NCBI GenBank assembly: GCA_041394905.1
Contig: JAWKHJ010000004.1
Coordinates: 398,952-462,951 of the forward strand
Direction of reading: 5' to 3'
Origin: Bryobacterales bacterium
Lineage (GTDB): Bacteria; Acidobacteriota; Terriglobia; Bryobacterales; UBA6623
Length of the DNA stretch: 64,000 nucleotides
Of the stretch, positions 1 to 64,000 are shown one piece after another. The notes beneath the pieces were generated by a model, which ran no database searches, had not been told where the DNA came from, and worked only from the letters and a program-made list of their open reading frames with translations. Position numbers and translations under genes: made by a program. Every line of letters begins with the position of its first letter. Position 1 is the first letter of the stretch.

Positions 1-954
1 CACGCCTCGTCCTCGCCCGGCACGCACCCGGTTGGGCTCGACTCACTCCCCGCCGAGACGGCCGTGCCGCAAGGCCTGGACTGGGACCTGTGGCTGGGCG
101 GCGCGCAGATGCGCTCGTACAACCCCACCTACACACCGTACAACTGGCGGGGGTACTTCGACTTCGGCACCGGCCAGCTCGGCAACTGGGGCATCCACGT
201 GTTGGGGCCGGTGAACCTGGCGCTGCAGCTTGGCGCGCCGATCAGCGTCGAGCTGTTGCGGCAAGTCGATTCGAGCAACTGGACCTACCCGATGCGCGCC
301 GTGCTCAAGTACGACTTCCCGGCGCGCGGAGCCATGCCCCCGGTGTCGGTTTACTGGCACGACTCAGCCCTGCCGGGCGAGGACGAAGCCTACCAAGTGC
401 CTGGGATGAACGGCGAGACGATTCTGCCGCGCTCGGGCAATTTGGGCTACAAGGGCCGCGGACCTGAGCCGCGCGAGCGCACCGGCGGATCGCGCCGGCC
501 GCGCACTGGACCGCCACAGGGCGCGGGCGGCCCCGGCGTCGATGTCTACAACTGGGAACGGCGCAGCGTGGGCACCGAACCCGGCGTGCTGTCGAGCAAT
601 GGCGCGGTGTTCGTCGGGTCCAAGGGCCTGATGACGACGGTCGAGCGTGGCGAAGGCGTGCAACTGCTGCCCGCCGAGCGCTGGAAGGATTACGAGCTGC
701 CGCCGGAGCTGCTGACGCGCTCGCCAGGCCACATGATGGATTGGATCCGCTTCTGCAAAGGCGGCGAGGCGTCGTGCTCGCATTTTGGTATCGCGGGACC
801 GTTCACGGAATGGGTCGTGCTCGGAGCCATCGCCTTCCGCGTGCCGGGCAAGAAGCTCGAGTGGGACAGCGCGAACCTGCGCTTCACCAACAGCGAAGAG
901 GCCAATCAGTACGTGAAACCGCAATTCCGCGAAGGCTGGGAGCTGAAGCTGTAG
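1..954 (+). CDS. Gfo/Idh/MocA-family oxidoreductase, C-terminal part (5' end upstream of window)
   Basis: Frame 1 is open from nt 1 to TAG 952-954; the listed ORF 64..954 is only the part after the first Met. The C-terminal block TRSPGHMMDWIRFCKGG...FGIAGPFTEWVVLGAIAFR...LEWDSANLRFTNSEEANQYVKPQFREGWEL matches my memory of the C-terminal domain of this family. Not verified by search. Confidence 0.6.
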   Translation, partial: HASSSPGTHPVGLDSLPAETAVPQGLDWDLWLGGAQMRSYNPTYTPYNWRGYFDFGTGQLGNWGIHVLGPVNLALQLGAPISVELLRQVDSSNWTYPMRAVLKYDFPARGAMPPVSVYWHDSALPGEDEAYQVPGMNGETILPRSGNLGYKGRGPEPRERTGGSRRPRTGPPQGAGGPGVDVYNWERRSVGTEPGVLSSNGAVFVGSKGLMTTVERGEGVQLLPAERWKDYELPPELLTRSPGHMMDWIRFCKGGEASCSHFGIAGPFTEWVVLGAIAFRVPGKKLEWDSANLRFTNSEEANQYVKPQFREGWELKL

Positions 955-1038
955 CGGCGATTCGCCGTCGGCAAGAGGAGGCTTTCCGCGCGCAACCCGC
1001 GCGGTCCGCACCCTCGCGGGCGCGGCTCTGTTCGGACC

Positions 1039-1987
1039 TTACGGCTTCACCTGATTCAAAAGCGCTTCGCCGCGCAAGCCGCGCATCAGGTTCTCCACGG
1101 AATTGCGCGCCATCTCGCGCCGCGTCTCAACCGTGGCGCTGCCCAAGTGCGGCATGATCGTCACGTTGTCGAGGCCGAGCATGGGATGGTCGCGCGGCAG
1201 CGGCTCGGGCTCCGTCACGTCGAGGCCCGCGGCGTAGATCTTGCGGTCGCGCAGAGCCTCATAGAGCGCCTGCGTATCCACCACGCCGCCGCGTGCGATG
1301 TTCACCAGCACGCTGGTCGGCTTCATCTTGGCGAGCGCCGCCGCGTCGATCAGGTTGCGCGTCTCCGCCGTCAGCGGGCAGCACAGCATGACGTAATCAG
1401 ACTCGGCGAGAAGCTCGTCGAACGAACGGTACTCGACGCCTAAGCTCTTGCTCGACCTCGGGCCGCGGGCGGCGATTGAAGTAGAGCACCCGCATGTCGA
1501 AGCCCTTGGCGCGCCGCGCCACCTGACGGCCAATCGCACCGAGCCCGATGATGCCGAGCGTCGTCGAATGGACTTCCCGGCCGAGCATGTAGCCCGGGTC
1601 GTAATGCACAAACTCAGGCGATCGAGCATAGCGCTCGCCTTCCATCACGCGGCGTCCCGCTGCGAGCAGCAACGCCATCCCCATGTCGGCCGTCGCGCCG
1701 TCCAGCACACTCGGCGTATTGCCGACCGGAATGCCCCTTTCGGCCGCAGCCTTCACGTCAATGTGGTCGACGCCCACGCCGTAGTTCGAGATGATGCGAA
1801 TCCCCGGCAGCCGGTCCATCACGGCGCCGTCTACGGTCAGGTGGCCGTAGGTATAGATTCCGTCCACATCGTCGGCGCCCGTTTCAGTCAGGCTCCAGGG
1901 CAGCAGCTCGACTTGGTCGCCAAGAAATTCGACGACGGCTTCAGCGAAGGGAGGACCGTCGGCCACGACGCGGGGTTTTTGAGGCAT
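1039..1987 (-). CDS. D-isomer-specific 2-hydroxyacid dehydrogenase (glyoxylate/hydroxypyruvate reductase-like); frame broken once near 1440-1455
   Basis: The N-terminal half is ORF 1397..1987 (GVGVDHIDVKAAAERGIPVGNTP; NAD fold GIIGLGAIGRQVARRAKGFDMRVLYFNR). The C-terminal half continues in the frame of ORF 1039..1629 (LVNIARGGVVDTQALYEALRDRKIYAAGLDVTEPEPLP...MPHLGSATVETR). The frames abut at ...PEVEQE / LGVEYRSFDELL, consistent with one extra base. Confidence 0.85.
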
Positions 1988-1998
1988 AGCGAAGGTCC

Positions 1999-2972
1999 TT
2001 AGATTGCCTGCCAGCGCACCACGCCGTCAACCTGCGCCTTCGCCACCCTGCCGCTGCGCGCCAGGAACTCGAGATGCGCCAGCGCCTCGGCCATGGCGAA
2101 ACGCAGTTGCGCCGCCGGACGGTGCGAGCCCCAATGTGCGCGGGCGATCTCGAATCCATCGAGCGGCCGCTCTTTGACGAGAGTCTCCAATTGGTCGCAA
2201 CGCTCGCGGTGGTGCTGCCGCGTCGAGGCGATCCATTCTCGATGCCCGCTAAAGGGAGCCGTGCGAGGGACGATGCGGTCGACATCGAGCTGTTCGAGCG
2301 TCGCGAGCGTATCGAAGTACTGGCCGAGCGGGTTCGCCGAGGAGAAGGGTTGCACGCCGATGTTCGGCGTGATCTTCTCGAGAATGGCGTCGGTCGAATA
2401 GAGCGTGCGGTTCGCGCGGTCGAGAAAGCACAGCAACTCGAGCGAGTGACCGGGCGCCCGCAAGACCTCCAAGCGTCCGCCTTCGTAGTCGAACGTGTCT
2501 CCGGCGTCGACCGACTCGTCGGCGTAGAAGCGTTGCATGCCGTCGGCGACGCCGCGCGCTTCCTGCTTCATGTTCTCGACCGCGTCGGCGGGCACGCCGT
2601 GGCTCAGCAGATGCCGCTCTGTTGCTTGGAAAAGTCGTCCGCGGCGTCGCGCGGAGCGAGCCAGCGCGCCTCGTCGGGCTGCATGTGGATGGGCGCGCCC
2701 GAGAGCTTGCGTGCACGTGCCGCGCCGCCCACGTGGTCGGGGTGCATGTGCGAGATCACGATTCGACGGATCGCCGTCCAGCCAAGCCCGATCTGCGCAA
2801 AAGCCTCGTCGAACGCCGCAAACGTCTCGTCGCTGTGGAGCCCGGAGTCGAGCAGCAGCCAGCCATCGGCCTGGCGGAACACAAAGGCGTTGACCGAGGG
2901 CAATCGCTTCCACGGCAGTGGCAGACGGATGAGCCAGGCCCCTCGGCCAAGCTGTTGGACGCGATCTTGCAT
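1999..2972 (-). CDS. MBL-fold metallo-hydrolase; frame broken once near 2615-2635
   Basis: ORF 2604..2972 carries the HxHxDH motif (ISHMHPDHVGG). The remainder (LEVLRAPGHSLELLCFLD...SGHREWIASTRQHHRERCDQL) continues in the frame of ORF 1999..2997. The join is ...DFSKQ / TERHLLSHG, next to the A4 run at 2630-2633, consistent with one missing base. Confidence 0.75.
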
Positions 2973-2977
2973 GAATT

Positions 2978-4476
2978 TCAGACTTCGGCCTCGACAATCG
3001 CCGCGAGCAAACCGTCCGCGGTGTAGTTCTTGGCCTCCGCCGACGGGGCCAAGCCGTGCTCGCGGAGCGTGGCGGAGGTGACCGGACCGATGGAGGCCAA
3101 GCGCGTGCCGGCGAGCGCTTCCGCTCCTACCATCTTGGCAAGATTCGCAACCGTGGACGAGCTAGTGAACGTGACCCAGTCGACCGCGCCCGGTTCGGCA
3201 AACAGCTCCCCGCCTTGGCAGCTGAATCCTCCGGCAGAACCGTCTCGTAGGCCGCGACAACGTCGACGGTCGCGCCCCGTGCGCGCAGCGTGTCGGGCAG
3301 GACATCGCGCGCCACCAGCGCACGAGGAATCAGCACGCGCTTGCCTTCTAGCCCGAACGGCTCGAGCGCGGCCAACAGACCTTCGGCGACGTACCTTTCC
3401 GGCACGACGTCCGTCTTGAGGTGCAGTTCCTGAAGCGCCGCCGCAGTCGCCGGGCCGATCGCGCAAATCTTCGCCCTTAACGCGCGCCAGTCACGCTCGC
3501 TCGTGTCCAGCCGCTCGACGAAGCGTTCGACGCCGTTGCGGCTGGTGAAGATGAGCCAGTCGTAGCTCTCGAGCCGCGCAATCGCCTCATCGAGAGGACC
3601 GTTGTCGGACGGCGGCCGGATCTCGATCACCGGCAGCTCGATCGGGTCGGCGCCAAGACGGCGGAATTGCTCGGCCATCTCCGCGCTTTGACCTTTGGGC
3701 CGCGTGATGACGACGCGCTTGCCCGCGAGCGGCAGCTTGCCGAACCAGTCGGTGCGTTCACGCAGACTGACGACATCGCCCACGATGACCAGCGCCGGCG
3801 GCTTGAGCCCTTCCTGCTCGATGCGCTCAGCCAAGTTTTCGAGCGTCCCAACGACGGTCTGTTGGTCCGGACGGGTCGCCCAGCGAATGGCCGCGGCGGG
3901 CGTGGAGGGCGCGCGCCCCCCGGCGATTAGCCTGTGCGCGATGTCGCCAAACCCGGTCAGCCCCATGAACAGGACTAGCGTGTCCGCTTTGCCGAGCTTG
4001 CCCCATTCGATCGATTCCGCGGCATGGCCGGTCACGAAGGTGACTGCCTGGGTGTGATCGCGGTGCGTGAGCGGGATGCCCGCATAGGCCGCCGCGCCGA
4101 GCGCAGAGCTCACGCCGGGGACGATCTCGAAGCCCACGCCGGCCTCCGCCAAGGCGGCCGCCTCTTCCCCACCCCGGCCGAAGATACACGGATCGCCGCC
4201 CTTCAGGCGCACGACGGCTTTGCCGGCCCGCGCGCGCTCGACGAGCATGGTGTTGATCTGTTCCTGCGTGTAGGCGTGGGCGGCGCACTTCTTGCCCACG
4301 TAGACGATCTCCGCGTCGGCGCGCGCATGCCCGAGCAGTGCCGGTGCGGCGAGGTTGTCGTAGAAGATCGCGTCCGCCGTCCGCAGCAAGTCCAGTCCGC
4401 GCAGAGTGATCAAGCCGGGGTCTCCCGGTCCGGCCCCAACCAGGTAGACTTTGCCTTGCGGGGCGGCCGGTGTCAT
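2978..4476 (-). CDS. cobA/hemD: Uroporphyrinogen-III C-methyltransferase fused to uroporphyrinogen-III synthase; frame broken once at C-run 3208-3211
   Basis: The N-terminus VYLVGAGPGDPGLITLRGLDLLRTADAIFYD...LKGGDPCIFGRGGEE is the SAM-dependent methyltransferase (CobA/SUMT) signature. It is followed by a HemD-like half (KRVVITRPKGQ...DWLIFTSRNGVERF). The tail (ELFAEPGAVDWVTFTSSSTVANL...) continues in the frame of ORF 2978..3466. Restoring one G to the minus-sense run GCGGGG gives ...AAKAGELFAEPG. Confidence 0.85.
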
Positions 4477-5393
4477 GGCAGCTCAGCGGCGGCGATGAGA
4501 GCGGCGGCGCCATCGGCGAGCAGCGACTGCGCGGCAAGTTGGCCAAGCGCCACAGGGTCGGCGAGCGGACCGTGCTTATGCGTCCGCACCACCATCTGGC
4601 CATCCGGCGCGGCGACCACCGCGAGCAAGTGCAACTCATCGCCCTCAACGCGCGCCAAAGCGCCGAGCGGCACCTGGCAGCCTCCGCCCAACGCATCGAG
4701 CAAGGCGCGCTCGGCGTCCGTCGCGGCGCGCGTGTGCGCATGCTCCAGCGGCGCCAATGCCGCAGATGTCTCTTCGTCACCGTCGCGCGTCTCGATACCC
4801 AGCGCTCCTTGACCCACCGCCGGCGCCATCACCTCCGGGTCGAGCGCTTCGGTGATCCGATCTTCCAGGCCCAGCCGGCGCAGCCCCGCGCAGGCCAACA
4901 GCGTAGCGTCGAACTGTCCTTCGTCGCGCTTGCGCAATCGCGTCTCCACGTTGCCGCGGATGTCGCCAAGATGAAGATCCGGCCGCAGCGCGCGCAACTG
5001 AGCCGCACGGCGGAGCGAGCTCGTCCCCACGCGCGCGCCCTCGGGCAGATCGGCTAGACGAAAGCCCACCAGCGCATCGCGCGGGTCTTCGCGCTCAGGC
5101 ACCGTAGCCAACATCAAGCCTTCGGGCAGCTCGGTCGGCAGATCCTTCAAGCTGTGGACGGCCAAGTCGATCGAGCCGTCCAGCAAAGCGTCTTCAATCT
5201 CCTTGGTGAAGACGCCCTTCGAGCCGGTCTTGGCGCCGACCTGGGCAAGAGCTACGTCGGTGATCTTGTCGCCCGAGGTCTTGATGATTTCGATGCGCGT
5301 TTCGCGGCCGGCTTCGCGCAGGCGGTCTTCCACCCAGCGAGCCTGCCACAGCGCGAGCTTCGAGCCGCGAGAGCCGATGACGAGAGGCTTCAT
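4473..5393 (-). CDS. hemC: Hydroxymethylbilane synthase (porphobilinogen deaminase)
   Basis: Intact 306-aa ORF. Motifs: IGSRGSKLALWQA, GDKI...GSKGVFTKEIEDALLDGSIDLAVHSLKDLP, SSLRR..QL, IRGNVETRL. ATGA overlaps with both neighbours. Confidence 0.95.
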   Translation of the reverse strand: MKPLVIGSRGSKLALWQARWVEDRLREAGRETRIEIIKTSGDKITDVALAQVGAKTGSKGVFTKEIEDALLDGSIDLAVHSLKDLPTELPEGLMLATVPEREDPRDALVGFRLADLPEGARVGTSSLRRAAQLRALRPDLHLGDIRGNVETRLRKRDEGQFDATLLACAGLRRLGLEDRITEALDPEVMAPAVGQGALGIETRDGDEETSAALAPLEHAHTRAATDAERALLDALGGGCQVPLGALARVEGDELHLLAVVAAPDGQMVVRTHKHGPLADPVALGQLAAQSLLADGAAALIAAAELP

Positions 5394-6658
5394 GAACGTT
5401 TGAGGTTGAAGGTGCGCCGCACGAACTCGACAAAGCGGCGCCCGTCTGGGTGGCCGACCATCTTCTTCATCTCAGTGATGGGATGGTGCGCCACCTTGTT
5501 CATCATCGCGCGTGTCAGCCCCTCGACCGCCTGCTCTTGCTCTGGCGTCAGCTGGCCGAGCTTATTGCGGAAGCGATGAATCTCAGCGAGCCGCACTTCC
5601 TCGAGGTGCTTGTGCAGAGACTCGATCGTGGGGCCGAGTTGCGCCCCGCGCAGCCGCCGCAACATGCCCTCGACCTCTTCCTCGACGATTTGTTCAGCCT
5701 GCTCCGCCTCGCGGCGGCGCTGCTTCAAGTTCGCCTCGGCGACCTGCTGCAGATCGTCGATGTCGTAGACGAACATCTCGTCGACCGAGTTGATCTCCGG
5801 ATCGATGTCGCGCGGCACCGCAATGTCGACGAAGAAGAGCGGCCTGCCACGGCGGGCGGCGCCAATGCCCTTGGCCGTCTCCTTGGTCAGGATGAAGCCC
5901 GGCGCGCCGGTCGAGCTGATCACGATGTCGACCTTGGTCAACATTTCGAGGAGCCGATCGTAGGGCACCGGCTCGCCGTCGAACTGCCGCGCAAGCTCCT
6001 GTGCGCGCTCAAACGTGCGGTTGGCGACGTAGGTCTTCTCCGCGCCTGCGCCCTTCAAGTGCCGGGCCGTCGCCTCCGACATCTTGCCCGCGCCGATGAT
6101 CAGCACCGACAGCCCGGAGAGCTCGCCAAAAATCTTCCGCGCCAGCTCGACGGCAACGTAGCTGATCGAGACGGCCATCTGCCCGATGCCGGTCTCATTG
6201 CGCACACGCCGTGCGACGCGAAACGCAGCGGTCAACAGCTGGTCGAGCGGCCCGCGGATCGTCCCCGCGCGCTTGGCCGACTGGTAGGCTTCCTTCACCT
6301 GACCGAGGATCTGGGGCTCGCCCACCACCATCGAATCCAGGCTCGAGGCGACGCGAAAGATGTGGCGGACCGCTTCGCGGTCGGCGTAGCGGTACAGGTA
6401 CGGCTCGGCGTGCCGCATTGGGTCGCCATGCGCCTCGCCGAGCAGCGCCAGCAGCTGGGCTTCGGCCCCGTCCTCGAGGTCGGAGCGCACCAGGAACTCG
6501 ACGCGGTTGCAGGTGGAGAGGATGCACGCCTCGTCGATGCCGGGCTGCGCCACCAGCGACTCGAGCAAAACATCCTTGCCCTCGCCGAAGACGGCAAGCC
6601 GTTCCCGCACCTCGACGGGCGCGGTCTTGTGGCTCAACCCTAGGACCAGAACGCTCAT
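5390..6658 (-). CDS. hemA: Glutamyl-tRNA reductase
   Basis: MSVLVLGLSHKTAPVEVRERLA...ILSTCNRVEF...VGEPQILGQVK...VLIIGAGKMSE. I prefer the internal ATG at 6658, which makes an ATGA overlap with the upstream gene stop, over the listed start at 6697. Confidence 0.93.
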   Translation of the reverse strand: MSVLVLGLSHKTAPVEVRERLAVFGEGKDVLLESLVAQPGIDEACILSTCNRVEFLVRSDLEDGAEAQLLALLGEAHGDPMRHAEPYLYRYADREAVRHIFRVASSLDSMVVGEPQILGQVKEAYQSAKRAGTIRGPLDQLLTAAFRVARRVRNETGIGQMAVSISYVAVELARKIFGELSGLSVLIIGAGKMSEATARHLKGAGAEKTYVANRTFERAQELARQFDGEPVPYDRLLEMLTKVDIVISSTGAPGFILTKETAKGIGAARRGRPLFFVDIAVPRDIDPEINSVDEMFVYDIDDLQQVAEANLKQRRREAEQAEQIVEEEVEGMLRRLRGAQLGPTIESLHKHLEEVRLAEIHRFRNKLGQLTPEQEQAVEGLTRAMMNKVAHHPITEMKKMVGHPDGRRFVEFVRRTFNLKRS

Positions 6659-7473
6659 TGCCTCATGAACGCGTGCGCGCCGTCGCTGACGATCCACGTC
6701 AGAGCCGCGCAGCAGAACCCCGCAATCGCAAAATAGGCGCTCTTACGGCCGCGCCAGCCGATGGCCACGCGGCTGAACACCATGGCCAGGTAGATGATCC
6801 AGGTCACGAACGCCAGCGCAATCTTCGGATCGACGATCCAGCTTGCTCCCCACTGCGCGGAAGCGTAGATGCTGGCCGCGATCAATCCGAGCGTCACCGA
6901 CACGAAGCCCAGCGCCAACGTCTGGTGCGCCACTTGATCGAGCTTGTTCAGCGGCGGCAGCCGATAGTAGAACGCCCGCGGCCGCTTTGACTTCAACTCA
7001 TGCTCCTGGATCAGGTACATCACGCCGGCCGCAAACGTCAGGAAAAGAGCCGCATATCCCAAAAGGAATAGCGCCACATGCACGGCCTCCCAACCGCCCT
7101 GCACCGAGTCGCGAATCCACGGCGCCAACGGTTTGGCCAAGCTCGCGGTCAGCGTCAGGATGAACACGATCGGAAAAACGAAGACCGCCAGCGACTCGTA
7201 GCGAAATCGCCGGTACGCCCACAAAAACACCGCCGTGATCAGAAACGCCGTCAGCGACGCCATCTGATAGATCGACACCACGGGCAATCCCCGCATAGAC
7301 CAAGCGTCGAAAGCGATCGAGACGAAATGAAAGCCGAACCCGACCGAGATGGACGTCAGGGCCGCGACGAAAATCTGCCGCTTCTGCTCAATGACGGTCG
7401 CGAACGAATGCCACAGGCCCAAGGAGTATAAAAGTAGGGCCACGCGCAGCCACAGAACGGCCCATTCGTTCAC
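6655..7473 (-). CDS. Cytochrome c assembly protein family (CcsA/HemX-like) polytopic membrane protein
   Basis: Intact 272-aa ORF with about 8 hydrophobic segments and a Trp-rich C-terminal part (WGASWIVDPKI...TWIIY). It lies immediately upstream of hemA, as hemX does in Bacillus-type hem operons. Confidence 0.7.
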   Translation of the reverse strand: MNEWAVLWLRVALLLYSLGLWHSFATVIEQKRQIFVAALTSISVGFGFHFVSIAFDAWSMRGLPVVSIYQMASLTAFLITAVFLWAYRRFRYESLAVFVFPIVFILTLTASLAKPLAPWIRDSVQGGWEAVHVALFLLGYAALFLTFAAGVMYLIQEHELKSKRPRAFYYRLPPLNKLDQVAHQTLALGFVSVTLGLIAASIYASAQWGASWIVDPKIALAFVTWIIYLAMVFSRVAIGWRGRKSAYFAIAGFCCAALTWIVSDGAHAFMRQ

Positions 7474-7531
7474 GCTCTCATTATATCCGCGAGGGTTTGG
7501 CCGGCGGCGGCGGCAGGCTGTCGCCGACCGT

Positions 7532-9049
7532 TTATTCGCGATCCACTGAGCGGCCGGTGACCAGCTGTTCGATGCCGACCAAGTCAGTCGGATACGAGCC
7601 CGTGTAGCAGGCGTAGCAGAACTCGTTGTCGCGCGGCCCGACCGCGCTCTTCAGGCCGGCGAGCGAGAGGTAGGCGAGCGAGTCCGCTCCGGTGTACTCG
7701 CGGATCTGGTCGATCGTGTTGTGCGACGCGATCAGCTCGTCTTTATCCGGCGTGTCCACGCCGTAGTAGCAAGGCGAGATGGTCGGCGGACAAGAAATGC
7801 GCAGGTGGACTTCCCTGGCGCCGAATTCGCGCATCAGGTCAACGATCTTCTTGCTCGTGGTGCCGCGCACCAGCGAGTCGTCGACAAGCACGATGCGCTG
7901 CTCCTTCGATGAGCTTGCGCACGGGATTGAGCTTGAGCTTCACCCCGAACGAGCGAATCGACTGTTTCGGCTCGATGAACGTACGACCGACGTAGTGGTT
8001 GCGGATCAGCCCAGGCCTATAAGGCAGCCCGGATTCCGACGAATACCCCAACGCGGCGGACACGCCCGAGTCCGGCACGGGAACGACGCAATCGGCCGGC
8101 ACCGGCGCTCACGCGCCAGGATGCGGCCCATGCGCTCGCGCGCTTCTTCCACCGAACGGCCGAAAACGATCGAATCCGGCCGCGAAAAGTAGACTTCCTC
8201 GAAAACGCAGTGCGCCATCGGCAGTGCTGGCGCGAACGATTCGCGCACCATGCCCTCCTGGGTCACGGTGATCATCTCGCCCGGCTCGACTTCTCCGACG
8301 TACTTGGCGCCGATCAGGTCGAACGCGCACGTCTCCGAAGCAAAGACGTAGGCTTTGCCGCCCGGGCCGGTCTCGGAATCCATCACGCCGATCGCCAACG
8401 GGCGGAAACCGCGCTGGTCGCGGGCCACGATGATGCGATCTTTCGCTAGAAGAACGAGCGAGAAGGCGCCTTCGAGGCGCAACAACGACTCTCGTAGTGC
8501 ATGGCGCAGCAAAGTCTCGCGCGAACGCGCCATCAGATGCAGGATGACCTCGGTGTCGCTCGTCGCCTGGAAGATCGAGCCCGACATTTCGAGCTCACGC
8601 CGCAGCTCGATTGCGTTCGTCAGGTTGCCGTTGTGGGCCACCGCCAGCGAGCCCTTACTACATTCGACGTAGAAAGGCTGCGCATTCAGCTTCGCGCTCT
8701 GGCCTGAGGTGGAGTAACGCGTGTGGCCGATCGCCGCATGGCCGGGCAGCCCGTCGAGCACACTCTTCTCGAAGATGCCCTGCACCAGCCCCATGCCCTT
8801 GTGGGCGTGCAGCTTGCCGTCGCTCGAGACGATGCCGGCGCTCTCCTGGCCGCGGTGCTGCAATGCATGCAACGCGAGGTAGGCCATGTTGGCCGCCTCG
8901 GGGTGCCCGAAGATGGCGGCGACGCCGCATTCGTCATGAAAGCGGTCGTCGGGATCGCCGACGCTCGTGCAGTAGCTCTCTGGCGCGGTCAGGCCGGCGA
9001 GCACGAGGTCGCGGGCGAGCGCCTTACGATGGTCGGCGGGGTCTTTCAT
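7532..9049 (-). CDS. purF: Amidophosphoribosyltransferase; two frame changes (about 8100 and about 7897)
   Basis: The N-terminal Ntn-type part is ORF 8006..9049 ([12 protein letters not shown]...[10 protein letters not shown]...GHTRYSTSG). The middle is ORF 7839..8102 ([41 protein letters not shown]). The C-terminal part is ORF 7532..7891 ([17 protein letters not shown]...[15 protein letters not shown]). Confidence 0.9.
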
Positions 9050-11293
9050 TGCTCGAGCATCTCTCGAGCGCCGTATCCCAAGCCTCGAAAAGCTCAGGCA
9101 CGGCGGCTGCGAACAAGTCCGCGCCGTTCAACCGCACGTCGAGGCGGTGATCGGCGATGGTTTGGCCAATCTGCAGCGCCGGGATGCCGAACGATTCGGC
9201 GATCCGGCGAATGGCGTCGAGGTTCTCTTCCGACGTGGAGAGCAACACGCGCGACGGGGCTTCATGAAAGAAGACGTATACAGCGGGAGATCTGTTTCAA
9301 TCTCGAGCCGCGCACCCAAACGTTTGGGTCCGAAGCAGGATTCGACAGCGGCAACCAACAAGCCGCCGTCGCTCAAATCGTGCATCGACTCGGCCAGCCC
9401 TTCGCGGGCAATCTGGCGGGTCGCATCTTGCACGCGCTTCTCGAAGTCGAGATCTAGCGCCGGGGGCAAGCCCCACAGCTCGCCCGTCACGACCTTGGCG
9501 TACTGTGAGCTGCCAAAGCGGCGCTCGAGTTGATCGTCCGAACCCGGCAGCAGGCCGCCGAGCAGCAGCAAGGTCCGCCCCGGCGCCTGGAAGTCGACCG
9601 GCTGCGGCGGCTCCATTCCCGGCCGCAATCCAACGACTCCTATGACAGGTGTAGGATAAATGCCCTTACCCAGAGTCTCGTTGTAGAGACTGACGTTGCC
9701 GCCGGTGATCGGCGCGCCGAAATGCGCGCACGCCTCTCCCAGGCCTTCGATTCCAGCCACCAACTGGGCCATGATCTCCGGCTTCTCCGGATTACCGTAG
9801 TTGAGGCAGTTCGTCGCGCCGAGCGGCTGCCCGCCCGTCACCGACACGTTGCGGCAGGCCTCCGCTACCGCCAGCTTCGCGCCCTCACGCGCGTCGAGCG
9901 AACAATAACGTCCGTTACCGTCCAGCGCCATCGCGAGCGAGACGCCGGCCTCTTTCACGCGCACCACCGCCGCATCCGCGCCCGGCCCGGAGAGCGTATT
10001 CGTGCGCACCTGGTAGTCGTACTGCTCCCAAATCCAGCGTTTCGAGCACAGATCGGACGACGCGAGCAGCTTGACCAGTGCAGCCTTGGCCCCTGGCCCG
10101 TCGACGTCGGCCACCGCCGGCCCGTCGAGCGGCCCCGAGCGGTAAGGCTCGGTGTACGGACGCTGATACAGCGGGGCGTCGTCGGTGAGGAACGAGTTCT
10201 CGAGCAGCGCCACGGTTTCGCCGTGGTCCTTCACTTGTAGGAGACCGCCGTCAGTCACCGTCCCGATCTCCGCCGCGTCCAGGCCCCACTTGTGAAAGAC
10301 GTCGTAGACTTCCTGCTCACGGCCGCGCTCGGCGACCAGAAGCATGCGCTCCTGCGACTCCGAGAGCATGATCTCGTAGGGCGACATGCCCTGCTCGCGC
10401 TGCGGGACCAGCTTCAGGTCGATCTCGACGCCCGCGCCGGAACGGCCGCCCATCTCGCAGGTCGAGCAGGTCAGTCCGGCCGCGCCCATGTCCTGGATGC
10501 CCAGCACCGCGCCGGTCTTCATCGCCTCCAGGCAGGCTTCGAGCAAGAGCTTTTCGAGGAAAGGATCGCCCACCTGGACGTTCGGGCGCTTGGCTTCGGA
10601 GTCTTCGCTGAACTCTTCCGACGCCATCGAGGCGCCCTTGATGCCGTCGCGGCCCGTCTTCGCGCCGACGTAAATCACCGGGTTACCCACGCCCTCGGCG
10701 CGGCCAAAGAAGATCTCGTCGTGCTTGAACACGCCCAGGGCAAATACGTTGACCAGCGGGTTGCCGCTGTAGCCGGGCTCGAAGATGCACTCGCCGCCAA
10801 CGGTCGGCACGCCGAAGCAGTTGCCGTAATGCGAAATGCCGCCGATCACGCCCTTGACGATGTGGCGGTTCTTTGCGCCCGTTTGCGGATCGTCTAGCGG
10901 GCCGAAACGCAACGAGTCGAGCACCGCGATCGGCCGTGCGCCCATCGTGAAGATGTCGCGCAGGATGCCGCCCACGCCCGTCGCCGCGCCCTGGAAAGGC
11001 TCGACGAAGCTCGGGTGGTTGTGGGATTCGATCTTGAACGCCGCCGCCCAGCCTCCGCCGATGTCGACGATACCGGCGTTCTCGCCCGGACCGACTAGAA
11101 TACCGGGGCCCTTGGTCGGCAGACCCTTCAAATGAAAGCGCGACGACTTGTAGGAGCAGTGTTCGCTCCACATCACGCTGATGATCCCGAGCTCGGTCAG
11201 CGTCGGTTCGCGGCCGAGACGCTCGGTGATCCGCTCGTACTCCTCCGCGGTCACTCCGTGTTCGCGGACGAGCTCAGGCGTTATCACGGACAT
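9024..11293 (-). CDS. purL: Phosphoribosylformylglycinamidine synthase subunit PurL; one frame change near 9275-9285
   Basis: ORF 9128..11293 contains [31 protein letters not shown]. Its last roughly 45 aa are off-frame. The true tail ([37 protein letters not shown]...) is in the frame of ORF 9024..9248. Confidence 0.93.
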
Positions 11294-11298
11294 TGCAG

Positions 11299-11994
11299 TT
11301 AGCGGGCGAGGCTCAGAGCCCCGATCATCGATTCGAAAATGAAGCGGCCGTCGGTCAGCCCCAAGGCCGGGTCGGCGGCGCGCTCCGGATGCGGCATCAT
11401 GCCGAGAACGTTGCGACCTTCGCTGAGCACGCCGGCGATGTTGCGCGCCGAGCCGTTCGGGTTCGCTTGCGGCGTCGCCGCGCCCGAGGCGTCGACGTAG
11501 CGGAAGGCCACCCGGCCTTCGCGTTCGAGCGTGTCGAGCGTCTGCTCATCGGCCTGATAGCTTCCCTCCCCGTGCGCGATCGGAATCGCGATCGGACGGT
11601 CGGGGCATTCTGAGGTAAACGGCGAATCCTTGGTCGCGGCTTCGAGCAGCACCGTCTTGCAGGCGAAGTGCAATGAGGCGTTGCGCACCAGGGCGCCAGG
11701 CAGCATCCGCGCCTCGGTCAGCACCTGGAAGCCATTGCAGATGCCGATGACCAGCCCGCCTCCGTCAGCAAAGCGCTTGATCGCGCCCATCACAGGCGAA
11801 AAATGCGCAATCGCGCCGCAGCGCAGATAGTCGCCGTAGGAGAATCCGCCCGGCAGCACGATCGCGTCGCAGCCCTGCAGATCTTCGGACTGATGCCAGA
11901 TGGGAACGCTCTTTTGGCCGAGATTCGACTCGAGCGCGTAGAGCGCATCGTGATCGCAATTCGAGCCGGGAAAAATGACGACGCCGAATTTCAC
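11299..11994 (-). CDS. purQ: Phosphoribosylformylglycinamidine synthase subunit PurQ (glutaminase)
   Basis: Intact 231-aa ORF with a GTG start. Motifs: [32 protein letters not shown]. Confidence 0.95.
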
Positions 11995-12110
11995 GGAAGA
12001 GGAGGGGAGCCGACCGCCGTCGGAATCTCATCTTAACACTTCGGCAACAGAGCAGGCCGCCGAGGACTGCATTTTCCCTACAAAGGTAGTCTCGCGGCGG
12101 CCCTTCTCGG

Positions 12111-12431
12111 TCAGCCCAGCTTGACCGCCGTGCCCGAAGCGCTGACCATTAGCATGCCGTTGCTCTGGCCGAGCACCTCGTAGTCGAGATCGACGCCAAC
12201 GACGGCGTCCGCGCCAAGTTCGGCGGCACGCTGCTCGAGCTCGCCCAGTGCGATCGAGCGCGCCTTCTCGAGCTCACGCTCATAAGCTGCGGAGCGCCCG
12301 CCGACGATGTCGCGAATGCCCGCGAAGAGGTCCTTGAACAGGTTCGCGCCGACGATCGCCTCGCCGACCACGATCCCCAAATAGCCGCGAATCGCGTGGC
12401 CGTCGATGGAAGGAGTGGTTGTCGTAATCAT
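12111..12431 (-). CDS. YbjQ/UPF0145 family protein
   Basis: Intact 106-aa ORF. Family-typical sequence: [40 protein letters not shown]...[10 protein letters not shown]. Confidence 0.85.
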
Positions 12432-12489
12432 GGTTCCTGATCGTCTATACGAGATCAGGCCACCATTTCGTTCGCTTTTTGAGCGGCGG

Positions 12490-13374
12490 CTACAACTTCA
12501 ACCCTTTCAAATACTCGCGGAACTCCCCGCCCAGGTCCTCCCGCTCGAGCGCAAACTCGACCGTCGCCTTCAAGAAGCCCAGCTTGTCGCCGGCGTCAAA
12601 CCGCTCGCCGTCAAAGCGGTAGGCATAGACTGGGGCCGTCTTCATCAAGTTCTTGATGGCGTCGGTGAGCTGAATCTCGCCGCCGCGGCCGGGCTCGGTC
12701 TCATCGAGTGCGCCGAAGATGTCCGCCGTGAGCACGTAGCGCCCGATGATGGCCAAATTCGAGGGCGCCGACTCAGCAGGCGGCTTCTCGACAAGGTTGT
12801 TCACTTTGAACAGGCGATCCTTCGAGCCCGCAAACTCGACCGGCTGGGCGTCGACAACGCCGTAAGCCGAAATCTTGTCCTTAGGCACTTCCATCACGGC
12901 GATGACCGACGCGCCGAAATAGTCGTAGATGTTGGTGAGCTGCTTGAGGCACGGGACCTGCGAGCGGATCACGTCGTCGGCCAGCACCACCGCGAACGGC
13001 TCTTCACCCACCAGCTCCCGCGTTACGCCCACGGCATGACCAAGCCCAAGCGGCTCCTTTTGGCGGATGTAGGACATCTGCACCAGATCGGAGATCTCGC
13101 GCACCAATTCAAGCTCGGCTTTCTTGCCCCGGGCTTCCAACTCGTATTCGAGCTCGAAGCTCTTGTCGAAGTGGTCTTCGATGGCCGCTTTGCCACGTCC
13201 GGTGACGACGATGATGTTTTCAATGCCCGAGTCGAGCGCCTCTTCCACGCCGTACTGGATGATGGGCTTGTCGACGAGCGGAAGCGTCTCTTTCGGCTGC
13301 GCTTTGGTCGCAGGCAAGAACCGCGTACCCATGCCGGCCGCGGGAAAGACTGCTTTGCGCACTCGTTTTTTCAT
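12490..13374 (-). CDS. galU: UTP--glucose-1-phosphate uridylyltransferase
   Basis: Intact 294-aa ORF. Motifs: [54 protein letters not shown]. Confidence 0.92.
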
Positions 13375-13474
13375 CTTCTTTTCACTGTGAAGGAATGCAC
13401 CGGCGATCGCAACGCGGAATCGGCTCGGCGGCGGCGCCGAAATCGATAGTTCCGCCGATAGATCTGTTGGCGAT

Positions 13475-14169
13475 ATGCGATTAGCGAGCCTACGTGCGGT
13501 CGTGTTCGACCTCGACGATACGCTCTACCCCGAGCGCGACTATACACGCGGCGGCGCACGCGCCGTGGCAGCAGCGCTCGGCCGGCCGAGCGCCTCGGCG
13601 AGCTGCTCGCAATCGAGCAGGATGACCCACAAGCGCCACTCTATTCGGCGTGGCTCGAGCAAAAGGGGCTGGGCGAAGCGATGCTGCCGGAGCTGTTGCG
13701 CATCCATCGCAGCCACGAGCCCACGCTTGCCCTCGCACCGGACGTGCGCGCCACGCTCCGGCGCTTGCGAATGCGCTTCCGCCTCGGGCTCGTCAGCGAC
13801 GGCAGGCTGGAGCAACAACGCGCCAAGGCGGAGGCGTTGGGACTGGCCGCACTGCTCGACGCGCTCGTGTTCTCCGACGAGCTGGGCCGCGAGCACTGGA
13901 AGCCCGATCCAGCGCCCTACTGGAAGGCGCTCGAGCGACTGGGGGTCTCGCCCACGGAGGCCGTCTACGTTGGCGACAACCCTGCCAAGGACTTCCTCGG
14001 CGCCCGCCGCGCGGGGATGCGGTCGGTCCGCTTGCGGCGGCCCGATGGGCTGCACGCCGCAGCCGAGCCCCAGAGCGCCGAAGCCGCCCCGGACGCCGAG
14101 GTTGCGACGTTCTCCGAGCTCGAAGCCCTGATCGGAAGCCCGCAAGGGTCCGGTTTCGCTACCCTCTAG
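13475..14169 (+). CDS. HAD-superfamily hydrolase; one frame change in GGCCGGCC at about 13580-13587
   Basis: The N-terminus has VVFDLDDTLY (HAD motif I) in ORF 13475... The rest is in the frame of ORF 13681..14169 (GLVSDG; KPDPAPY; VYVGDNPAKDFLGARRAGM). That frame is already open and protein-like from about 13585 (PAERLGELLAIEQDDPQAPLYSAWLEQKGLGEAMLPELL). Confidence 0.75.
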
Positions 14170-14173
14170 GGCG

Positions 14174-15628
14174 GTGAATCGTCGACAGTTCCTACAAACC
14201 TCTCTGACGGCCGCGTCCGCGCTGTGGGCAGGCTGCACTTCTGAGCCCGCCCAGGCCAAGCCGCCCAACGTGGTTTTCATCCTGACGGACGACCAGCGCT
14301 GGGATTGTCTCTCCGCCGCCGGGCACCCCTTCCTGAAAACGCCGAACCTCGACCGCTTGGCCAACGAGGGCGTGCGCTTCGCCAACGCCTTCGTCACCAC
14401 GTCGCTCTGCTCGCCCTCGCGCGCCAGCTTCCTCTCCGGCCTCTACGCCCACACGCACGGGGTGGTGAACAACTTCACCGAGTACCCCGCCAACCTGGCG
14501 AGCTTCCCCGTGGCGCTCCAGAACGGCGGCTATGACACGGCCTACATCGGCAAGTGGCACATGGGCGAGGACAACGACGAAAAGCGCCCCGGCTTCGACT
14601 ATTGGATCAGCCACAAGGGCCAAGGCCAGTACTGGGATACGACGTTCAACGTCAACGGCGACCGCCGTGAGGTGAAGGGCTACTATTCCAACGTCGTCAC
14701 CGATTTCGCCGTCGACTACCTAGAACAAGAGCACGAAGCGCCGTTCCTGCTCTGCCTTGGGCACAAGGCGCCACACGGCGTCTGGATTCCGGACACCCCC
14801 TACGAACACGTCTTCGATTCCCTAGACGTACAGGAGCCAGAGACGGCGCGACTGCTGGAGCCACTGCCCGACTGGGTGGGCGAGCGCATCAATACCTGGC
14901 ATGGTATAGACGGCAACCTCTACGGTCTCGAGGACTTCGGCAAATTCATCCGGAACTACCACGCGACAATTCTTTCGGTCGACGACTCGGTCGGACGCAT
15001 CTACGACGCACTCGAGAGAACTGGTCAGCTCGACAACACCTTGATCGTCTTCGCTGGAGACAACGGCTTCCTGCTCGGGGAGCACGCCTCGATCGACAAG
15101 CGCACGATGTGGGAAGAGTCGATTCGCGTCCCGCTGCTGGTACGCTATCCGCCGCTGATCGAGCAACCGCGCGTGATCGAGCAACAGGTGCTCAACCTCG
15201 ATGTTGCGCCGTCGATCGTCGATATTTGCGGGCTGGCGCCCCTGGGCGACGTCGACGGTCGAAGCTTCAAGCAACTCGCCGCCACGGGCGAAGACCCCGG
15301 ATGGCGCAAGAGCTGGATGTACGAGTACAACTTCGAAACGCAGTTCCCCTATACGCCCAACGTGCGCGGCGTGCGGACGGACGACTGGAAGTACACCCAC
15401 TACCCCAATGGCGAAGGCCGCCCGGAGACTCACAAGGCCGAGCTCTACCACCTGGCCGAGGACCCTCTCGAAAAGGTGAATTTGATCGACGACCCCGCCC
15501 ACGCCGACAAACTCGCCGAGCTCAAAGCCGAGCTCGCCCGGCTGACCGAAACATCGGGTGCCATCCCCGACCGCATGCCGGTCGACCCCGTGCTGCGCAT
15601 GGAGCTGCCCGACAAGGACATCCGCTGA
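14174..15628 (+). CDS. Arylsulfatase-family sulfatase (Cys-type), Tat/lipoprotein-like signal
   Basis: Intact 484-aa ORF. It has MNRRQFLQTS...LWAGC at the N-terminus, the sulfatase signature LCSPSRASFLSG, and NVVFILTDDQRWD. Confidence 0.9.
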   Translation: MNRRQFLQTSLTAASALWAGCTSEPAQAKPPNVVFILTDDQRWDCLSAAGHPFLKTPNLDRLANEGVRFANAFVTTSLCSPSRASFLSGLYAHTHGVVNNFTEYPANLASFPVALQNGGYDTAYIGKWHMGEDNDEKRPGFDYWISHKGQGQYWDTTFNVNGDRREVKGYYSNVVTDFAVDYLEQEHEAPFLLCLGHKAPHGVWIPDTPYEHVFDSLDVQEPETARLLEPLPDWVGERINTWHGIDGNLYGLEDFGKFIRNYHATILSVDDSVGRIYDALERTGQLDNTLIVFAGDNGFLLGEHASIDKRTMWEESIRVPLLVRYPPLIEQPRVIEQQVLNLDVAPSIVDICGLAPLGDVDGRSFKQLAATGEDPGWRKSWMYEYNFETQFPYTPNVRGVRTDDWKYTHYPNGEGRPETHKAELYHLAEDPLEKVNLIDDPAHADKLAELKAELARLTETSGAIPDRMPVDPVLRMELPDKDIR

Positions 15629-15712
15629 GGCGGCAATCGACTACGACTCTCTAGGATCAGGACGTGCTGCGAAGCAACCCGACGGGCCTCGGAAGAGTCC
15701 AATAGTTGAGGG

Positions 15713-16588
15713 ATGCGAACAGCCCTTTCTATAACCGTAGTCGCGTTCGCGCTTTGGGCGACGATGCGGCGAGCGACGGGCGCAGCCAGTTGCGCGGAGC
15801 CCGAGCTGATCGAGCGCCCGCCCGCTGGCGCGCATTCGGGTTCGGCGGACGAGCCGCTGACGGTCGTCTCGATCAACATTGCCAAACAGACTGACGAGGC
15901 GGTCATCGCGGCCGAGATCGAGCGCCACGAAATTCTACGCCGAGCCGACGTGCTCGCCCTCCAAGAGGTGCGGCGCGAGGATGGCAAGGCCAACGTCGCC
16001 TTGCGGCTGGCCGAGCGGCTGAACATGGCGGTATTGGTCGGCGGCGCGGGCGACGGGATGGGCCCCGACAGCACGGACGCAGTCGCCCTGTTGAGCCGCT
16101 ATCCGTTGTCCGACCCCACTGTGATACGACTGCCCCAAAACAGTCTCGGGATCCGCTCACGTTGCCGCGTCGCGCTCGCCGCCACGGTCGGGCATCCGAC
16201 TGCTGCGACGCGTGTGATCGGATTGCACTTGGATACGCGCATCAACACCGAGAGCCGCATGGCGCAACTCGAGCCCGCGCTCGCCGACGCCCATCGCTTT
16301 GAAGGGCCAGTCGTATTTGCGGGAGACTTCAACACGAACAAGTTCCTTTGGCTGGAGCATCTGATCCCCGTCCCCTTCGTCCAGGATCAGGTTGGCCCAG
16401 TCGTAGAACGCATGGCGCAGCTCGGCTTCCGGACCCCGTTCGAGCCCGGCGGACAAGCGACGAACGACTTCCTCGGACTACAGCTCGATTGGGTCTTTCT
16501 GCGCGGGCTCGATGCGGCGCACTGGGGCGTCCAGCCGCTCGATTTCTCGGACCACCACGCCGTCTGGGTCAGGACGAAGGAGCAGTAG
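15713..16588 (+). CDS. Endonuclease/exonuclease/phosphatase (EEP) family protein, secreted
   Basis: Intact 291-aa ORF with an N-terminal hydrophobic signal. EEP-like blocks: VVSINIAK, LALQEV, VIGLHLD, FAGDFN, SDHHAVWV. Confidence 0.7.
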   Translation: MRTALSITVVAFALWATMRRATGAASCAEPELIERPPAGAHSGSADEPLTVVSINIAKQTDEAVIAAEIERHEILRRADVLALQEVRREDGKANVALRLAERLNMAVLVGGAGDGMGPDSTDAVALLSRYPLSDPTVIRLPQNSLGIRSRCRVALAATVGHPTAATRVIGLHLDTRINTESRMAQLEPALADAHRFEGPVVFAGDFNTNKFLWLEHLIPVPFVQDQVGPVVERMAQLGFRTPFEPGGQATNDFLGLQLDWVFLRGLDAAHWGVQPLDFSDHHAVWVRTKEQ

Positions 16589-16611
16589 CCTTGTACACCG
16601 AGGCGGGAGGC

Positions 16612-17679
16612 TCAGGCGTTTAGTCTGAAACGCCGAAGCTCCCCACGATACAAATGCACGATGCGCTGCGCGTAGAGGTTCGTCACGTTCGCCTGGGTGC
16701 GCAACATCTCGAGATAGGCCGTCTTGAGAAGCTGATCCTTCCCGTTCGTCAGCGTGTCGCGGATGCTTTGCTGCACTCGCGGGTCGGAGAAGTCCCGCTG
16801 GCCGGGTTGCTCCTTGTCGAGCAGCCGAATGATGCGATATTGGCCGCCAGTCTCGATGACAGGGGAGTTCTCACCGGGAGCGAGCGCCGCCACGACGCGC
16901 CGCAAGGTAATGTCGGCCTTCTCGAGCGACGACTGTGGGATGAAGCCGAGGTCGCCGCCGGTCGAAGCCGTCGAGGGGTCCTCGGAATAGTTCTGTGCAA
17001 GCGTGCTGAAATCCTCGCCGTTGCCGAGCCGGTCCTCGATCATGCGGATCTTCTTCTTGGCGGTATCTTCATCGACGGCGTCGTCGTTGAGCAGATTGGG
17101 CACGGGCGTCTCGGGCGTCGGGGTGACGACGATCTGCGCCAAATGCAGACGCAGTTCGGCGAGCGCGAAGCTCGCTTTGTTCGCCTCGTAGTACTGCCGC
17201 ATCTCAGCCTCGGAAACTTCGACGCGCGAACTGATCTCGCGGTTGAGCAGCTTCTCGATGGTGAGCGTGCGGCGAATCTCCGCGCGCAAATCCTCGCGAG
17301 TGAGCTCTTGCTGCTCGAGGGATGTCTGGAAATCCGCGTCAGTCTCGAACGGTGCGCGGTATTGCTGAAAGCGCTGGTCGACCTCCTCGTCGTTCGCCAT
17401 CAGCCCCAGCGATTCCGCCTTCTGCAGCAGAATCTGGCGGTCAATGATCTCGTTGAGCAAGCTCAAACGCATCATACGCGCCTGATCTTCGCTTGGAGGG
17501 CCCGCCTGTTCCCCGACTTGGCTGAGGAAATAGCGGTCCAGATCCGCAGTGCTGATCTGATAGCCGTCCACGACCGCGGCGACGTCATCGCCGCCACCGC
17601 CTTGGCAGGCCAAAAGCGAGACCGCGGCCAAGCACAAAGCAAGCGCTGGCCGCGGTCTGAGGTTCATTCGTCCGGTCAT
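16612..17679 (-). CDS. SurA-like periplasmic chaperone / PpiC-type peptidyl-prolyl isomerase lipoprotein
   Basis: Intact 355-aa ORF with a lipobox (LLAC). It has a SurA-N-like helical part and a parvulin block (FSTLAQNYSEDPSTASTGGDLGFI...GENSPVIETGGQYRIIRL). Confidence 0.75.
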   Translation of the reverse strand: MTGRMNLRPRPALALCLAAVSLLACQGGGGDDVAAVVDGYQISTADLDRYFLSQVGEQAGPPSEDQARMMRLSLLNEIIDRQILLQKAESLGLMANDEEVDQRFQQYRAPFETDADFQTSLEQQELTREDLRAEIRRTLTIEKLLNREISSRVEVSEAEMRQYYEANKASFALAELRLHLAQIVVTPTPETPVPNLLNDDAVDEDTAKKKIRMIEDRLGNGEDFSTLAQNYSEDPSTASTGGDLGFIPQSSLEKADITLRRVVAALAPGENSPVIETGGQYRIIRLLDKEQPGQRDFSDPRVQQSIRDTLTNGKDQLLKTAYLEMLRTQANVTNLYAQRIVHLYRGELRRFRLNA

Positions 17680-17706
17680 CGCAGGATGCGATTCGTCCGA
17701 GGGAGC

Positions 17707-18159
17707 TTATTCCTCGTCTTCTTCGATCTGTTCGCCGGCTTCCTGGGCCGCCTTCAAGCGCTCTTCACGACGCTTGCGGCGCTCTTCGGCCTTGCGCTTG
17801 ATCTCCGAACCCAACAGTTCGATCAACGCCGTCTCGGCGCCGTCGCCCTGCCGCGTGCCAACCCGCAAAATGCGCGTATAGCCGCCCGGCCGCTCCGAAA
17901 AGCGCGGTCCGATCTGCTCGAACAGCTTCTTCACGGCCTCGGGTTTGAGCAAGTACGCCGCCGCCTGCCTGCGGGCGTGCAGCGTGTCGCGTTTGGCCAG
18001 CGTGATCATCTTTTCGACCTGCGGACGCACGGCCTTGGCCTTGGTCACCGTCGTGATGATCCGGTCTTCGAGAATCAGACTGGTCGCGAGGCCGCGCAGC
18101 AATGCGCGACGCGCCGACCCGTCCCTTTGCAGCTTGTATCCGCCTACTCTATGCCGCAT
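17707..18159 (-). CDS. rplQ: 50S ribosomal protein L17 (with acidic/basic C-terminal tail)
   Basis: [42 protein letters not shown]; last gene of the alpha operon. Confidence 0.95.
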
Positions 18160-18208
18160 GATGCACCTTCGTTTCTGAGAATCCTTGTGACTTGCCCGGG
18201 CCGAACGC

Positions 18209-19192
18209 CTATGCGTCCGGCGGAATGAGCCGGCCCTGGTCGTCGAAACGCATACCCAGGCTCAACCCCATCGTCGTCAGGATCTCCTTGATCTCGTTCA
18301 ACGACTTGCGTCCGAAGTTCTTGGTCTTGAGCATGTCGGCTTCCGACCGCACCACCAGATCGCCGATGGTTTGGATGTTGGCGTTCTTCAAGCAGTTGTA
18401 AGAACGCACCGACAGCTCGAGTTCTTCCACCGAGCGATTCAGATGCTCGTTGAAGCGCTCGGTTTGCGCGTCGACCGGAACCTCTTCCGCCGCCGTCTCT
18501 TCCTCGAAGTTGATGAAGATCGACATGTGATCCTTGATCAACTTCGCGGCGAGGCCGATCGAGTCCTGCGGCGTGATTGCGCCGTTGGTCCAGACCTCGA
18601 GGCCCAATTTGTCGTAGTCGGTCATCTGGCCCAAACGAGCCTGATCAACCGTGAAATTCACCTTGCGCACCGGCGAATGCACCGAGTCGATCGGGATGTA
18701 GCCCAACGCCAAATCCTCATCGAAGTTCCGCTCAGCCGAGACGTAGCCGCGGCCTTGCTTCACGCGCATCTCGATGTCGAGCAGCCCGCCTTCGCTCACG
18801 GTCGCGATATAGACGTTCGGGTCGAGAATTTCGACTTCCGAATCGGCCTCGATGCGGCCGGAGAACACCTCGCCAGCGTCCGTCGCGCGCAGACGAATCG
18901 TGCGCGGGTTGTCGGTGTGCAGCTTCAGGGGAATCTGCTTGAGGTTGAGGATGATGTCAGTCGCGTCCTCGGTCACGCCCGGAATCGGGCTAAATTCGTG
19001 CGAAATGCCTTCGATACGGACGGCGGTGATCGCCGCGCCTTCAATCGAGCTGAGCAGGGCGCGACGAAGCGAGTTACCGATGGTTGCGCCGAAACCGCGC
19101 TCAAACGGCTGCGCGCTGAAATGACCGTACGTGTCGGTCAGCGTGTCCGGGTCGACGGCCAGACGCTTCGGCTTTTGAAATCCTTTCCACAT
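18209..19192 (-). CDS. rpoA: DNA-directed RNA polymerase subunit alpha
   Basis: Intact 327-aa ORF. Motifs: FERGFG.T.GN.LRR.LLSS..GAA..., C-terminal [22 protein letters not shown]. Confidence 0.96.
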
Positions 19193-19280
19193 GCGCGTAA
19201 TTCGTCTCCTCAGCTATCCGCGCACGCCGTCCCGCTTCGAGAAGAAGGGGACGGCGTACCAGTCTCCGCCCATGCTCGGC

Positions 19281-19898
19281 TTATCGTGAGTAAAGCTCGA
19301 CGATGAGCTGAGCGTTGATTTGCGTCTGTTCGACGTCGTGCTTGGACGGCGTGCCGATCACCCGCCCGCGGAAGTTCTGCGGTTCGACCTCGAGCCAGCT
19401 CGGCAGCAACGAGTGCGCCGGCGTCTCGATCGCCGTCTGAATTCCGCCGTGCTCGCGGCTCTTCTCGCGAATCTCCACGATGTCGCCCGGCTGCACCTGG
19501 TAGGACGGAATGTCCACCTTGCGGCCATTCACTGCGATGTGGCCGTGGTTGACGATCTGGCGCGCCATACGGCGCGTCATCGCAAAACCAAGCCGGAAGA
19601 TCACGTTGTCGAGACGCTGCTCGAGCAACGACATCATGTTGTCGCCGACGACGCCCTTCATGTGCGTCGCTTTTTCGTAGTAGCGCCGGAACTGCCGCTC
19701 GAGGACGTCGTACATGAAGCGCGCTTTCTGCTTCTCTTGCAGCTGCGTGCCGTAGTTCGACATCTTCTTCGGGCGACGGCTCTTGCCGTGCTGTCCCGGG
19801 GGGTAGGGCCGCTTGTCGAGCAAGCGCTCGGACTTGGGGTCCAGCGCCAGCCCAAGGCGGCGTGATTTCCTGACGACGGGTCCTCGATTTCTCGCCAT
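19281..19898 (-). CDS. rpsD: 30S ribosomal protein S4
   Basis: MARNRGPVVRKSRRLG...YGTQLQEKQK.R..Y. I chose the internal ATG at 19898, downstream of the rpsK stop at 19918; the listed start at 19952 overlaps rpsK. Confidence 0.94.
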   Translation of the reverse strand: MARNRGPVVRKSRRLGLALDPKSERLLDKRPYPPGQHGKSRRPKKMSNYGTQLQEKQKARFMYDVLERQFRRYYEKATHMKGVVGDNMMSLLEQRLDNVIFRLGFAMTRRMARQIVNHGHIAVNGRKVDIPSYQVQPGDIVEIREKSREHGGIQTAIETPAHSLLPSWLEVEPQNFRGRVIGTPSKHDVEQTQINAQLIVELYSR

Positions 19899-19917
19899 GT
19901 TCGTTCTCCTCTCGCCG

Positions 19918-20325
19918 TCAGACGCGCCGCTTCTTCGGCGGGCGGCAACCATTGTGCGGGATCGGCGTCACGTCTTTGATGTGACGAACCATGATGCCCG
20001 CCGTGGCGAGCGCACGCACGGCCGACTCGCGTCCGCCGCCGGGCCCTTTCACCCGTACGCTCACCGTCCGCAGACCGTGTTCCTTCGCCGCGTTCGCCGC
20101 CGTCAGGCAAGCCTGCTGCGCCGCAAACGGCGTTCCCTTTTGCGATCCGCGGAAGCCCAACGAGCCAGCCGACGACCAGCTGATCAGGTTGCCTTCCTGA
20201 TCGGTGATCGTCACGATCGTGTTGTTGAACGAAGCCTGCACGTGGACCACGCCGACAGGAATGTTCTTCTTGACGCGGCTTTTGAACTTCTTCTTGCCCT
20301 TGCCTTTTGCTGCTGCTTTCGCCAT
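19918..20325 (-). CDS. rpsK: 30S ribosomal protein S11
   Basis: [22 protein letters not shown]...GFRGS.K.TPFAAQ...[17 protein letters not shown]. Confidence 0.96.
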
Positions 20326-20345
20326 GTCGTGTTAACTTCCCGTGC

Positions 20346-20726
20346 TTACTTCGTGACCTTCTTCTTATTGGCGACCTGACCGCGGCGCGGACCCTTGCGC
20401 GTACGCGCATTGGTGTGCGTGCGTTGGCCGCGCACCGGCAGGCCGCGGCGATGCCGCAGGCCGCGGTAGCAGCCGATCTCCATCAGACGGCGGATGTTGA
20501 GCGCGATCTCCTTCCGCAGATCACCCTCGACCGCACCCTCGTCTTCGAGGAGTTTGCGCAGCGCGGTGATCTCGTTGTCGTCGATGTCGCCCATCGGCTT
20601 GTCGAACGGGATACCGGCGCGATACAGCAAAGACCGCGCCCGCGTCGGCCCGATGCCGTAGATGTAGGTGAGCGCGATTTCGGCGCGCTTGTTGTTTGGC
20701 AGATCTACGCCTTCCAGTCGTGCCAT
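20346..20726 (-). CDS. rpsM: 30S ribosomal protein S13
   Basis: [24 protein letters not shown]...[23 protein letters not shown]. Confidence 0.96.
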
Positions 20727-20732
20727 ATCTCG

Positions 20733-20846
20733 TTATCCTTGCCGCTGCTTGTGCTTGGGATTCTTGCAAAGCACACGCACGACGCCGTGGCGCCGGATCA
20801 CCTTGCAGTCTTTACAAAGCCGTTTGACGGAGGCTCGTACTTTCAT
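20733..20846 (-). CDS. rpmJ: 50S ribosomal protein L36 (Zn-binding C-x2-C...C-x4-H form)
   Basis: Not in the ORF track because it is under 60 aa. Manual translation of the minus strand gives [37 protein letters not shown], stop TAA at 20733-20735. The ATG at 20846-20844 makes an ATGA overlap with the infA stop. Confidence 0.92.
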
Positions 20847-21073
20847 TGTCTTACCCGCCGGAGAATCCGTCCACGCCGATCGTCATACGGCGACAGCCGG
20901 ACCTCCACTCTGTCTCCCGGCAACAGCCGGAGAAAATCGTTCGCGCGCTTTTCGCCAACGTGGGCCAGCACTTGCGTGCGGTCAGCCAACGTCAGGCGAT
21001 ACAGCGCATTCGGCAACTCTTCCTCCACCACGGCCTCGACGAGTTTCCCCGCCGCCCCGCGGCCCGCATTCAC
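20843..21073 (-). CDS. infA: Translation initiation factor IF-1
   Basis: ...[52 protein letters not shown] prefer GTG at 21073, which makes a GTGA overlap with the map stop and gives 76 aa. The listed GTG at 21091 would extend 22 nt into map. Confidence 0.85.
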
Positions 21074-21840
21074 ACCGTCGTCAGCACCCACGGACCGTTC
21101 TCCGTGACCGCCACGCAGTGCTCGAAATGGGCCGCCGGCGAGCCGTCGGAGGTCACCGCCGTCCAGCGGTCCGAGAGCACATGCGTCTCGGGCTGCCCAG
21201 CTGCAACCATCGGCTCGATGGCGAACACCATCCCCTCGCGCAGGCGAGGGTTCCGCACCTTCGGGTCCACATAGTTCGGCACGTGCGGCTCTTCATGCAG
21301 CTTCGCGCCGATCCCGTGACCCACAAACTCACGCACGATCGAGTAGCCATTCGACTCGACGTGCTTCTGCACCGTGCCGCAGATGTCGAACAGGCGGTTG
21401 CCGTCGACGACCTTTTCGATCGCCAGATCGAGAGACTCCTTCGTCACCCGCAACAAGCGCTCGATCTCGGGGCTGATCTTGCCGACCGGCACGGTGGTCG
21501 CCGAGTCCCCGAAGTAGCCGTTCAACTGCACGCCGATGTCGATCTTGACGACATCGCCCTCTTGGAGCACCCGCTTCTTCGACGGGATGCCGTGGACGAC
21601 CTCTTCGTTGACCGACGTACACAACACGCACGGAAACCGCCGGCCCGCTGCCGGCACATAGTAGCCTTTGAACGCCGCCCGTGCGCCGGCGTCCTTGACC
21701 ATTTTCTCTGCCACGACCTCCAGATCGAGCGTCGTGACCCCGGGCTCCACCCGGCCAGTCAAATCTTGGAGAATCTGCGCGACCAAGCGGCCGGCGTTTC
21801 GCATTTTCTCGAGCTCGGATGGACTCTTGCGAATGATCAT
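21070..21840 (-). CDS. map: Type I methionine aminopeptidase
   Basis: MIIRKSPSELEKMRNAGR...; metal ligands in GDVVKIDIG...GY.GD, FVGHGIG...HE, EPM. Internal ATG at 21840 chosen; the listed start is 21873. Confidence 0.93.
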   Translation of the reverse strand: MIIRKSPSELEKMRNAGRLVAQILQDLTGRVEPGVTTLDLEVVAEKMVKDAGARAAFKGYYVPAAGRRFPCVLCTSVNEEVVHGIPSKKRVLQEGDVVKIDIGVQLNGYFGDSATTVPVGKISPEIERLLRVTKESLDLAIEKVVDGNRLFDICGTVQKHVESNGYSIVREFVGHGIGAKLHEEPHVPNYVDPKVRNPRLREGMVFAIEPMVAAGQPETHVLSDRWTAVTSDGSPAAHFEHCVAVTENGPWVLTTV

Positions 21841-21901
21841 CCCGGCTCGCCGCGCTAGAAGCTCCAAAATCACGTACCCAAACCTTCAGTGCCGCCCGCC
21901 C

Positions 21902-23286
<1,385 letters not shown>

Positions 23287-23290
<4 letters not shown>

Positions 23291-23811
23291 TCTTGGCCTT
23301 CGTCTTCAGCCTTCTTGGCCTTCTTCTTCGTCGCCGCCTTCGGCGCTTCCGCGGGGGCGGCCTCAGGCTCGCCTCCAATCCAAACCACTTTGCCGCCGGC
23401 GGCCTCGATCTTCTGCTTCGCCTGCGCGGTGAACTTGTGCGCCTCGACCGTGATCGCGCGCCCCAGCTCTCCGTCACCCAAGATCTTGAGCCCAGCCTTG
23501 AGCTTGCGAATCACACCGGCTTCGAGCAGCGAATCCGCCGAGAAGGCGTCGCCGTCGAGCTCGGCCAGCCGACCGACATTGATCGTGGCGTACTCGGTGC
23601 GGAACAGGTTGTTGAACCCGCGCTTGGGCACGCGCCGGTTGAGCGGCATCTGGCCGCCTTCGAAACCGATCCGGCGGCTATAGCCCGAACGCGACTTCTG
23701 ACCCTTTTCACCGCGACCGGACGTCTTGCCGGAACCCGAGCCCGGGCCACGGCCGATCCGTTTGCGTTTCTTCCGCGACCCCTCGGCGGGGCGCAGCTCA
23801 CTCAAATTCAT
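23287..23811 (-). CDS. rplO: 50S ribosomal protein L15 (Ala/Lys/Glu-rich C-terminal tail)
   Basis: [41 protein letters not shown]. Confidence 0.95.
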
Positions 23812-23987
23812 TGTTGCACCTCGAGCAGGTGGGGCGCTTTGGCCACCATGCCGCGGATCCCTTTGTTGTCAGGACGCTCTACGACTTGGTTGATCTTCCG
23901 CAAGCCCAAGCCTTTCACGACTGCGCGCAGCTTCGCCGGAACACCGATGGTGCTGCGTACGAGCTTGATCTTGATCATCTCCGCCAT
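23808..23987 (-). CDS. rpmD: 50S ribosomal protein L30
   Basis: Not in the ORF track (59 aa). Manual translation gives [59 protein letters not shown]. The TGA makes an ATGA overlap with the rplO start. Confidence 0.9.
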
Positions 23988-24005
23988 GGTCGTCTCTCGC
24001 CTCGC

Positions 24006-24515
24006 CTAGATGTTCGCCGGATCGATGCCGCGAATCGCCGCGATCTCGGCCTTGTCGCGCAGCTGCATCAACCCATTGAACGTCGCCTTGATCACGTTGT
24101 GCGGGTTCTTCGCGCCGATCGATTTGGTCAGCACGTTGTGAATCCCCGCCGCTTCAACCACCGCGCGCACAGCGCCGCCGGCGATCATACCCTTACCTTC
24201 GCGGGCCGGTTTGAGCAGCACCTGCCCCGATCCGAAGCGCCCCAGAACCTGGTGCGGGATCGTGTAGTCGGCGACGTTGACCTGAATCAGGTTCTTCTTC
24301 GCCTTCTCGATCGCCTTACGGATCGCCGACGGCACCTCTTTGGCCTTGCCCTTGGCGTAGCCGACGATGTGACGGTCCGGGTCGCCGACGACGACCAAAG
24401 CCGCAAAGCTGAGGTTCTTGCCGCCCTTGACGACCTTCGTCACGCGGTTGATCGACACCACCTGCTCTTTGAGGTTCAGGTCGGTCGGATCGATGATCTC
24501 GCGGTGTTCCAGCAT
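24006..24515 (-). CDS. rpsE: 30S ribosomal protein S5
   Basis: [42 protein letters not shown]. Confidence 0.96.
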
Positions 24516-24542
24516 CGTTAAATCTTTCCGTCGGTCGTCTTG

Positions 24543-24905
24543 CTAAAACTTCAGCCCGGCTTCGCGCGCGGCGTCGGCCAGAGCCTTGATGCGCCCGTGG
24601 TAGCGGTTACCGCCGCGGTCGAACACGACCGCTTCGACTCCGGCAGCCTTGGCGCGCTCGGCTACCAACTGGCCGATCTTCTTCGCCGCATCGACGTTGC
24701 CGCCGTAGCTGACGCCCAAATCCTTGTCGCGCGTGCTCGCGGAAGCGACCGTCTTGCCGGCCACGTCGTCGATCACCTGCGCGTAGATGTGCTTGAGCGA
24801 ACGAAACACAGCCAGACGCGGACGCGCGGCGTCGCCCGAGACCCTTTTGCGGATCCGCGTATGCACGTTGTGTCGGATCGTCTTCCGATTCGGCGGCGTG
24901 TACAT
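24543..24905 (-). CDS. rplR: 50S ribosomal protein L18
   Basis: [20 protein letters not shown]...[22 protein letters not shown]. Confidence 0.95.
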
Positions 24906-24947
24906 GCTCTTGCCCTCTTCCTAGAACTCTCTGCTTGGCTACAAGAC

Positions 24948-25481
24948 CTACTTCGAGCCGGTCTTGCCTTCCTTCTTCCGCAACTCTTCGCCCGCGTAGC
25001 GCACACCCTTCTGCTTGTAAGGGTCCGGCGGCCGCAGGGAGCGAATCATCGCCGCAATCTGTCCGACCACCTGGCGATCAGGCCCGGTGATCTCGATCTT
25101 CGTGTTCTGTTCGATCTTGATGTCCACGTCATCGGGCATCAGCACCTCGATGGGGTGCGAGTAGCCCAGGTTGAACACCGCGACCTTGCCCGTGACCGCA
25201 GCGCGATAGCCGACGCCGACGATCTCGAGCTGCTTCGTGAAACCCGTCGTCGCGCCGGTGACCGCATTTTGCGCCAGCGCCCGCGCAAGCCCGTGCTTGG
25301 CCGCGTACTCGACGCCCTGACGGCTCAACACGAGTTGCCCGTCTTCGATCTTCGCCTCGACTCCCGCGGGAATCGGCGCGGTGAGCTCGCCCTTGGGCCC
25401 CTTGACCTTGATCACGTCCGGCCCCAGCTCCACCTTGGCGGCCGAGGGGATGGTGATCGGTGCATTTCCGATTCGCGACAT
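24948..25481 (-). CDS. rplF: 50S ribosomal protein L6
   Basis: MSRIGNAPI.IP..V......V.VKGPKGEL...; ...PEPYKGKG-like PDPYKQKGVRYAGE. Confidence 0.95.
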   Translation of the reverse strand: MSRIGNAPITIPSAAKVELGPDVIKVKGPKGELTAPIPAGVEAKIEDGQLVLSRQGVEYAAKHGLARALAQNAVTGATTGFTKQLEIVGVGYRAAVTGKVAVFNLGYSHPIEVLMPDDVDIKIEQNTKIEITGPDRQVVGQIAAMIRSLRPPDPYKQKGVRYAGEELRKKEGKTGSK

Positions 25482-25507
25482 GACGTTCGTTCCCTAGTTC
25501 GATCTTC

Positions 25508-25903
25508 TTAGTAGATGCTGCAGAGGACTTCGCCCCCGACTCCCAGCGTCCGCGCCTGCTTTCCGGTCATCACGCCGCGCGAGGTCGTCAGGATGTTGAT
25601 GCCCATGCCGCCAATCACCGACGGGATGTGCTGCGCGTTCACATAAACCCGGCAGCCGGGCTTAGACACACGTTCGATCTTCGTCATCACCGGCCGGCGA
25701 TCCGGGCGGTACTTCAAATACACCTTGATGGTGCGCTTGCCGTCATCGTCAGCCACACGGTAGTTCGCGACGTAGCCTTCCTCTTTGAGGATGCGCGCGA
25801 GCTCGACCTTGAGCTTCGACGCCGGGATGTCGACGCGCGGGTGATTCACGCTCATCGCATTGCGAATGCGCGTGAGGAAGTCGGCGATCGGGTCGGTCAT
25901 CAT
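25508..25903 (-). CDS. rpsH: 30S ribosomal protein S8
   Basis: MMTDPIADFLTRIRNA......V..P.SKLK..LA.IL..EGY... Confidence 0.95.
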   Translation of the reverse strand: MMTDPIADFLTRIRNAMSVNHPRVDIPASKLKVELARILKEEGYVANYRVADDDGKRTIKVYLKYRPDRRPVMTKIERVSKPGCRVYVNAQHIPSVIGGMGINILTTSRGVMTGKQARTLGVGGEVLCSIY

Positions 25904-25922
25904 CTCGGGATCGGCTCCTCTA

Positions 25923-26108
25923 CTACCAGCTCGACTTGACGACGCCGGGCAACTCGCCCTGCAACGCCAGTGGGCGCACGCAAATACGGCACATCTCGAA
26001 CTTGCGGATGTAGCCGCGCGGACGTCCGCAGCGCCGGCAGCGGTTGCGGTGCCGCACCTTGAACTTGAGCTTCTTGCGCTCGCGCGCCATTTTGGCCTGT
26101 GTCGCCAT
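25923..26108 (-). CDS. rpsN: 30S ribosomal protein S14, short type-Z zinc form
   Basis: 61 aa with [20 protein letters not shown] (C-x2-C...C-x2-C) and a C-terminal ...[11 protein letters not shown]. Confidence 0.95.
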
Positions 26109-26134
26109 CGTCGAATCCTCTAAAAATCCCTTGC

Positions 26135-26683
26135 TTACTGCCGGAACGGCATTCCCATCGCGCGCAGCAGGCTGTACGCTTCCGGGTCGGTCTTGGCCGT
26201 CGTCACGATCGTCACGTTCATGCCCTTGATCTTGTCCACCTTGGTGAAGTCGATCTCGGGGAAGATCACGTGCTCCCGCACGCCCAGCGTATAGTTGCCG
26301 CGTCCGTCGAACGCCTTCGGCGCGATGCCGCGGAAGTCGCGGACGCGCGGCAGCGCGATCGAGATCAGACGGTCGAGAAACTCGTACATCCGGTCTCCGC
26401 GCAGCGTCACGCAGCAGCCGATCGGCATACCTTCGCGCAACTTAAACTGCGCAATCGACTTGCGCGCCTTCGTCACCACCGGCTTCTGGCCGCTCAGCGC
26501 CGCCATTTCGTCGACGGCAGCGTCGATCAGACGGCTGTTACTGATCGCCTCGCCCAGCCCCATGTTGAGCTTGACGTAAGCGATCTTCGGAATCGCCATC
26601 GGTGACGAGTAGTTGTACTCCTGCTGCAGCGCAGGGACAACTTCGTCCTGATATTTCTGCTTGAGCCTCGTCGTCGTCGCCAT
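26135..26683 (-). CDS. rplE: 50S ribosomal protein L5
   Basis: [14 protein letters not shown]...NYSS.M..PKI..V.LNMG.GEA...; FRGI....FDGRGNY..G..E. Confidence 0.95.
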
Positions 26684-26695
26684 CTTCGTCGCCCT

Positions 26696-27046
26696 TTAGG
26701 TCGTCCGCTTCTTCTTCTCGAGCGGCTGACCGCACTTGCGGCAAACGCGCGTCTTCGCGCCGCCGTCGCCGAGATTCATCCCGATCCGGACCGGTCCGCA
26801 CTGCGGACATACGATCATCACGTTCGAGAGATCGAAGTATGCCTCGCGCTCCGCAATACCGCCCTTGATCTGCCGTTGCGGGTTCGGCCGCACGTGCTTT
26901 TTGACCATCATGGCGTGCTCGACCAGAATCCGGCCGTGCTTGCGGTCGATGTCCAACACACGCCCGCGCTTGCCCGCATCCCTGCCGGCAATCACTTCGA
27001 CGGTGTCATCGCGGACCAGCCGCGTTTTCACTCTTGGTTCCGCCAT
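26696..27046 (-). CDS. rplX: 50S ribosomal protein L24 with C-terminal Cys4 zinc-ribbon insert
   Basis: KOW region VRDDTVEVIAGRDAGKRGRVL, then CPQCGPV...x16...CRKCGQPL. Internal ATG at 27046 chosen, downstream of the rplN stop at 27063; the listed start is 27082. Confidence 0.92.
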   Translation of the reverse strand: MAEPRVKTRLVRDDTVEVIAGRDAGKRGRVLDIDRKHGRILVEHAMMVKKHVRPNPQRQIKGGIAEREAYFDLSNVMIVCPQCGPVRIGMNLGDGGAKTRVCRKCGQPLEKKKRTT

Positions 27047-27062
27047 GGTTCCTTCCAAGCTC

Positions 27063-27431
27063 CTAAAGCACCTCGGGCGCAAGCGAGACGATTTTCATGA
27101 AGCGCTTGTCGCGCAACTCGCGCGCAACAGGCCCGAACACGCGCGTCCCCACCGGCTCGCCGATGTCGTTGACCAGCACTGCCGCATTCTGATCGAAGCG
27201 GATGTAGGTGCCGTCCTTGCGCCGCGTCTCCTTGCGCATTCTCACGATCACGGCCTTCACGACCGCGCCCTTCTTCACGTTTCCATCCGGCGAAGCTTCC
27301 TTGACCGATGCGGTCACGATGTCGCCCAAGCCGGCCTTGTCGCCGACGTTGCCCCCGCGCGGCAGAATACACTGCAGCTTGCGGGCGCCCGAGTTGTCGG
27401 CTACTTCGAGCCGAGTTTGCATTCCGATCAT
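27063..27431 (-). CDS. rplN: 50S ribosomal protein L14
   Basis: [22 protein letters not shown].... Confidence 0.96.
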
Positions 27432-27478
27432 GGCGCTACCACTCCCTGTTCAAGACAAAAAGACGCGAACCGCCCGCC

Positions 27479-27766
27479 TCAGGCCTCGACGGTCTCTTCC
27501 GCCCTCTTGGCCTCGAAGACGATCTCGTCGAGCATCCAGCACTTGCGCTTCGACAGCGGCCGGCACTCGATGATCCGCACGCGGTCGCCCACGTGCGCCT
27601 TGCCCTCTTCGTCGTGCGCCAAGAACTTCTTCTTGCGTTGCACTACGCGGCGGTAGAGCGGATGGGCGACGCGCCGAGTCACCTCGACCACGATCGTCTT
27701 CTCCATCTTGGTCGACACCACCTCGCCGACCTTTGAATTCTTGTGCGGCTTGCGCTCTTCCGACAT
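27479..27766 (-). CDS. rpsQ: 30S ribosomal protein S17
   Basis: GEVVSTKMEKTIVVEV.RRV.HPLY.R.V.R.KKF.AHDE. Confidence 0.95.
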   Translation of the reverse strand: MSEERKPHKNSKVGEVVSTKMEKTIVVEVTRRVAHPLYRRVVQRKKKFLAHDEEGKAHVGDRVRIIECRPLSKRKCWMLDEIVFEAKRAEETVEA

Positions 27767-27771
27767 CTTGG

Positions 27772-27972
27772 TTAGTTCGCTCCTGCGAGCTCGTTCTGGC
27801 GTCGCACCGTCATCAGGCGCGCCAAATCCTTCTTGAGCGCGCGATACTTCTTGATCCCGTCCGTCTGCCCCATCGTGATCTGGAACTTCAGACGGAAAAT
27901 CTGCTCGCGGATCTCGGCCTCTTTCGCCTGCATTTCATCCGCGGCGAGATCCTGAAACTCTGCGGCCTTCAC
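27772..27972 (-). CDS. rpmC: 50S ribosomal protein L29
   Basis: 66 aa, ...[12 protein letters not shown]...G.....R.L.KD.AR..T. The GTG start makes a GTGA overlap with the rplP stop. Confidence 0.93.
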
Positions 27973-28391
27973 AGCAAACCTCCCGACTCACGGCTGACGA
28001 ACTTCACCGGGATCGGCAGCTTCCGCGCCGCCAGATCCATCGCGCGCTTGGCCAAATCCTCCGGCACGCCCTCGAGCTCGAACATCACCTTGCCCGGCTT
28101 GACCACGGCCACCCAACCTTCAGGGGCGCCCTTACCTTTACCCATGCGGACCTCGGCGGGCTTCTTGGTGATCGGCTTGTGCGGGAAGATGCGAATCCAC
28201 AACTTCGCGCCGCGCTTGACGTGCCGCGTGATCGCCACGCGAGCCGCCTCGATCTGCCGGTCGGTGATCCAAGCCGCCTCCAGCGCCTTCAAGCCGAAAT
28301 CGCCGAAGTCGAGACTGGAGCCGCGCCAGGCCTTGCCGCGCCGGCGGCCGCGCATCACCTTGCGGTGCTTGACTTTGCGTGGCATCAACAT
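27969..28391 (-). CDS. rplP: 50S ribosomal protein L16
   Basis: [23 protein letters not shown]...[23 protein letters not shown]. Confidence 0.96.
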
Positions 28392-28438
28392 AGCGGTCGT
28401 CCTCTCTTCCTAAAAACCCTTTTCCCTTGACTAGGCTT

Positions 28439-29311
28439 CTAGCCTTCGTTCGTACCTTCGGGAGCGCTCGGCGCCACCGGCGGCCGCACGGGCGCGGCAG
28501 CTTCCGACTGAGGCGCAGCCTGGGCCGGAGCAGCCTGCGCGGGCGCAGCCTGGACCGGAGCCGCCTGCACCGGAGCACTCTGGACCGCGGGAGCCGCCTC
28601 TTGCTGCGGCTGCTCGCGCCGCGGCGGACGGCGACCCTGCGGGCGACGGCGCGCCGGCTCGAGCTCATCGCCCGATCCATCCTTGCGCTCGATGATCTCA
28701 CCCTTGTAGATCCAGCACTTCACGCCGATCACGCCGTACGTCGTCATGGCCTCGCTGAAGCCATAGTCGATATCGGCGCGCAGCGTCTGCAGCGGCAGAC
28801 GGCCCTGCAGATACCACTCCGAGCGAGCGATCTCCGCCCCGTTCAGACGGCCCGAAACCCAAATCTTGATGCCCTTGCAGCCGAAGCGCAGCGCCGAATC
28901 GACCGCCTTGCGCATCGCGCGGCGGAACGCCACGCGCTTCTCGATCTGCATCGCCACAGACTCGGAAACCAACTGCGCGTCGAGCTCGGGACGGTGCACC
29001 TCTTGGATGTCGATGTAGACATCGCGCTTGGTGCGCTGCTGCAGCTCAGCCTTGAGCTTCTCGATCTCGGCGCCGCGGCGTCCAATGATGATGCCGGGCC
29101 TCGCCGTACGAATCGTGATGCGCAGCTTGTTGCCCGGCCGGTCGAGCTCGATCGAGCTCAGCCCCGCCGCCTTCAAGCGATCACGCAACTGCCGCTTCAG
29201 CTTGAGATCCTCAGCAACGAGGTCCGCATAGCCCTGCTTGGCAAACCAGCGCGAACGCCAGCCCTTGGTGTATCCGAGCCGGAATCCGTAAGGATGTACT
29301 TTTTGACCCAT
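28439..29311 (-). CDS. rpsC: 30S ribosomal protein S3 with about 75-aa Ala/Pro/Gln-rich C-terminal extension
   Basis: [24 protein letters not shown]...; KH domain and [24 protein letters not shown]. Internal ATG at 29311 chosen; the listed start at 29356 overlaps rplV. Confidence 0.94.
28515..28589 (-). repeat. Imperfect 15-nt tandem repeat (about 5 units) inside the rpsC 3' extension
   Basis: The plus strand reads GCAGCCTGGGCCGGA GCAGCCTGCGCGGGC GCAGCCTGGACCGGA GCCGCCTGCACCGGA GCACTCTGGACCGCG. This encodes the ...[24 protein letters not shown]... tail. Confidence 0.75.
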
Positions 29312-29315
29312 CTCT

Positions 29316-29681
29316 CTACTCTTCCGTCTCCTCGTCGTCCACCGCCGTCTGGCCATCCGACACCGTAATCACGATGTGGCTCAGCCGGTGGAAGTAGCGG
29401 TACGCGCGCCCCATCGGCGCGGGACGAATTCTCTTTAGCCGCGGGCCTTCGTTGACGTAGGCCTCGCTGACCACCAGCTCGTCCACGTCCACGTCGCCCT
29501 TCTCTTCCGCGTTCGCCACGGCGGACTGCAGCACCTTGGCCACCGCCGGCGCGATCGCCTTGTTGGTCGTCTTCAGCGTCGTCAGCGCACGCTCGACCGG
29601 CAGCCCGCGAATCAAGTCGACCACCAGGCGAGCCTTTTGCGCCGATACGCGCACATAGTTGTGTCTAGCCGTCGCAGTCAT
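29316..29681 (-). CDS. rplV: 50S ribosomal protein L22
   Basis: [30 protein letters not shown]. Internal ATG at 29681 chosen, downstream of the rpsS stop at 29686. Confidence 0.94.
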
Positions 29682-29685
29682 CGTG

Positions 29686-29961
29686 CTATCCCTTGCCCGT
29701 CTTCGCGCCGGCGTGACCGCGGAAGGTCCGCGTCGCCGCAAATTCGCCGAGCTTGTGGCCGACCATGTTCTCGCTGATGAACACCGGAATGAACTTCCGT
29801 CCGTTGTGCACGGCGATCGTCTGATTGACCCACTCGGGCAGAATCGTCGACCGGCGCGACCAGGTCTTGATGACCTGCTTCTTGCCGGACGCGACCATCG
29901 CCTGCACCTTACGGTCGAGGTGCTCGTCGTAAAACGGTCCTTTTTTGAGCGAACGACCCAT
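29686..29961 (-). CDS. rpsS: 30S ribosomal protein S19
   Basis: [16 protein letters not shown]........[25 protein letters not shown]. Confidence 0.96.
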
Positions 29962-29984
29962 CTCTAAATCGAGCTCCTCAATCC

Positions 29985-30815
29985 CTACTTCTTGTTCTTC
30001 CGCCGCGTCACGATCATCGAATCCGTGCGCGGGTTATTACGCGTCTTGTAGCCGCGCGTCGGCTGACCCCAGGGCGTCACAGGATGACGACCGCCCGAGG
30101 TGCGGCCTTCGCCGCCGCCGTGCGGGTGATCGACCGGGTTCATCGTCACGCCGCGGTTATGGGGGCGACGACCCAGCCAACGCGTCCGGCCGGCCTTGCC
30201 CAGCGAGACGTTCAGGTGATCGACATTGCCCACGCGACCGATCGTCGCCGAGCACTCGACCAGCACCTTGCGCACTTCGCCCGAAGGCAGGCGCAGCAGC
30301 GCATAGCCGCCCTCTTTCGCCACGAGGCGAATCTCCGCGCCCGCCGCACGACCCATCTGGCCGCCCTTGCCGGGCCGCAGCTCGACGTTGTGAACCACCG
30401 TACCGGGAGGGATATTCTTGAGCGGCAACGAGTTGCCAACCAAAATGTCCGCCTCGGGGCCGGCCACGATCGTCATGCCGACCTTCAGGCCGACAGGCTG
30501 CAAAATGTAGCGCTTCTCGCCGTCCGCGTACTCGAGCAGTGCGATGTTCGCCGAACGGTTCGGGTCGTATTCGACCGACTTCACCGTAGCGACGACGCCC
30601 TTCTTGTCGCGCTTGAAATCAATGACGCGATAGCGCCGCTTGTGCCCGCCGCCGCGAAAGCGCAGCGTCACGCGCCCCGTCGAGTTGCGTCCGCCGGATT
30701 TCGAAAGACCTTCGGTGAGGCTCTTCTCCGGCGTGGCCCGCGTAATCTCGTCCTTGACCAGCGTCGTCTGAAAGCGCCGGGTAGGAGTCGTGGGCCTATA
30801 TGTCTTGATCGGCAT
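29985..30815 (-). CDS. rplB: 50S ribosomal protein L2
   Basis: [17 protein letters not shown]...; [14 protein letters not shown]; [24 protein letters not shown]. Confidence 0.97.
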
Positions 30816-30837
30816 CGTTCTTCGTCCCAGCGCAGAC

Positions 30838-31125
30838 CTAAACCTGCGCGTACTCCACCATGCGTTGGCCGTCCTTGAGCTTGACGAACGCCTTCTTCCA
30901 ATCGGCGCGATACCCGAAGTAGCGGCCGCGGCGCTTCATCTTGCCCTTGTAGTTGGCCGTGCGCACATCCGCCACTTCGACGTTGAACACCTTGCGCACT
31001 GCGTTCCGGATATCCGTCTTGGTCGCGTTCCGGTGAACACGGAAGGACATCGTGAGCTGCTCGGCGCGCAGCGTCTCGCTCTTTTCGGTGACCAGCGGTC
31101 CGCGAATGACTTCGTAGGGACTCAT
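30838..31125 (-). CDS. rplW: 50S ribosomal protein L23
   Basis: 95 aa. I.GPLVTEKS......L.F.V...A.K..I..AV.K.F.V.V..V.T. Confidence 0.94.
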
Positions 31126-31745
31126 CGCAAAACCTCGTTGCAGGACTCAACCGTAGCCTGCGAGAACAGAATGCGCTCGTGGCCCAGCAGATGATACGGA
31201 TGCATCTCGCGACCCGAGACCAAGGTCACGTTCGGGATGTTGCGGCTGGCAAGCTCCAGGTTCCGCGCATCGCCGTTGTTGACCAACAAGGTCTTGCCGC
31301 TCGCCTCGAGAGCGCCGAGAATCTTCGCGAGCTCGCCCGTCTTGTGGCTGGAGAGCTCGAAATCTTTCACGACCTTGATCGCGCCGTCCGCCAGCTTCGC
31401 CGAAAGAGCCGAGCGCAGCGCGCCCAACTGCTCCTTCTTGTTCAGCTTGAAGGCATAGCTGCGGGGCTTCGGGCCGTGCACGGTGCCGCCATGGCGCCAA
31501 ATCGGCGACCGCACCGAACCCATGCGCGCCCGGCCGGTTCCCTTCTGGCGCCAGAGCTTCTTGCCCGAGCCTGAAACCTCGTGCCGCACCTTCGTGCTGT
31601 GCGTACCCGCCCGGCGCTCGGCCTGGAAGTGGCGCACCGCCTCGTGCAGCAGGGCCAGATTCGGCTCGACGCCAAAGACCTCTTCGGCGAGCTCGAGCGA
31701 TCCGACAACCTTGCCCGAAAAATCAATCACGTCTATGGTCGGCAT
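31122..31745 (-). CDS. rplD: 50S ribosomal protein L4
   Basis: MPTIDVIDFSGKVVGSLEL...SGSGKKLWRQKGTGRAR.GS.RSP.WRHGG..HGPKPR.Y. Internal ATG at 31745; the listed ORF start at 32027 runs through rplC. Last intact gene before the frameshift patch. Confidence 0.94.
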   Translation of the reverse strand: MPTIDVIDFSGKVVGSLELAEEVFGVEPNLALLHEAVRHFQAERRAGTHSTKVRHEVSGSGKKLWRQKGTGRARMGSVRSPIWRHGGTVHGPKPRSYAFKLNKKEQLGALRSALSAKLADGAIKVVKDFELSSHKTGELAKILGALEASGKTLLVNNGDARNLELASRNIPNVTLVSGREMHPYHLLGHERILFSQATVESCNEVLR

Positions 31746-31747
31746 GG

Positions 31748-32393
31748 CTACTTCTTCGACCTCCTGACGACCACATAACTCCCGTTCGGACCGGGAACCG
31801 CGCCGCGCACCAGGATCACGTTGTCCTCCGCCAGGTGCACTTCGACGATTTCGAGCCCGACCGTGGTCACGCGCGCGCCGCCATGGCGGCCGGCCATCCG
31901 CAATCCGCGGAAAACACGAGGCGGATAAGAGCTCTGGCCGATCGAGCCCGGCGCGCGATTGCGACATCGAACCATGCGAGTCCTTACCGCCGGCGAAGTT
32001 GTGGCGCTTGATCCAAACCAGGTACAAGCCCTTGCCCTTCGGTGCCGATCACGTCGACACGCTGGTTGGGCTTGAACTCCTCAGCCAACACCCGGTCGCC
32101 GGCGTTGAGCTCAGCGTCAGGCATATCGTCAAGCCGCAGCTCGCGGCAGTAGCGCAGCGGATCGACGCCCGCTTTCTTCAGCCGCCCAAGCTCGGGCTTG
32201 GACAACCGGCTCTCTTTGACGAATTCGACCAGTCCGAGCTGCACGGCCTCATAGCCGTCCTTCTCCCGGGTCTTGCGCTGGACGACGACACCCAGGGGGC
32301 CGGCCTGCAACACCGTGACAGGCGCCACGCGGCCTTGCGCGTCGAAGACCTGCACGTCATGCCGATTTTTCTGCCAAGAATCCCTGGGACCAT
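31748..32393 (-). pseudogene. rplC: 50S ribosomal protein L3, at least 3 frame changes (about 32355, 32030, 31975); probably assembly indels
   Basis: The pieces are [13 protein letters not shown] (ORF 32178..32393), [20 protein letters not shown]...NQRVDVIGT (ORF 31984..32451), [18 protein letters not shown] (frame of ORF 31122..32027) and [32 protein letters not shown]...VRGAVPG (ORF 31748..31975). Confidence 0.88.
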
Positions 32394-32422
32394 GACCGCT
32401 TTCCTTCTCTTCCTTCCCGTGC

Positions 32423-32741
32423 CTACCTTCTTGCCGGCACAGTTTCAACATCGACGCCGGCAGGCAAGTCCAGGCGCATCAGCGCGTCGCTGGTGTCCTG
32501 CGTCGGCTCGAGGATGTCGAGAAGCCGCTTGTGCGTGCGAATCTCGAACTGCTCCCGTGAGCGCTTGTCGGTGTGCGGCGAGCGCAGCACCCGTGTACTT
32601 GTTCTTCACCGTCGGCAGCGGAATCGGGCCAGCCACTTGGGCGCCCGTCCGCCGCGCGGTGTCGACGATCTCGCCCGTCGACTGATCGAGAACTCGATAG
32701 TCGTACGCTTTCAGGCGGATCCGGATGCGTTCTTTCGGCAT
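32423..32741 (-). pseudogene. rpsJ: 30S ribosomal protein S10, one extra base in C-run 32590-32592; probably an assembly indel
   Basis: [50 protein letters not shown], then off-frame. Removing one G from minus-sense ACGGGTGCT restores [49 protein letters not shown]... up to TAG 32423-32425. Confidence 0.9.
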
Positions 32742-32748
32742 GGCCTTC

Positions 32749-33936
<1,188 letters not shown>

Positions 33937-33962
33937 CTCGCTCGCTACTCATATCCGTTACT

Positions 33963-36061
33963 TCAGCTTTCAAGCTGGCTCGCCACGCGGCCTGAACCTT
34001 ACTAATCACCTCTTCAGCGACTGGCCGGGGCCTGCTCCATAGCCGTGCGGAATTGCATCGAGTAGCTGCCACGGCCCTGCGTCCGCGAACGCAGATCGGT
34101 CGCATACCCGAACATCTCCGCCAACAGCACGAAACCCTTGACGATCTGTGAGCCGCCGCGCGTCCATACCTTCAATACGGCCGCGGCGCTGGTTCGACAT
34201 CGAAATCACGTCGCCCATACTCTTCCGGAACGACGACCTCGATCGCCATCACCGGTTCCCAGGCAGAACCGCTTTCGCCTTTGAGACGCCATCCTTGAAG
34301 GCCATCGAACCGGCGGCGACCTTGAACGCAACTTCCGAGCTATCCACCTCGTGGAAGCTGCCGTCGTAAAGCTCAGCCTCACGTTGACCGTGGGAAGCCG
34401 GCGATGACGCCGCCTCCGCTGGCCTCGACGATGCCGGCCTCGATCGGCCCGGTGAACTCGCGCGGGATCGTGCCGCCGGTAATCGATTGACGAACTCCGA
34501 ACCCGGAATGATCGCCCGCCTCGACGGCGCAATCCGGATTACATGATAGCTACTGGCCGCGACCGCCCGACTGGCGCACGAAACGGCCCTCGCCGTCTGC
34601 GTTGCGCGGCGTAATCGTCTCGCGGTGACCACACCTGCGACCGACCGACATTCGCCTCGACCTTGAACTCCCTCATCAGGCGGTCAACCAAGATCTCGAG
34701 TGAAGCTCACCCATGCCCGACAGGATCGTCACCCCGTCTCGGCGTCCGTCATCACCCGGAAAGTCGGATCTTCCTGCGCCAGCTTCGCCAGCGCCATGCC
34801 CAGCTTCTGCTGGTCGGCCTTCGTCTTCGGCTCAACCGCGAGCGAAATCACGGGCTCGGGAAAGTCGATACGCTCGAGCACCACCGGCTTGTCTTCGTCG
34901 CAGATCGTGTCGCCGGTCTGAACGGTCTTGAGGCCCACCACAGCGGCGATATCGCCGGCGCGCACCTCTTCGATCTCTTCGCGCTTGTTGGCGTGCATCT
35001 GCAGCAGACGACCAATGCGCTCCTTGCGGCCCTTGGCCACGTTGAACACCGAGTCGCCAGCGTAGCACGCCCAGTGGGGCGCACGAACATAACTGACCAA
35101 TGAACGGGTCCAGTGACAATCTTGAACACCAGCGCCGTGAACGGCTCGTCGTCCGAAGGCCTTCCACCAGTCCTCGCCTGGCCGTCGAGATCCGTACCCT
35201 CGACCGGAGGAACATCGAGCGGCGAAGGCAGGTAGTCGACGACCGCGTCGAGCAGGCGCTGCACGCCCCGCACAACCACTTGAACGCCGAACCCGCGAGC
35301 ACGGGCGTAATCTTCAGCCCGATCGTCGCGCGGCGAAATCGCTCCGCAGCTTCCTCGACCGTCGGCTCGACGCCCTCGACATACTTCTCAAACAGAACGT
35401 CATCCTGCTCGGCGACCTTTTTCGATCAGATCGTGACGCCGCGCCTCAGCCTCGATCTGCAGATCCGCCGGGATGTCCTCGACGTCATAGGTCGCACCTG
35501 TGCCATCGTCGTTCCACAGGATTGCCTTCATCGACGAGATCAACGACGCCACGCAGTTTATCCTCAGCGTGATAGGCATCTGCAAGAGAACCGGATTCGC
35601 CTTCCAGCGATCGACGATCGTCTGCACCGCGTTGTCGAAGTCCGCGCCGATCTTGTCCATCTTGTTAATGAACGCGATGCGCGGAACACGATACTTGTCG
35701 GCTTGGCAGCCAAACGGTCTACGACACGGCTGCACGCCGGCGACAGCGTCGAACAGCGCGATCCGCCGTCAGCACGCGCGGCGGCGCTCCACCTCGGCGG
35801 TAAAGTCGACGTGACCAGTGTCGATGATGTTGATCTGGCAGTCCCGCCACTGGGCATAGGTCGCAGCGGAAGTAATCGTAATGCCGCGCTCCTGCTCCTG
35901 CTCCATGTAGTCCATCGTGGCAGCGCCTTCGTGCACCTCGCCATGCGATGGATACGCCCGGTGTAATAGAGAATGCGCTCGGTCGTAGTCGTCTTGCCCG
36001 CGTCGATGTGCGCGGCAATGCCGATGTTCCGGTACTTCTCGAGATTGACTTTACGAGCCAT
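33963..36061 (-). pseudogene. fusA: Elongation factor G, at least 10 frame changes; 3' end approximate; probably assembly indels
   Basis: Starts [39 protein letters not shown] at 36061. Further pieces are [22 protein letters not shown] (ORF 35400..35735), [24 protein letters not shown] (34848..35279), [35 protein letters not shown]...[35 protein letters not shown] (34729..35100), [29 protein letters not shown] (34249..34632), [21 protein letters not shown] (34006..34218) and the tail ...AEEVISKVQ. Confidence 0.88.
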
Positions 36062-36223
36062 GGATATCTAACGCCTCTGGCGCTCCGCCTTCGTTCTCAG
36101 GACTTCCGTCGAAACCTTGAGCCCCCTTTCACTACTTCAACTTCGCGGTTGCTTACCGCCCACGGGTCCGGCCGATTTGCCGCCCCTGAGACCGGCTGCC
36201 GAACCGCGCTCCCTTCTCTTCCC

Positions 36224-36702
36224 TTACCACCGGTAGTGGGCGAATGCCTTGTTGGCCTCCGCCATCCGGTGCACATCTTCCTTCCTTCTTCATGGCCGAT
36301 CCGCGCGTCCGGCGGAGGCCTCCAGTCTCGTTCGCCAGCCGCTCGGACATGCCTTTCTCGAGCGCCCCTGGCGTAGCTGATCAACCAGCGCAGCGCCAGC
36401 AGCGCAGTGCGGCGATTCTGCGGCACCTCGATCGGCACCTGGTAGTTCGCGCCGCCCACGCCGGCTCTTCACCTCGACGACCGGCTTGCAGTTCTCGACC
36501 GCCTTCTTGAACAACTTCAAGAGGCTCTTCGCCCTCGCCGCGGTCGGCAACCTTCTGCATGGCGTCGTAGAAGATACGCGATGCGACGCTCTTCTTGCCT
36601 TCCCACATCATCGTGTTGATGAACTTCGACACGAGCGTGGGTGTAAACCGGATCGGCGGCCGGAATGCGTTGCGGAATTTCTCGTCTACGCGGCATAGGC
36701 AC
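36224..36702 (-). pseudogene. rpsG: 30S ribosomal protein S7, at least 5 frame changes; probably assembly indels
   Basis: The pieces are MPRRREIPQRIPAADPVYT (ORF 36517..36702), TLVSKFINTMMWEGKKSVASRIFYDAMQKVADR (36381..36704), [18 protein letters not shown] (36290..36550), [32 protein letters not shown] (36097..36459) and MSERLANE (36153..36350). One more shift gives [21 protein letters not shown] and TAA at 36224-36226. Confidence 0.88.
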
Positions 36703-36712
36703 ATCTCGATCC

Positions 36713-37082
36713 CTACTGCTTCAGGCGCTTCGCGCCATACTTCGAACGCCCCTGCCGACGGTCGTTCACGCCGGCGGCATCAGCACGCCGCGCACAACGG
36801 CTGATAACGACACCCGGCAAATCCTTCACACGGCCGCCGCGCCTGCAGCACAATCGAGTGCTCCTGCAGGTTGTGTGCGCAGATGTAGGTCGTACCTCGA
36901 TCTGGTTCGTGAGCCACAGAGCACGCGCAACCTTACGCAGCGCCGGTTCCGGCTTCTTCCAGGTCACCGATAGCACACGCAGGTGCGACACCGCCGCTGC
37001 AGGCACGACCTGAAACCGGGCTCGCCGTCCCAAACTTGGGCGGCTTCCGCCCTTTTCGCACAAGTTGATTGAACGTCGGCAC
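36713..37082 (-). pseudogene. rpsL: 30S ribosomal protein S12, at least 4 frame changes; probably assembly indels
   Basis: GTG start at 37082 gives (M)PTFNQLVRKGRKPPKFGTASP (frame of ORF 36933..37217). The remainder, KKP.PALRKVARALWLTNQIEV...RGGRVKDLPGV...AAGVNDRRQGRSKYGAKRLKQ (ORF 36713..37063), has internal compensating shifts; YICAHNLQEHSIVLQ is readable in another frame. Confidence 0.88.
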
Positions 37083-37499
37083 TATTCGTTCACCAATCCA
37101 TCCCAGGGCGCTCCACGCCGCATCGCCGTACAGACCGCAAACCGTTAGGCCGCGCGGTCGACGCGGACGCTTCTTCGCCCTCAATGTCTCTTCAGCGTTT
37201 GATAACTCCGCCGCCATAAACGATCCCGGTGGGGGATCTTATCGGCGACGCCTTTGGAGCTCACTTCCGACCGAAAGACTAACGCCTTTCGGCTTCCAAC
37301 GCGCTTCCTCTTGGACAATTCAGCGGAGTCAAATCGGCCGCCCTAAGGCTCCATCGGCGCTTTCGCGCACACGGACGGCTGGGAGACGCTGCCTTCTACT
37401 GAATCTGTCGAAGCCAGTTCCCTATGTCAACCGCAGGGTGGTGAAAATTTCCGCATTTCCCGCGTCGGACCGAAATTCACGGCGGATTCGACGAATCTC

Positions 37500-38123
37500 C
37501 TACTCTTCCGAGTGGCCATAGACCACGATTCCAACCACTTCGCCCGCCAACGGCAGGTCCAACACCCAGTGCTCATAATCATCTTCCACAAATTGGGACC
37601 GTCGGAGCCCTCGGGCAGTTCGATGCGTTCGACAGTGGGGTGGGTTGCCTACCTTCTTGGTCCAACTCCAACTGATCGGCGAACTTGTAATTCCTTCGCC
37701 AGGCTTCGGTATCCTCGGCGGCCCGGAGTCAAGACCGAAAAATCCCGACTCGGGGCGACACCCATGTGATTGCCGTCTTCCGGATGCAGCGCGTAGGCGA
37801 AGACAGTGTACCAGCCCGGCGGGGATCCCCTGCTCTTCAGAGTGTGCCCTCTTCCGGGAAATGCACCAGAGCCAGGAATGCGCCTCAGGAATCGTGTCAT
37901 AGCGAATGCCGAATCCCGCAGACAGCTCTCCCTCCACGAAAGGGTCTTTACGTCCCCAATGCGTGCGCCACGACCGTGTCGCCGTTCTTGACCGTCACCC
38001 TCGGCGGCGACCATCGCGACTGCGGCCGCCGGCGCGCCTCGGGCGCGCCGGCCTTCCATCGTGGAAGCCGGCACGAATAGCGGCGAGCAGAGCGATACGG
38101 CGAGAAGCGTTTTAAAAGCGCAA
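37500..38123 (-). pseudogene. Secreted hypothetical protein, many frame changes
   Basis: ATG at 38123 is preceded by AGGAAG. The sequence MNHLRF then hits TAA inside a T4A4 run. Dropping one T gives the signal peptide MNHLRFKTLLAVSLCSPLFVPAS. Protein-like pieces occur in three frames: VTVKNGDTVV, GWYTVFAYALHPEDGNHMGVAPSRDFSVLTPG, YKFADQLELDQEG, THPTVERIELPEGSDGP, FVEDDYEHWVLDLPLAGEVVGIVVYGHSEE. Function unknown. Confidence 0.45.
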
Positions 38124-38276
38124 GTGATTCATCGGTCTTCCTTCAGTGCCGAGGCTTACCCACCTCGGGCTACCCCTCATTTGCTTCGACGGCTCTGAAA
38201 ACAGGAGGGTTACGAAGAAACACGCGAGGCGGGAGCCCACCCGGGGAGATCCGCCCCGATCCGTTTTCTTCCTTTC

Positions 38277-38975
38277 CTACGCGCGGACTCGAAGAGCTGG
38301 TCGCTCCAACTGCGCGCCGCTGAAGTCGAAAGTGCCCAGGTAGACGCTCGAGCGGCGATGCTCGTCCATCTTTACCTTGAGCGCCTTGGCATGGAAGCTC
38401 TGCTCGACCGTCGCGGCCATGGCGTGCTCGAGCTCGACCATCGGCTGGTAGTAGATGTTATCGAGGTGGCACAGCGAATCGGTCGCCTCGATCGCCCGCG
38501 TCGTCACCTTCACCATATCGCCAGCCGTCAGCGTCGCGTTCTTGGCGTGCATGTCGCCGTGGAAGTCCGAGCGCGATCGGCATGTGTTTGAGTCTCGATG
38601 ACCTCGCTGATCAGCTCACCGGCCGACCGGCGGGCCAGCGTCTCGAGCGCGGCGCGCTGCTCAGCGCTCGCCGTTTAAATCAAACAACAAAATCATCTTG
38701 GTCGGCAGCGGGTTGATGAACGGATTGCCAATTGTCGAGCTGGCCTTGACCAGCGCCACCACCTTCAGGCCGTCCAGATTCACGCCATCACATCGCCCTG
38801 GTCCGCTCCAGCCATCACGGCCAAGTCGCCGCGGATGCCTGATTCGGAGTTCGCGAAGCAGTGCGAAGCATAGATCTCCGCATTGCGGGTCTCCAAATAG
38901 TGGCCGCGAATTTCCGCCGGAGAGCGGTCGCGGCAAGTGCGAGGGCGGCGAAGGCCGCCAGAAGGTCTTCGGCAT
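38277..38975 (-). pseudogene. Hypothetical protein with kinase-like HGDxHxxN motif, several frame changes
   Basis: ATG at 38975 is preceded by GGGAGGAAA. The pieces are MPKTF.AAFAALALAATALRRKFAA, YLETRNAEIYASHCFANSESGIRGDLAVMAGADQGDV, GVNLDGLKVVALVKASSTIGNPFINPLPTKMILLFDLN, AEQRAALETLARRSAGELISEVIE and SDFHGDMHAKNATLTAGDMVKV...YYQPMVELEH... (ORF 38277..38552). The family assignment is a weak guess. Confidence 0.35.
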
Positions 38976-39031
38976 GCGTCTATTTCCTCCCGGGGGATTG
39001 TGGGCCTTATTCTAGCAGACCGTTCGCAATG

Positions 39032-40110
39032 TCAAGCTCTGCCGAATCCATTGCCGCGATCAGCGCCCAACGCCACCCTGACCGCCCGAATCTCGCGCGC
39101 GGAATCCCGCGCAGCCCGCATCTGAGGGTTCTTCAGCGCGCTCGAACCGCAAGCGCCTGCGACCGATCGCGCTCGACGCCTGCGCCGGCCGCGTAGAGCT
39201 CGCCAAGCGGTGTGCGCAGCGTTTCCTGCTCGGCCGCCTACGCAACCACTCGGCAGCCTGCTCTGATCGCGCTCCACACCGCGGCCATCCTCATAGGCTC
39301 TGGCTAGGTCGATCTGGGCCAGCGCGTACCCTTGCTCGGCTGCCGTTCGGCCACTCCAGGGCTTTTCGGGATCCTCGGCCCGCCCTTGCCCATGGCGTAG
39401 ATCTCCGCCAACTCATACTGAGCCGCCAGATTCCCTTGCCGGGCGCCGCGGCGTTGCCACGAACCGCCTTCCCGCGTCGCGCTCGACGCCCTTGCCTTCG
39501 GCGTAGTGCGCCGCCAGAGCCGCCATCGCCAGCCCGTCGCCCTGCGAGGCAGCCCGCAAGCGCCAACGCATCGCTTCCTCCAGGTTTCGGGGCAGGCCCG
39601 CGCCACGCTCGTATAGCGCCGCCAGACGGCATTGAGCGTCGGCATTACCCGCCTGCGCCGCAACTAGGTACCAACGCGCCGCCATCTCCGCGTTCGGATC
39701 CGCTCCTAGGCCTTCTTCGTAGAGCCGCGCCAGGCTGGTTTGCGCGAGGGCGTCGCCCTGGACCGCCGCTGACCGTACCAGTGCAGCTCGCCATAGTCCC
39801 GTGCGACGCCCTCGCCGCTCTCGTACTTCGTCCCCAGCCGATACTGCGCGAAGGCGTTGCCTTGCACAGCCGCCAGCGTGTACCACTTGACTGCCAGTTC
39901 CGGCGAGGCCTCGACCCCGCGGCCGTAGTCGTACATCATGCCCAAGTACGCCTGCGCCAGCGCATCGCCCGATTCTGCGACCCCAGGCAGGTATTCGGCG
40001 CCGCTCACCGTAGTCGCCTGACTCGTAGGCGAGTTGGCCTACGCGCAGGCTCCATGCCTGGCAACCCGCCATCACCAAGCGAAAGCGCGAACGCCGTCAA
40101 TCAGGTGAAA
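39032..40110 (-). pseudogene. Sel1-repeat (SLR/TPR-like) protein, probably a lipoprotein, many frame changes; ends approximate
   Basis: Repeated Sel1 signatures occur in three frames: AQAYLGMMYDYGRGVEASPELAVKWYTLAAVQGNAFAQYRLGTKYESGEGVARDY; AQTSLARLYEEGLGADPNAEMAARWYLVAAQAGNADAQCRLAALYERGAGLPRNLEEAMRWRLRAASQGDGLAMAALAAHYAEGKGVERD; AQYELAEIYAMGKG; AQIDLARAYEDGRGVERDQS. A possible lipobox LVMAGC lies near 40070. Confidence 0.6.
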
Positions 40111-40302
40111 AGCTAGGCCGCACGACTGTATGCAGCCCGAGTCTACGCGGAAGGCCCGCATCGGCTGCGGAACCTACCCGGCCCTTTTCGACCCGTTATT
40201 TCCAGACGTTTCCAGCCGCAACGCCCGGGGGATAGGCCTAGCCTCGCGCCAATTCCCAGGTTCGGCAGCGCGCAAAATTCGGCCTCACCAACTCCGCGAA
40301 AG

Positions 40303-41376
40303 CTAGCTGTGCCGGATCACCAGCACGTCGCCGTCCTGCACGATGTAATCGCGCCCCTCCAGCCGCAGCACGCCCTTCTCCTTGGCGCCTTGGTAGCCGT
40401 TGAGCTCGAGCAGCAGCTCCCACTGGATCGTCTCCGCGCGGATAAACTTTTTCTCGAAATCGGAGTGGATCGCACCGGCCGCCTTCGCCGCCGGCGTGTT
40501 CTTCGGGATCGTCCAGGCGCGGCACTCGGTGTCGCCGGCGGTCAGGAATGACATCAAGCCCAACAGGTCGTACGTCGCCTGCACCATGCGGTTCAGGCCC
40601 GGCTCGGTCAACCCGTAGGTCTCCATGTACTCTTTGGCGTCCTCGTCCGAGAGCTCGGCGATCTCAGCCTCGATCGAGCCGCACACCGCCGTCACGCCCA
40701 CATTGCGCTTGCCTTCCAGCCACTCGGCGCGGTACTTCTCCTCGATCTCGCTGATCTGCGATGCCTGATCCTCGCCCACGTTCAGCACCAGCAGCATCGG
40801 CTTCTCGGAGAGAAACTGAAACCCGCGCAGCCGCTTGGCCTCATCCGGCTCGAGCTCGAGCTCCCGCAGCGGAATCTCCGATTCGAGCGTCTGCTTGCAG
40901 CGCTCGAGCAGTTCCTGCTCCTTGGGCAGGTCCGGGTTCTTCAAGCGCTTGGCGTCCTTGGCCACCCGTTCGAGGCGATTCTCGACCACCTGCAAGTCGG
41001 CCAGGATCAGCTCCGCCTCCATCGCGTCCCAGTCGCGTTTGGGGTCGAGCGTGCCCTCGATGTGCATCACCGTGTCGTCTTCGAACAGGCGCAGCACGTG
41101 TGCGAAAGCGTCCACGGTGCGCAACGAGCCGATGTAGGCCGGGTCCGCAAGCGCCTCGCGCGACAGCGCCGGCATGTCGGCATATTCCACCGTCGCATGC
41201 ACCACCTTGGGCGGCTCGAATAGCTCGGCGAGCTTGTCCAGCCGCTTGTCCGGCACCTTCGCGACGCCCACCTGCGCCTTCATCGAGCCAATCTTTCCCT
41301 CGCTCGAAACGCCGGTCAGGATGGTAAACAGCGACGTCTTGCCGACCTGCGGCAGACCGATGATTGCAGTCCTCAT
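40303..41376 (-). CDS. ychF: Redox-regulated ATPase YchF (Obg-family GTPase/ATPase)
   Basis: Intact 357-aa ORF. Motifs: IIGLPQVGKTSLFTILTG, C-terminal TGS-like part AWTIPKNTPAAKAAGAIHSDFEKKFIRAE...GRDYIVQDGDVL. First intact gene after the frameshift patch. Confidence 0.93.
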   Translation of the reverse strand: MRTAIIGLPQVGKTSLFTILTGVSSEGKIGSMKAQVGVAKVPDKRLDKLAELFEPPKVVHATVEYADMPALSREALADPAYIGSLRTVDAFAHVLRLFEDDTVMHIEGTLDPKRDWDAMEAELILADLQVVENRLERVAKDAKRLKNPDLPKEQELLERCKQTLESEIPLRELELEPDEAKRLRGFQFLSEKPMLLVLNVGEDQASQISEIEEKYRAEWLEGKRNVGVTAVCGSIEAEIAELSDEDAKEYMETYGLTEPGLNRMVQATYDLLGLMSFLTAGDTECRAWTIPKNTPAAKAAGAIHSDFEKKFIRAETIQWELLLELNGYQGAKEKGVLRLEGRDYIVQDGDVLVIRHS

Positions 41377-41472
41377 AACTTCACAGCCGCAGGCGCAGGC
41401 CTGCCGGAATCCACACTAGCTTCAACAGGAATTAGCAGCATACCGCAGGCCGTCCGGCCCGCGGCTCGGCGG

Positions 41473-42438
41473 TTAAACCGGCGGCGGCGTGCTCTCCAAA
41501 ATCTCCGCCAGAATCTGCTCCGCCCTCTCCCCGAAACCCGATTCGCCCCCGAACCGCCGATCCGGGATCACACGATGCCCGAATACCGGCGCCGCCAAGG
41601 TCTTCACATGATGCGGAGTCACGTAGTCCACGCCCTCGAGCAGCGCTAGCGCCTGCGAGGCCCGGTAGAGCGCAATCGAGCCGCGCGGGCTCACGCCTAG
41701 GGCCATCTGCGGATGCTCCCGGGTTCCCTCGACGATGCGCATGATGTAGTCCACGATGTCTTCGTGCACCTTCACCTCGTGCACCAAGCGCTGCAACTCG
41801 ACCACATCGTCGGAATGCATCGACGGCGGCGCCGAGCCCGGCGTCTGCCGCGCCCCGTTCAGCCGCAAAATCTCGCGCTCACTCGCCGGGTCCGGGTAGC
41901 CCATCCGAATCCGTAGTAGAAACCGGTCGAGCTGCGCCTCCGGCAACGGAAACGTCCCGTGATACTCCACCGGATTCTGCGTCGCGATCACCATGAACGG
42001 CTCCGGCAGGGGATACGAGCGGCCTTCGATCGAAATCTGCCCCTCGTTCATCGCCTCGAGCAGCGCGGACTGCGTCTTCGGCGTCGTTCGGTTGATCTCA
42101 TCCGCCAGCAGGATGTTCGAAAACACCGGTCCCGGCTTGAAGTCGAACTCTTCGCGGCTCGCCGAATAGACCGTCACGCCCAGCACGTCCGACGGCAGCA
42201 TGTCGGAGGTGAACTGGATGCGCTGGAAGCGGCAATCCACCGCCCTTGCCAGAGCGTGCGCCAGGGTCGTCTTCCCCACCCCAGGCACGTCTTCGATCAA
42301 CAGGTGACCGCGCGCCAGCAAGCACACCACCGACAGCCGCAAGGCCTCCGCCTTGCCACGGATGACTGTGGCGAGCGAAGCTTCCAACGCGCCGAGTTTC
42401 TCCACCAGCGCGCTCTCGGCAATGCGGCCGGGCGACAT
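41473..42438 (-). CDS. MoxR-family AAA+ ATPase
   Basis: Intact 321-aa ORF. Walker A EDVPGVGKTTLAHALA, Walker B ILLADEINR, QSALLEAMNE.Q, VIATQNP.E..GT.PLPEAQLDRF. Confidence 0.9.
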   Translation of the reverse strand: MSPGRIAESALVEKLGALEASLATVIRGKAEALRLSVVCLLARGHLLIEDVPGVGKTTLAHALARAVDCRFQRIQFTSDMLPSDVLGVTVYSASREEFDFKPGPVFSNILLADEINRTTPKTQSALLEAMNEGQISIEGRSYPLPEPFMVIATQNPVEYHGTFPLPEAQLDRFLLRIRMGYPDPASEREILRLNGARQTPGSAPPSMHSDDVVELQRLVHEVKVHEDIVDYIMRIVEGTREHPQMALGVSPRGSIALYRASQALALLEGVDYVTPHHVKTLAAPVFGHRVIPDRRFGGESGFGERAEQILAEILESTPPPV

Positions 42439-42501
42439 AAGTCTCTATTCTACCCGCCGCCCCCTGGACTGTCCCGCCGTACCCTGTAGACTTTAGACAG
42501 A

Positions 42502-44501
42502 ATGTCGCGCCTGCTCTTGCCTGCTCTGCTGCTTGTCTCCCTGACCCTGCCAGCCGCCACGCCTCCGCCCTCGGTCGACCGCGACGTGGCCGAATGGGCC
42601 ATCCGTCTCGGCGGCGCCGTCGTCGTCGAAGGCGGCCATGAGCGCATCCGCCGGCTCGACCGCCTACCCGCGGACGACTTTCGCGTCGAAGAGCTCAACC
42701 TGGTCGGTTGCAACATCGACCCGCCGGATCTCTACCGCCTCAGCCCGCTGCTCGCTCTCAAACGCATCCATCTGCCGGGCCCCATGTGGAATCCGCGCGC
42801 GGGCGCCAACAAGGACTACAGCGCCGATCTCGGCTATTTCGCCACCCTGCCCAAGCTCGAAGAGCTGACCTTCAGCTACACCTTCCTCGCCACCATCAAG
42901 TTCCACGACGAGGGCCTGGCGATGCTCGCCCCTCCGCCGACTCTCTCAAGCGTCTACGCCTGCGCCGGACCCAGATGAAGGGCCTGACCCTGGCGCTGTA
43001 CCGCAACCTAGAATCGCTCGACCTCATCTTCAGCTCCATCACCGATCCCGCCATGGAGCACATCGGCCGCATGAAGAATCTGCGCGACCTGTGGCTGCGC
43101 GACACCAACATCACCGACGCCGGCATGGTCCATCTCGACGGCCTCACCGAGCTGCGCGAGCTCGACTTGCAAGGCCTGCCCCTCACCGACGCCGGCCTCG
43201 CCCACGTCGCCAACCTCAAAAAACTCACTCGCCTCGAACTGCTCGGCGCCGACATCACCGACTCCGGCGTCGAGGTCCTGCGTGACAAGACCGACCTCGA
43301 AGTCTTGAGCCTCTACCGCTCAAAAATCACAAACGCCGGCCTCGACGTTCTCAAGGGCCTCAAGAAACTCCGCCAGCTCGACCTGCGCTATACCCGCGTC
43401 ACACAAGGCGGCGTCGACGCCCTGCGCCAAGCTTTGCCTGACTGTGAGATCGCTTTCCTCGACACCGCCCCCATGCCCGTCGGGGGCCATGAGGTCACCA
43501 TCTTGAGCGACCGCTCGCCCCAGTCCGTCGCGGGGTGGGTGCGCAGCGTCGGAGGCGAGGCTAAGCTCGACGGCGGAGAAGTCGTCGCCGTCTCGCTCAA
43601 CAACACGCCTGTCACGGACGCCGAGATCGCCAACCTCGCCGGCCTCGCCAAACTGCGCAGCCTCGACCTCGAAAAGACCCAGATCGGCGACCTCGCCCTC
43701 GAACAGCTCACCGGCCTCCCCGCGCTCGAAAGCCTGAACCTGCGCCACACCACCGTCTCCGACGCCGGCCTTGCTTCGATCGGCAAGCTGCGCTCCTTGC
43801 GCTCGCTCGACCTGAGCCACACGCTCGTCGAAGGCCCCGGCTTGAAGGATCTCCAGCCGCTGGGCGGTCTGCGCCAGCTCTCTCTGCTGAACGTGAAGAT
43901 CGGAGACGACGCCCTCGCCGCGCTCGTCGATCTGCCCGCGCTGCGCACGCTCTCGCTCGCCTACACCGACATCACCGACTCCGCCGGCGCCACGCTTGGC
44001 AAAATGAGCGGCCTCACCTCGCTCGACCTCACCGGCACCGACGCCGGCAACGAGTCCATGGCCGGGGTCGGCCAACTCGGCGCTCTCGAATTCCTGGGCT
44101 TGAGCTACACCCGTGTCACAGACGAGGGGCTCGCCAAGCTCTCCGCGCTCGACAAGTTGCAGACGCTGCACTTGGTCCGTACCTGCATCGAGGACGACGG
44201 CATGAGAGCCGTCGCCGCCCTGCCCGCGCTGCGCGACCTCAACCTCGACTACACCGAAGTCTCCGACGAAGGCCTCGCGCTTCTCAGCTCCGAGCAGCCT
44301 CTCGAACGCCTCTCACTCGACAGCGCGCACATCTCCGACGAAAGTCTCGGAACCCTCACGCGCCTGCCGCACCTGAAGATGCTCGACCTCTATCACACAC
44401 TCGTCACAACCGGCGCGAAGGAGAAGCTCGACGTCGCCTTGCCCGAGTGCAAGATCGTCTTCGACGCCGACTCGAGCCGACCCACTCGCCGCCGGAGCTA
44501 A
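42502..44501 (+). CDS. Secreted leucine-rich-repeat (RNI-like LRR) protein; one missing base in C-run 42929-42932
   Basis: Signal peptide MSRLLLPALLLVSLTLPAA in ORF 42502..42978. The body is in ORF 42708..44501, with about 20 units of L..L.L..T.ITDAGL..L..L. Making the C4 run C5 joins ...HDEGLAMLAPSADSLKRLRLRRTQMKGL. Confidence 0.8.
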
Positions 44502-44510
44502 TCCAACGAC

Positions 44511-45602
44511 ATGCGCCTACTCGTCACCCTTCTCGCCTGTGCGCTCACGCTACCCGCCGCCGAGCTCGCCCACACCGACGTCGCCCGCTGGATCGATTCC
44601 GTCTCCGGCACGTATGAGCGCGACGCCCAAGGCCACATCGTCGCCGTCGACTTGTCTTCGTCCTGGATCTCCGACGACGACATGGAGCTCATCGCGCGCC
44701 TAGACCATCTCGAGCGGCTCAACCTGGCCTACACCTGGATCAGCGACCTCGGCATGGACCGCCTCGAGCCGCTGCGCAACGTCCGCGAGATCGACCTGCG
44801 CTACTGCGACTACCTGACCGATGGCGCCGTCATCCCGATGAAGAACTGGTCCAAGCTCGAAGTCTTGAACCTGGAGGGCACCGACGTCACCAGCCGCTCG
44901 TTCGAGCACATCGCCAACCTCGAAAACCTGCGCGTGCTCCACGTGGGCCACAGCCGCGTCGAGGACGAAGGTTTCGAGAACCTCGCCTCGCTCTCCAAGC
45001 TCGAAGAGATCGGCTTCGGCGGCGACAAGATGAGCGGCCGCGCCCTGCCTCTGCTCAAGATGCTGCCTTCGTTGAAGCGCGTCGTCATCGGCGGCCTGCA
45101 ACGCACCGACTCGGGCCTCTGGACCGTCGACCTGACCGATTTCAACCTCGACCGCATCGCCGAGCTTACCCAGCTCACCGACCTCGACTTGCACGACTCG
45201 AAGATCGGCGACCGCGGTCTGGAGCGCCTCGAAGGCTTGCAGCAGCTCGAACGGCTCGACCTGAGCGGAACGGAAATCGGCGCGAGCGGCGCCCCAGCTT
45301 TAGCGAAATTCCAAAACCTCGAATCGCTGCGCCTGTTCGGATGTTCAGAAGCGGGCGACAAAGTCGCCTCCACCGTGCGCAGCTTGGCCAAGCTCCAAAC
45401 GCTCGACCTGGCCAAAACCGCGCTCACGGACAAGGGCCTAGCCCAGCTCGAAGCCCTCCCCGCTCTGCGCAACCTCTACGTCAGCGAAACCCAAGTCACC
45501 CCCGACGGCGTCGCCGCCTTCCGCAAGGCCAATCCCAACGTACACGTCTCCTGGGCGGAACCCGCCTACGCAGTCGAACGCTACAAAAACGTCGCCCCCT
45601 GA
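44511..45602 (+). CDS. Secreted leucine-rich-repeat protein (second, shorter paralogue)
   Basis: Intact 363-aa ORF starting 9 nt after the preceding stop. Signal MRLLVTLLACALTLPAAE and the same LRR unit type (LERLDLSGTEIGASGAPALAKFQNLESLRL...). Confidence 0.8.
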   Translation: MRLLVTLLACALTLPAAELAHTDVARWIDSVSGTYERDAQGHIVAVDLSSSWISDDDMELIARLDHLERLNLAYTWISDLGMDRLEPLRNVREIDLRYCDYLTDGAVIPMKNWSKLEVLNLEGTDVTSRSFEHIANLENLRVLHVGHSRVEDEGFENLASLSKLEEIGFGGDKMSGRALPLLKMLPSLKRVVIGGLQRTDSGLWTVDLTDFNLDRIAELTQLTDLDLHDSKIGDRGLERLEGLQQLERLDLSGTEIGASGAPALAKFQNLESLRLFGCSEAGDKVASTVRSLAKLQTLDLAKTALTDKGLAQLEALPALRNLYVSETQVTPDGVAAFRKANPNVHVSWAEPAYAVERYKNVAP

Positions 45603-45697
45603 AGGACACAACAGGGTGCAAGAATGAAGACAGACCACACAGGCCCAAAGCATTTGGAACCCCCTGGTATTCTGAAGTTGGGATCGAATCTAAGGTC

Positions 45698-45720
45698 CGG
45701 ACAGCAGAATGTCCGTTTTT
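45698..45720 (+). terminator. Candidate rho-independent terminator downstream of the LRR pair
   Basis: CGGACA-GCAGAA-TGTCCG (6-bp stem, 6-nt loop) is followed directly by TTTTT at 45716-45720. It lies 96 nt after the 45602 stop. Confidence 0.4.
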
Positions 45721-45737
45721 GTCGCGATTTGTCCGGG

Positions 45738-47405
45738 CTAGAGGCCTAATTCAAGTTTGATGCTCTCGGCATAGCCGTCGATCGCCGACAAGCTCACCGC
45801 TCCCACGCCCTGGGCAGCAAGCAAATCGCGCACGTCGTCGCCCAACGCATCTTCGGCCACAACCGTCAGGCCGGCGTCAGTCTTGCTGAGCCTGCGGTAT
45901 TGCTCGAGCACGAAGCTCAGCCGCGCCGCCTGGGCATCGGCCGAACGCAAGCCCAGCGCATGCACGAAGCGTTCTTCCTTGGTCGGCCGCAGGTACTGGA
46001 AATCGAACGAAAACGTCAAACCCGAAGCCCCGTAGCGGACCTCGACGTCTCTTTGCATGCCGTGCCCATTACGAAACAGCCCCTGGCGCGCGAACGCCTC
46101 GGTCGCCCGCAAGCGCACCCGCCGCCTCCCGCCGGGCCGCTCGACCGGGTCCGCCGGGCTCTCTTCGAGCGGCTGCGGCGTCGCCAGGTAGCAGCCGACC
46201 AGCCGTTCGATCTCGACCGTCGCGTCGGCCGCGAAGATCGATTGTGTGTTCGACAAATGCAGCGTATTCGCGAGATTTTCGACAAACGAGTCTAAATATC
46301 CGCTGAAATCCTCGCCCAGCAAGCGCCTGTCCTCGAACTCGTCGCGCATCGCCTCGAGCTCAGGGATCGACGCCGCCGGGTTGCAGCGCATCCTGCGAAA
46401 GTCGGGCGTAAACCGCGCATCCACGATGCGTCCGTGATGGTCGTAGAGCAGCACAGCGACGTTGTAGAACTCGCCGCTCACCATGTTCGGCGCATAACGC
46501 AGCAGCCTGAACGAATAGCGCTCCACGTTAACGCGCCCCCCGGATGCCGCCGCCAACCGCCACTCCGGAAACGGGTCGCGCGAGGCGAGCTTGCTCTTGC
46601 GAATCAAATCCGGCGTCTCCTTTCGACGCTCGTACAGCCGCTCGAGCAACGACTCGAGCGCATCCCAATCTTCGTCATACCAATCCGGCGGCACATACTT
46701 GTACGCATCGTCCAACACCGAGGGCGGCATGTTGAGAATGCGCCCTAGCCACGGCTCGAAGTCGTCGAAACCCTTGACGCCCTCATAGACCTCTCGGCGC
46801 GTGTAAAGGCCCTGCTCAGGGTTGTCGGAGAACTCCCAATGGTGCGCGTTGAAGGCGAAGCCGTGGTCGATCATGTTGGCCACGTAGACCAGAGAGCGAG
46901 GTCCGATTTCCGGGTCCTCTTCGATGCGCTCTTGCGAGAGCCAATCCGCCGCCTTCGCCCGAAAGAACACCGCCTGGCGTCCGTCCGCGTTCGAGACCCA
47001 CTTGTCGAAAGCCACCATCCCCAAAAACGACTCGCGGTTGACCACCATGCGCAGCAGAGTTAGCGGCACATAGTCGTAGATCGCCTGCCGCGTTGGATCC
47101 ACCGGATACCGCGATCCAAAATGCCGTCCCGGCCGGCAGGGCCGCAGCTCCTTGCCGTGCTCAGTCACCAGCTCCGGCGAAGCTTCGATCAGCTCTTCGG
47201 GCGCCTCGACGATCTCCCACGCCGGCACGGGAAGCTGCAGGTAATCAAGCAGCACGTAGCAGATCAGCTCGTTCACCAGCACGCGCGTATGCTGCGGGTT
47301 CTCACGGAACTTCACGACGTAGTACTGCCCGTCGTCGGCGAGCAGCATGTGCGAGCTCGACCCGCCCCGCATGCGTTTGATGTGCTGGCGCGCTCGGACG
47401 GACAT
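45738..47405 (-). CDS. Uncharacterised fusion: HipA-like kinase domain (aa 1 to about 290), DUF3037-like domain (from aa about 296), and an unassigned C-terminal module of about 130 aa
   Basis: Intact 555-aa ORF with ATG preceded by GGAGG. N-terminal motifs are GGSSSHMLLADDGQYYVVKFRENPQ, VNELICYVLLDYLQLPVP, FDKWVSNADGRQ and MIDHGFAF. The C-terminal part opens with YSFRLLRYAPNMVSGEFYNVAVLLYD, the pattern I remember as the start of DUF3037. Domain calls are from memory only. Confidence 0.6.
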   Translation of the reverse strand: MSVRARQHIKRMRGGSSSHMLLADDGQYYVVKFRENPQHTRVLVNELICYVLLDYLQLPVPAWEIVEAPEELIEASPELVTEHGKELRPCRPGRHFGSRYPVDPTRQAIYDYVPLTLLRMVVNRESFLGMVAFDKWVSNADGRQAVFFRAKAADWLSQERIEEDPEIGPRSLVYVANMIDHGFAFNAHHWEFSDNPEQGLYTRREVYEGVKGFDDFEPWLGRILNMPPSVLDDAYKYVPPDWYDEDWDALESLLERLYERRKETPDLIRKSKLASRDPFPEWRLAAASGGRVNVERYSFRLLRYAPNMVSGEFYNVAVLLYDHHGRIVDARFTPDFRRMRCNPAASIPELEAMRDEFEDRRLLGEDFSGYLDSFVENLANTLHLSNTQSIFAADATVEIERLVGCYLATPQPLEESPADPVERPGGRRRVRLRATEAFARQGLFRNGHGMQRDVEVRYGASGLTFSFDFQYLRPTKEERFVHALGLRSADAQAARLSFVLEQYRRLSKTDAGLTVVAEDALGDDVRDLLAAQGVGAVSLSAIDGYAESIKLELGL

Positions 47406-47461
47406 TCCGCCTCCGGTGCTTTCAAAGGGCGCTCCCTTTGATAGTCCAGGCGGCCATTATA
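47406..47461 (-). promoter_or_regulatory. Candidate promoter -10 box, structured 5' UTR and SD of the kinase-DUF3037 gene
   Basis: Minus-sense TATAAT lies at 47461-47456, with only a poor -35 (GTTTTC at 17-nt spacing). A hairpin CAAAGGG-AGCG-CCCTTTG lies at 47440-47423. GGAGG at 47414-47410 is 4 nt before the ATG. Confidence 0.4.
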
Positions 47462-47467
47462 CGGGTT

Positions 47468-47508
47468 TTGAGAAGAGAGAAAACAGGCGTTCGGAAATTC
47501 GTTCCGAA
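47468..47508 (-). terminator. Candidate terminator after the MltD-like gene
   Basis: Minus-sense TTCGGAA-CGAAT-TTCCGAA (7-bp stem, 47508-47490) lies 15 nt after the stop at 47523. It is followed after 6 nt by the T-rich TGTTTTCTCTCTTCTC. The stem is AT-rich, so this is weak. Confidence 0.3.
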
Positions 47509-47522
47509 ATGAGAAACAAGTT

Positions 47523-50402
47523 TTAATCGCCTGTTCCAGCGCGTTCGGAATAGCGAATCGTGAGGGTCGCTCCGGCGCGAATCCGGGGCGAGCTGAGGCT
47601 GTTCCAACGCATCAAATCATCGACGCTGACGTTGAAGCGCTTGGCGATCACTTCGAGCGTGTCGCCGGGGCGCACGCGGTAGCTGCTGCCGTTGGCCGGC
47701 GGCCGAGTGAGCAAGCGCTGGCCAACTTGCAGCCGAGTCGAGGCGAGCCCGTTCCAGGCCATGAGGTCGTCAACGCTCACGCCTTGCCGTTGCGCAATCA
47801 GGCCGAGCGTGTCGCCGGACTGAACGCGGTAGCTCGACGAGCTCGATGAAGATCCCCCGGAGGACGAAGGCGTGGCCGGCGCCGGCGCGGCGGAAGCCTG
47901 CGGGCGGCTCGACGGCGGGCGGACGATCAACGTTTCGCCGGCGACGATGCGGCTATTGCGCATCTTGTTCCAGGAGCGCAGGTCGCTCGCGCTCACGCCG
48001 AACCGCTCAGCGATACCGCCGAGAGTGTCGCCCGGCCGAATGCGATATTCCACTTGCGTCGAGCTCGAAGCCGAGGTCGAAACGGAAGCGGAAGCGCGCA
48101 CCGGCGCGGCCGCCTCGGCGCGGGTTTGCGTCTCACCGGCCGTGCTGACGATCAGAGACTGCCCCGGGCGAATCATGTTCGAGCGGAGCCCGTTCCAGCT
48201 CTTGAGGTTGGTGACGCTCGTGCCGAACCGCGAAGCGATGCCGCCCAGGCTGTCGCCCGACCGCACGGTGTAGCGGCGCCCCGTCGACGGCGCCGATTCC
48301 TCTTGTGTTTGCGCGACTTGCTCAGGCTCGGACTGGCTCGCGCCGGCGGGGTTGACGATCAGGTAGTCGCCAGCGGTGATGCGGGTACCGCGGATGCCGT
48401 TCCAAGCGCGCAGATCGCTGACCGAGACGCCGAAGCGTGCGGCGATCTCGCCTAGGTTGTCACCCGAGCGGATGCGGTATTTGCCGCCGGACGGGGCGGG
48501 CGAGGATCCACGCGAGGACGAAGAACTGGAGCTCGAGTGCGTCGAGGTCGAGCCGCCGGGAACCTTCAGGCGATCGCCCACCTGGATACGGGTCGAGCGC
48601 AGGCCGTTCCATGACTGCAGCTGCGAAGTGGTCACTCCGTAGCGTCGGGCGATACCGCCCAAGGTGTCGCCACGGCGGACCTGGTACAGGCCGTCTGGCG
48701 CGGAGCCCGATGAGGAGCCACCGGAGGACGACCCGACTTCGCCCTCGCGATCGGGGTCGACGATCAAGTAGCGGCCGGCTCGGATGCGCGTATTCGGCAA
48801 TCCGTTCCAAGCGCGCAACTGTGAGACGGAGACGCCGAAGCGGCGTGCGATCCCGCCCAGCGTATCGCCGCTGGCGATGCGGTAGCGGCCACCGCCGCCG
48901 ATGGTCGAGCCGCCGGCGCCGCCGCCGTAGCCGCGAAACACCCGCAGCTTCGTCTCGGTCGGAATGTTGATCGACATGCCGGCCGGGACGACTGTCGCGC
49001 CCGCCTCGAGTCCGTTCACCGCGATCAGTTGATCAACGCTGACCTTGTGCTTTTTGGCCAAGTCGGCCAACAGCGCGTCCTCGTCGCTGCTGTGGTGGCG
49101 CCACTGCATGCGCTTGTCTTCAGGCACGCTCTCGAGCTTCGCGAGGAAGTCTTCCGCAGCGCCCCTGGGCAGATGTAGCTCGTACTCGTAGGGCGGCGTC
49201 GCCGAACGCAGCAACGATGAGTTGAGGTCTTCGATCTCGGTCGCGCTCGTGCCGGCGATGTCGGCGATCAGGTCGAGACTGGCCTCCGAAGCGATCGTGA
49301 CCGTATCGTACTGGCGTTCGGGCGCATAGTCGATCGTGCCGACATCGTACATGTCGAGGTTCTTGTCGACATAGGCCATCGCCAGGATGATCGGCACGTA
49401 CTCGCGCGTCTGCCGAGGAAGCAACTGCCTGCGGCACATCTCCCAATAGTCGTGCGTGTTGCCGCGCTCGATGGCGCGCGTCACTCGGCCGGGACCGGCA
49501 TTGTAGGCGGCAAAGGCCAGGTACCAGTCACCGAACTCGATGTAGAGGTCCTTGAGGTGGCGTGCGGCGGCGCGTGTCGCTTTTTCGAAGTCGTAGCGCT
49601 CTTCGAGATAGCGGTCCTGGCGCAGACCGTACTGCTTACCGCGGAAAGACATGAACTGCCACATGCCGGTGGCGCGCGCGTAGCTGCGCGCCTTCGGCCG
49701 GAAGCCCGACTCGGCTTGGGCAAGATAGAACAGCTCTTTGGGTACGTCCTCTTCTTCGAGGATGCGTTCGATCGACTTGCGGTATGCGCCGGAACGACCC
49801 AAGGTGGCTCGCAGCGTTGCGCGCCCACGTCCTTCGGAGAAATGGTTGATCAGGCGCTTGACCTGGTCGTTAAGAGTCAGAGGCAACTGCGACTGCGTCT
49901 TCTGCAGCCGCTCTTCCCGCCACGCCGATGTCGACGTCTCGAGATGGATTCCTGCGTGATCTCGTCGAGCAGCGAACCTTCTTCCTCCTCGATCGCGGGC
50001 AAGTTGGGATCGAGGAACGCGTGCCGCCATCGACTGCTCGAGCGCGTCGTTGTCCAGCTGGCCTGCAAGCGCATGGACAGCTCATGCTCGCGCCGGGGCG
50101 GGAAGGCCGGTGTAACGGCGTTGGCTTGCGCAGCAGGTTGGCCGGAGACCGCGGCCGATCGAGGCGCAGGCGGCGCGGCGACTGGCGCTGTTGCCTGCGC
50201 TGGCGCTGGTAGCCGCGGCGGCCGTGGCCTGCGTCTCGGCGACGCCTCCGCAGCGGCAGCCGCTGCAAGGTTGCTGCGGCCGGGGCGCGGGAGGCTGAAC
50301 GGTTGTTGCGGTCAGGACGACGCCGCCGCATGAAGCCATCAGCGCACAGATCGTGGCCAAGCTCAGGCTGCGACGCGATCTTCCCCGGAAATGTCGGGTC
50401 AT
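47523..50402 (-). CDS. MltD-like lytic murein transglycosylase lipoprotein with SLT domain and 8 LysM repeats; 5' part (49930-50300) has at least 4 frame changes
   Basis: ORF 47523..50030 has an SLT block (AQAESGFRPKARSYARATGMWQFM...AAYNAGPGRV) and then repeated Y.V..GDTLGGIA.RFGVS...L..WNGL....I..G..L modules. The true N-terminus is MTRHFRGRSRRSLSLATICALMASCGG (lipobox) at 50402 in ORF 50082..50585. The intervening Ala/Pro-rich linker is readable only by hopping frames: ...HELSMRLQA / LDNDALEQSMAA / AFLDPNLPAIEEEEGSLLDEITQESI / LETSTSAWREERLQ. Confidence 0.8.
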
Positions 50403-50562
50403 GGACAAAAAAGAACTCGCCAGACGGGAGCGCAGACCGCCCTCGGGCTTAGCGGCGAGGATTACCGCCAATGCTAGCAAACACAGGGCAAGTTCAATTT
50501 GGGACCGCTTCGTCTCGGTCCTGTTTTGGTTCCTCTGATCCCTAAGATAACAAAAAAGCGAC

Positions 50563-52623
50563 TTATTCGTCGTCGGCCTCCTCACCGGAACGCTCTTTGC
50601 GCGCCGCTGCCACCACTTTGTCGGCGATCTGTTGCGGCACGAAGTCGTAGTGGTCGAACTCCATGGCGAACGAGCCGCGGCCTTGGGTCATGGAGGTCAG
50701 CTCATTGGCGTAGGTCAGCATCTCCGACATCGGCACCTCGGCTTTGATGATCTGGTTCTGGCCCTTGGTGTCCATACCCTGGATGCGCCCGCGGCGCTGG
50801 CGAGATCGCCCATCCGAATCCATCGGCGATCTCGACCTTCATTACGGGTTCGAGCAAGGCCGGCTTGGCCTGCTCCATCGCCAAGCGAAAGGCTTTGCGT
50901 CCTGCGAGCTTGAAGGCCAGCTCCGACGAGTCGACATCGTGGTAGCTGCCGTCATAGAGCGTGACCTTGAAGTCGACCACGGTGTCCAGCAAGGTAGCCC
51001 TTGGCGGCTATTTCCTGAATACCTTTTTCGACAGCCGGGATGTAGGTCTTGGGGATTGCGCCGCCGAAGATTTCGTCGGAGAACTCTCGAAGCCGGCAGC
51101 CCCGATCGGTGGATCCATCTTGATCTTGCAATCGCCGAATTGGCCGTGGCCGCCGGTCTGCTTCTTGTGGCGGCCGTGGGCGTCAGCGTGGGTGCGGATG
51201 GTCTCGCGGTAGGGAATCTTCGGGGCCTTGAGCTCAACCTCGCAGTGGTAGCGCTTGGCGAGCTTGCTGACGATCACTTCGATGTGCTGCTGGCCGTTGC
51301 CGGCGAGCGAGGAACTCGCCCGTTTTGCTCGTCGCGATAGAAGTTGAGCGAAGGGTCCTCTTCGAGCACACGATGGATGGCCGCGCTCAGGCGATCCTCG
51401 TCCTGCCGCGTTTTGGGCTCAATGGCGAAGGCGATGGCCGGGCAGGATCTCGGCTTTGGGGAACTCGACCGGCGAATCTTTCGCCCCTAAGCTATCGCCG
51501 GAGAGGGTGTCTTTGAGCTTGGCGACGACGCCGATGTCGCCGGCGTGGAGCTCGTCGACGTGCTGCAGCTCTTTGCCCTGCGCTGAGCTGATGCGGGAAA
51601 ACTTCTCGTGGCCGCCGCGGGTATGGTTCTCGACCGTCTCGTCGTTGTGCAGCACGCCGGAGACCGCTGAAGTAGGTGAGACGGCCGGCGAAAGCGTCGG
51701 CGGAAGTCTTGAAGACGAACAGCGCAAGCGGCCCCGCGTCCGTCGATCTTCATCGGGCTGCCGGCGGTCGCGAGCTCGCCGCGATCAGAGGCGAAGCGCG
51801 TAGACGACGAGGAAATCCATCAACTTGTCGACGCCCATGTTGTGGCTGCAGGCCGGAGGTGCAGAGCACGGGGAAGATCTCGCCCGAGAGAATGCCTTTC
51901 TTGAGCCCGGCGACGAGTTTGTCGATGCGAGAGCTCCATGTTCTTTCGAGGTACTCGTTCAGCAGTTCCTCATCACTCTCAGCCACGGCCTCAGTCAGCG
52001 CCTCGCGCGCGGCGGCGACGGCGTCGGCCATGTCGGCGGGAATGTCGATTGCCTTACCTTTGCCGTCGCCGTCCATCTCATAGGCGTAGGCCTTGTTCTC
52101 AATGAGGTCGACGACACCCTTGAAGTCGCGTTCGGCGTCGATAGGAAGTTGGACAGGGATGGCGCTGCCCCGAGCACGTCCTTCACCTGCTGGACAGTCC
52201 CCTCGAAGTCCGCGCGTTCGCGGGCCATCTTGTTGACGACGACGATGCGCGGGATGCCATAGCCTTCCGCGTAGGACCAAACCTTCTCGGTCTGGACTTC
52301 GACTCCGGCGACGGCGTCGACGGTGACGAGGGCGCAGTCGGCGAGCAGCGACGCCTTCGCTTCGTTGATGAAGATGTTGTAGCCGGGGGTGTCGAGGAGG
52401 TTGAGCTTGGTCTTGTTCCGCTCGACGTGGGCCAGGGCGGTGGAGATGGAGACCTTGCGGTCGATCTCCTCGTCGTCGAAGTCGGTGACGGTGTTGCCGT
52501 CGTCGACGCGCGTTAACGGTGACTCCGGCTGTGTACAACATCGCGGCGACGAGCGTGGTCTTGCCGTGGTCGCCGTGTCCGACGACCGATGTTGCGAATG
52601 TCCTTTCCTCCGTAAACCGTCAT
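50563..52623 (-). pseudogene. EF-G-family translational GTPase paralogue (EF-G2-like), more than 10 frame changes; probably assembly indels
   Basis: Starts MTVYGGKDIRNIG, then after a shift VGHGDHGKTTLVAAMLYTAGV. Later pieces are LNLLDTPGY / IPRIVVVNKM (inferred), DRERADFEGTVQQVKDVLG, PVQLPIDAERDFKGVVDLIENKAYAYE, KKGILSGEIFPVLCTSGL, ISSAQGKELQHVDELHAGDIGVVAKLKDT, VSKLAKRYHCEVELKAPKIPYRETI...[64 protein letters not shown] and [54 protein letters not shown]. Confidence 0.8.
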
Positions 52624-52694
52624 GTTCAAAACCTTATGAACCTCTTCCTAGAGATGAAGTCCCGACGGTCCCCGAGCAAGGAGGAGCGCCGGGA

Positions 52695-52713
52695 AACCGC
52701 GCCCTGGCGCGGC
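52695..52713 (-). terminator. Weak terminator-like hairpin after the DCC-family gene
   Basis: Minus-sense CCGCGC-CAGG-GCGCGG (6-bp GC stem) is followed by TTTCCC. It lies 55 nt after the 52768 stop. Confidence 0.3.
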
Positions 52714-52767
52714 ACAGAGTGTAACCCAACCGTCTTGGATTTGGAAGGCGGGGGCCGCGAATCGGCT

Positions 52768-53781
52768 TCAGGCGATCTTGCAGGTCTTTTCGCCGGGCAA
52801 GCGGTGGCGATTGCGGGCGATGAGCTGGTAGATGGCTTCGCCTAGGGGGCGAAACAGGGGGAAGTAGAGGGCGAGGGCAAGCGCTGCGACCACGGGCAGA
52901 GCGCCGGGCCGGAAGGCGTTCGCGGCGAGCAGAAGCGCGGCCAGGACAAGGTAGGTGAGCGGATTGAACAGCGTGATTGCCTGAAAGGCGCGGAAGCCAG
53001 GGTAGATACGGCCTTCGACGACGACGTGAGCCGCCTTGGCGAGCGCGTCGCGTGAGATGCCCCAGCGATCTCCCGCCCCGGACTGGAAGGGCTGCCAGTC
53101 ATAGAGACGGTCGATGTCCAAGCGCTCGAAGAAGCGGCGGGTCGTCTCGCAAAAGCCGCAGTCGCCGTCGTAGAGGACCGTGAGCTGTTCGGTGGGCCAT
53201 TGGGCGAAGGCGAGGTAGGAAGCCGGCAGGATGAGCGAGAAAAGCGCGCCGTGTCCGCCCAACTCGATCAGCGCGGCGAAGTGAAAAAGCAGGCCGGCCC
53301 AAAGGATGAGAGGCCGCGCGCCGAAAGCGGCGAGCAGCAGGCCAATTGCGGCAAAGCCGATCGGCCAGCCGTGCGCCGCGCCCGGCACGCCCCAAACTTG
53401 GACGGCAAAGGCGAGGTAGGCCGCCGCCGTGAGCCAACGGAGCCATCCAGGCTCGGCGCCGGCCACCAACAGGAACAAGCCCGCGAACAGAATGACATAG
53501 GGCAACGCGCCGTGTACGAGCGCCGCGAGGACGAGAATCGCCGCACCGCTGAGCAGCGCCGAGACCTGCACGCGGCGGTTGAGGAGCAGGGCGAGGCCGG
53601 TTCCGATGGCAACACCGGCGAGGACCGCAGGCACGGGCGGCGCGCCGGCTAAGCGCGTCCAGCCGACTCCGGCGAGAGCGCAGAGCGTGACGAGCTTCGC
53701 CGCGAGCAGGACGTTCGGCGCCAGCGGGGCTCCCGAGCAGCTGAGGGGATTCCAGGCGAGGCCGGTGTGGGCGGAGGCCAC
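52768..53781 (-). CDS. Thiol-disulfide oxidoreductase DCC-family (DUF393) domain fused to an N-terminal polytopic membrane domain
   Basis: Intact 337-aa ORF with GTG start and GAGG SD. The N-terminal roughly 200 aa are hydrophobic, with about 6 TM segments. Next comes LTVLYDGDCGFCETTRRFFERLD (the DCC C-x2-C motif) and two more C-terminal TM segments. Confidence 0.7.
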   Translation of the reverse strand: MASAHTGLAWNPLSCSGAPLAPNVLLAAKLVTLCALAGVGWTRLAGAPPVPAVLAGVAIGTGLALLLNRRVQVSALLSGAAILVLAALVHGALPYVILFAGLFLLVAGAEPGWLRWLTAAAYLAFAVQVWGVPGAAHGWPIGFAAIGLLLAAFGARPLILWAGLLFHFAALIELGGHGALFSLILPASYLAFAQWPTEQLTVLYDGDCGFCETTRRFFERLDIDRLYDWQPFQSGAGDRWGISRDALAKAAHVVVEGRIYPGFRAFQAITLFNPLTYLVLAALLLAANAFRPGALPVVAALALALYFPLFRPLGEAIYQLIARNRHRLPGEKTCKIA

Positions 53782-53828
53782 GAGAACCTCAGTCTACTAC
53801 CCTGCGGGGCGGATGGCGTGACGCCGAG

Positions 53829-53853
53829 CCCCGGCCTGGACGGCCGGGGTTTT
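53829..53853 (+). terminator. Canonical-looking intrinsic terminator oriented on the plus strand, between two minus-strand genes
   Basis: CCCCGGCC-TGGAC-GGCCGGGG (8-bp GC stem, 5-nt loop) is followed by TTTT at 53850-53853. In minus orientation there is no U-tract. Confidence 0.35.
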
Positions 53854-53876
53854 CGTCCCGGTGCGCGAGCCTTCGC

Positions 53877-56800
53877 CTACGAAGAGTTGCGCTTCCAGTA
53901 AATCTTCAGGCCGAACTGCATGATGCGGCGGCCACCCGCGCCGGTGATCTGGCCGAGGCCGCTGCTGCCTAGGCTCTGGCCGGGTAGATCAAACTGTGGC
54001 GTGTTGGTGAAGTTGAACATCTCCCAGCGGAACTGAGCGCGCCAGCCTTCTCCCCAGGTGAAGTTCTTGCTCAACATGGCGTCGAAGCTGACAATGCCCG
54101 GGCCGTAAACGCCCGGTAAGGTGCGCGACGCGTTGCCGTGGGTGTACTGCGCGGGAACGGCGAAGGCATCCGGGTTGAGCCACGAGAGACCTTTGTTGCC
54201 GTTCGAGAGGGCTTGGCCCTTGTCGGAGGCGTAGAGTTGGCTCGAAACGAGGTCCGGGCGCAAGGTCTTGCCGTCGGCGCTGTCGCCCAGGATGTCGCGC
54301 GCGCCATTGAGGACTTCGACGCCGAAGGGCGCGCCGGACTGTAGCGTTCCGATGGTCGAAACTTCCCAGCCGCCGAGAATCGAGCTCAAGACCGGATGCC
54401 AGTTCGAGCCGAACATCTGGCCCTTTCCGAACGGCAAAAGGAAGATTGGCGCGATGACGATACGGTGGGGCACGCGATTGGTCGAACCGGAACGCTCCGC
54501 GCGCAGGTTGTAGATGTTCTGGACCTGATCGTTGTCGCCGAACGAAGCGCCCTGGGACACGATGTTGTCGATCCATTGCGTGTGGGTGTAGGCCACGGTG
54601 ACGCCAAAGCCGTTCTCGAGGCGCCGCTCAGCTTTGAAGGTGCCGAGCCAGGCGTTGGAGAGGCCCCAGTTCGGCGTGATGATCTGGATCTGCGGCTGGT
54701 CGCTGGTGAGGGTCTGCCAGGGACGCAGGAGCAGCTCCGGTACGCCCTGTCCGAGCTTGGGTAAATCCTCCGGGCGGATGTGGTTCAGGTTTATGTTGCC
54801 GAACGAGACGTGGCGGCCGAGGTTGGCCATCGCGCCGATCTCGAACAGCCACTTCTTGACCTCGTATTGCACCGTGAGGTTGAAGTTCTCGCTGTAGGGG
54901 AAGACGCGGTCCTCGTCGAGGAACTGGACGCTCGAGAGCTCGAAGCGCGTGCCGCGGGCGCCGAAGTTGGGCGTGAGCTCGGACTCGGGAATGGCGTCGA
55001 GGGCGCCTTGCGGGATGCCTTCGCCCAGTGTGTAGGGAATCGGGTTTCGGGCTTGGTAGAGGTTGTTAAAGCCCGCAGCGGCGATCTGGATCGTGTTGCG
55101 GGTGGACTGGTTGCCGTAATAGAGGCCGACGCCGCCTCGGATGACGAAGTTGTCTTTGCCGGTGGCGCGCCAAGCGAAGCCGAAGCGCGGCGCGATGTTG
55201 TTCTTGTCCCACTGCCACAGATACTTGCCGTAGCCATTGCGGTTGGGGAAGGTGAACGTGCCAATGGCGCCTTCGGGGATGCCGTTCTGGCCGGCAAGCG
55301 GGCTCGGGCAGTAGAGGCAGAAGCCGTTCATGCGGCCTGTCTTTTCGTGGACGGGCGACTCGACCTCGTAGCGGACGCCGAGGTTGAGGGTCAGGTTCTG
55401 CGAAACCTTCCAGTCGTCTTGGAAGTAGCCCGAGTAGTAAAGAATGCTGCGGCTGACCGGCTCGCCTACCTCCGCATTCACGGAGTTGATGCGACCCAAG
55501 ATAAAGTCGGCGAAGCGGATGCCGGTCTGGTTGTTGCGGCCGCCGTTCGCGTTCCAGGCTTGGGTCCAGCGTCCGTCAAAACCCCATTGGCCGCTGGGTT
55601 GAGGACGGCTGAGTTCCTGGCCGTGGAAGCGTGTGAATTGCCCGCCGAACTTGATGGTGTGGCCGCCGGCGGTCTTCGAGAAATTGACCGAGTAGTCCCA
55701 GTTGTCGAAGACGGCATCCCGATGGCCGTTGCCGGCGGCTCCAATCTGGTCGACCGGCACCAGGCCGCCTTGGAAGTTGAAGCGGGGGAAAACCTCGCCG
55801 CCGACATCCGATAGCACGGGTAGGCCGAACTTCTCGGAGTAGTTCGTGTCGCAGCAGTCGCCCGACTTACGGTCGACGGTGACCTTGTTGAAGCCTACGG
55901 TGAAGTCGACCAAAAAAGTGGGCGAGAAGATGTGGGTCGTGTTGACGGCCAGGTTGGTGCGGCGATTGAGAATCGACAAGCCGTTTTGGTCCGCGACTCC
56001 AAAGCCTTGCGAGTAGCCGGTCAAATCCTCGTCGGGCTGGGTGCGGATGTAGCGGGCGTAGGACCGAGTGGACGAGTTCCACACATGGTCGACCTTGCCG
56101 GTGTAGTAGTCGCGGTTGAGCTGGTTGCCGACGTTCTCCTGCCAGTTCCCTGCATTGTTCGCAACGTTGTTGGCGGTGCGGTTGGCCCCGGGGATGTAGT
56201 TGCCGGCGAGAACTTTGGCGGCGACGGGGTCAAAGCGCGAGACCGGGATGATGTTGTTCGCGAACTGAGTCGTCGATTTGGGCGCGGTGAACGTTCCGGT
56301 GCCGCTGAGCGGGTCGTGGATCGGCACGACCTTCACCGTGCCGCCGAGGAGCGCGGTTGCGTTGGAGAAGTCGCCTTTCTGAAACTCAGGCAGACCGACG
56401 GAGCGAGTACGGACGCTTTGGGTGCGCTCGCGCTGAAAGTCGGAGTTGAAGAAGAAAAAGGTCTTGTTCTTCTTGATGGGGCCGCCGACGGTGGCGCCGA
56501 AGTTGTTGCGCCGCAGAGTCGGCTTCTCGTCGTTGTTCCAACCGGCTGCGTCGAGCTTGTCGTTGCGCAGGAACTCGTAGAAGCTGCCCGCGAAGTCGTT
56601 GGTACCGCTCTTGGTGACTGCGCTGACGGCGCCGTCTGCGGTGCGTCCGGTGGCGGCGCTCAAGTTGTTCGTCTCGACTTTGAATTCCTGCATGGAGTCG
56701 ATCGGCGGCGTCATCTCGATGTCCTGGCCGCCTAGGCCGCCGCGGGTGTTGTTGACGCCGTCGATGTAATAGCCGGCCGCCTGGGTGCGCCCACCGCCGA

Positions 56801-57335
56801 GACCGATATCGCCGCCGTTGTAGTAGGAGCCCGGAACGAGGTTCACGAGGGTGAACACGTTGCGGTTGGGCATCGGCAGCTCGAGGATCTGCTCGACTTG
56901 CACCGTGGAGCCGACCGTGGAGCTTGCGGTCTCGACCATGAGAGCGGAGCCGGAGACTTCGATGGTCTCTGTGACAGCGCCGATCTCGAGGGTGAAGGTC
57001 TGGTTGATGCTGGAGCCGATGTTGACGCGGAGGCCGCTGACTTCGGCGCGCTTGAAGCCGTCGGCTTCCGCAGCGAGCTTGTAGTCGCCCGGCTGGACTT
57101 CCGGAATGCGGAAAGAGCCTTCCGCATCGGTTTCCGCCGAGAGCGCGATGCCGGTATTGACGTTGGTGGCGGTGACACGAGCCCCAGGAATGAGCGCGCC
57201 GGTGCCATCCTGAACGAGGCCGACAATGAGACCTCGAGCCGATTGGGCATTCGCTGTGTTGAGCGAAAGGAGAAGGCAGCAGGCGACAAGCAGGGCCTGC
57301 TTCAATTTGGCCTGAAAATCCACGATATCCCCCAA
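53877..57335 (-). CDS. TonB-dependent receptor with N-terminal carboxypeptidase-regulatory-like domain (start uncertain: TTG 57335, GTG 57323 or TTG 57305)
   Basis: 1152-aa ORF. Signal ...KLKQALLVACCLLLSLNTANA. CarboxypepD_reg-like GLVQDGTGALIPGARVTATNVNTGIALSAETDAEGSFRIPEVQPGDYKLAAEADGFK. The plug and barrel end with an aromatic C-terminus (...MQFGLKIYW...). GTG 57323 has GGGGGA 4 nt upstream. Confidence 0.85.
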   Translation of the reverse strand: MGDIVDFQAKLKQALLVACCLLLSLNTANAQSARGLIVGLVQDGTGALIPGARVTATNVNTGIALSAETDAEGSFRIPEVQPGDYKLAAEADGFKRAEVSGLRVNIGSSINQTFTLEIGAVTETIEVSGSALMVETASSTVGSTVQVEQILELPMPNRNVFTLVNLVPGSYYNGGDIGLGGGRTQAAGYYIDGVNNTRGGLGGQDIEMTPPIDSMQEFKVETNNLSAATGRTADGAVSAVTKSGTNDFAGSFYEFLRNDKLDAAGWNNDEKPTLRRNNFGATVGGPIKKNKTFFFFNSDFQRERTQSVRTRSVGLPEFQKGDFSNATALLGGTVKVVPIHDPLSGTGTFTAPKSTTQFANNIIPVSRFDPVAAKVLAGNYIPGANRTANNVANNAGNWQENVGNQLNRDYYTGKVDHVWNSSTRSYARYIRTQPDEDLTGYSQGFGVADQNGLSILNRRTNLAVNTTHIFSPTFLVDFTVGFNKVTVDRKSGDCCDTNYSEKFGLPVLSDVGGEVFPRFNFQGGLVPVDQIGAAGNGHRDAVFDNWDYSVNFSKTAGGHTIKFGGQFTRFHGQELSRPQPSGQWGFDGRWTQAWNANGGRNNQTGIRFADFILGRINSVNAEVGEPVSRSILYYSGYFQDDWKVSQNLTLNLGVRYEVESPVHEKTGRMNGFCLYCPSPLAGQNGIPEGAIGTFTFPNRNGYGKYLWQWDKNNIAPRFGFAWRATGKDNFVIRGGVGLYYGNQSTRNTIQIAAAGFNNLYQARNPIPYTLGEGIPQGALDAIPESELTPNFGARGTRFELSSVQFLDEDRVFPYSENFNLTVQYEVKKWLFEIGAMANLGRHVSFGNINLNHIRPEDLPKLGQGVPELLLRPWQTLTSDQPQIQIITPNWGLSNAWLGTFKAERRLENGFGVTVAYTHTQWIDNIVSQGASFGDNDQVQNIYNLRAERSGSTNRVPHRIVIAPIFLLPFGKGQMFGSNWHPVLSSILGGWEVSTIGTLQSGAPFGVEVLNGARDILGDSADGKTLRPDLVSSQLYASDKGQALSNGNKGLSWLNPDAFAVPAQYTHGNASRTLPGVYGPGIVSFDAMLSKNFTWGEGWRAQFRWEMFNFTNTPQFDLPGQSLGSSGLGQITGAGGRRIMQFGLKIYWKRNSS

Positions 57336-57484
57336 AATTCGACGCGCGAAGTCGCGCCGATTCCCAGGGGATAACTAGAGCAGCTTTGAGGGGGAGCCGG
57401 AACTACCCAAGAGAGGTCAATCCCGCACCAGAAAATTCGCTAATAAGAAACGCGATGTAAACGTAGCCCTGCTTAGGGATGGAG

Positions 57485-57892
57485 TTATCGGCCGCGTTCG
57501 TAGGCTTCAAGCTGAGCGCGGGCTTGCGCTACGGCGGCTTGGGCTTGTTCGATGTTGTTGTCACGCTTCTGGCGCGTGAGGGTCTCGGTGGCGCGCGCGA
57601 GCGCTTCGCGGGCGCGCTCCACGTCGACTTCGTTGGCCCAGGCGGCGGAAGTTGTCAGCACGCGGACACGGTCCGGTAACACTTCCATGATCCCTTCGTG
57701 GATGGCGATGTAGCGTTCGCCCGAGCTTTGCTTGAACGAAAGCACGCCCGAGCCCAACTGCGTGAGCAGCGGGGCGTGACCGGGCAGCACGCCCAGGTAG
57801 CCATCCGCCGCCGGCGCCTGCACTTCGTCGACGTCCTCGTCGAGAAGCTGGCGGTCAGGGGCGGCGACTTCCAGACGCAGCTTGCCGGCCAT
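57485..57892 (-). CDS. atpC: F0F1 ATP synthase subunit epsilon
   Basis: 135 aa. L.V..P.......V..V..P...[15 protein letters not shown]. Follows atpD. Confidence 0.92.
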
Positions 57893-57895
57893 GGT

Positions 57896-60242
<2,347 letters not shown>

Positions 60243-60250
60243 GACGCGAG

Positions 60251-62369
<2,119 letters not shown>

Positions 62370-62649
62370 AAAAACTCTCTACGATTTTCGACGGAACGCC
62401 TCGCGACCTCAACCCCGTGCCGTTACCTGCCCGCAATCCCGGTGAGACCGCGCCGGCTGAAGCCTAAGCGCTCGATCCCCTGGAGATCATCGAAAGGAAG
62501 GAAAACCCGAAAACGGTCGACCTGAAAAGGCTGAAACCGTGAAGCTTCTTCCCATGATAGCCGAAATTCGGGGGCAATGACGAGCCCCTGCGCCCGACTC
62601 TCGCTTGCGGAAAACATTCCTCCAATGCAGGCGGGGGCTCAAACAAACA

Positions 62650-62678
62650 TTGCCATACTATATTGTTTCCGATAAACT
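62650..62678 (+). promoter_or_regulatory. Candidate sigma70-type promoter for the RDD-family gene
   Basis: TTGCCA (62650-62655), a 17-nt spacer, then TAAACT (62673-62678), in a locally AT-richer stretch. GAGAGGA at 62714-62720 lies upstream of the TTG start at 62732. Confidence 0.3.
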
Positions 62679-62731
62679 CCGTTAGTGCGCGAGTCTTCGC
62701 GGCGCCTTAAGGTAGAGAGGATCGGTAGCCG

Positions 62732-63732
62732 TTGAGCATCCACGAGGATACCGTGTCGAGTGGCTTACCGCACTTGCCTGACCCTCACGAACACGAGAGC
62801 GTGGTCGAAAGGCGATGTGCGGGCTGCGGCTTTTGGAACGACGCGGCCGAGGCGCGCTGCCAGCGTTGTGGCCGCAAGCTCGAGACCTCGCTGGGCGCGG
62901 AAGGGCGACGCGAGCTCGAGGAAACCGAAACGCTGCCAGGACCATCCATCCCCGTAGCGGCTGAGCCGAAACCCGCCCCCGAGCCCGAGTGGAAAGAAGA
63001 GCTGCAGCGTCGCTTGGCGGGCTACCGCGAGCGCAAAGCGGCTTTTGACGAGACCGCCGATTTGGAAAAACCGGAATTGCCGGAAAAACACTTACCCTTG
63101 CTGGCGAAGCTCGACAAAGAGCCGCTGCCGCCCCCCCGGCGCGAAGATATCTCTCCGCTGCCCCCGCCGCGGCGCGAGCATGCGGAATCGAGACACTCGG
63201 AGCCGAGGCGAGAGAGGGAGAAGGAGCCGATCCGGCGGCTGGCTGAGCCGCCAATCGTCGACCGGCTGCTAGTCCATCCGCCAACCGGTCCCGCGCCATC
63301 GGCGCCGGTGCGGCCTCCAGTCGAAGAATTGCAGGCGCCGATCCGTTACCGCTTCATCGCGGGGCTGCTCGACGTCTGCGTGGTAGCGTTGGCGCTGGGA
63401 GTATTCCTGGCGGTGATGCACCTGCTAAACCCGGCCGTGCTGAAAGGGCCGAATCGCTGGGCCGTCGCGGGCGGCGGGTTCTTGGGCTTGCTCGTGATCT
63501 ATTGGGTGGCCTACCTGCGCTTACTAGGCTCGACGGCGGGCATGATCTGGACCGGGCTGCGCGTGGTGAACCTGGACGGGGAGCCGCCGGACTACATCAG
63601 CGCTGGACGCGCACTCGGTACCGTGCTGAGCGCGGCGGCGTTGAGCATGGCTTCTTGTGGTCGCTGTTCGACGAACAGCACTTCACCCGGCATGACCGAG
63701 TGTCGAAGACCTTCGTCAGCGTGAACAACTAG
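62732..63732 (+). CDS. RDD-family membrane protein with N-terminal zinc-ribbon and Pro/Glu/Arg-rich linker; one frame change near 63640-63650
   Basis: TTG start. Zinc ribbon CAGCGFWNDAAEARCQRCG. RDD part RYRFIAGLLDVCVV...GLLVIYWVAYLRLLGSTAGMIWTGLRVVNLDG. The true tail HGFLWSLFDEQHFTRHDRVSKTFVSVNN is in the frame of ORF 63502..63732. Confidence 0.75.
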
Positions 63733-64000
63733 CGCAGGCCGATGAAGGCCAGCATGCGGCCGGCGCATGCACCGTCGCGACGGTGGGAGTGGAAACGCTC
63801 GGCTTCGCTGAAGCTGCAGTGGACGCCGCCGTGGATGTTCTCTTCCTCAAACCGGAAGCGAGGAGTTGGAGGCGATTCGCCGCGGCTAGATCGACGATGC
63901 GGCTTGGCGCGGCCTTCGCGCAGGACTGCACCGGCGTCGAAATGCGACGCTACCTCTTGCCCGACTTCGTACTGCTCGGCGGAGATGCAGGGGCCGATGA
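63729..64000 (-). CDS. pgeF: YfiH/PgeF (DUF152, laccase-domain) family protein, 3' part only (5' end beyond window); two frame changes (about 63895, about 63830)
   Basis: Minus-strand translation from the window edge gives IGPCISAEQYEVGQEVASHF...GRAKPH, then VDLAAANRLQLLASGL, then EENIHGGVHCSFSEAERFHSHRRDGACAGRMLAFIGLR. The stop TAG at 63729-63731 overlaps the RDD gene stop. Confidence 0.7.
   Translation of the reverse strand, partial: IGPCISAEQYEVGQEVASHFDAGAVLREGRAKPHRRSSRGESPPTPRFRFEEENIHGGVHCSFSEAERFHSHRRDGACAGRMLAFIGLR

Follow-up and report, generated by a model that had tools for sequence, protein, structure and literature searches.

On the minus strand of the window, by which we mean the whole 64,000-nucleotide stretch of a Bryobacterales contig (GCA_041394905.1, JAWKHJ010000004.1) that was analysed, lies a reading frame of 555 aa that, in the sequence as assembled, starts with ATG and runs without interruption through a HipA-like kinase domain, a DUF3037 domain and a further C-terminal domain (Table 1). 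The earlier note on this DNA had described an intact fusion gene, and as assembled the description is accurate, with the qualification that the intactness hinges on one G6 homopolymer. All the motifs that it quoted are found, namely GGSSSHMLLADDGQYYVVKFRENPQ, FDKWVSNADGRQ, MIDHGFAF, YSFRLLRYAPNMVSGEFYNVAVLLYD and the C-terminal RVRLRATEAF...FSFDFQY, as are the four elements that it placed around the start of the gene, i.e. the TATAAT box, the 5' UTR hairpin, the GGAGG Shine-Dalgarno and the hairpin after the upstream gene. Two related loci, one in the sister-species genome GCA_020439785.1 (L088) and one designated L002, have hairpins at the same place in the 5' UTR but with a different sequence, and the stability of the 5' UTR fold in the window is unremarkable (z = -0.67). 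No full -35/-10 promoter emerged from a simple sigma-70 scan. The 555-aa fused protein is already deposited in a public MAG.

Table 1. Genes, domains and sequence elements at the locus, in window coordinates
Feature	Position	Strand	Remarks
555-aa ORF as assembled (kinase + DUF3037 + DUF1829-like, single frame)	45738..47405	minus	
HipA_2-type kinase gene, two-gene reading	46528..47405	minus	Ends ...AASGGAR-TAA if the run is G7
Partner (antitoxin-like) gene, two-gene reading	45738..46526	minus	262 aa; GTG start at 46524-46526
DUF3037 domain	46194..46508	minus	Partner residues 7-111; Pfam E 4.5e-8; 39/39 homologues; confident model
C-terminal alpha-beta-beta-beta-alpha-beta-alpha-beta-alpha domain	45750..46127	minus	Partner residues 134-259; DUF1829-like
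G6 homopolymer at the junction	46536..46541	minus	G7 in L088 and in a third related locus, L089; encodes Gly-Gly
Latent kinase TAA stop	46528..46530	minus	Out of frame in the window; in frame with one extra G
TATAAT, -10-like box, inside CCGTATAATG..CGCCTG	47456..47461	minus	Kept in the window, L088 and L002
8-bp palindrome/hairpin TCAAAGGG-AGCG-CCCTTTGA	47422..47441	minus	Between the -10 box and the Shine-Dalgarno
GGAGG Shine-Dalgarno	47410..47414	minus	4 nt 5' of the ATG
Terminator-like hairpin	47490..47508	minus	3' of the upstream SLT-LysM gene

A HipA_2-type kinase and its DUF3037-DUF1829-like partner

The N-terminal half is a HipA-like kinase, as had been proposed. Pfam HipA_2 (PF20613) matches aa 10-141 over its gathering score (E 7.7e-12), and the model of this half, kinase and partner having been modelled separately, is confident (pLDDT 93.8) with protein-kinase-like structural neighbours, among them PI4KII, Fam20, HipA, CtkA and HipT. 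The kinase residues are present and fall in family-invariant columns: G14 and G15 of the glycine loop, K32, D134 and N139 of the FDKWxxN motif, and D180 of IDHG. HipA_C (PF07804) stayed below its cut-off (E 0.086, 12.9 bits vs 30.5), and neither the full protein nor the kinase profile had a significant sequence match among solved structures, where the HipA structures reached only E 0.65; the resemblance to HipA is confined to the fold. The PADLOC model PDC-M66A matches the kinase half with E 3e-7, as it does nearly all of the homologues (41 of 42), and in the window protein the match is a partial one that covers kinase aa 26-143 and model positions 42-151 of 270. The kinase is 95% identical to the 292-aa kinase of L088, without a frameshift between them.

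The middle domain also proved to be what the earlier note had taken it for, with Pfam DUF3037 (PF11236) matching aa 300-404 of the fused ORF over the gathering score (E 2e-7). As a protein of its own the partner is 93% identical to its L088 counterpart (P0269), and its homologues, all of them standalone, have lengths of 254-277 aa. PDC-M66B matches the partner half and all 39 partner homologues, again in part: in the window protein the match covers the first 46 residues and model positions 1-46 of 281. The stretch that follows DUF3037 had been set apart as an additional, unassigned module; instead, it is a DUF1829-like domain of PD-(D/E)xK fold that every standalone partner carries. The partner model (pLDDT 89.4) gives this domain the topology of a restriction-endonuclease-like alpha-beta-beta-beta-alpha-beta core, and Foldseek matches it to the nuclease domains of Can2/Card1/Cdn1, to VC1899 and to NucS (E 1e-4 to 1e-3, probability 1.0). 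The Pfam match to DUF1829 itself is weak, with E 0.03 here and matches in 6 of 39 homologues, the best at 2.9e-4. Three residues of the domain, R134, D175 and Y178, are invariant. The canonical D...(D/E)xK triad is absent, as D175 (in FDF) is its sole invariant member and the next strand, FVHALG, lacks a conserved acidic-x-Lys. The domain probably serves for binding and is not catalytic. What had counted as the "unknown" C-terminus of DUF3037 partners has a restriction-endonuclease fold that lacks the triad, in keeping with a role in binding.

Two further results were set aside. An NCBIfam HxsD_rel match (E 0.007, far under the cut-off) and a PDC-M24B match were taken as noise or as a distant DUF1829-like resemblance, and a MAFFT alignment that mixed the full-length query with kinases and partners encoded by separate genes was rejected, having placed the kinases on the wrong half (14-19% identity).

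The junction and its G-run

The run at which the two halves meet is the sole G or C run of at least five within the 555-aa ORF, and it sits 9 nt 5' of the partner GTG, i.e. in a Shine-Dalgarno-like position. L088, which shares full synteny with the window at ~90% DNA identity, has GGCATCC-G7-CGCGTTAACGTG as against G6 in the window, the sole indel across the whole gene region. With its G7, L088 has a kinase that ends ...AASGGAR at TAA, one base ahead of the partner GTG. The boundary reads TAA-C-GTG, and in the window the old TAA and the GTG are both still present; the two frames are joined because the G-run reads six and not seven as in L088, and the fused linker consists of three residues (RVN) that come from out-of-frame reading of the old stop region. 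If the run in the window were also G7, its kinase would stop at the TAA and the partner would begin at the GTG one base on. At two other junctions the genes are likewise separate: in L089 the kinase ends ...AASGGKR at a stop followed by GTG, and in L002 it ends ...AASKGAR at a stop followed directly by ATG, with G5 at the position of the run and two genes.

The run coincides with the boundary between the genes, and closely related genomes show it as G6 or as G7, so it can be asked if slippage at the G-run, in DNA, transcription or translation, forms a phase-variable or regulated switch that toggles between separate and fused products. We find such a switch scarcely credible. For switching by slippage six or seven G make a short run, L002 with only G5 still has two genes, and no other feature hints at frameshifting signals.

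Relatives, sequence quality and the origin of the fusion

The HipA_2/DUF3037-DUF1829 module, of a kind associated with defence, is widespread in Bryobacterales and occurs in variable chromosomal contexts. We discarded the idea that the module is inherited vertically at one fixed locus, as only ~6 of 30 loci have the SLT-LysM neighbour, and a tblastn search of phage and plasmid collections with the partner protein gave no relatives. At all 48 loci that have both halves (29 from genomes and 19 from metagenomes) these are two adjacent genes, and the fused form occurs at none of them, which agrees with the norm given in the earlier note, that HipA-like kinases and DUF3037 proteins occur as adjacent separate genes. 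No fused protein is found among the best 150 of 2605 matches from 1.84 billion representative proteins, and none among the word-indexed homologues, of which 120 were listed in one search and 53 in another. The sole other fused instance comes from the same species, in another assembly.

This distribution bears on the possibility of a selected single-chain architecture, in which the DUF3037-DUF1829 part would autoinhibit the kinase in cis until a phage cue arrives; of the alternatives, this one comes nearest to the Rosetta-stone idea of the earlier note. The ORF is intact, the family-invariant residues are all kept in both halves, and the gene has a conserved promoter-like element of its own; moreover, toxin-antitoxin fusions that act in defence have a precedent in principle, namely CapRel-SJ46. 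Were this reading true, it would mean that a HipAD antitoxin is able to act inside one polypeptide, and structural studies would have a tethered complex ready to hand. However, the linker is merely the RVN of the old stop region, with TAA and GTG still in place, the fusion is limited to one species with no fused relatives among the matches listed in two very large protein searches, and the sister species at ~90% DNA identity has two genes, so that there is no sign of age or selection. We hold a selected single chain to be very improbable.

The quality of the surrounding sequence has to be weighed next to the single base. In the window, the essential tuf (32720-33960) aligns to EF-Tu only when 10 frameshifts are allowed. 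Frame breaks relative to intact orthologues are also seen in fusA (34050-36031), in a paralogue of EF-G (50566-52586), near the 5' end of the adjacent SLT-LysM gene (49900-50340) and in an LRR gene. (A GC3 phase-switch heuristic for frameshifts missed the break at 42930, and homology-based checks were used instead.) Given the number of indel errors in other parts of the window, the one-base difference at the junction is most likely a homopolymer miscall. These dense errors cluster in conserved or repetitive genes and mostly off homopolymers, hence they are no direct proof that the junction homopolymer is wrong. The kinase/partner region is otherwise free of indel damage. A census of homopolymer lengths against L088 and the second assembly comprised 3 and 16 comparable runs, numbers without power to reveal systematic undercalling.

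The second assembly, GCA_041394825.1, is non-identical to the window (99.06% identity over 9.3 kb) and has the G6 as well; it encodes exactly the fused protein of 555 aa, and the two copies of the gene differ at two synonymous sites. Every small indel agrees between the two outside the repeat-rich LRR gene, where the second assembly shows dense indel noise. Within that gene, at 42929, both assemblies have the same deletion of one nucleotide. It can be hypothesized from this agreement that a real, recent and species-specific deletion of one base, G7 to G6, has left the two-gene module with an allele that is neutral or mildly degenerative. The tethered antitoxin would then keep the kinase harmless, along with any translation that may start internally at the GTG, which is retained behind the Shine-Dalgarno-like G-run, such that the mutation is tolerated while defence may be weakened or lost. 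Besides the G6 common to two non-identical assemblies, it speaks for a real deletion that the gene is otherwise undamaged, showing 93-95% identity to the sister species and no further indel, that the shared LRR deletion suggests lineage-specific changes, and that such modules do erode, as seen in a decayed related copy with an internal deletion (L053). Against it, a G7 run is a classic site of systematic miscalls, the dense indel noise in both assemblies makes a shared systematic error plausible, and the stop codon has been lost in no other lineage among the 48 loci. On balance we consider a real deletion unlikely.

The reading that we prefer is that the locus is a Bryobacterales member of a known two-gene HipA_2-kinase/DUF3037-DUF1829 module, whose apparent fusion is most likely a homopolymer miscall, i.e. 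an assembly artefact; we put the probability of this at about 0.7. The earlier note had allowed that its fusion might turn out to be two genes joined by an assembly indel, and this is probably what happened, although the G6 of the same-species assembly counts the other way. Its main argument, that a single polypeptide is Rosetta-stone evidence for two partners acting together, does not hold: the fusion is one G away from the two-gene state of the sister species, is seen at none of the 48 loci and stands in error-rich sequence. Judged by sequence comparison, it is not to be read as an evolved architecture or as evidence of the Rosetta-stone kind. Rather, the case illustrates that one base of a homopolymer, where two genes abut tightly (TAA-C-GTG), can yield a convincing "Rosetta-stone" fusion. 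It has little biological import, as the partnership that a fusion would reveal has already been shown experimentally for HipAD/DS-6 and PDC-M66.

Comparison with known systems

The suggestion that the two partners form a toxin-antitoxin-like or anti-phage unit was a good one, given the membership of the locus in the PDC-M66 and DS-6/HipAD group, and for the same reason the locus is not the undescribed system that it had been taken for: it belongs to what PADLOC already lists as PDC-M66 and to the experimentally validated DS-6/HipAD (PMC13092281, PMC12548924). PDC-M66 is a pair of a HipA-like kinase and a DUF3037 protein in which deletion of the kinase abolishes defence and deletion of the DUF3037 gene is toxic (PMC12548924). 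In a pair found adjacent to Retron-Sda1, the kinase is a toxin neutralised by the DUF3037 protein, and the pair works without the retron (PMC12548924). DS-6/HipAD of E. coli, identified with DefensePredictor (Science 2026), combines a HipA-family kinase with a DUF3037+DUF1829 protein and loses defence upon mutation of the catalytic site (PMC13092281); HipAD also appears in Brenes & Laub, Cell Host Microbe 2025, as cited in PMC13092281.

By homology with these systems, the kinase at our locus would be a growth-arresting toxin whose catalytic activity is required for phage defence, and the downstream DUF3037-DUF1829 protein would bind and neutralise it, possibly using its endonuclease-fold domain to bind DNA as well. 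Phage infection would presumably free the kinase, which would amount to a defence of the abortive-infection type.

The resemblance to DS-6/HipAD extends to the order of the genes, with the kinase followed by a DUF3037+DUF1829 protein, to the lack of a HipB and to the conserved catalytic residues, and for both the prediction is that the partner binds the kinase and may bind DNA too. It differs in that our locus is a distant acidobacterial relative with partial HMM overlap, which is chromosomal, lies beside an SLT-LysM gene and outside a prophage, and has its ORFs merged in the assembly. With PDC-M66 (PDLC04766, PDLC04767) it shares the gene order, and both halves and nearly all homologues match the A and B models, while only part of each model is covered and PADLOC expects two genes; the similarity being partial, functional equivalence with the E. 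coli and Sda1 systems is something we infer. The pair next to Retron-Sda1 has the same HipA-like/DUF3037 partnership in a host of a different phylum. At our locus no sign of a retron was seen: the window is without an Rfam match that would point to the ncRNA, and no RT gene was noticed among the neighbours. HipBA and HipBST have in common with our locus a protein-kinase-like toxin fold (HipA, HipT and CtkA are among the structural neighbours) and the logic of a neutralising partner. They differ from it in that no HipB-type HTH antitoxin and no HipS is present here, the Pfam family HipA_2 is a separate one, and the kinase has ~290 aa vs ~440 aa in HipA; no cognate HipB was found upstream, where the gene is SLT-LysM, and the partner is the downstream DUF3037/DUF1829 gene. 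Lastly, CapRel-SJ46 is a defence protein in which toxin and antitoxin are fused in one chain, a likeness that would apply only if the fusion here were real. Its toxin is a toxSAS pyrophosphokinase of unrelated chemistry, and its fusion is conserved across relatives, whereas the one described here depends on a single base in one species.

Junction of the two halves and indels in the window

The 555-aa ORF, and every motif that an earlier note made from the sequence alone had quoted from it, were confirmed in the window (see table). Its two halves are joined at GCG GCA TCC GGG GGG CGC GTT AAC GTG GAG CGC TAT, read as AASGG-RVN-V-ERY, and the run of six Gs (G6) in this stretch is the sole G/C run of five or more in the ORF. 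With one extra G, the kinase ends as ...AASGGAR-TAA and, one base on, GTG-GAG-CGC-TAT starts a second protein, M-ERYSF. Exactly this two-gene state is found in the closest sister, the NCBI MAG GCA_020439785.1 (L088), which reads GGCATCC-G7-CGCGTTAACGTG and differs from the window in the kinase-partner region by no indel other than this single G. L088 is wholly syntenic with window positions 39225-51731 (EF-G paralogue, SLT-LysM, kinase, partner, two convergent LRR genes, MoxR and YchF), with 87-91% identity in DNA, 95% in the kinase and 93% in the partner. The public annotation of L088 starts the partner at TTG 5288, giving a 254-aa protein (P0269) without the conserved N-terminal ERYSFRLL motif; the start is more likely GTG 5264, which comes 1 base after the stop of the kinase. 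In two other related loci the kinase ends ...AASKGAR-stop, followed directly by ATG (L002, kinase 77% identical), or ...AASGGKR-stop, followed by GTG (L089). Since the G-run lies 8-9 nt 5' of the second start in these loci, an SD-like position, it is consistent with translational coupling.

Features of the window around the kinase-partner ORF and of genes with disrupted frames
Feature	Position	Strand	Remark
555-aa ORF	45738..47405	minus	ATG start; uninterrupted in the sequence as given
GGAGG	47410-47414	minus	5' of ATG
8-bp palindromic hairpin	47422-47441	minus	5' of ATG
TATAAT	47456-47461	minus	5' of ATG
Terminator-like hairpin	47490-47508	minus	3' of upstream gene
Junction G6	46536-46541
GTG start of partner half	46526
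tuf	32720-33960	minus
fusA (EF-G)	34050-36031	minus
rpsL	36719-36979	minus
LRR gene	42502-44501	plus
SLT-LysM gene, 5' end	49900-50340	minus
ORF with SLT-LysM signal sequence	50082..50585
EF-G paralogue	50566-52586	minus

Several genes in the window are broken in ways that bear on this single base. Alignment of the essential tuf gene to E. coli EF-Tu covers 387 codons at 71% identity, a normal level, but requires 10 frameshifts, and the conserved EF-Tu peptides are dispersed across all three frames. Likewise, fusA is broken into at least five frame segments, the match to rpsL begins at residue 36, and between 34 and 40 kb there are no long ORFs and no Rfam family or tRNA that would account for the gap. 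Nearer the fusion locus, the EF-G paralogue is spread over three frames (-3/-1/-3/-2), with indels of 1, 2, 5 and 10 nt relative to L088, and is intact in both L088 and the related locus L001. The SLT-LysM gene, immediately upstream of the ORF, switches between two frames at its 5' end, such that the 835-aa ORF is without the lipoprotein-like signal sequence (…LATICALMASCGG), which falls in an ORF of its own; in L088 every segment falls within one 952-aa ORF. The LRR gene is broken as well, by a 1-nt deletion at 42929. Essential translation genes cannot be pseudogenes with such breaks, and the window sequence therefore carries uncorrected indels, so that a one-base homopolymer difference at the junction is not trustworthy as given.

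A second assembly of the species, GCA_041394825.1 (L091; contig JAWKHK010000055.1, 11.6 kb), encodes the identical 555-aa protein, with 99.06% identity to the window over 9.3 kb, G6 in both and only two differences, both synonymous, in the fusion gene. Of the 24 indel differences between the two, almost all lie within the LRR gene (about 23 small indels and most mismatches, L091 5290-6671 against window 42951-44345), which in L091 is shredded to tiny ORFs, the contig itself being noisy there; all small indels elsewhere agree. In the LRR gene itself, both assemblies share a 1-nt deletion at 42929 (GCACCCTCC -> GC-CCCTCC) that splits the orthologue of the 666-aa LRR protein of L088. After YchF, L091 has an IS with a DDE_Tnp_1 transposase (492 aa), where the window continues differently. 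The shared G6 is compatible with a real, species-specific 1-bp deletion or with a common systematic undercall of G7, and a homopolymer census of the shared region does not distinguish these, the junction run being its only long G/C run. We put the probability that the fusion is an assembly artefact at roughly 0.7: at any one site a homopolymer miscall is far commoner than a frameshift that has become fixed, indel noise is present in both assemblies, and neither the former stop codon nor the former start codon has changed. We consider it unlikely that the fusion is a real allele, which would then be recent and probably neutral.

Nor does the fusion recur. Two ORFs were found at 29/29 species-representative genome loci carrying both halves (Bryobacterales and other Terriglobia/Acidobacteriota MAGs) and at 19/19 such metagenome loci, with kinase-partner spacings of roughly 0-270 nt. 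No fused homologue was present among the best 120 word-indexed matches of the full protein (none above 400 aa or 55% coverage), nor among the best 150 of 2605 HMMER matches, all of which were at most 480 aa and matched a single half; the HMMER search was exhaustive over 1.84 billion representatives, and a fused relative with ~35% identity across both halves would outrank those 150. A selected single-chain system is very improbable, and whichever of the artefact, neutral-allele and selected readings applies, the fusion does not represent an architecture that evolved and recurs. The monocistronic fusion, the main feature of the earlier note, depends on one G in a homopolymer and is probably an artefact of assembly; at most it would be a frameshift allele confined to one species. 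In the related locus L053 (Ga0315336_1000600, 3001-4195), kinase aa 1-234 and partner aa 90-261 have been brought together, out of frame with each other, by an internal deletion, and the locus seems to be a degenerate copy of the module.

The kinase, its partner and the upstream region

The N-terminal half was correctly called HipA-like: Pfam places HipA_2 (PF20613) at aa 10-141 (E 7.7e-12, above the gathering score), and the model of aa 1-292 (41 homologues; pLDDT 93.8, pTM 0.91) has protein-kinase-like folds as its PDB neighbours, namely PI4KII-alpha, Fam20C, HipA, CtkA and HipT (E 1e-5 to 1e-2, TM 0.4-0.5). Because it has no significant sequence similarity to solved HipA structures and does not match the Pfam HipA_C family, it is a HipA_2-family kinase, not HipA proper. 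The window kinase has the full set of family-invariant residues, G14, G15, K32, D134, N139 (FDKWxxN) and D180 (IDHG), which from their motif pattern would be the glycine loop, ATP lysine, catalytic loop and metal-binding Asp.

The DUF3037-like middle domain also held up (PF11236, aa 300-404, E 2e-7, above the gathering score). Read from its GTG, the partner half is 262 aa. In its model (pLDDT 89.4) a disordered linker separates DUF3037 at residues 1-114 from a C-terminal domain at 134-259. The latter has an alpha-beta-beta-beta-alpha-beta-alpha-beta-alpha topology in the model, and its best structural matches are the PD-(D/E)xK nuclease domains of Can2, Card1 and Cdn1, followed by VC1899 and NucS/EndoMS, in agreement with a weak DUF1829 signal (sub-threshold in Pfam at aa 459-519 of the ORF; 6/39 partner homologues at E <= 0.1, best 2.9e-4). 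This domain has not kept the canonical D...(D/E)xK triad, so a binding role seems likelier than a catalytic one. All 53 homologues of the partner half are standalone proteins of 179-277 aa (254-277 aa for nearly all) with ~95-98% coverage of it, so the supposedly unassigned C-terminal module is the usual C-terminal domain of DUF3037 partners.

Upstream, a simple scan found no complete sigma-70 promoter, and the stability of the 5' UTR is not unusual (z = -0.67). An CCGTATAATG..CGCCTG element is kept in the window, L088 and L002, and is followed at a fixed position by a hairpin of species-specific sequence, of 8 bp in the window (TCAAAGGG/CCCTTTGA, within 47422-47461), 7 bp in L088 (GAGGGAG/CTCCCTC, ~4310-4383) and 6 bp in L002 (CGGCCC/GGGCCG, ~5930-6000); a structure in the 5' UTR and an operator that co-evolves are two possible roles. 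L005-L007 and L009-L011, which are less closely related, likewise retain the TATAAT, and together with the conserved element this makes the proposed independent transcription unit credible. One of these relatives, L007, has a perfect 13-bp inverted repeat (AGGAGTCTGTCCC ... GGGACAGACTCCT, 10-nt loop, ~5913-5948) ~88 nt 5' of where its kinase starts.

Relation to HipAD

The kinase-partner pair changes its chromosomal surroundings, as is usual for defence modules, given that the SLT-LysM neighbour is common to only ~6/30 loci and that L002, the closest kinase relative, lies in other surroundings; no phage- or plasmid-borne copy was found. In the most likely mechanism, judged by homology, the ~292-aa kinase would be a toxin phosphorylating an essential target, which the DUF3037-DUF1829 protein would bind and neutralise, and phage infection would relieve the inhibition. 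The endonuclease-fold domain may in addition let the partner bind DNA, a speculative target being the palindrome that separates the -10 box from the SD.

The earlier note had proposed an undescribed system, with the fusion as evidence that the two proteins act together. However, a strong association of DUF3037 with HipA-like kinases is on record, with the pair listed as PADLOC PDC-M66 (PMC12548924), and the partnership is already established by experiment. In the Sda1 operon, deletion of the kinase abolished phage defence and deletion of the DUF3037 gene was toxic, independently of the retron (PMC12548924). DS-6, a HipA-family kinase with a DUF3037+DUF1829 protein, was validated in the DefensePredictor paper and renamed HipAD, with credit also to Brenes & Laub 2025; a catalytic mutant of its kinase lost defence, and AlphaFold3 predicted A-B and B-DNA contacts (PMC13092281). 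The models PDC-M66A and PDC-M66B match the two halves of the ORF, and PDC-M66 models match 41/42 kinase and 39/39 partner homologues, each model being covered in part. Thus the observation in the earlier note stands and its interpretation holds in part: the domain calls do, the undescribed system and the unassigned module do not, and the fusion probably does not. The window locus is a divergent member of the known HipAD-type system, sharing with DS-6 the HipA-family kinase and a DUF3037 partner with a DUF1829-like domain.
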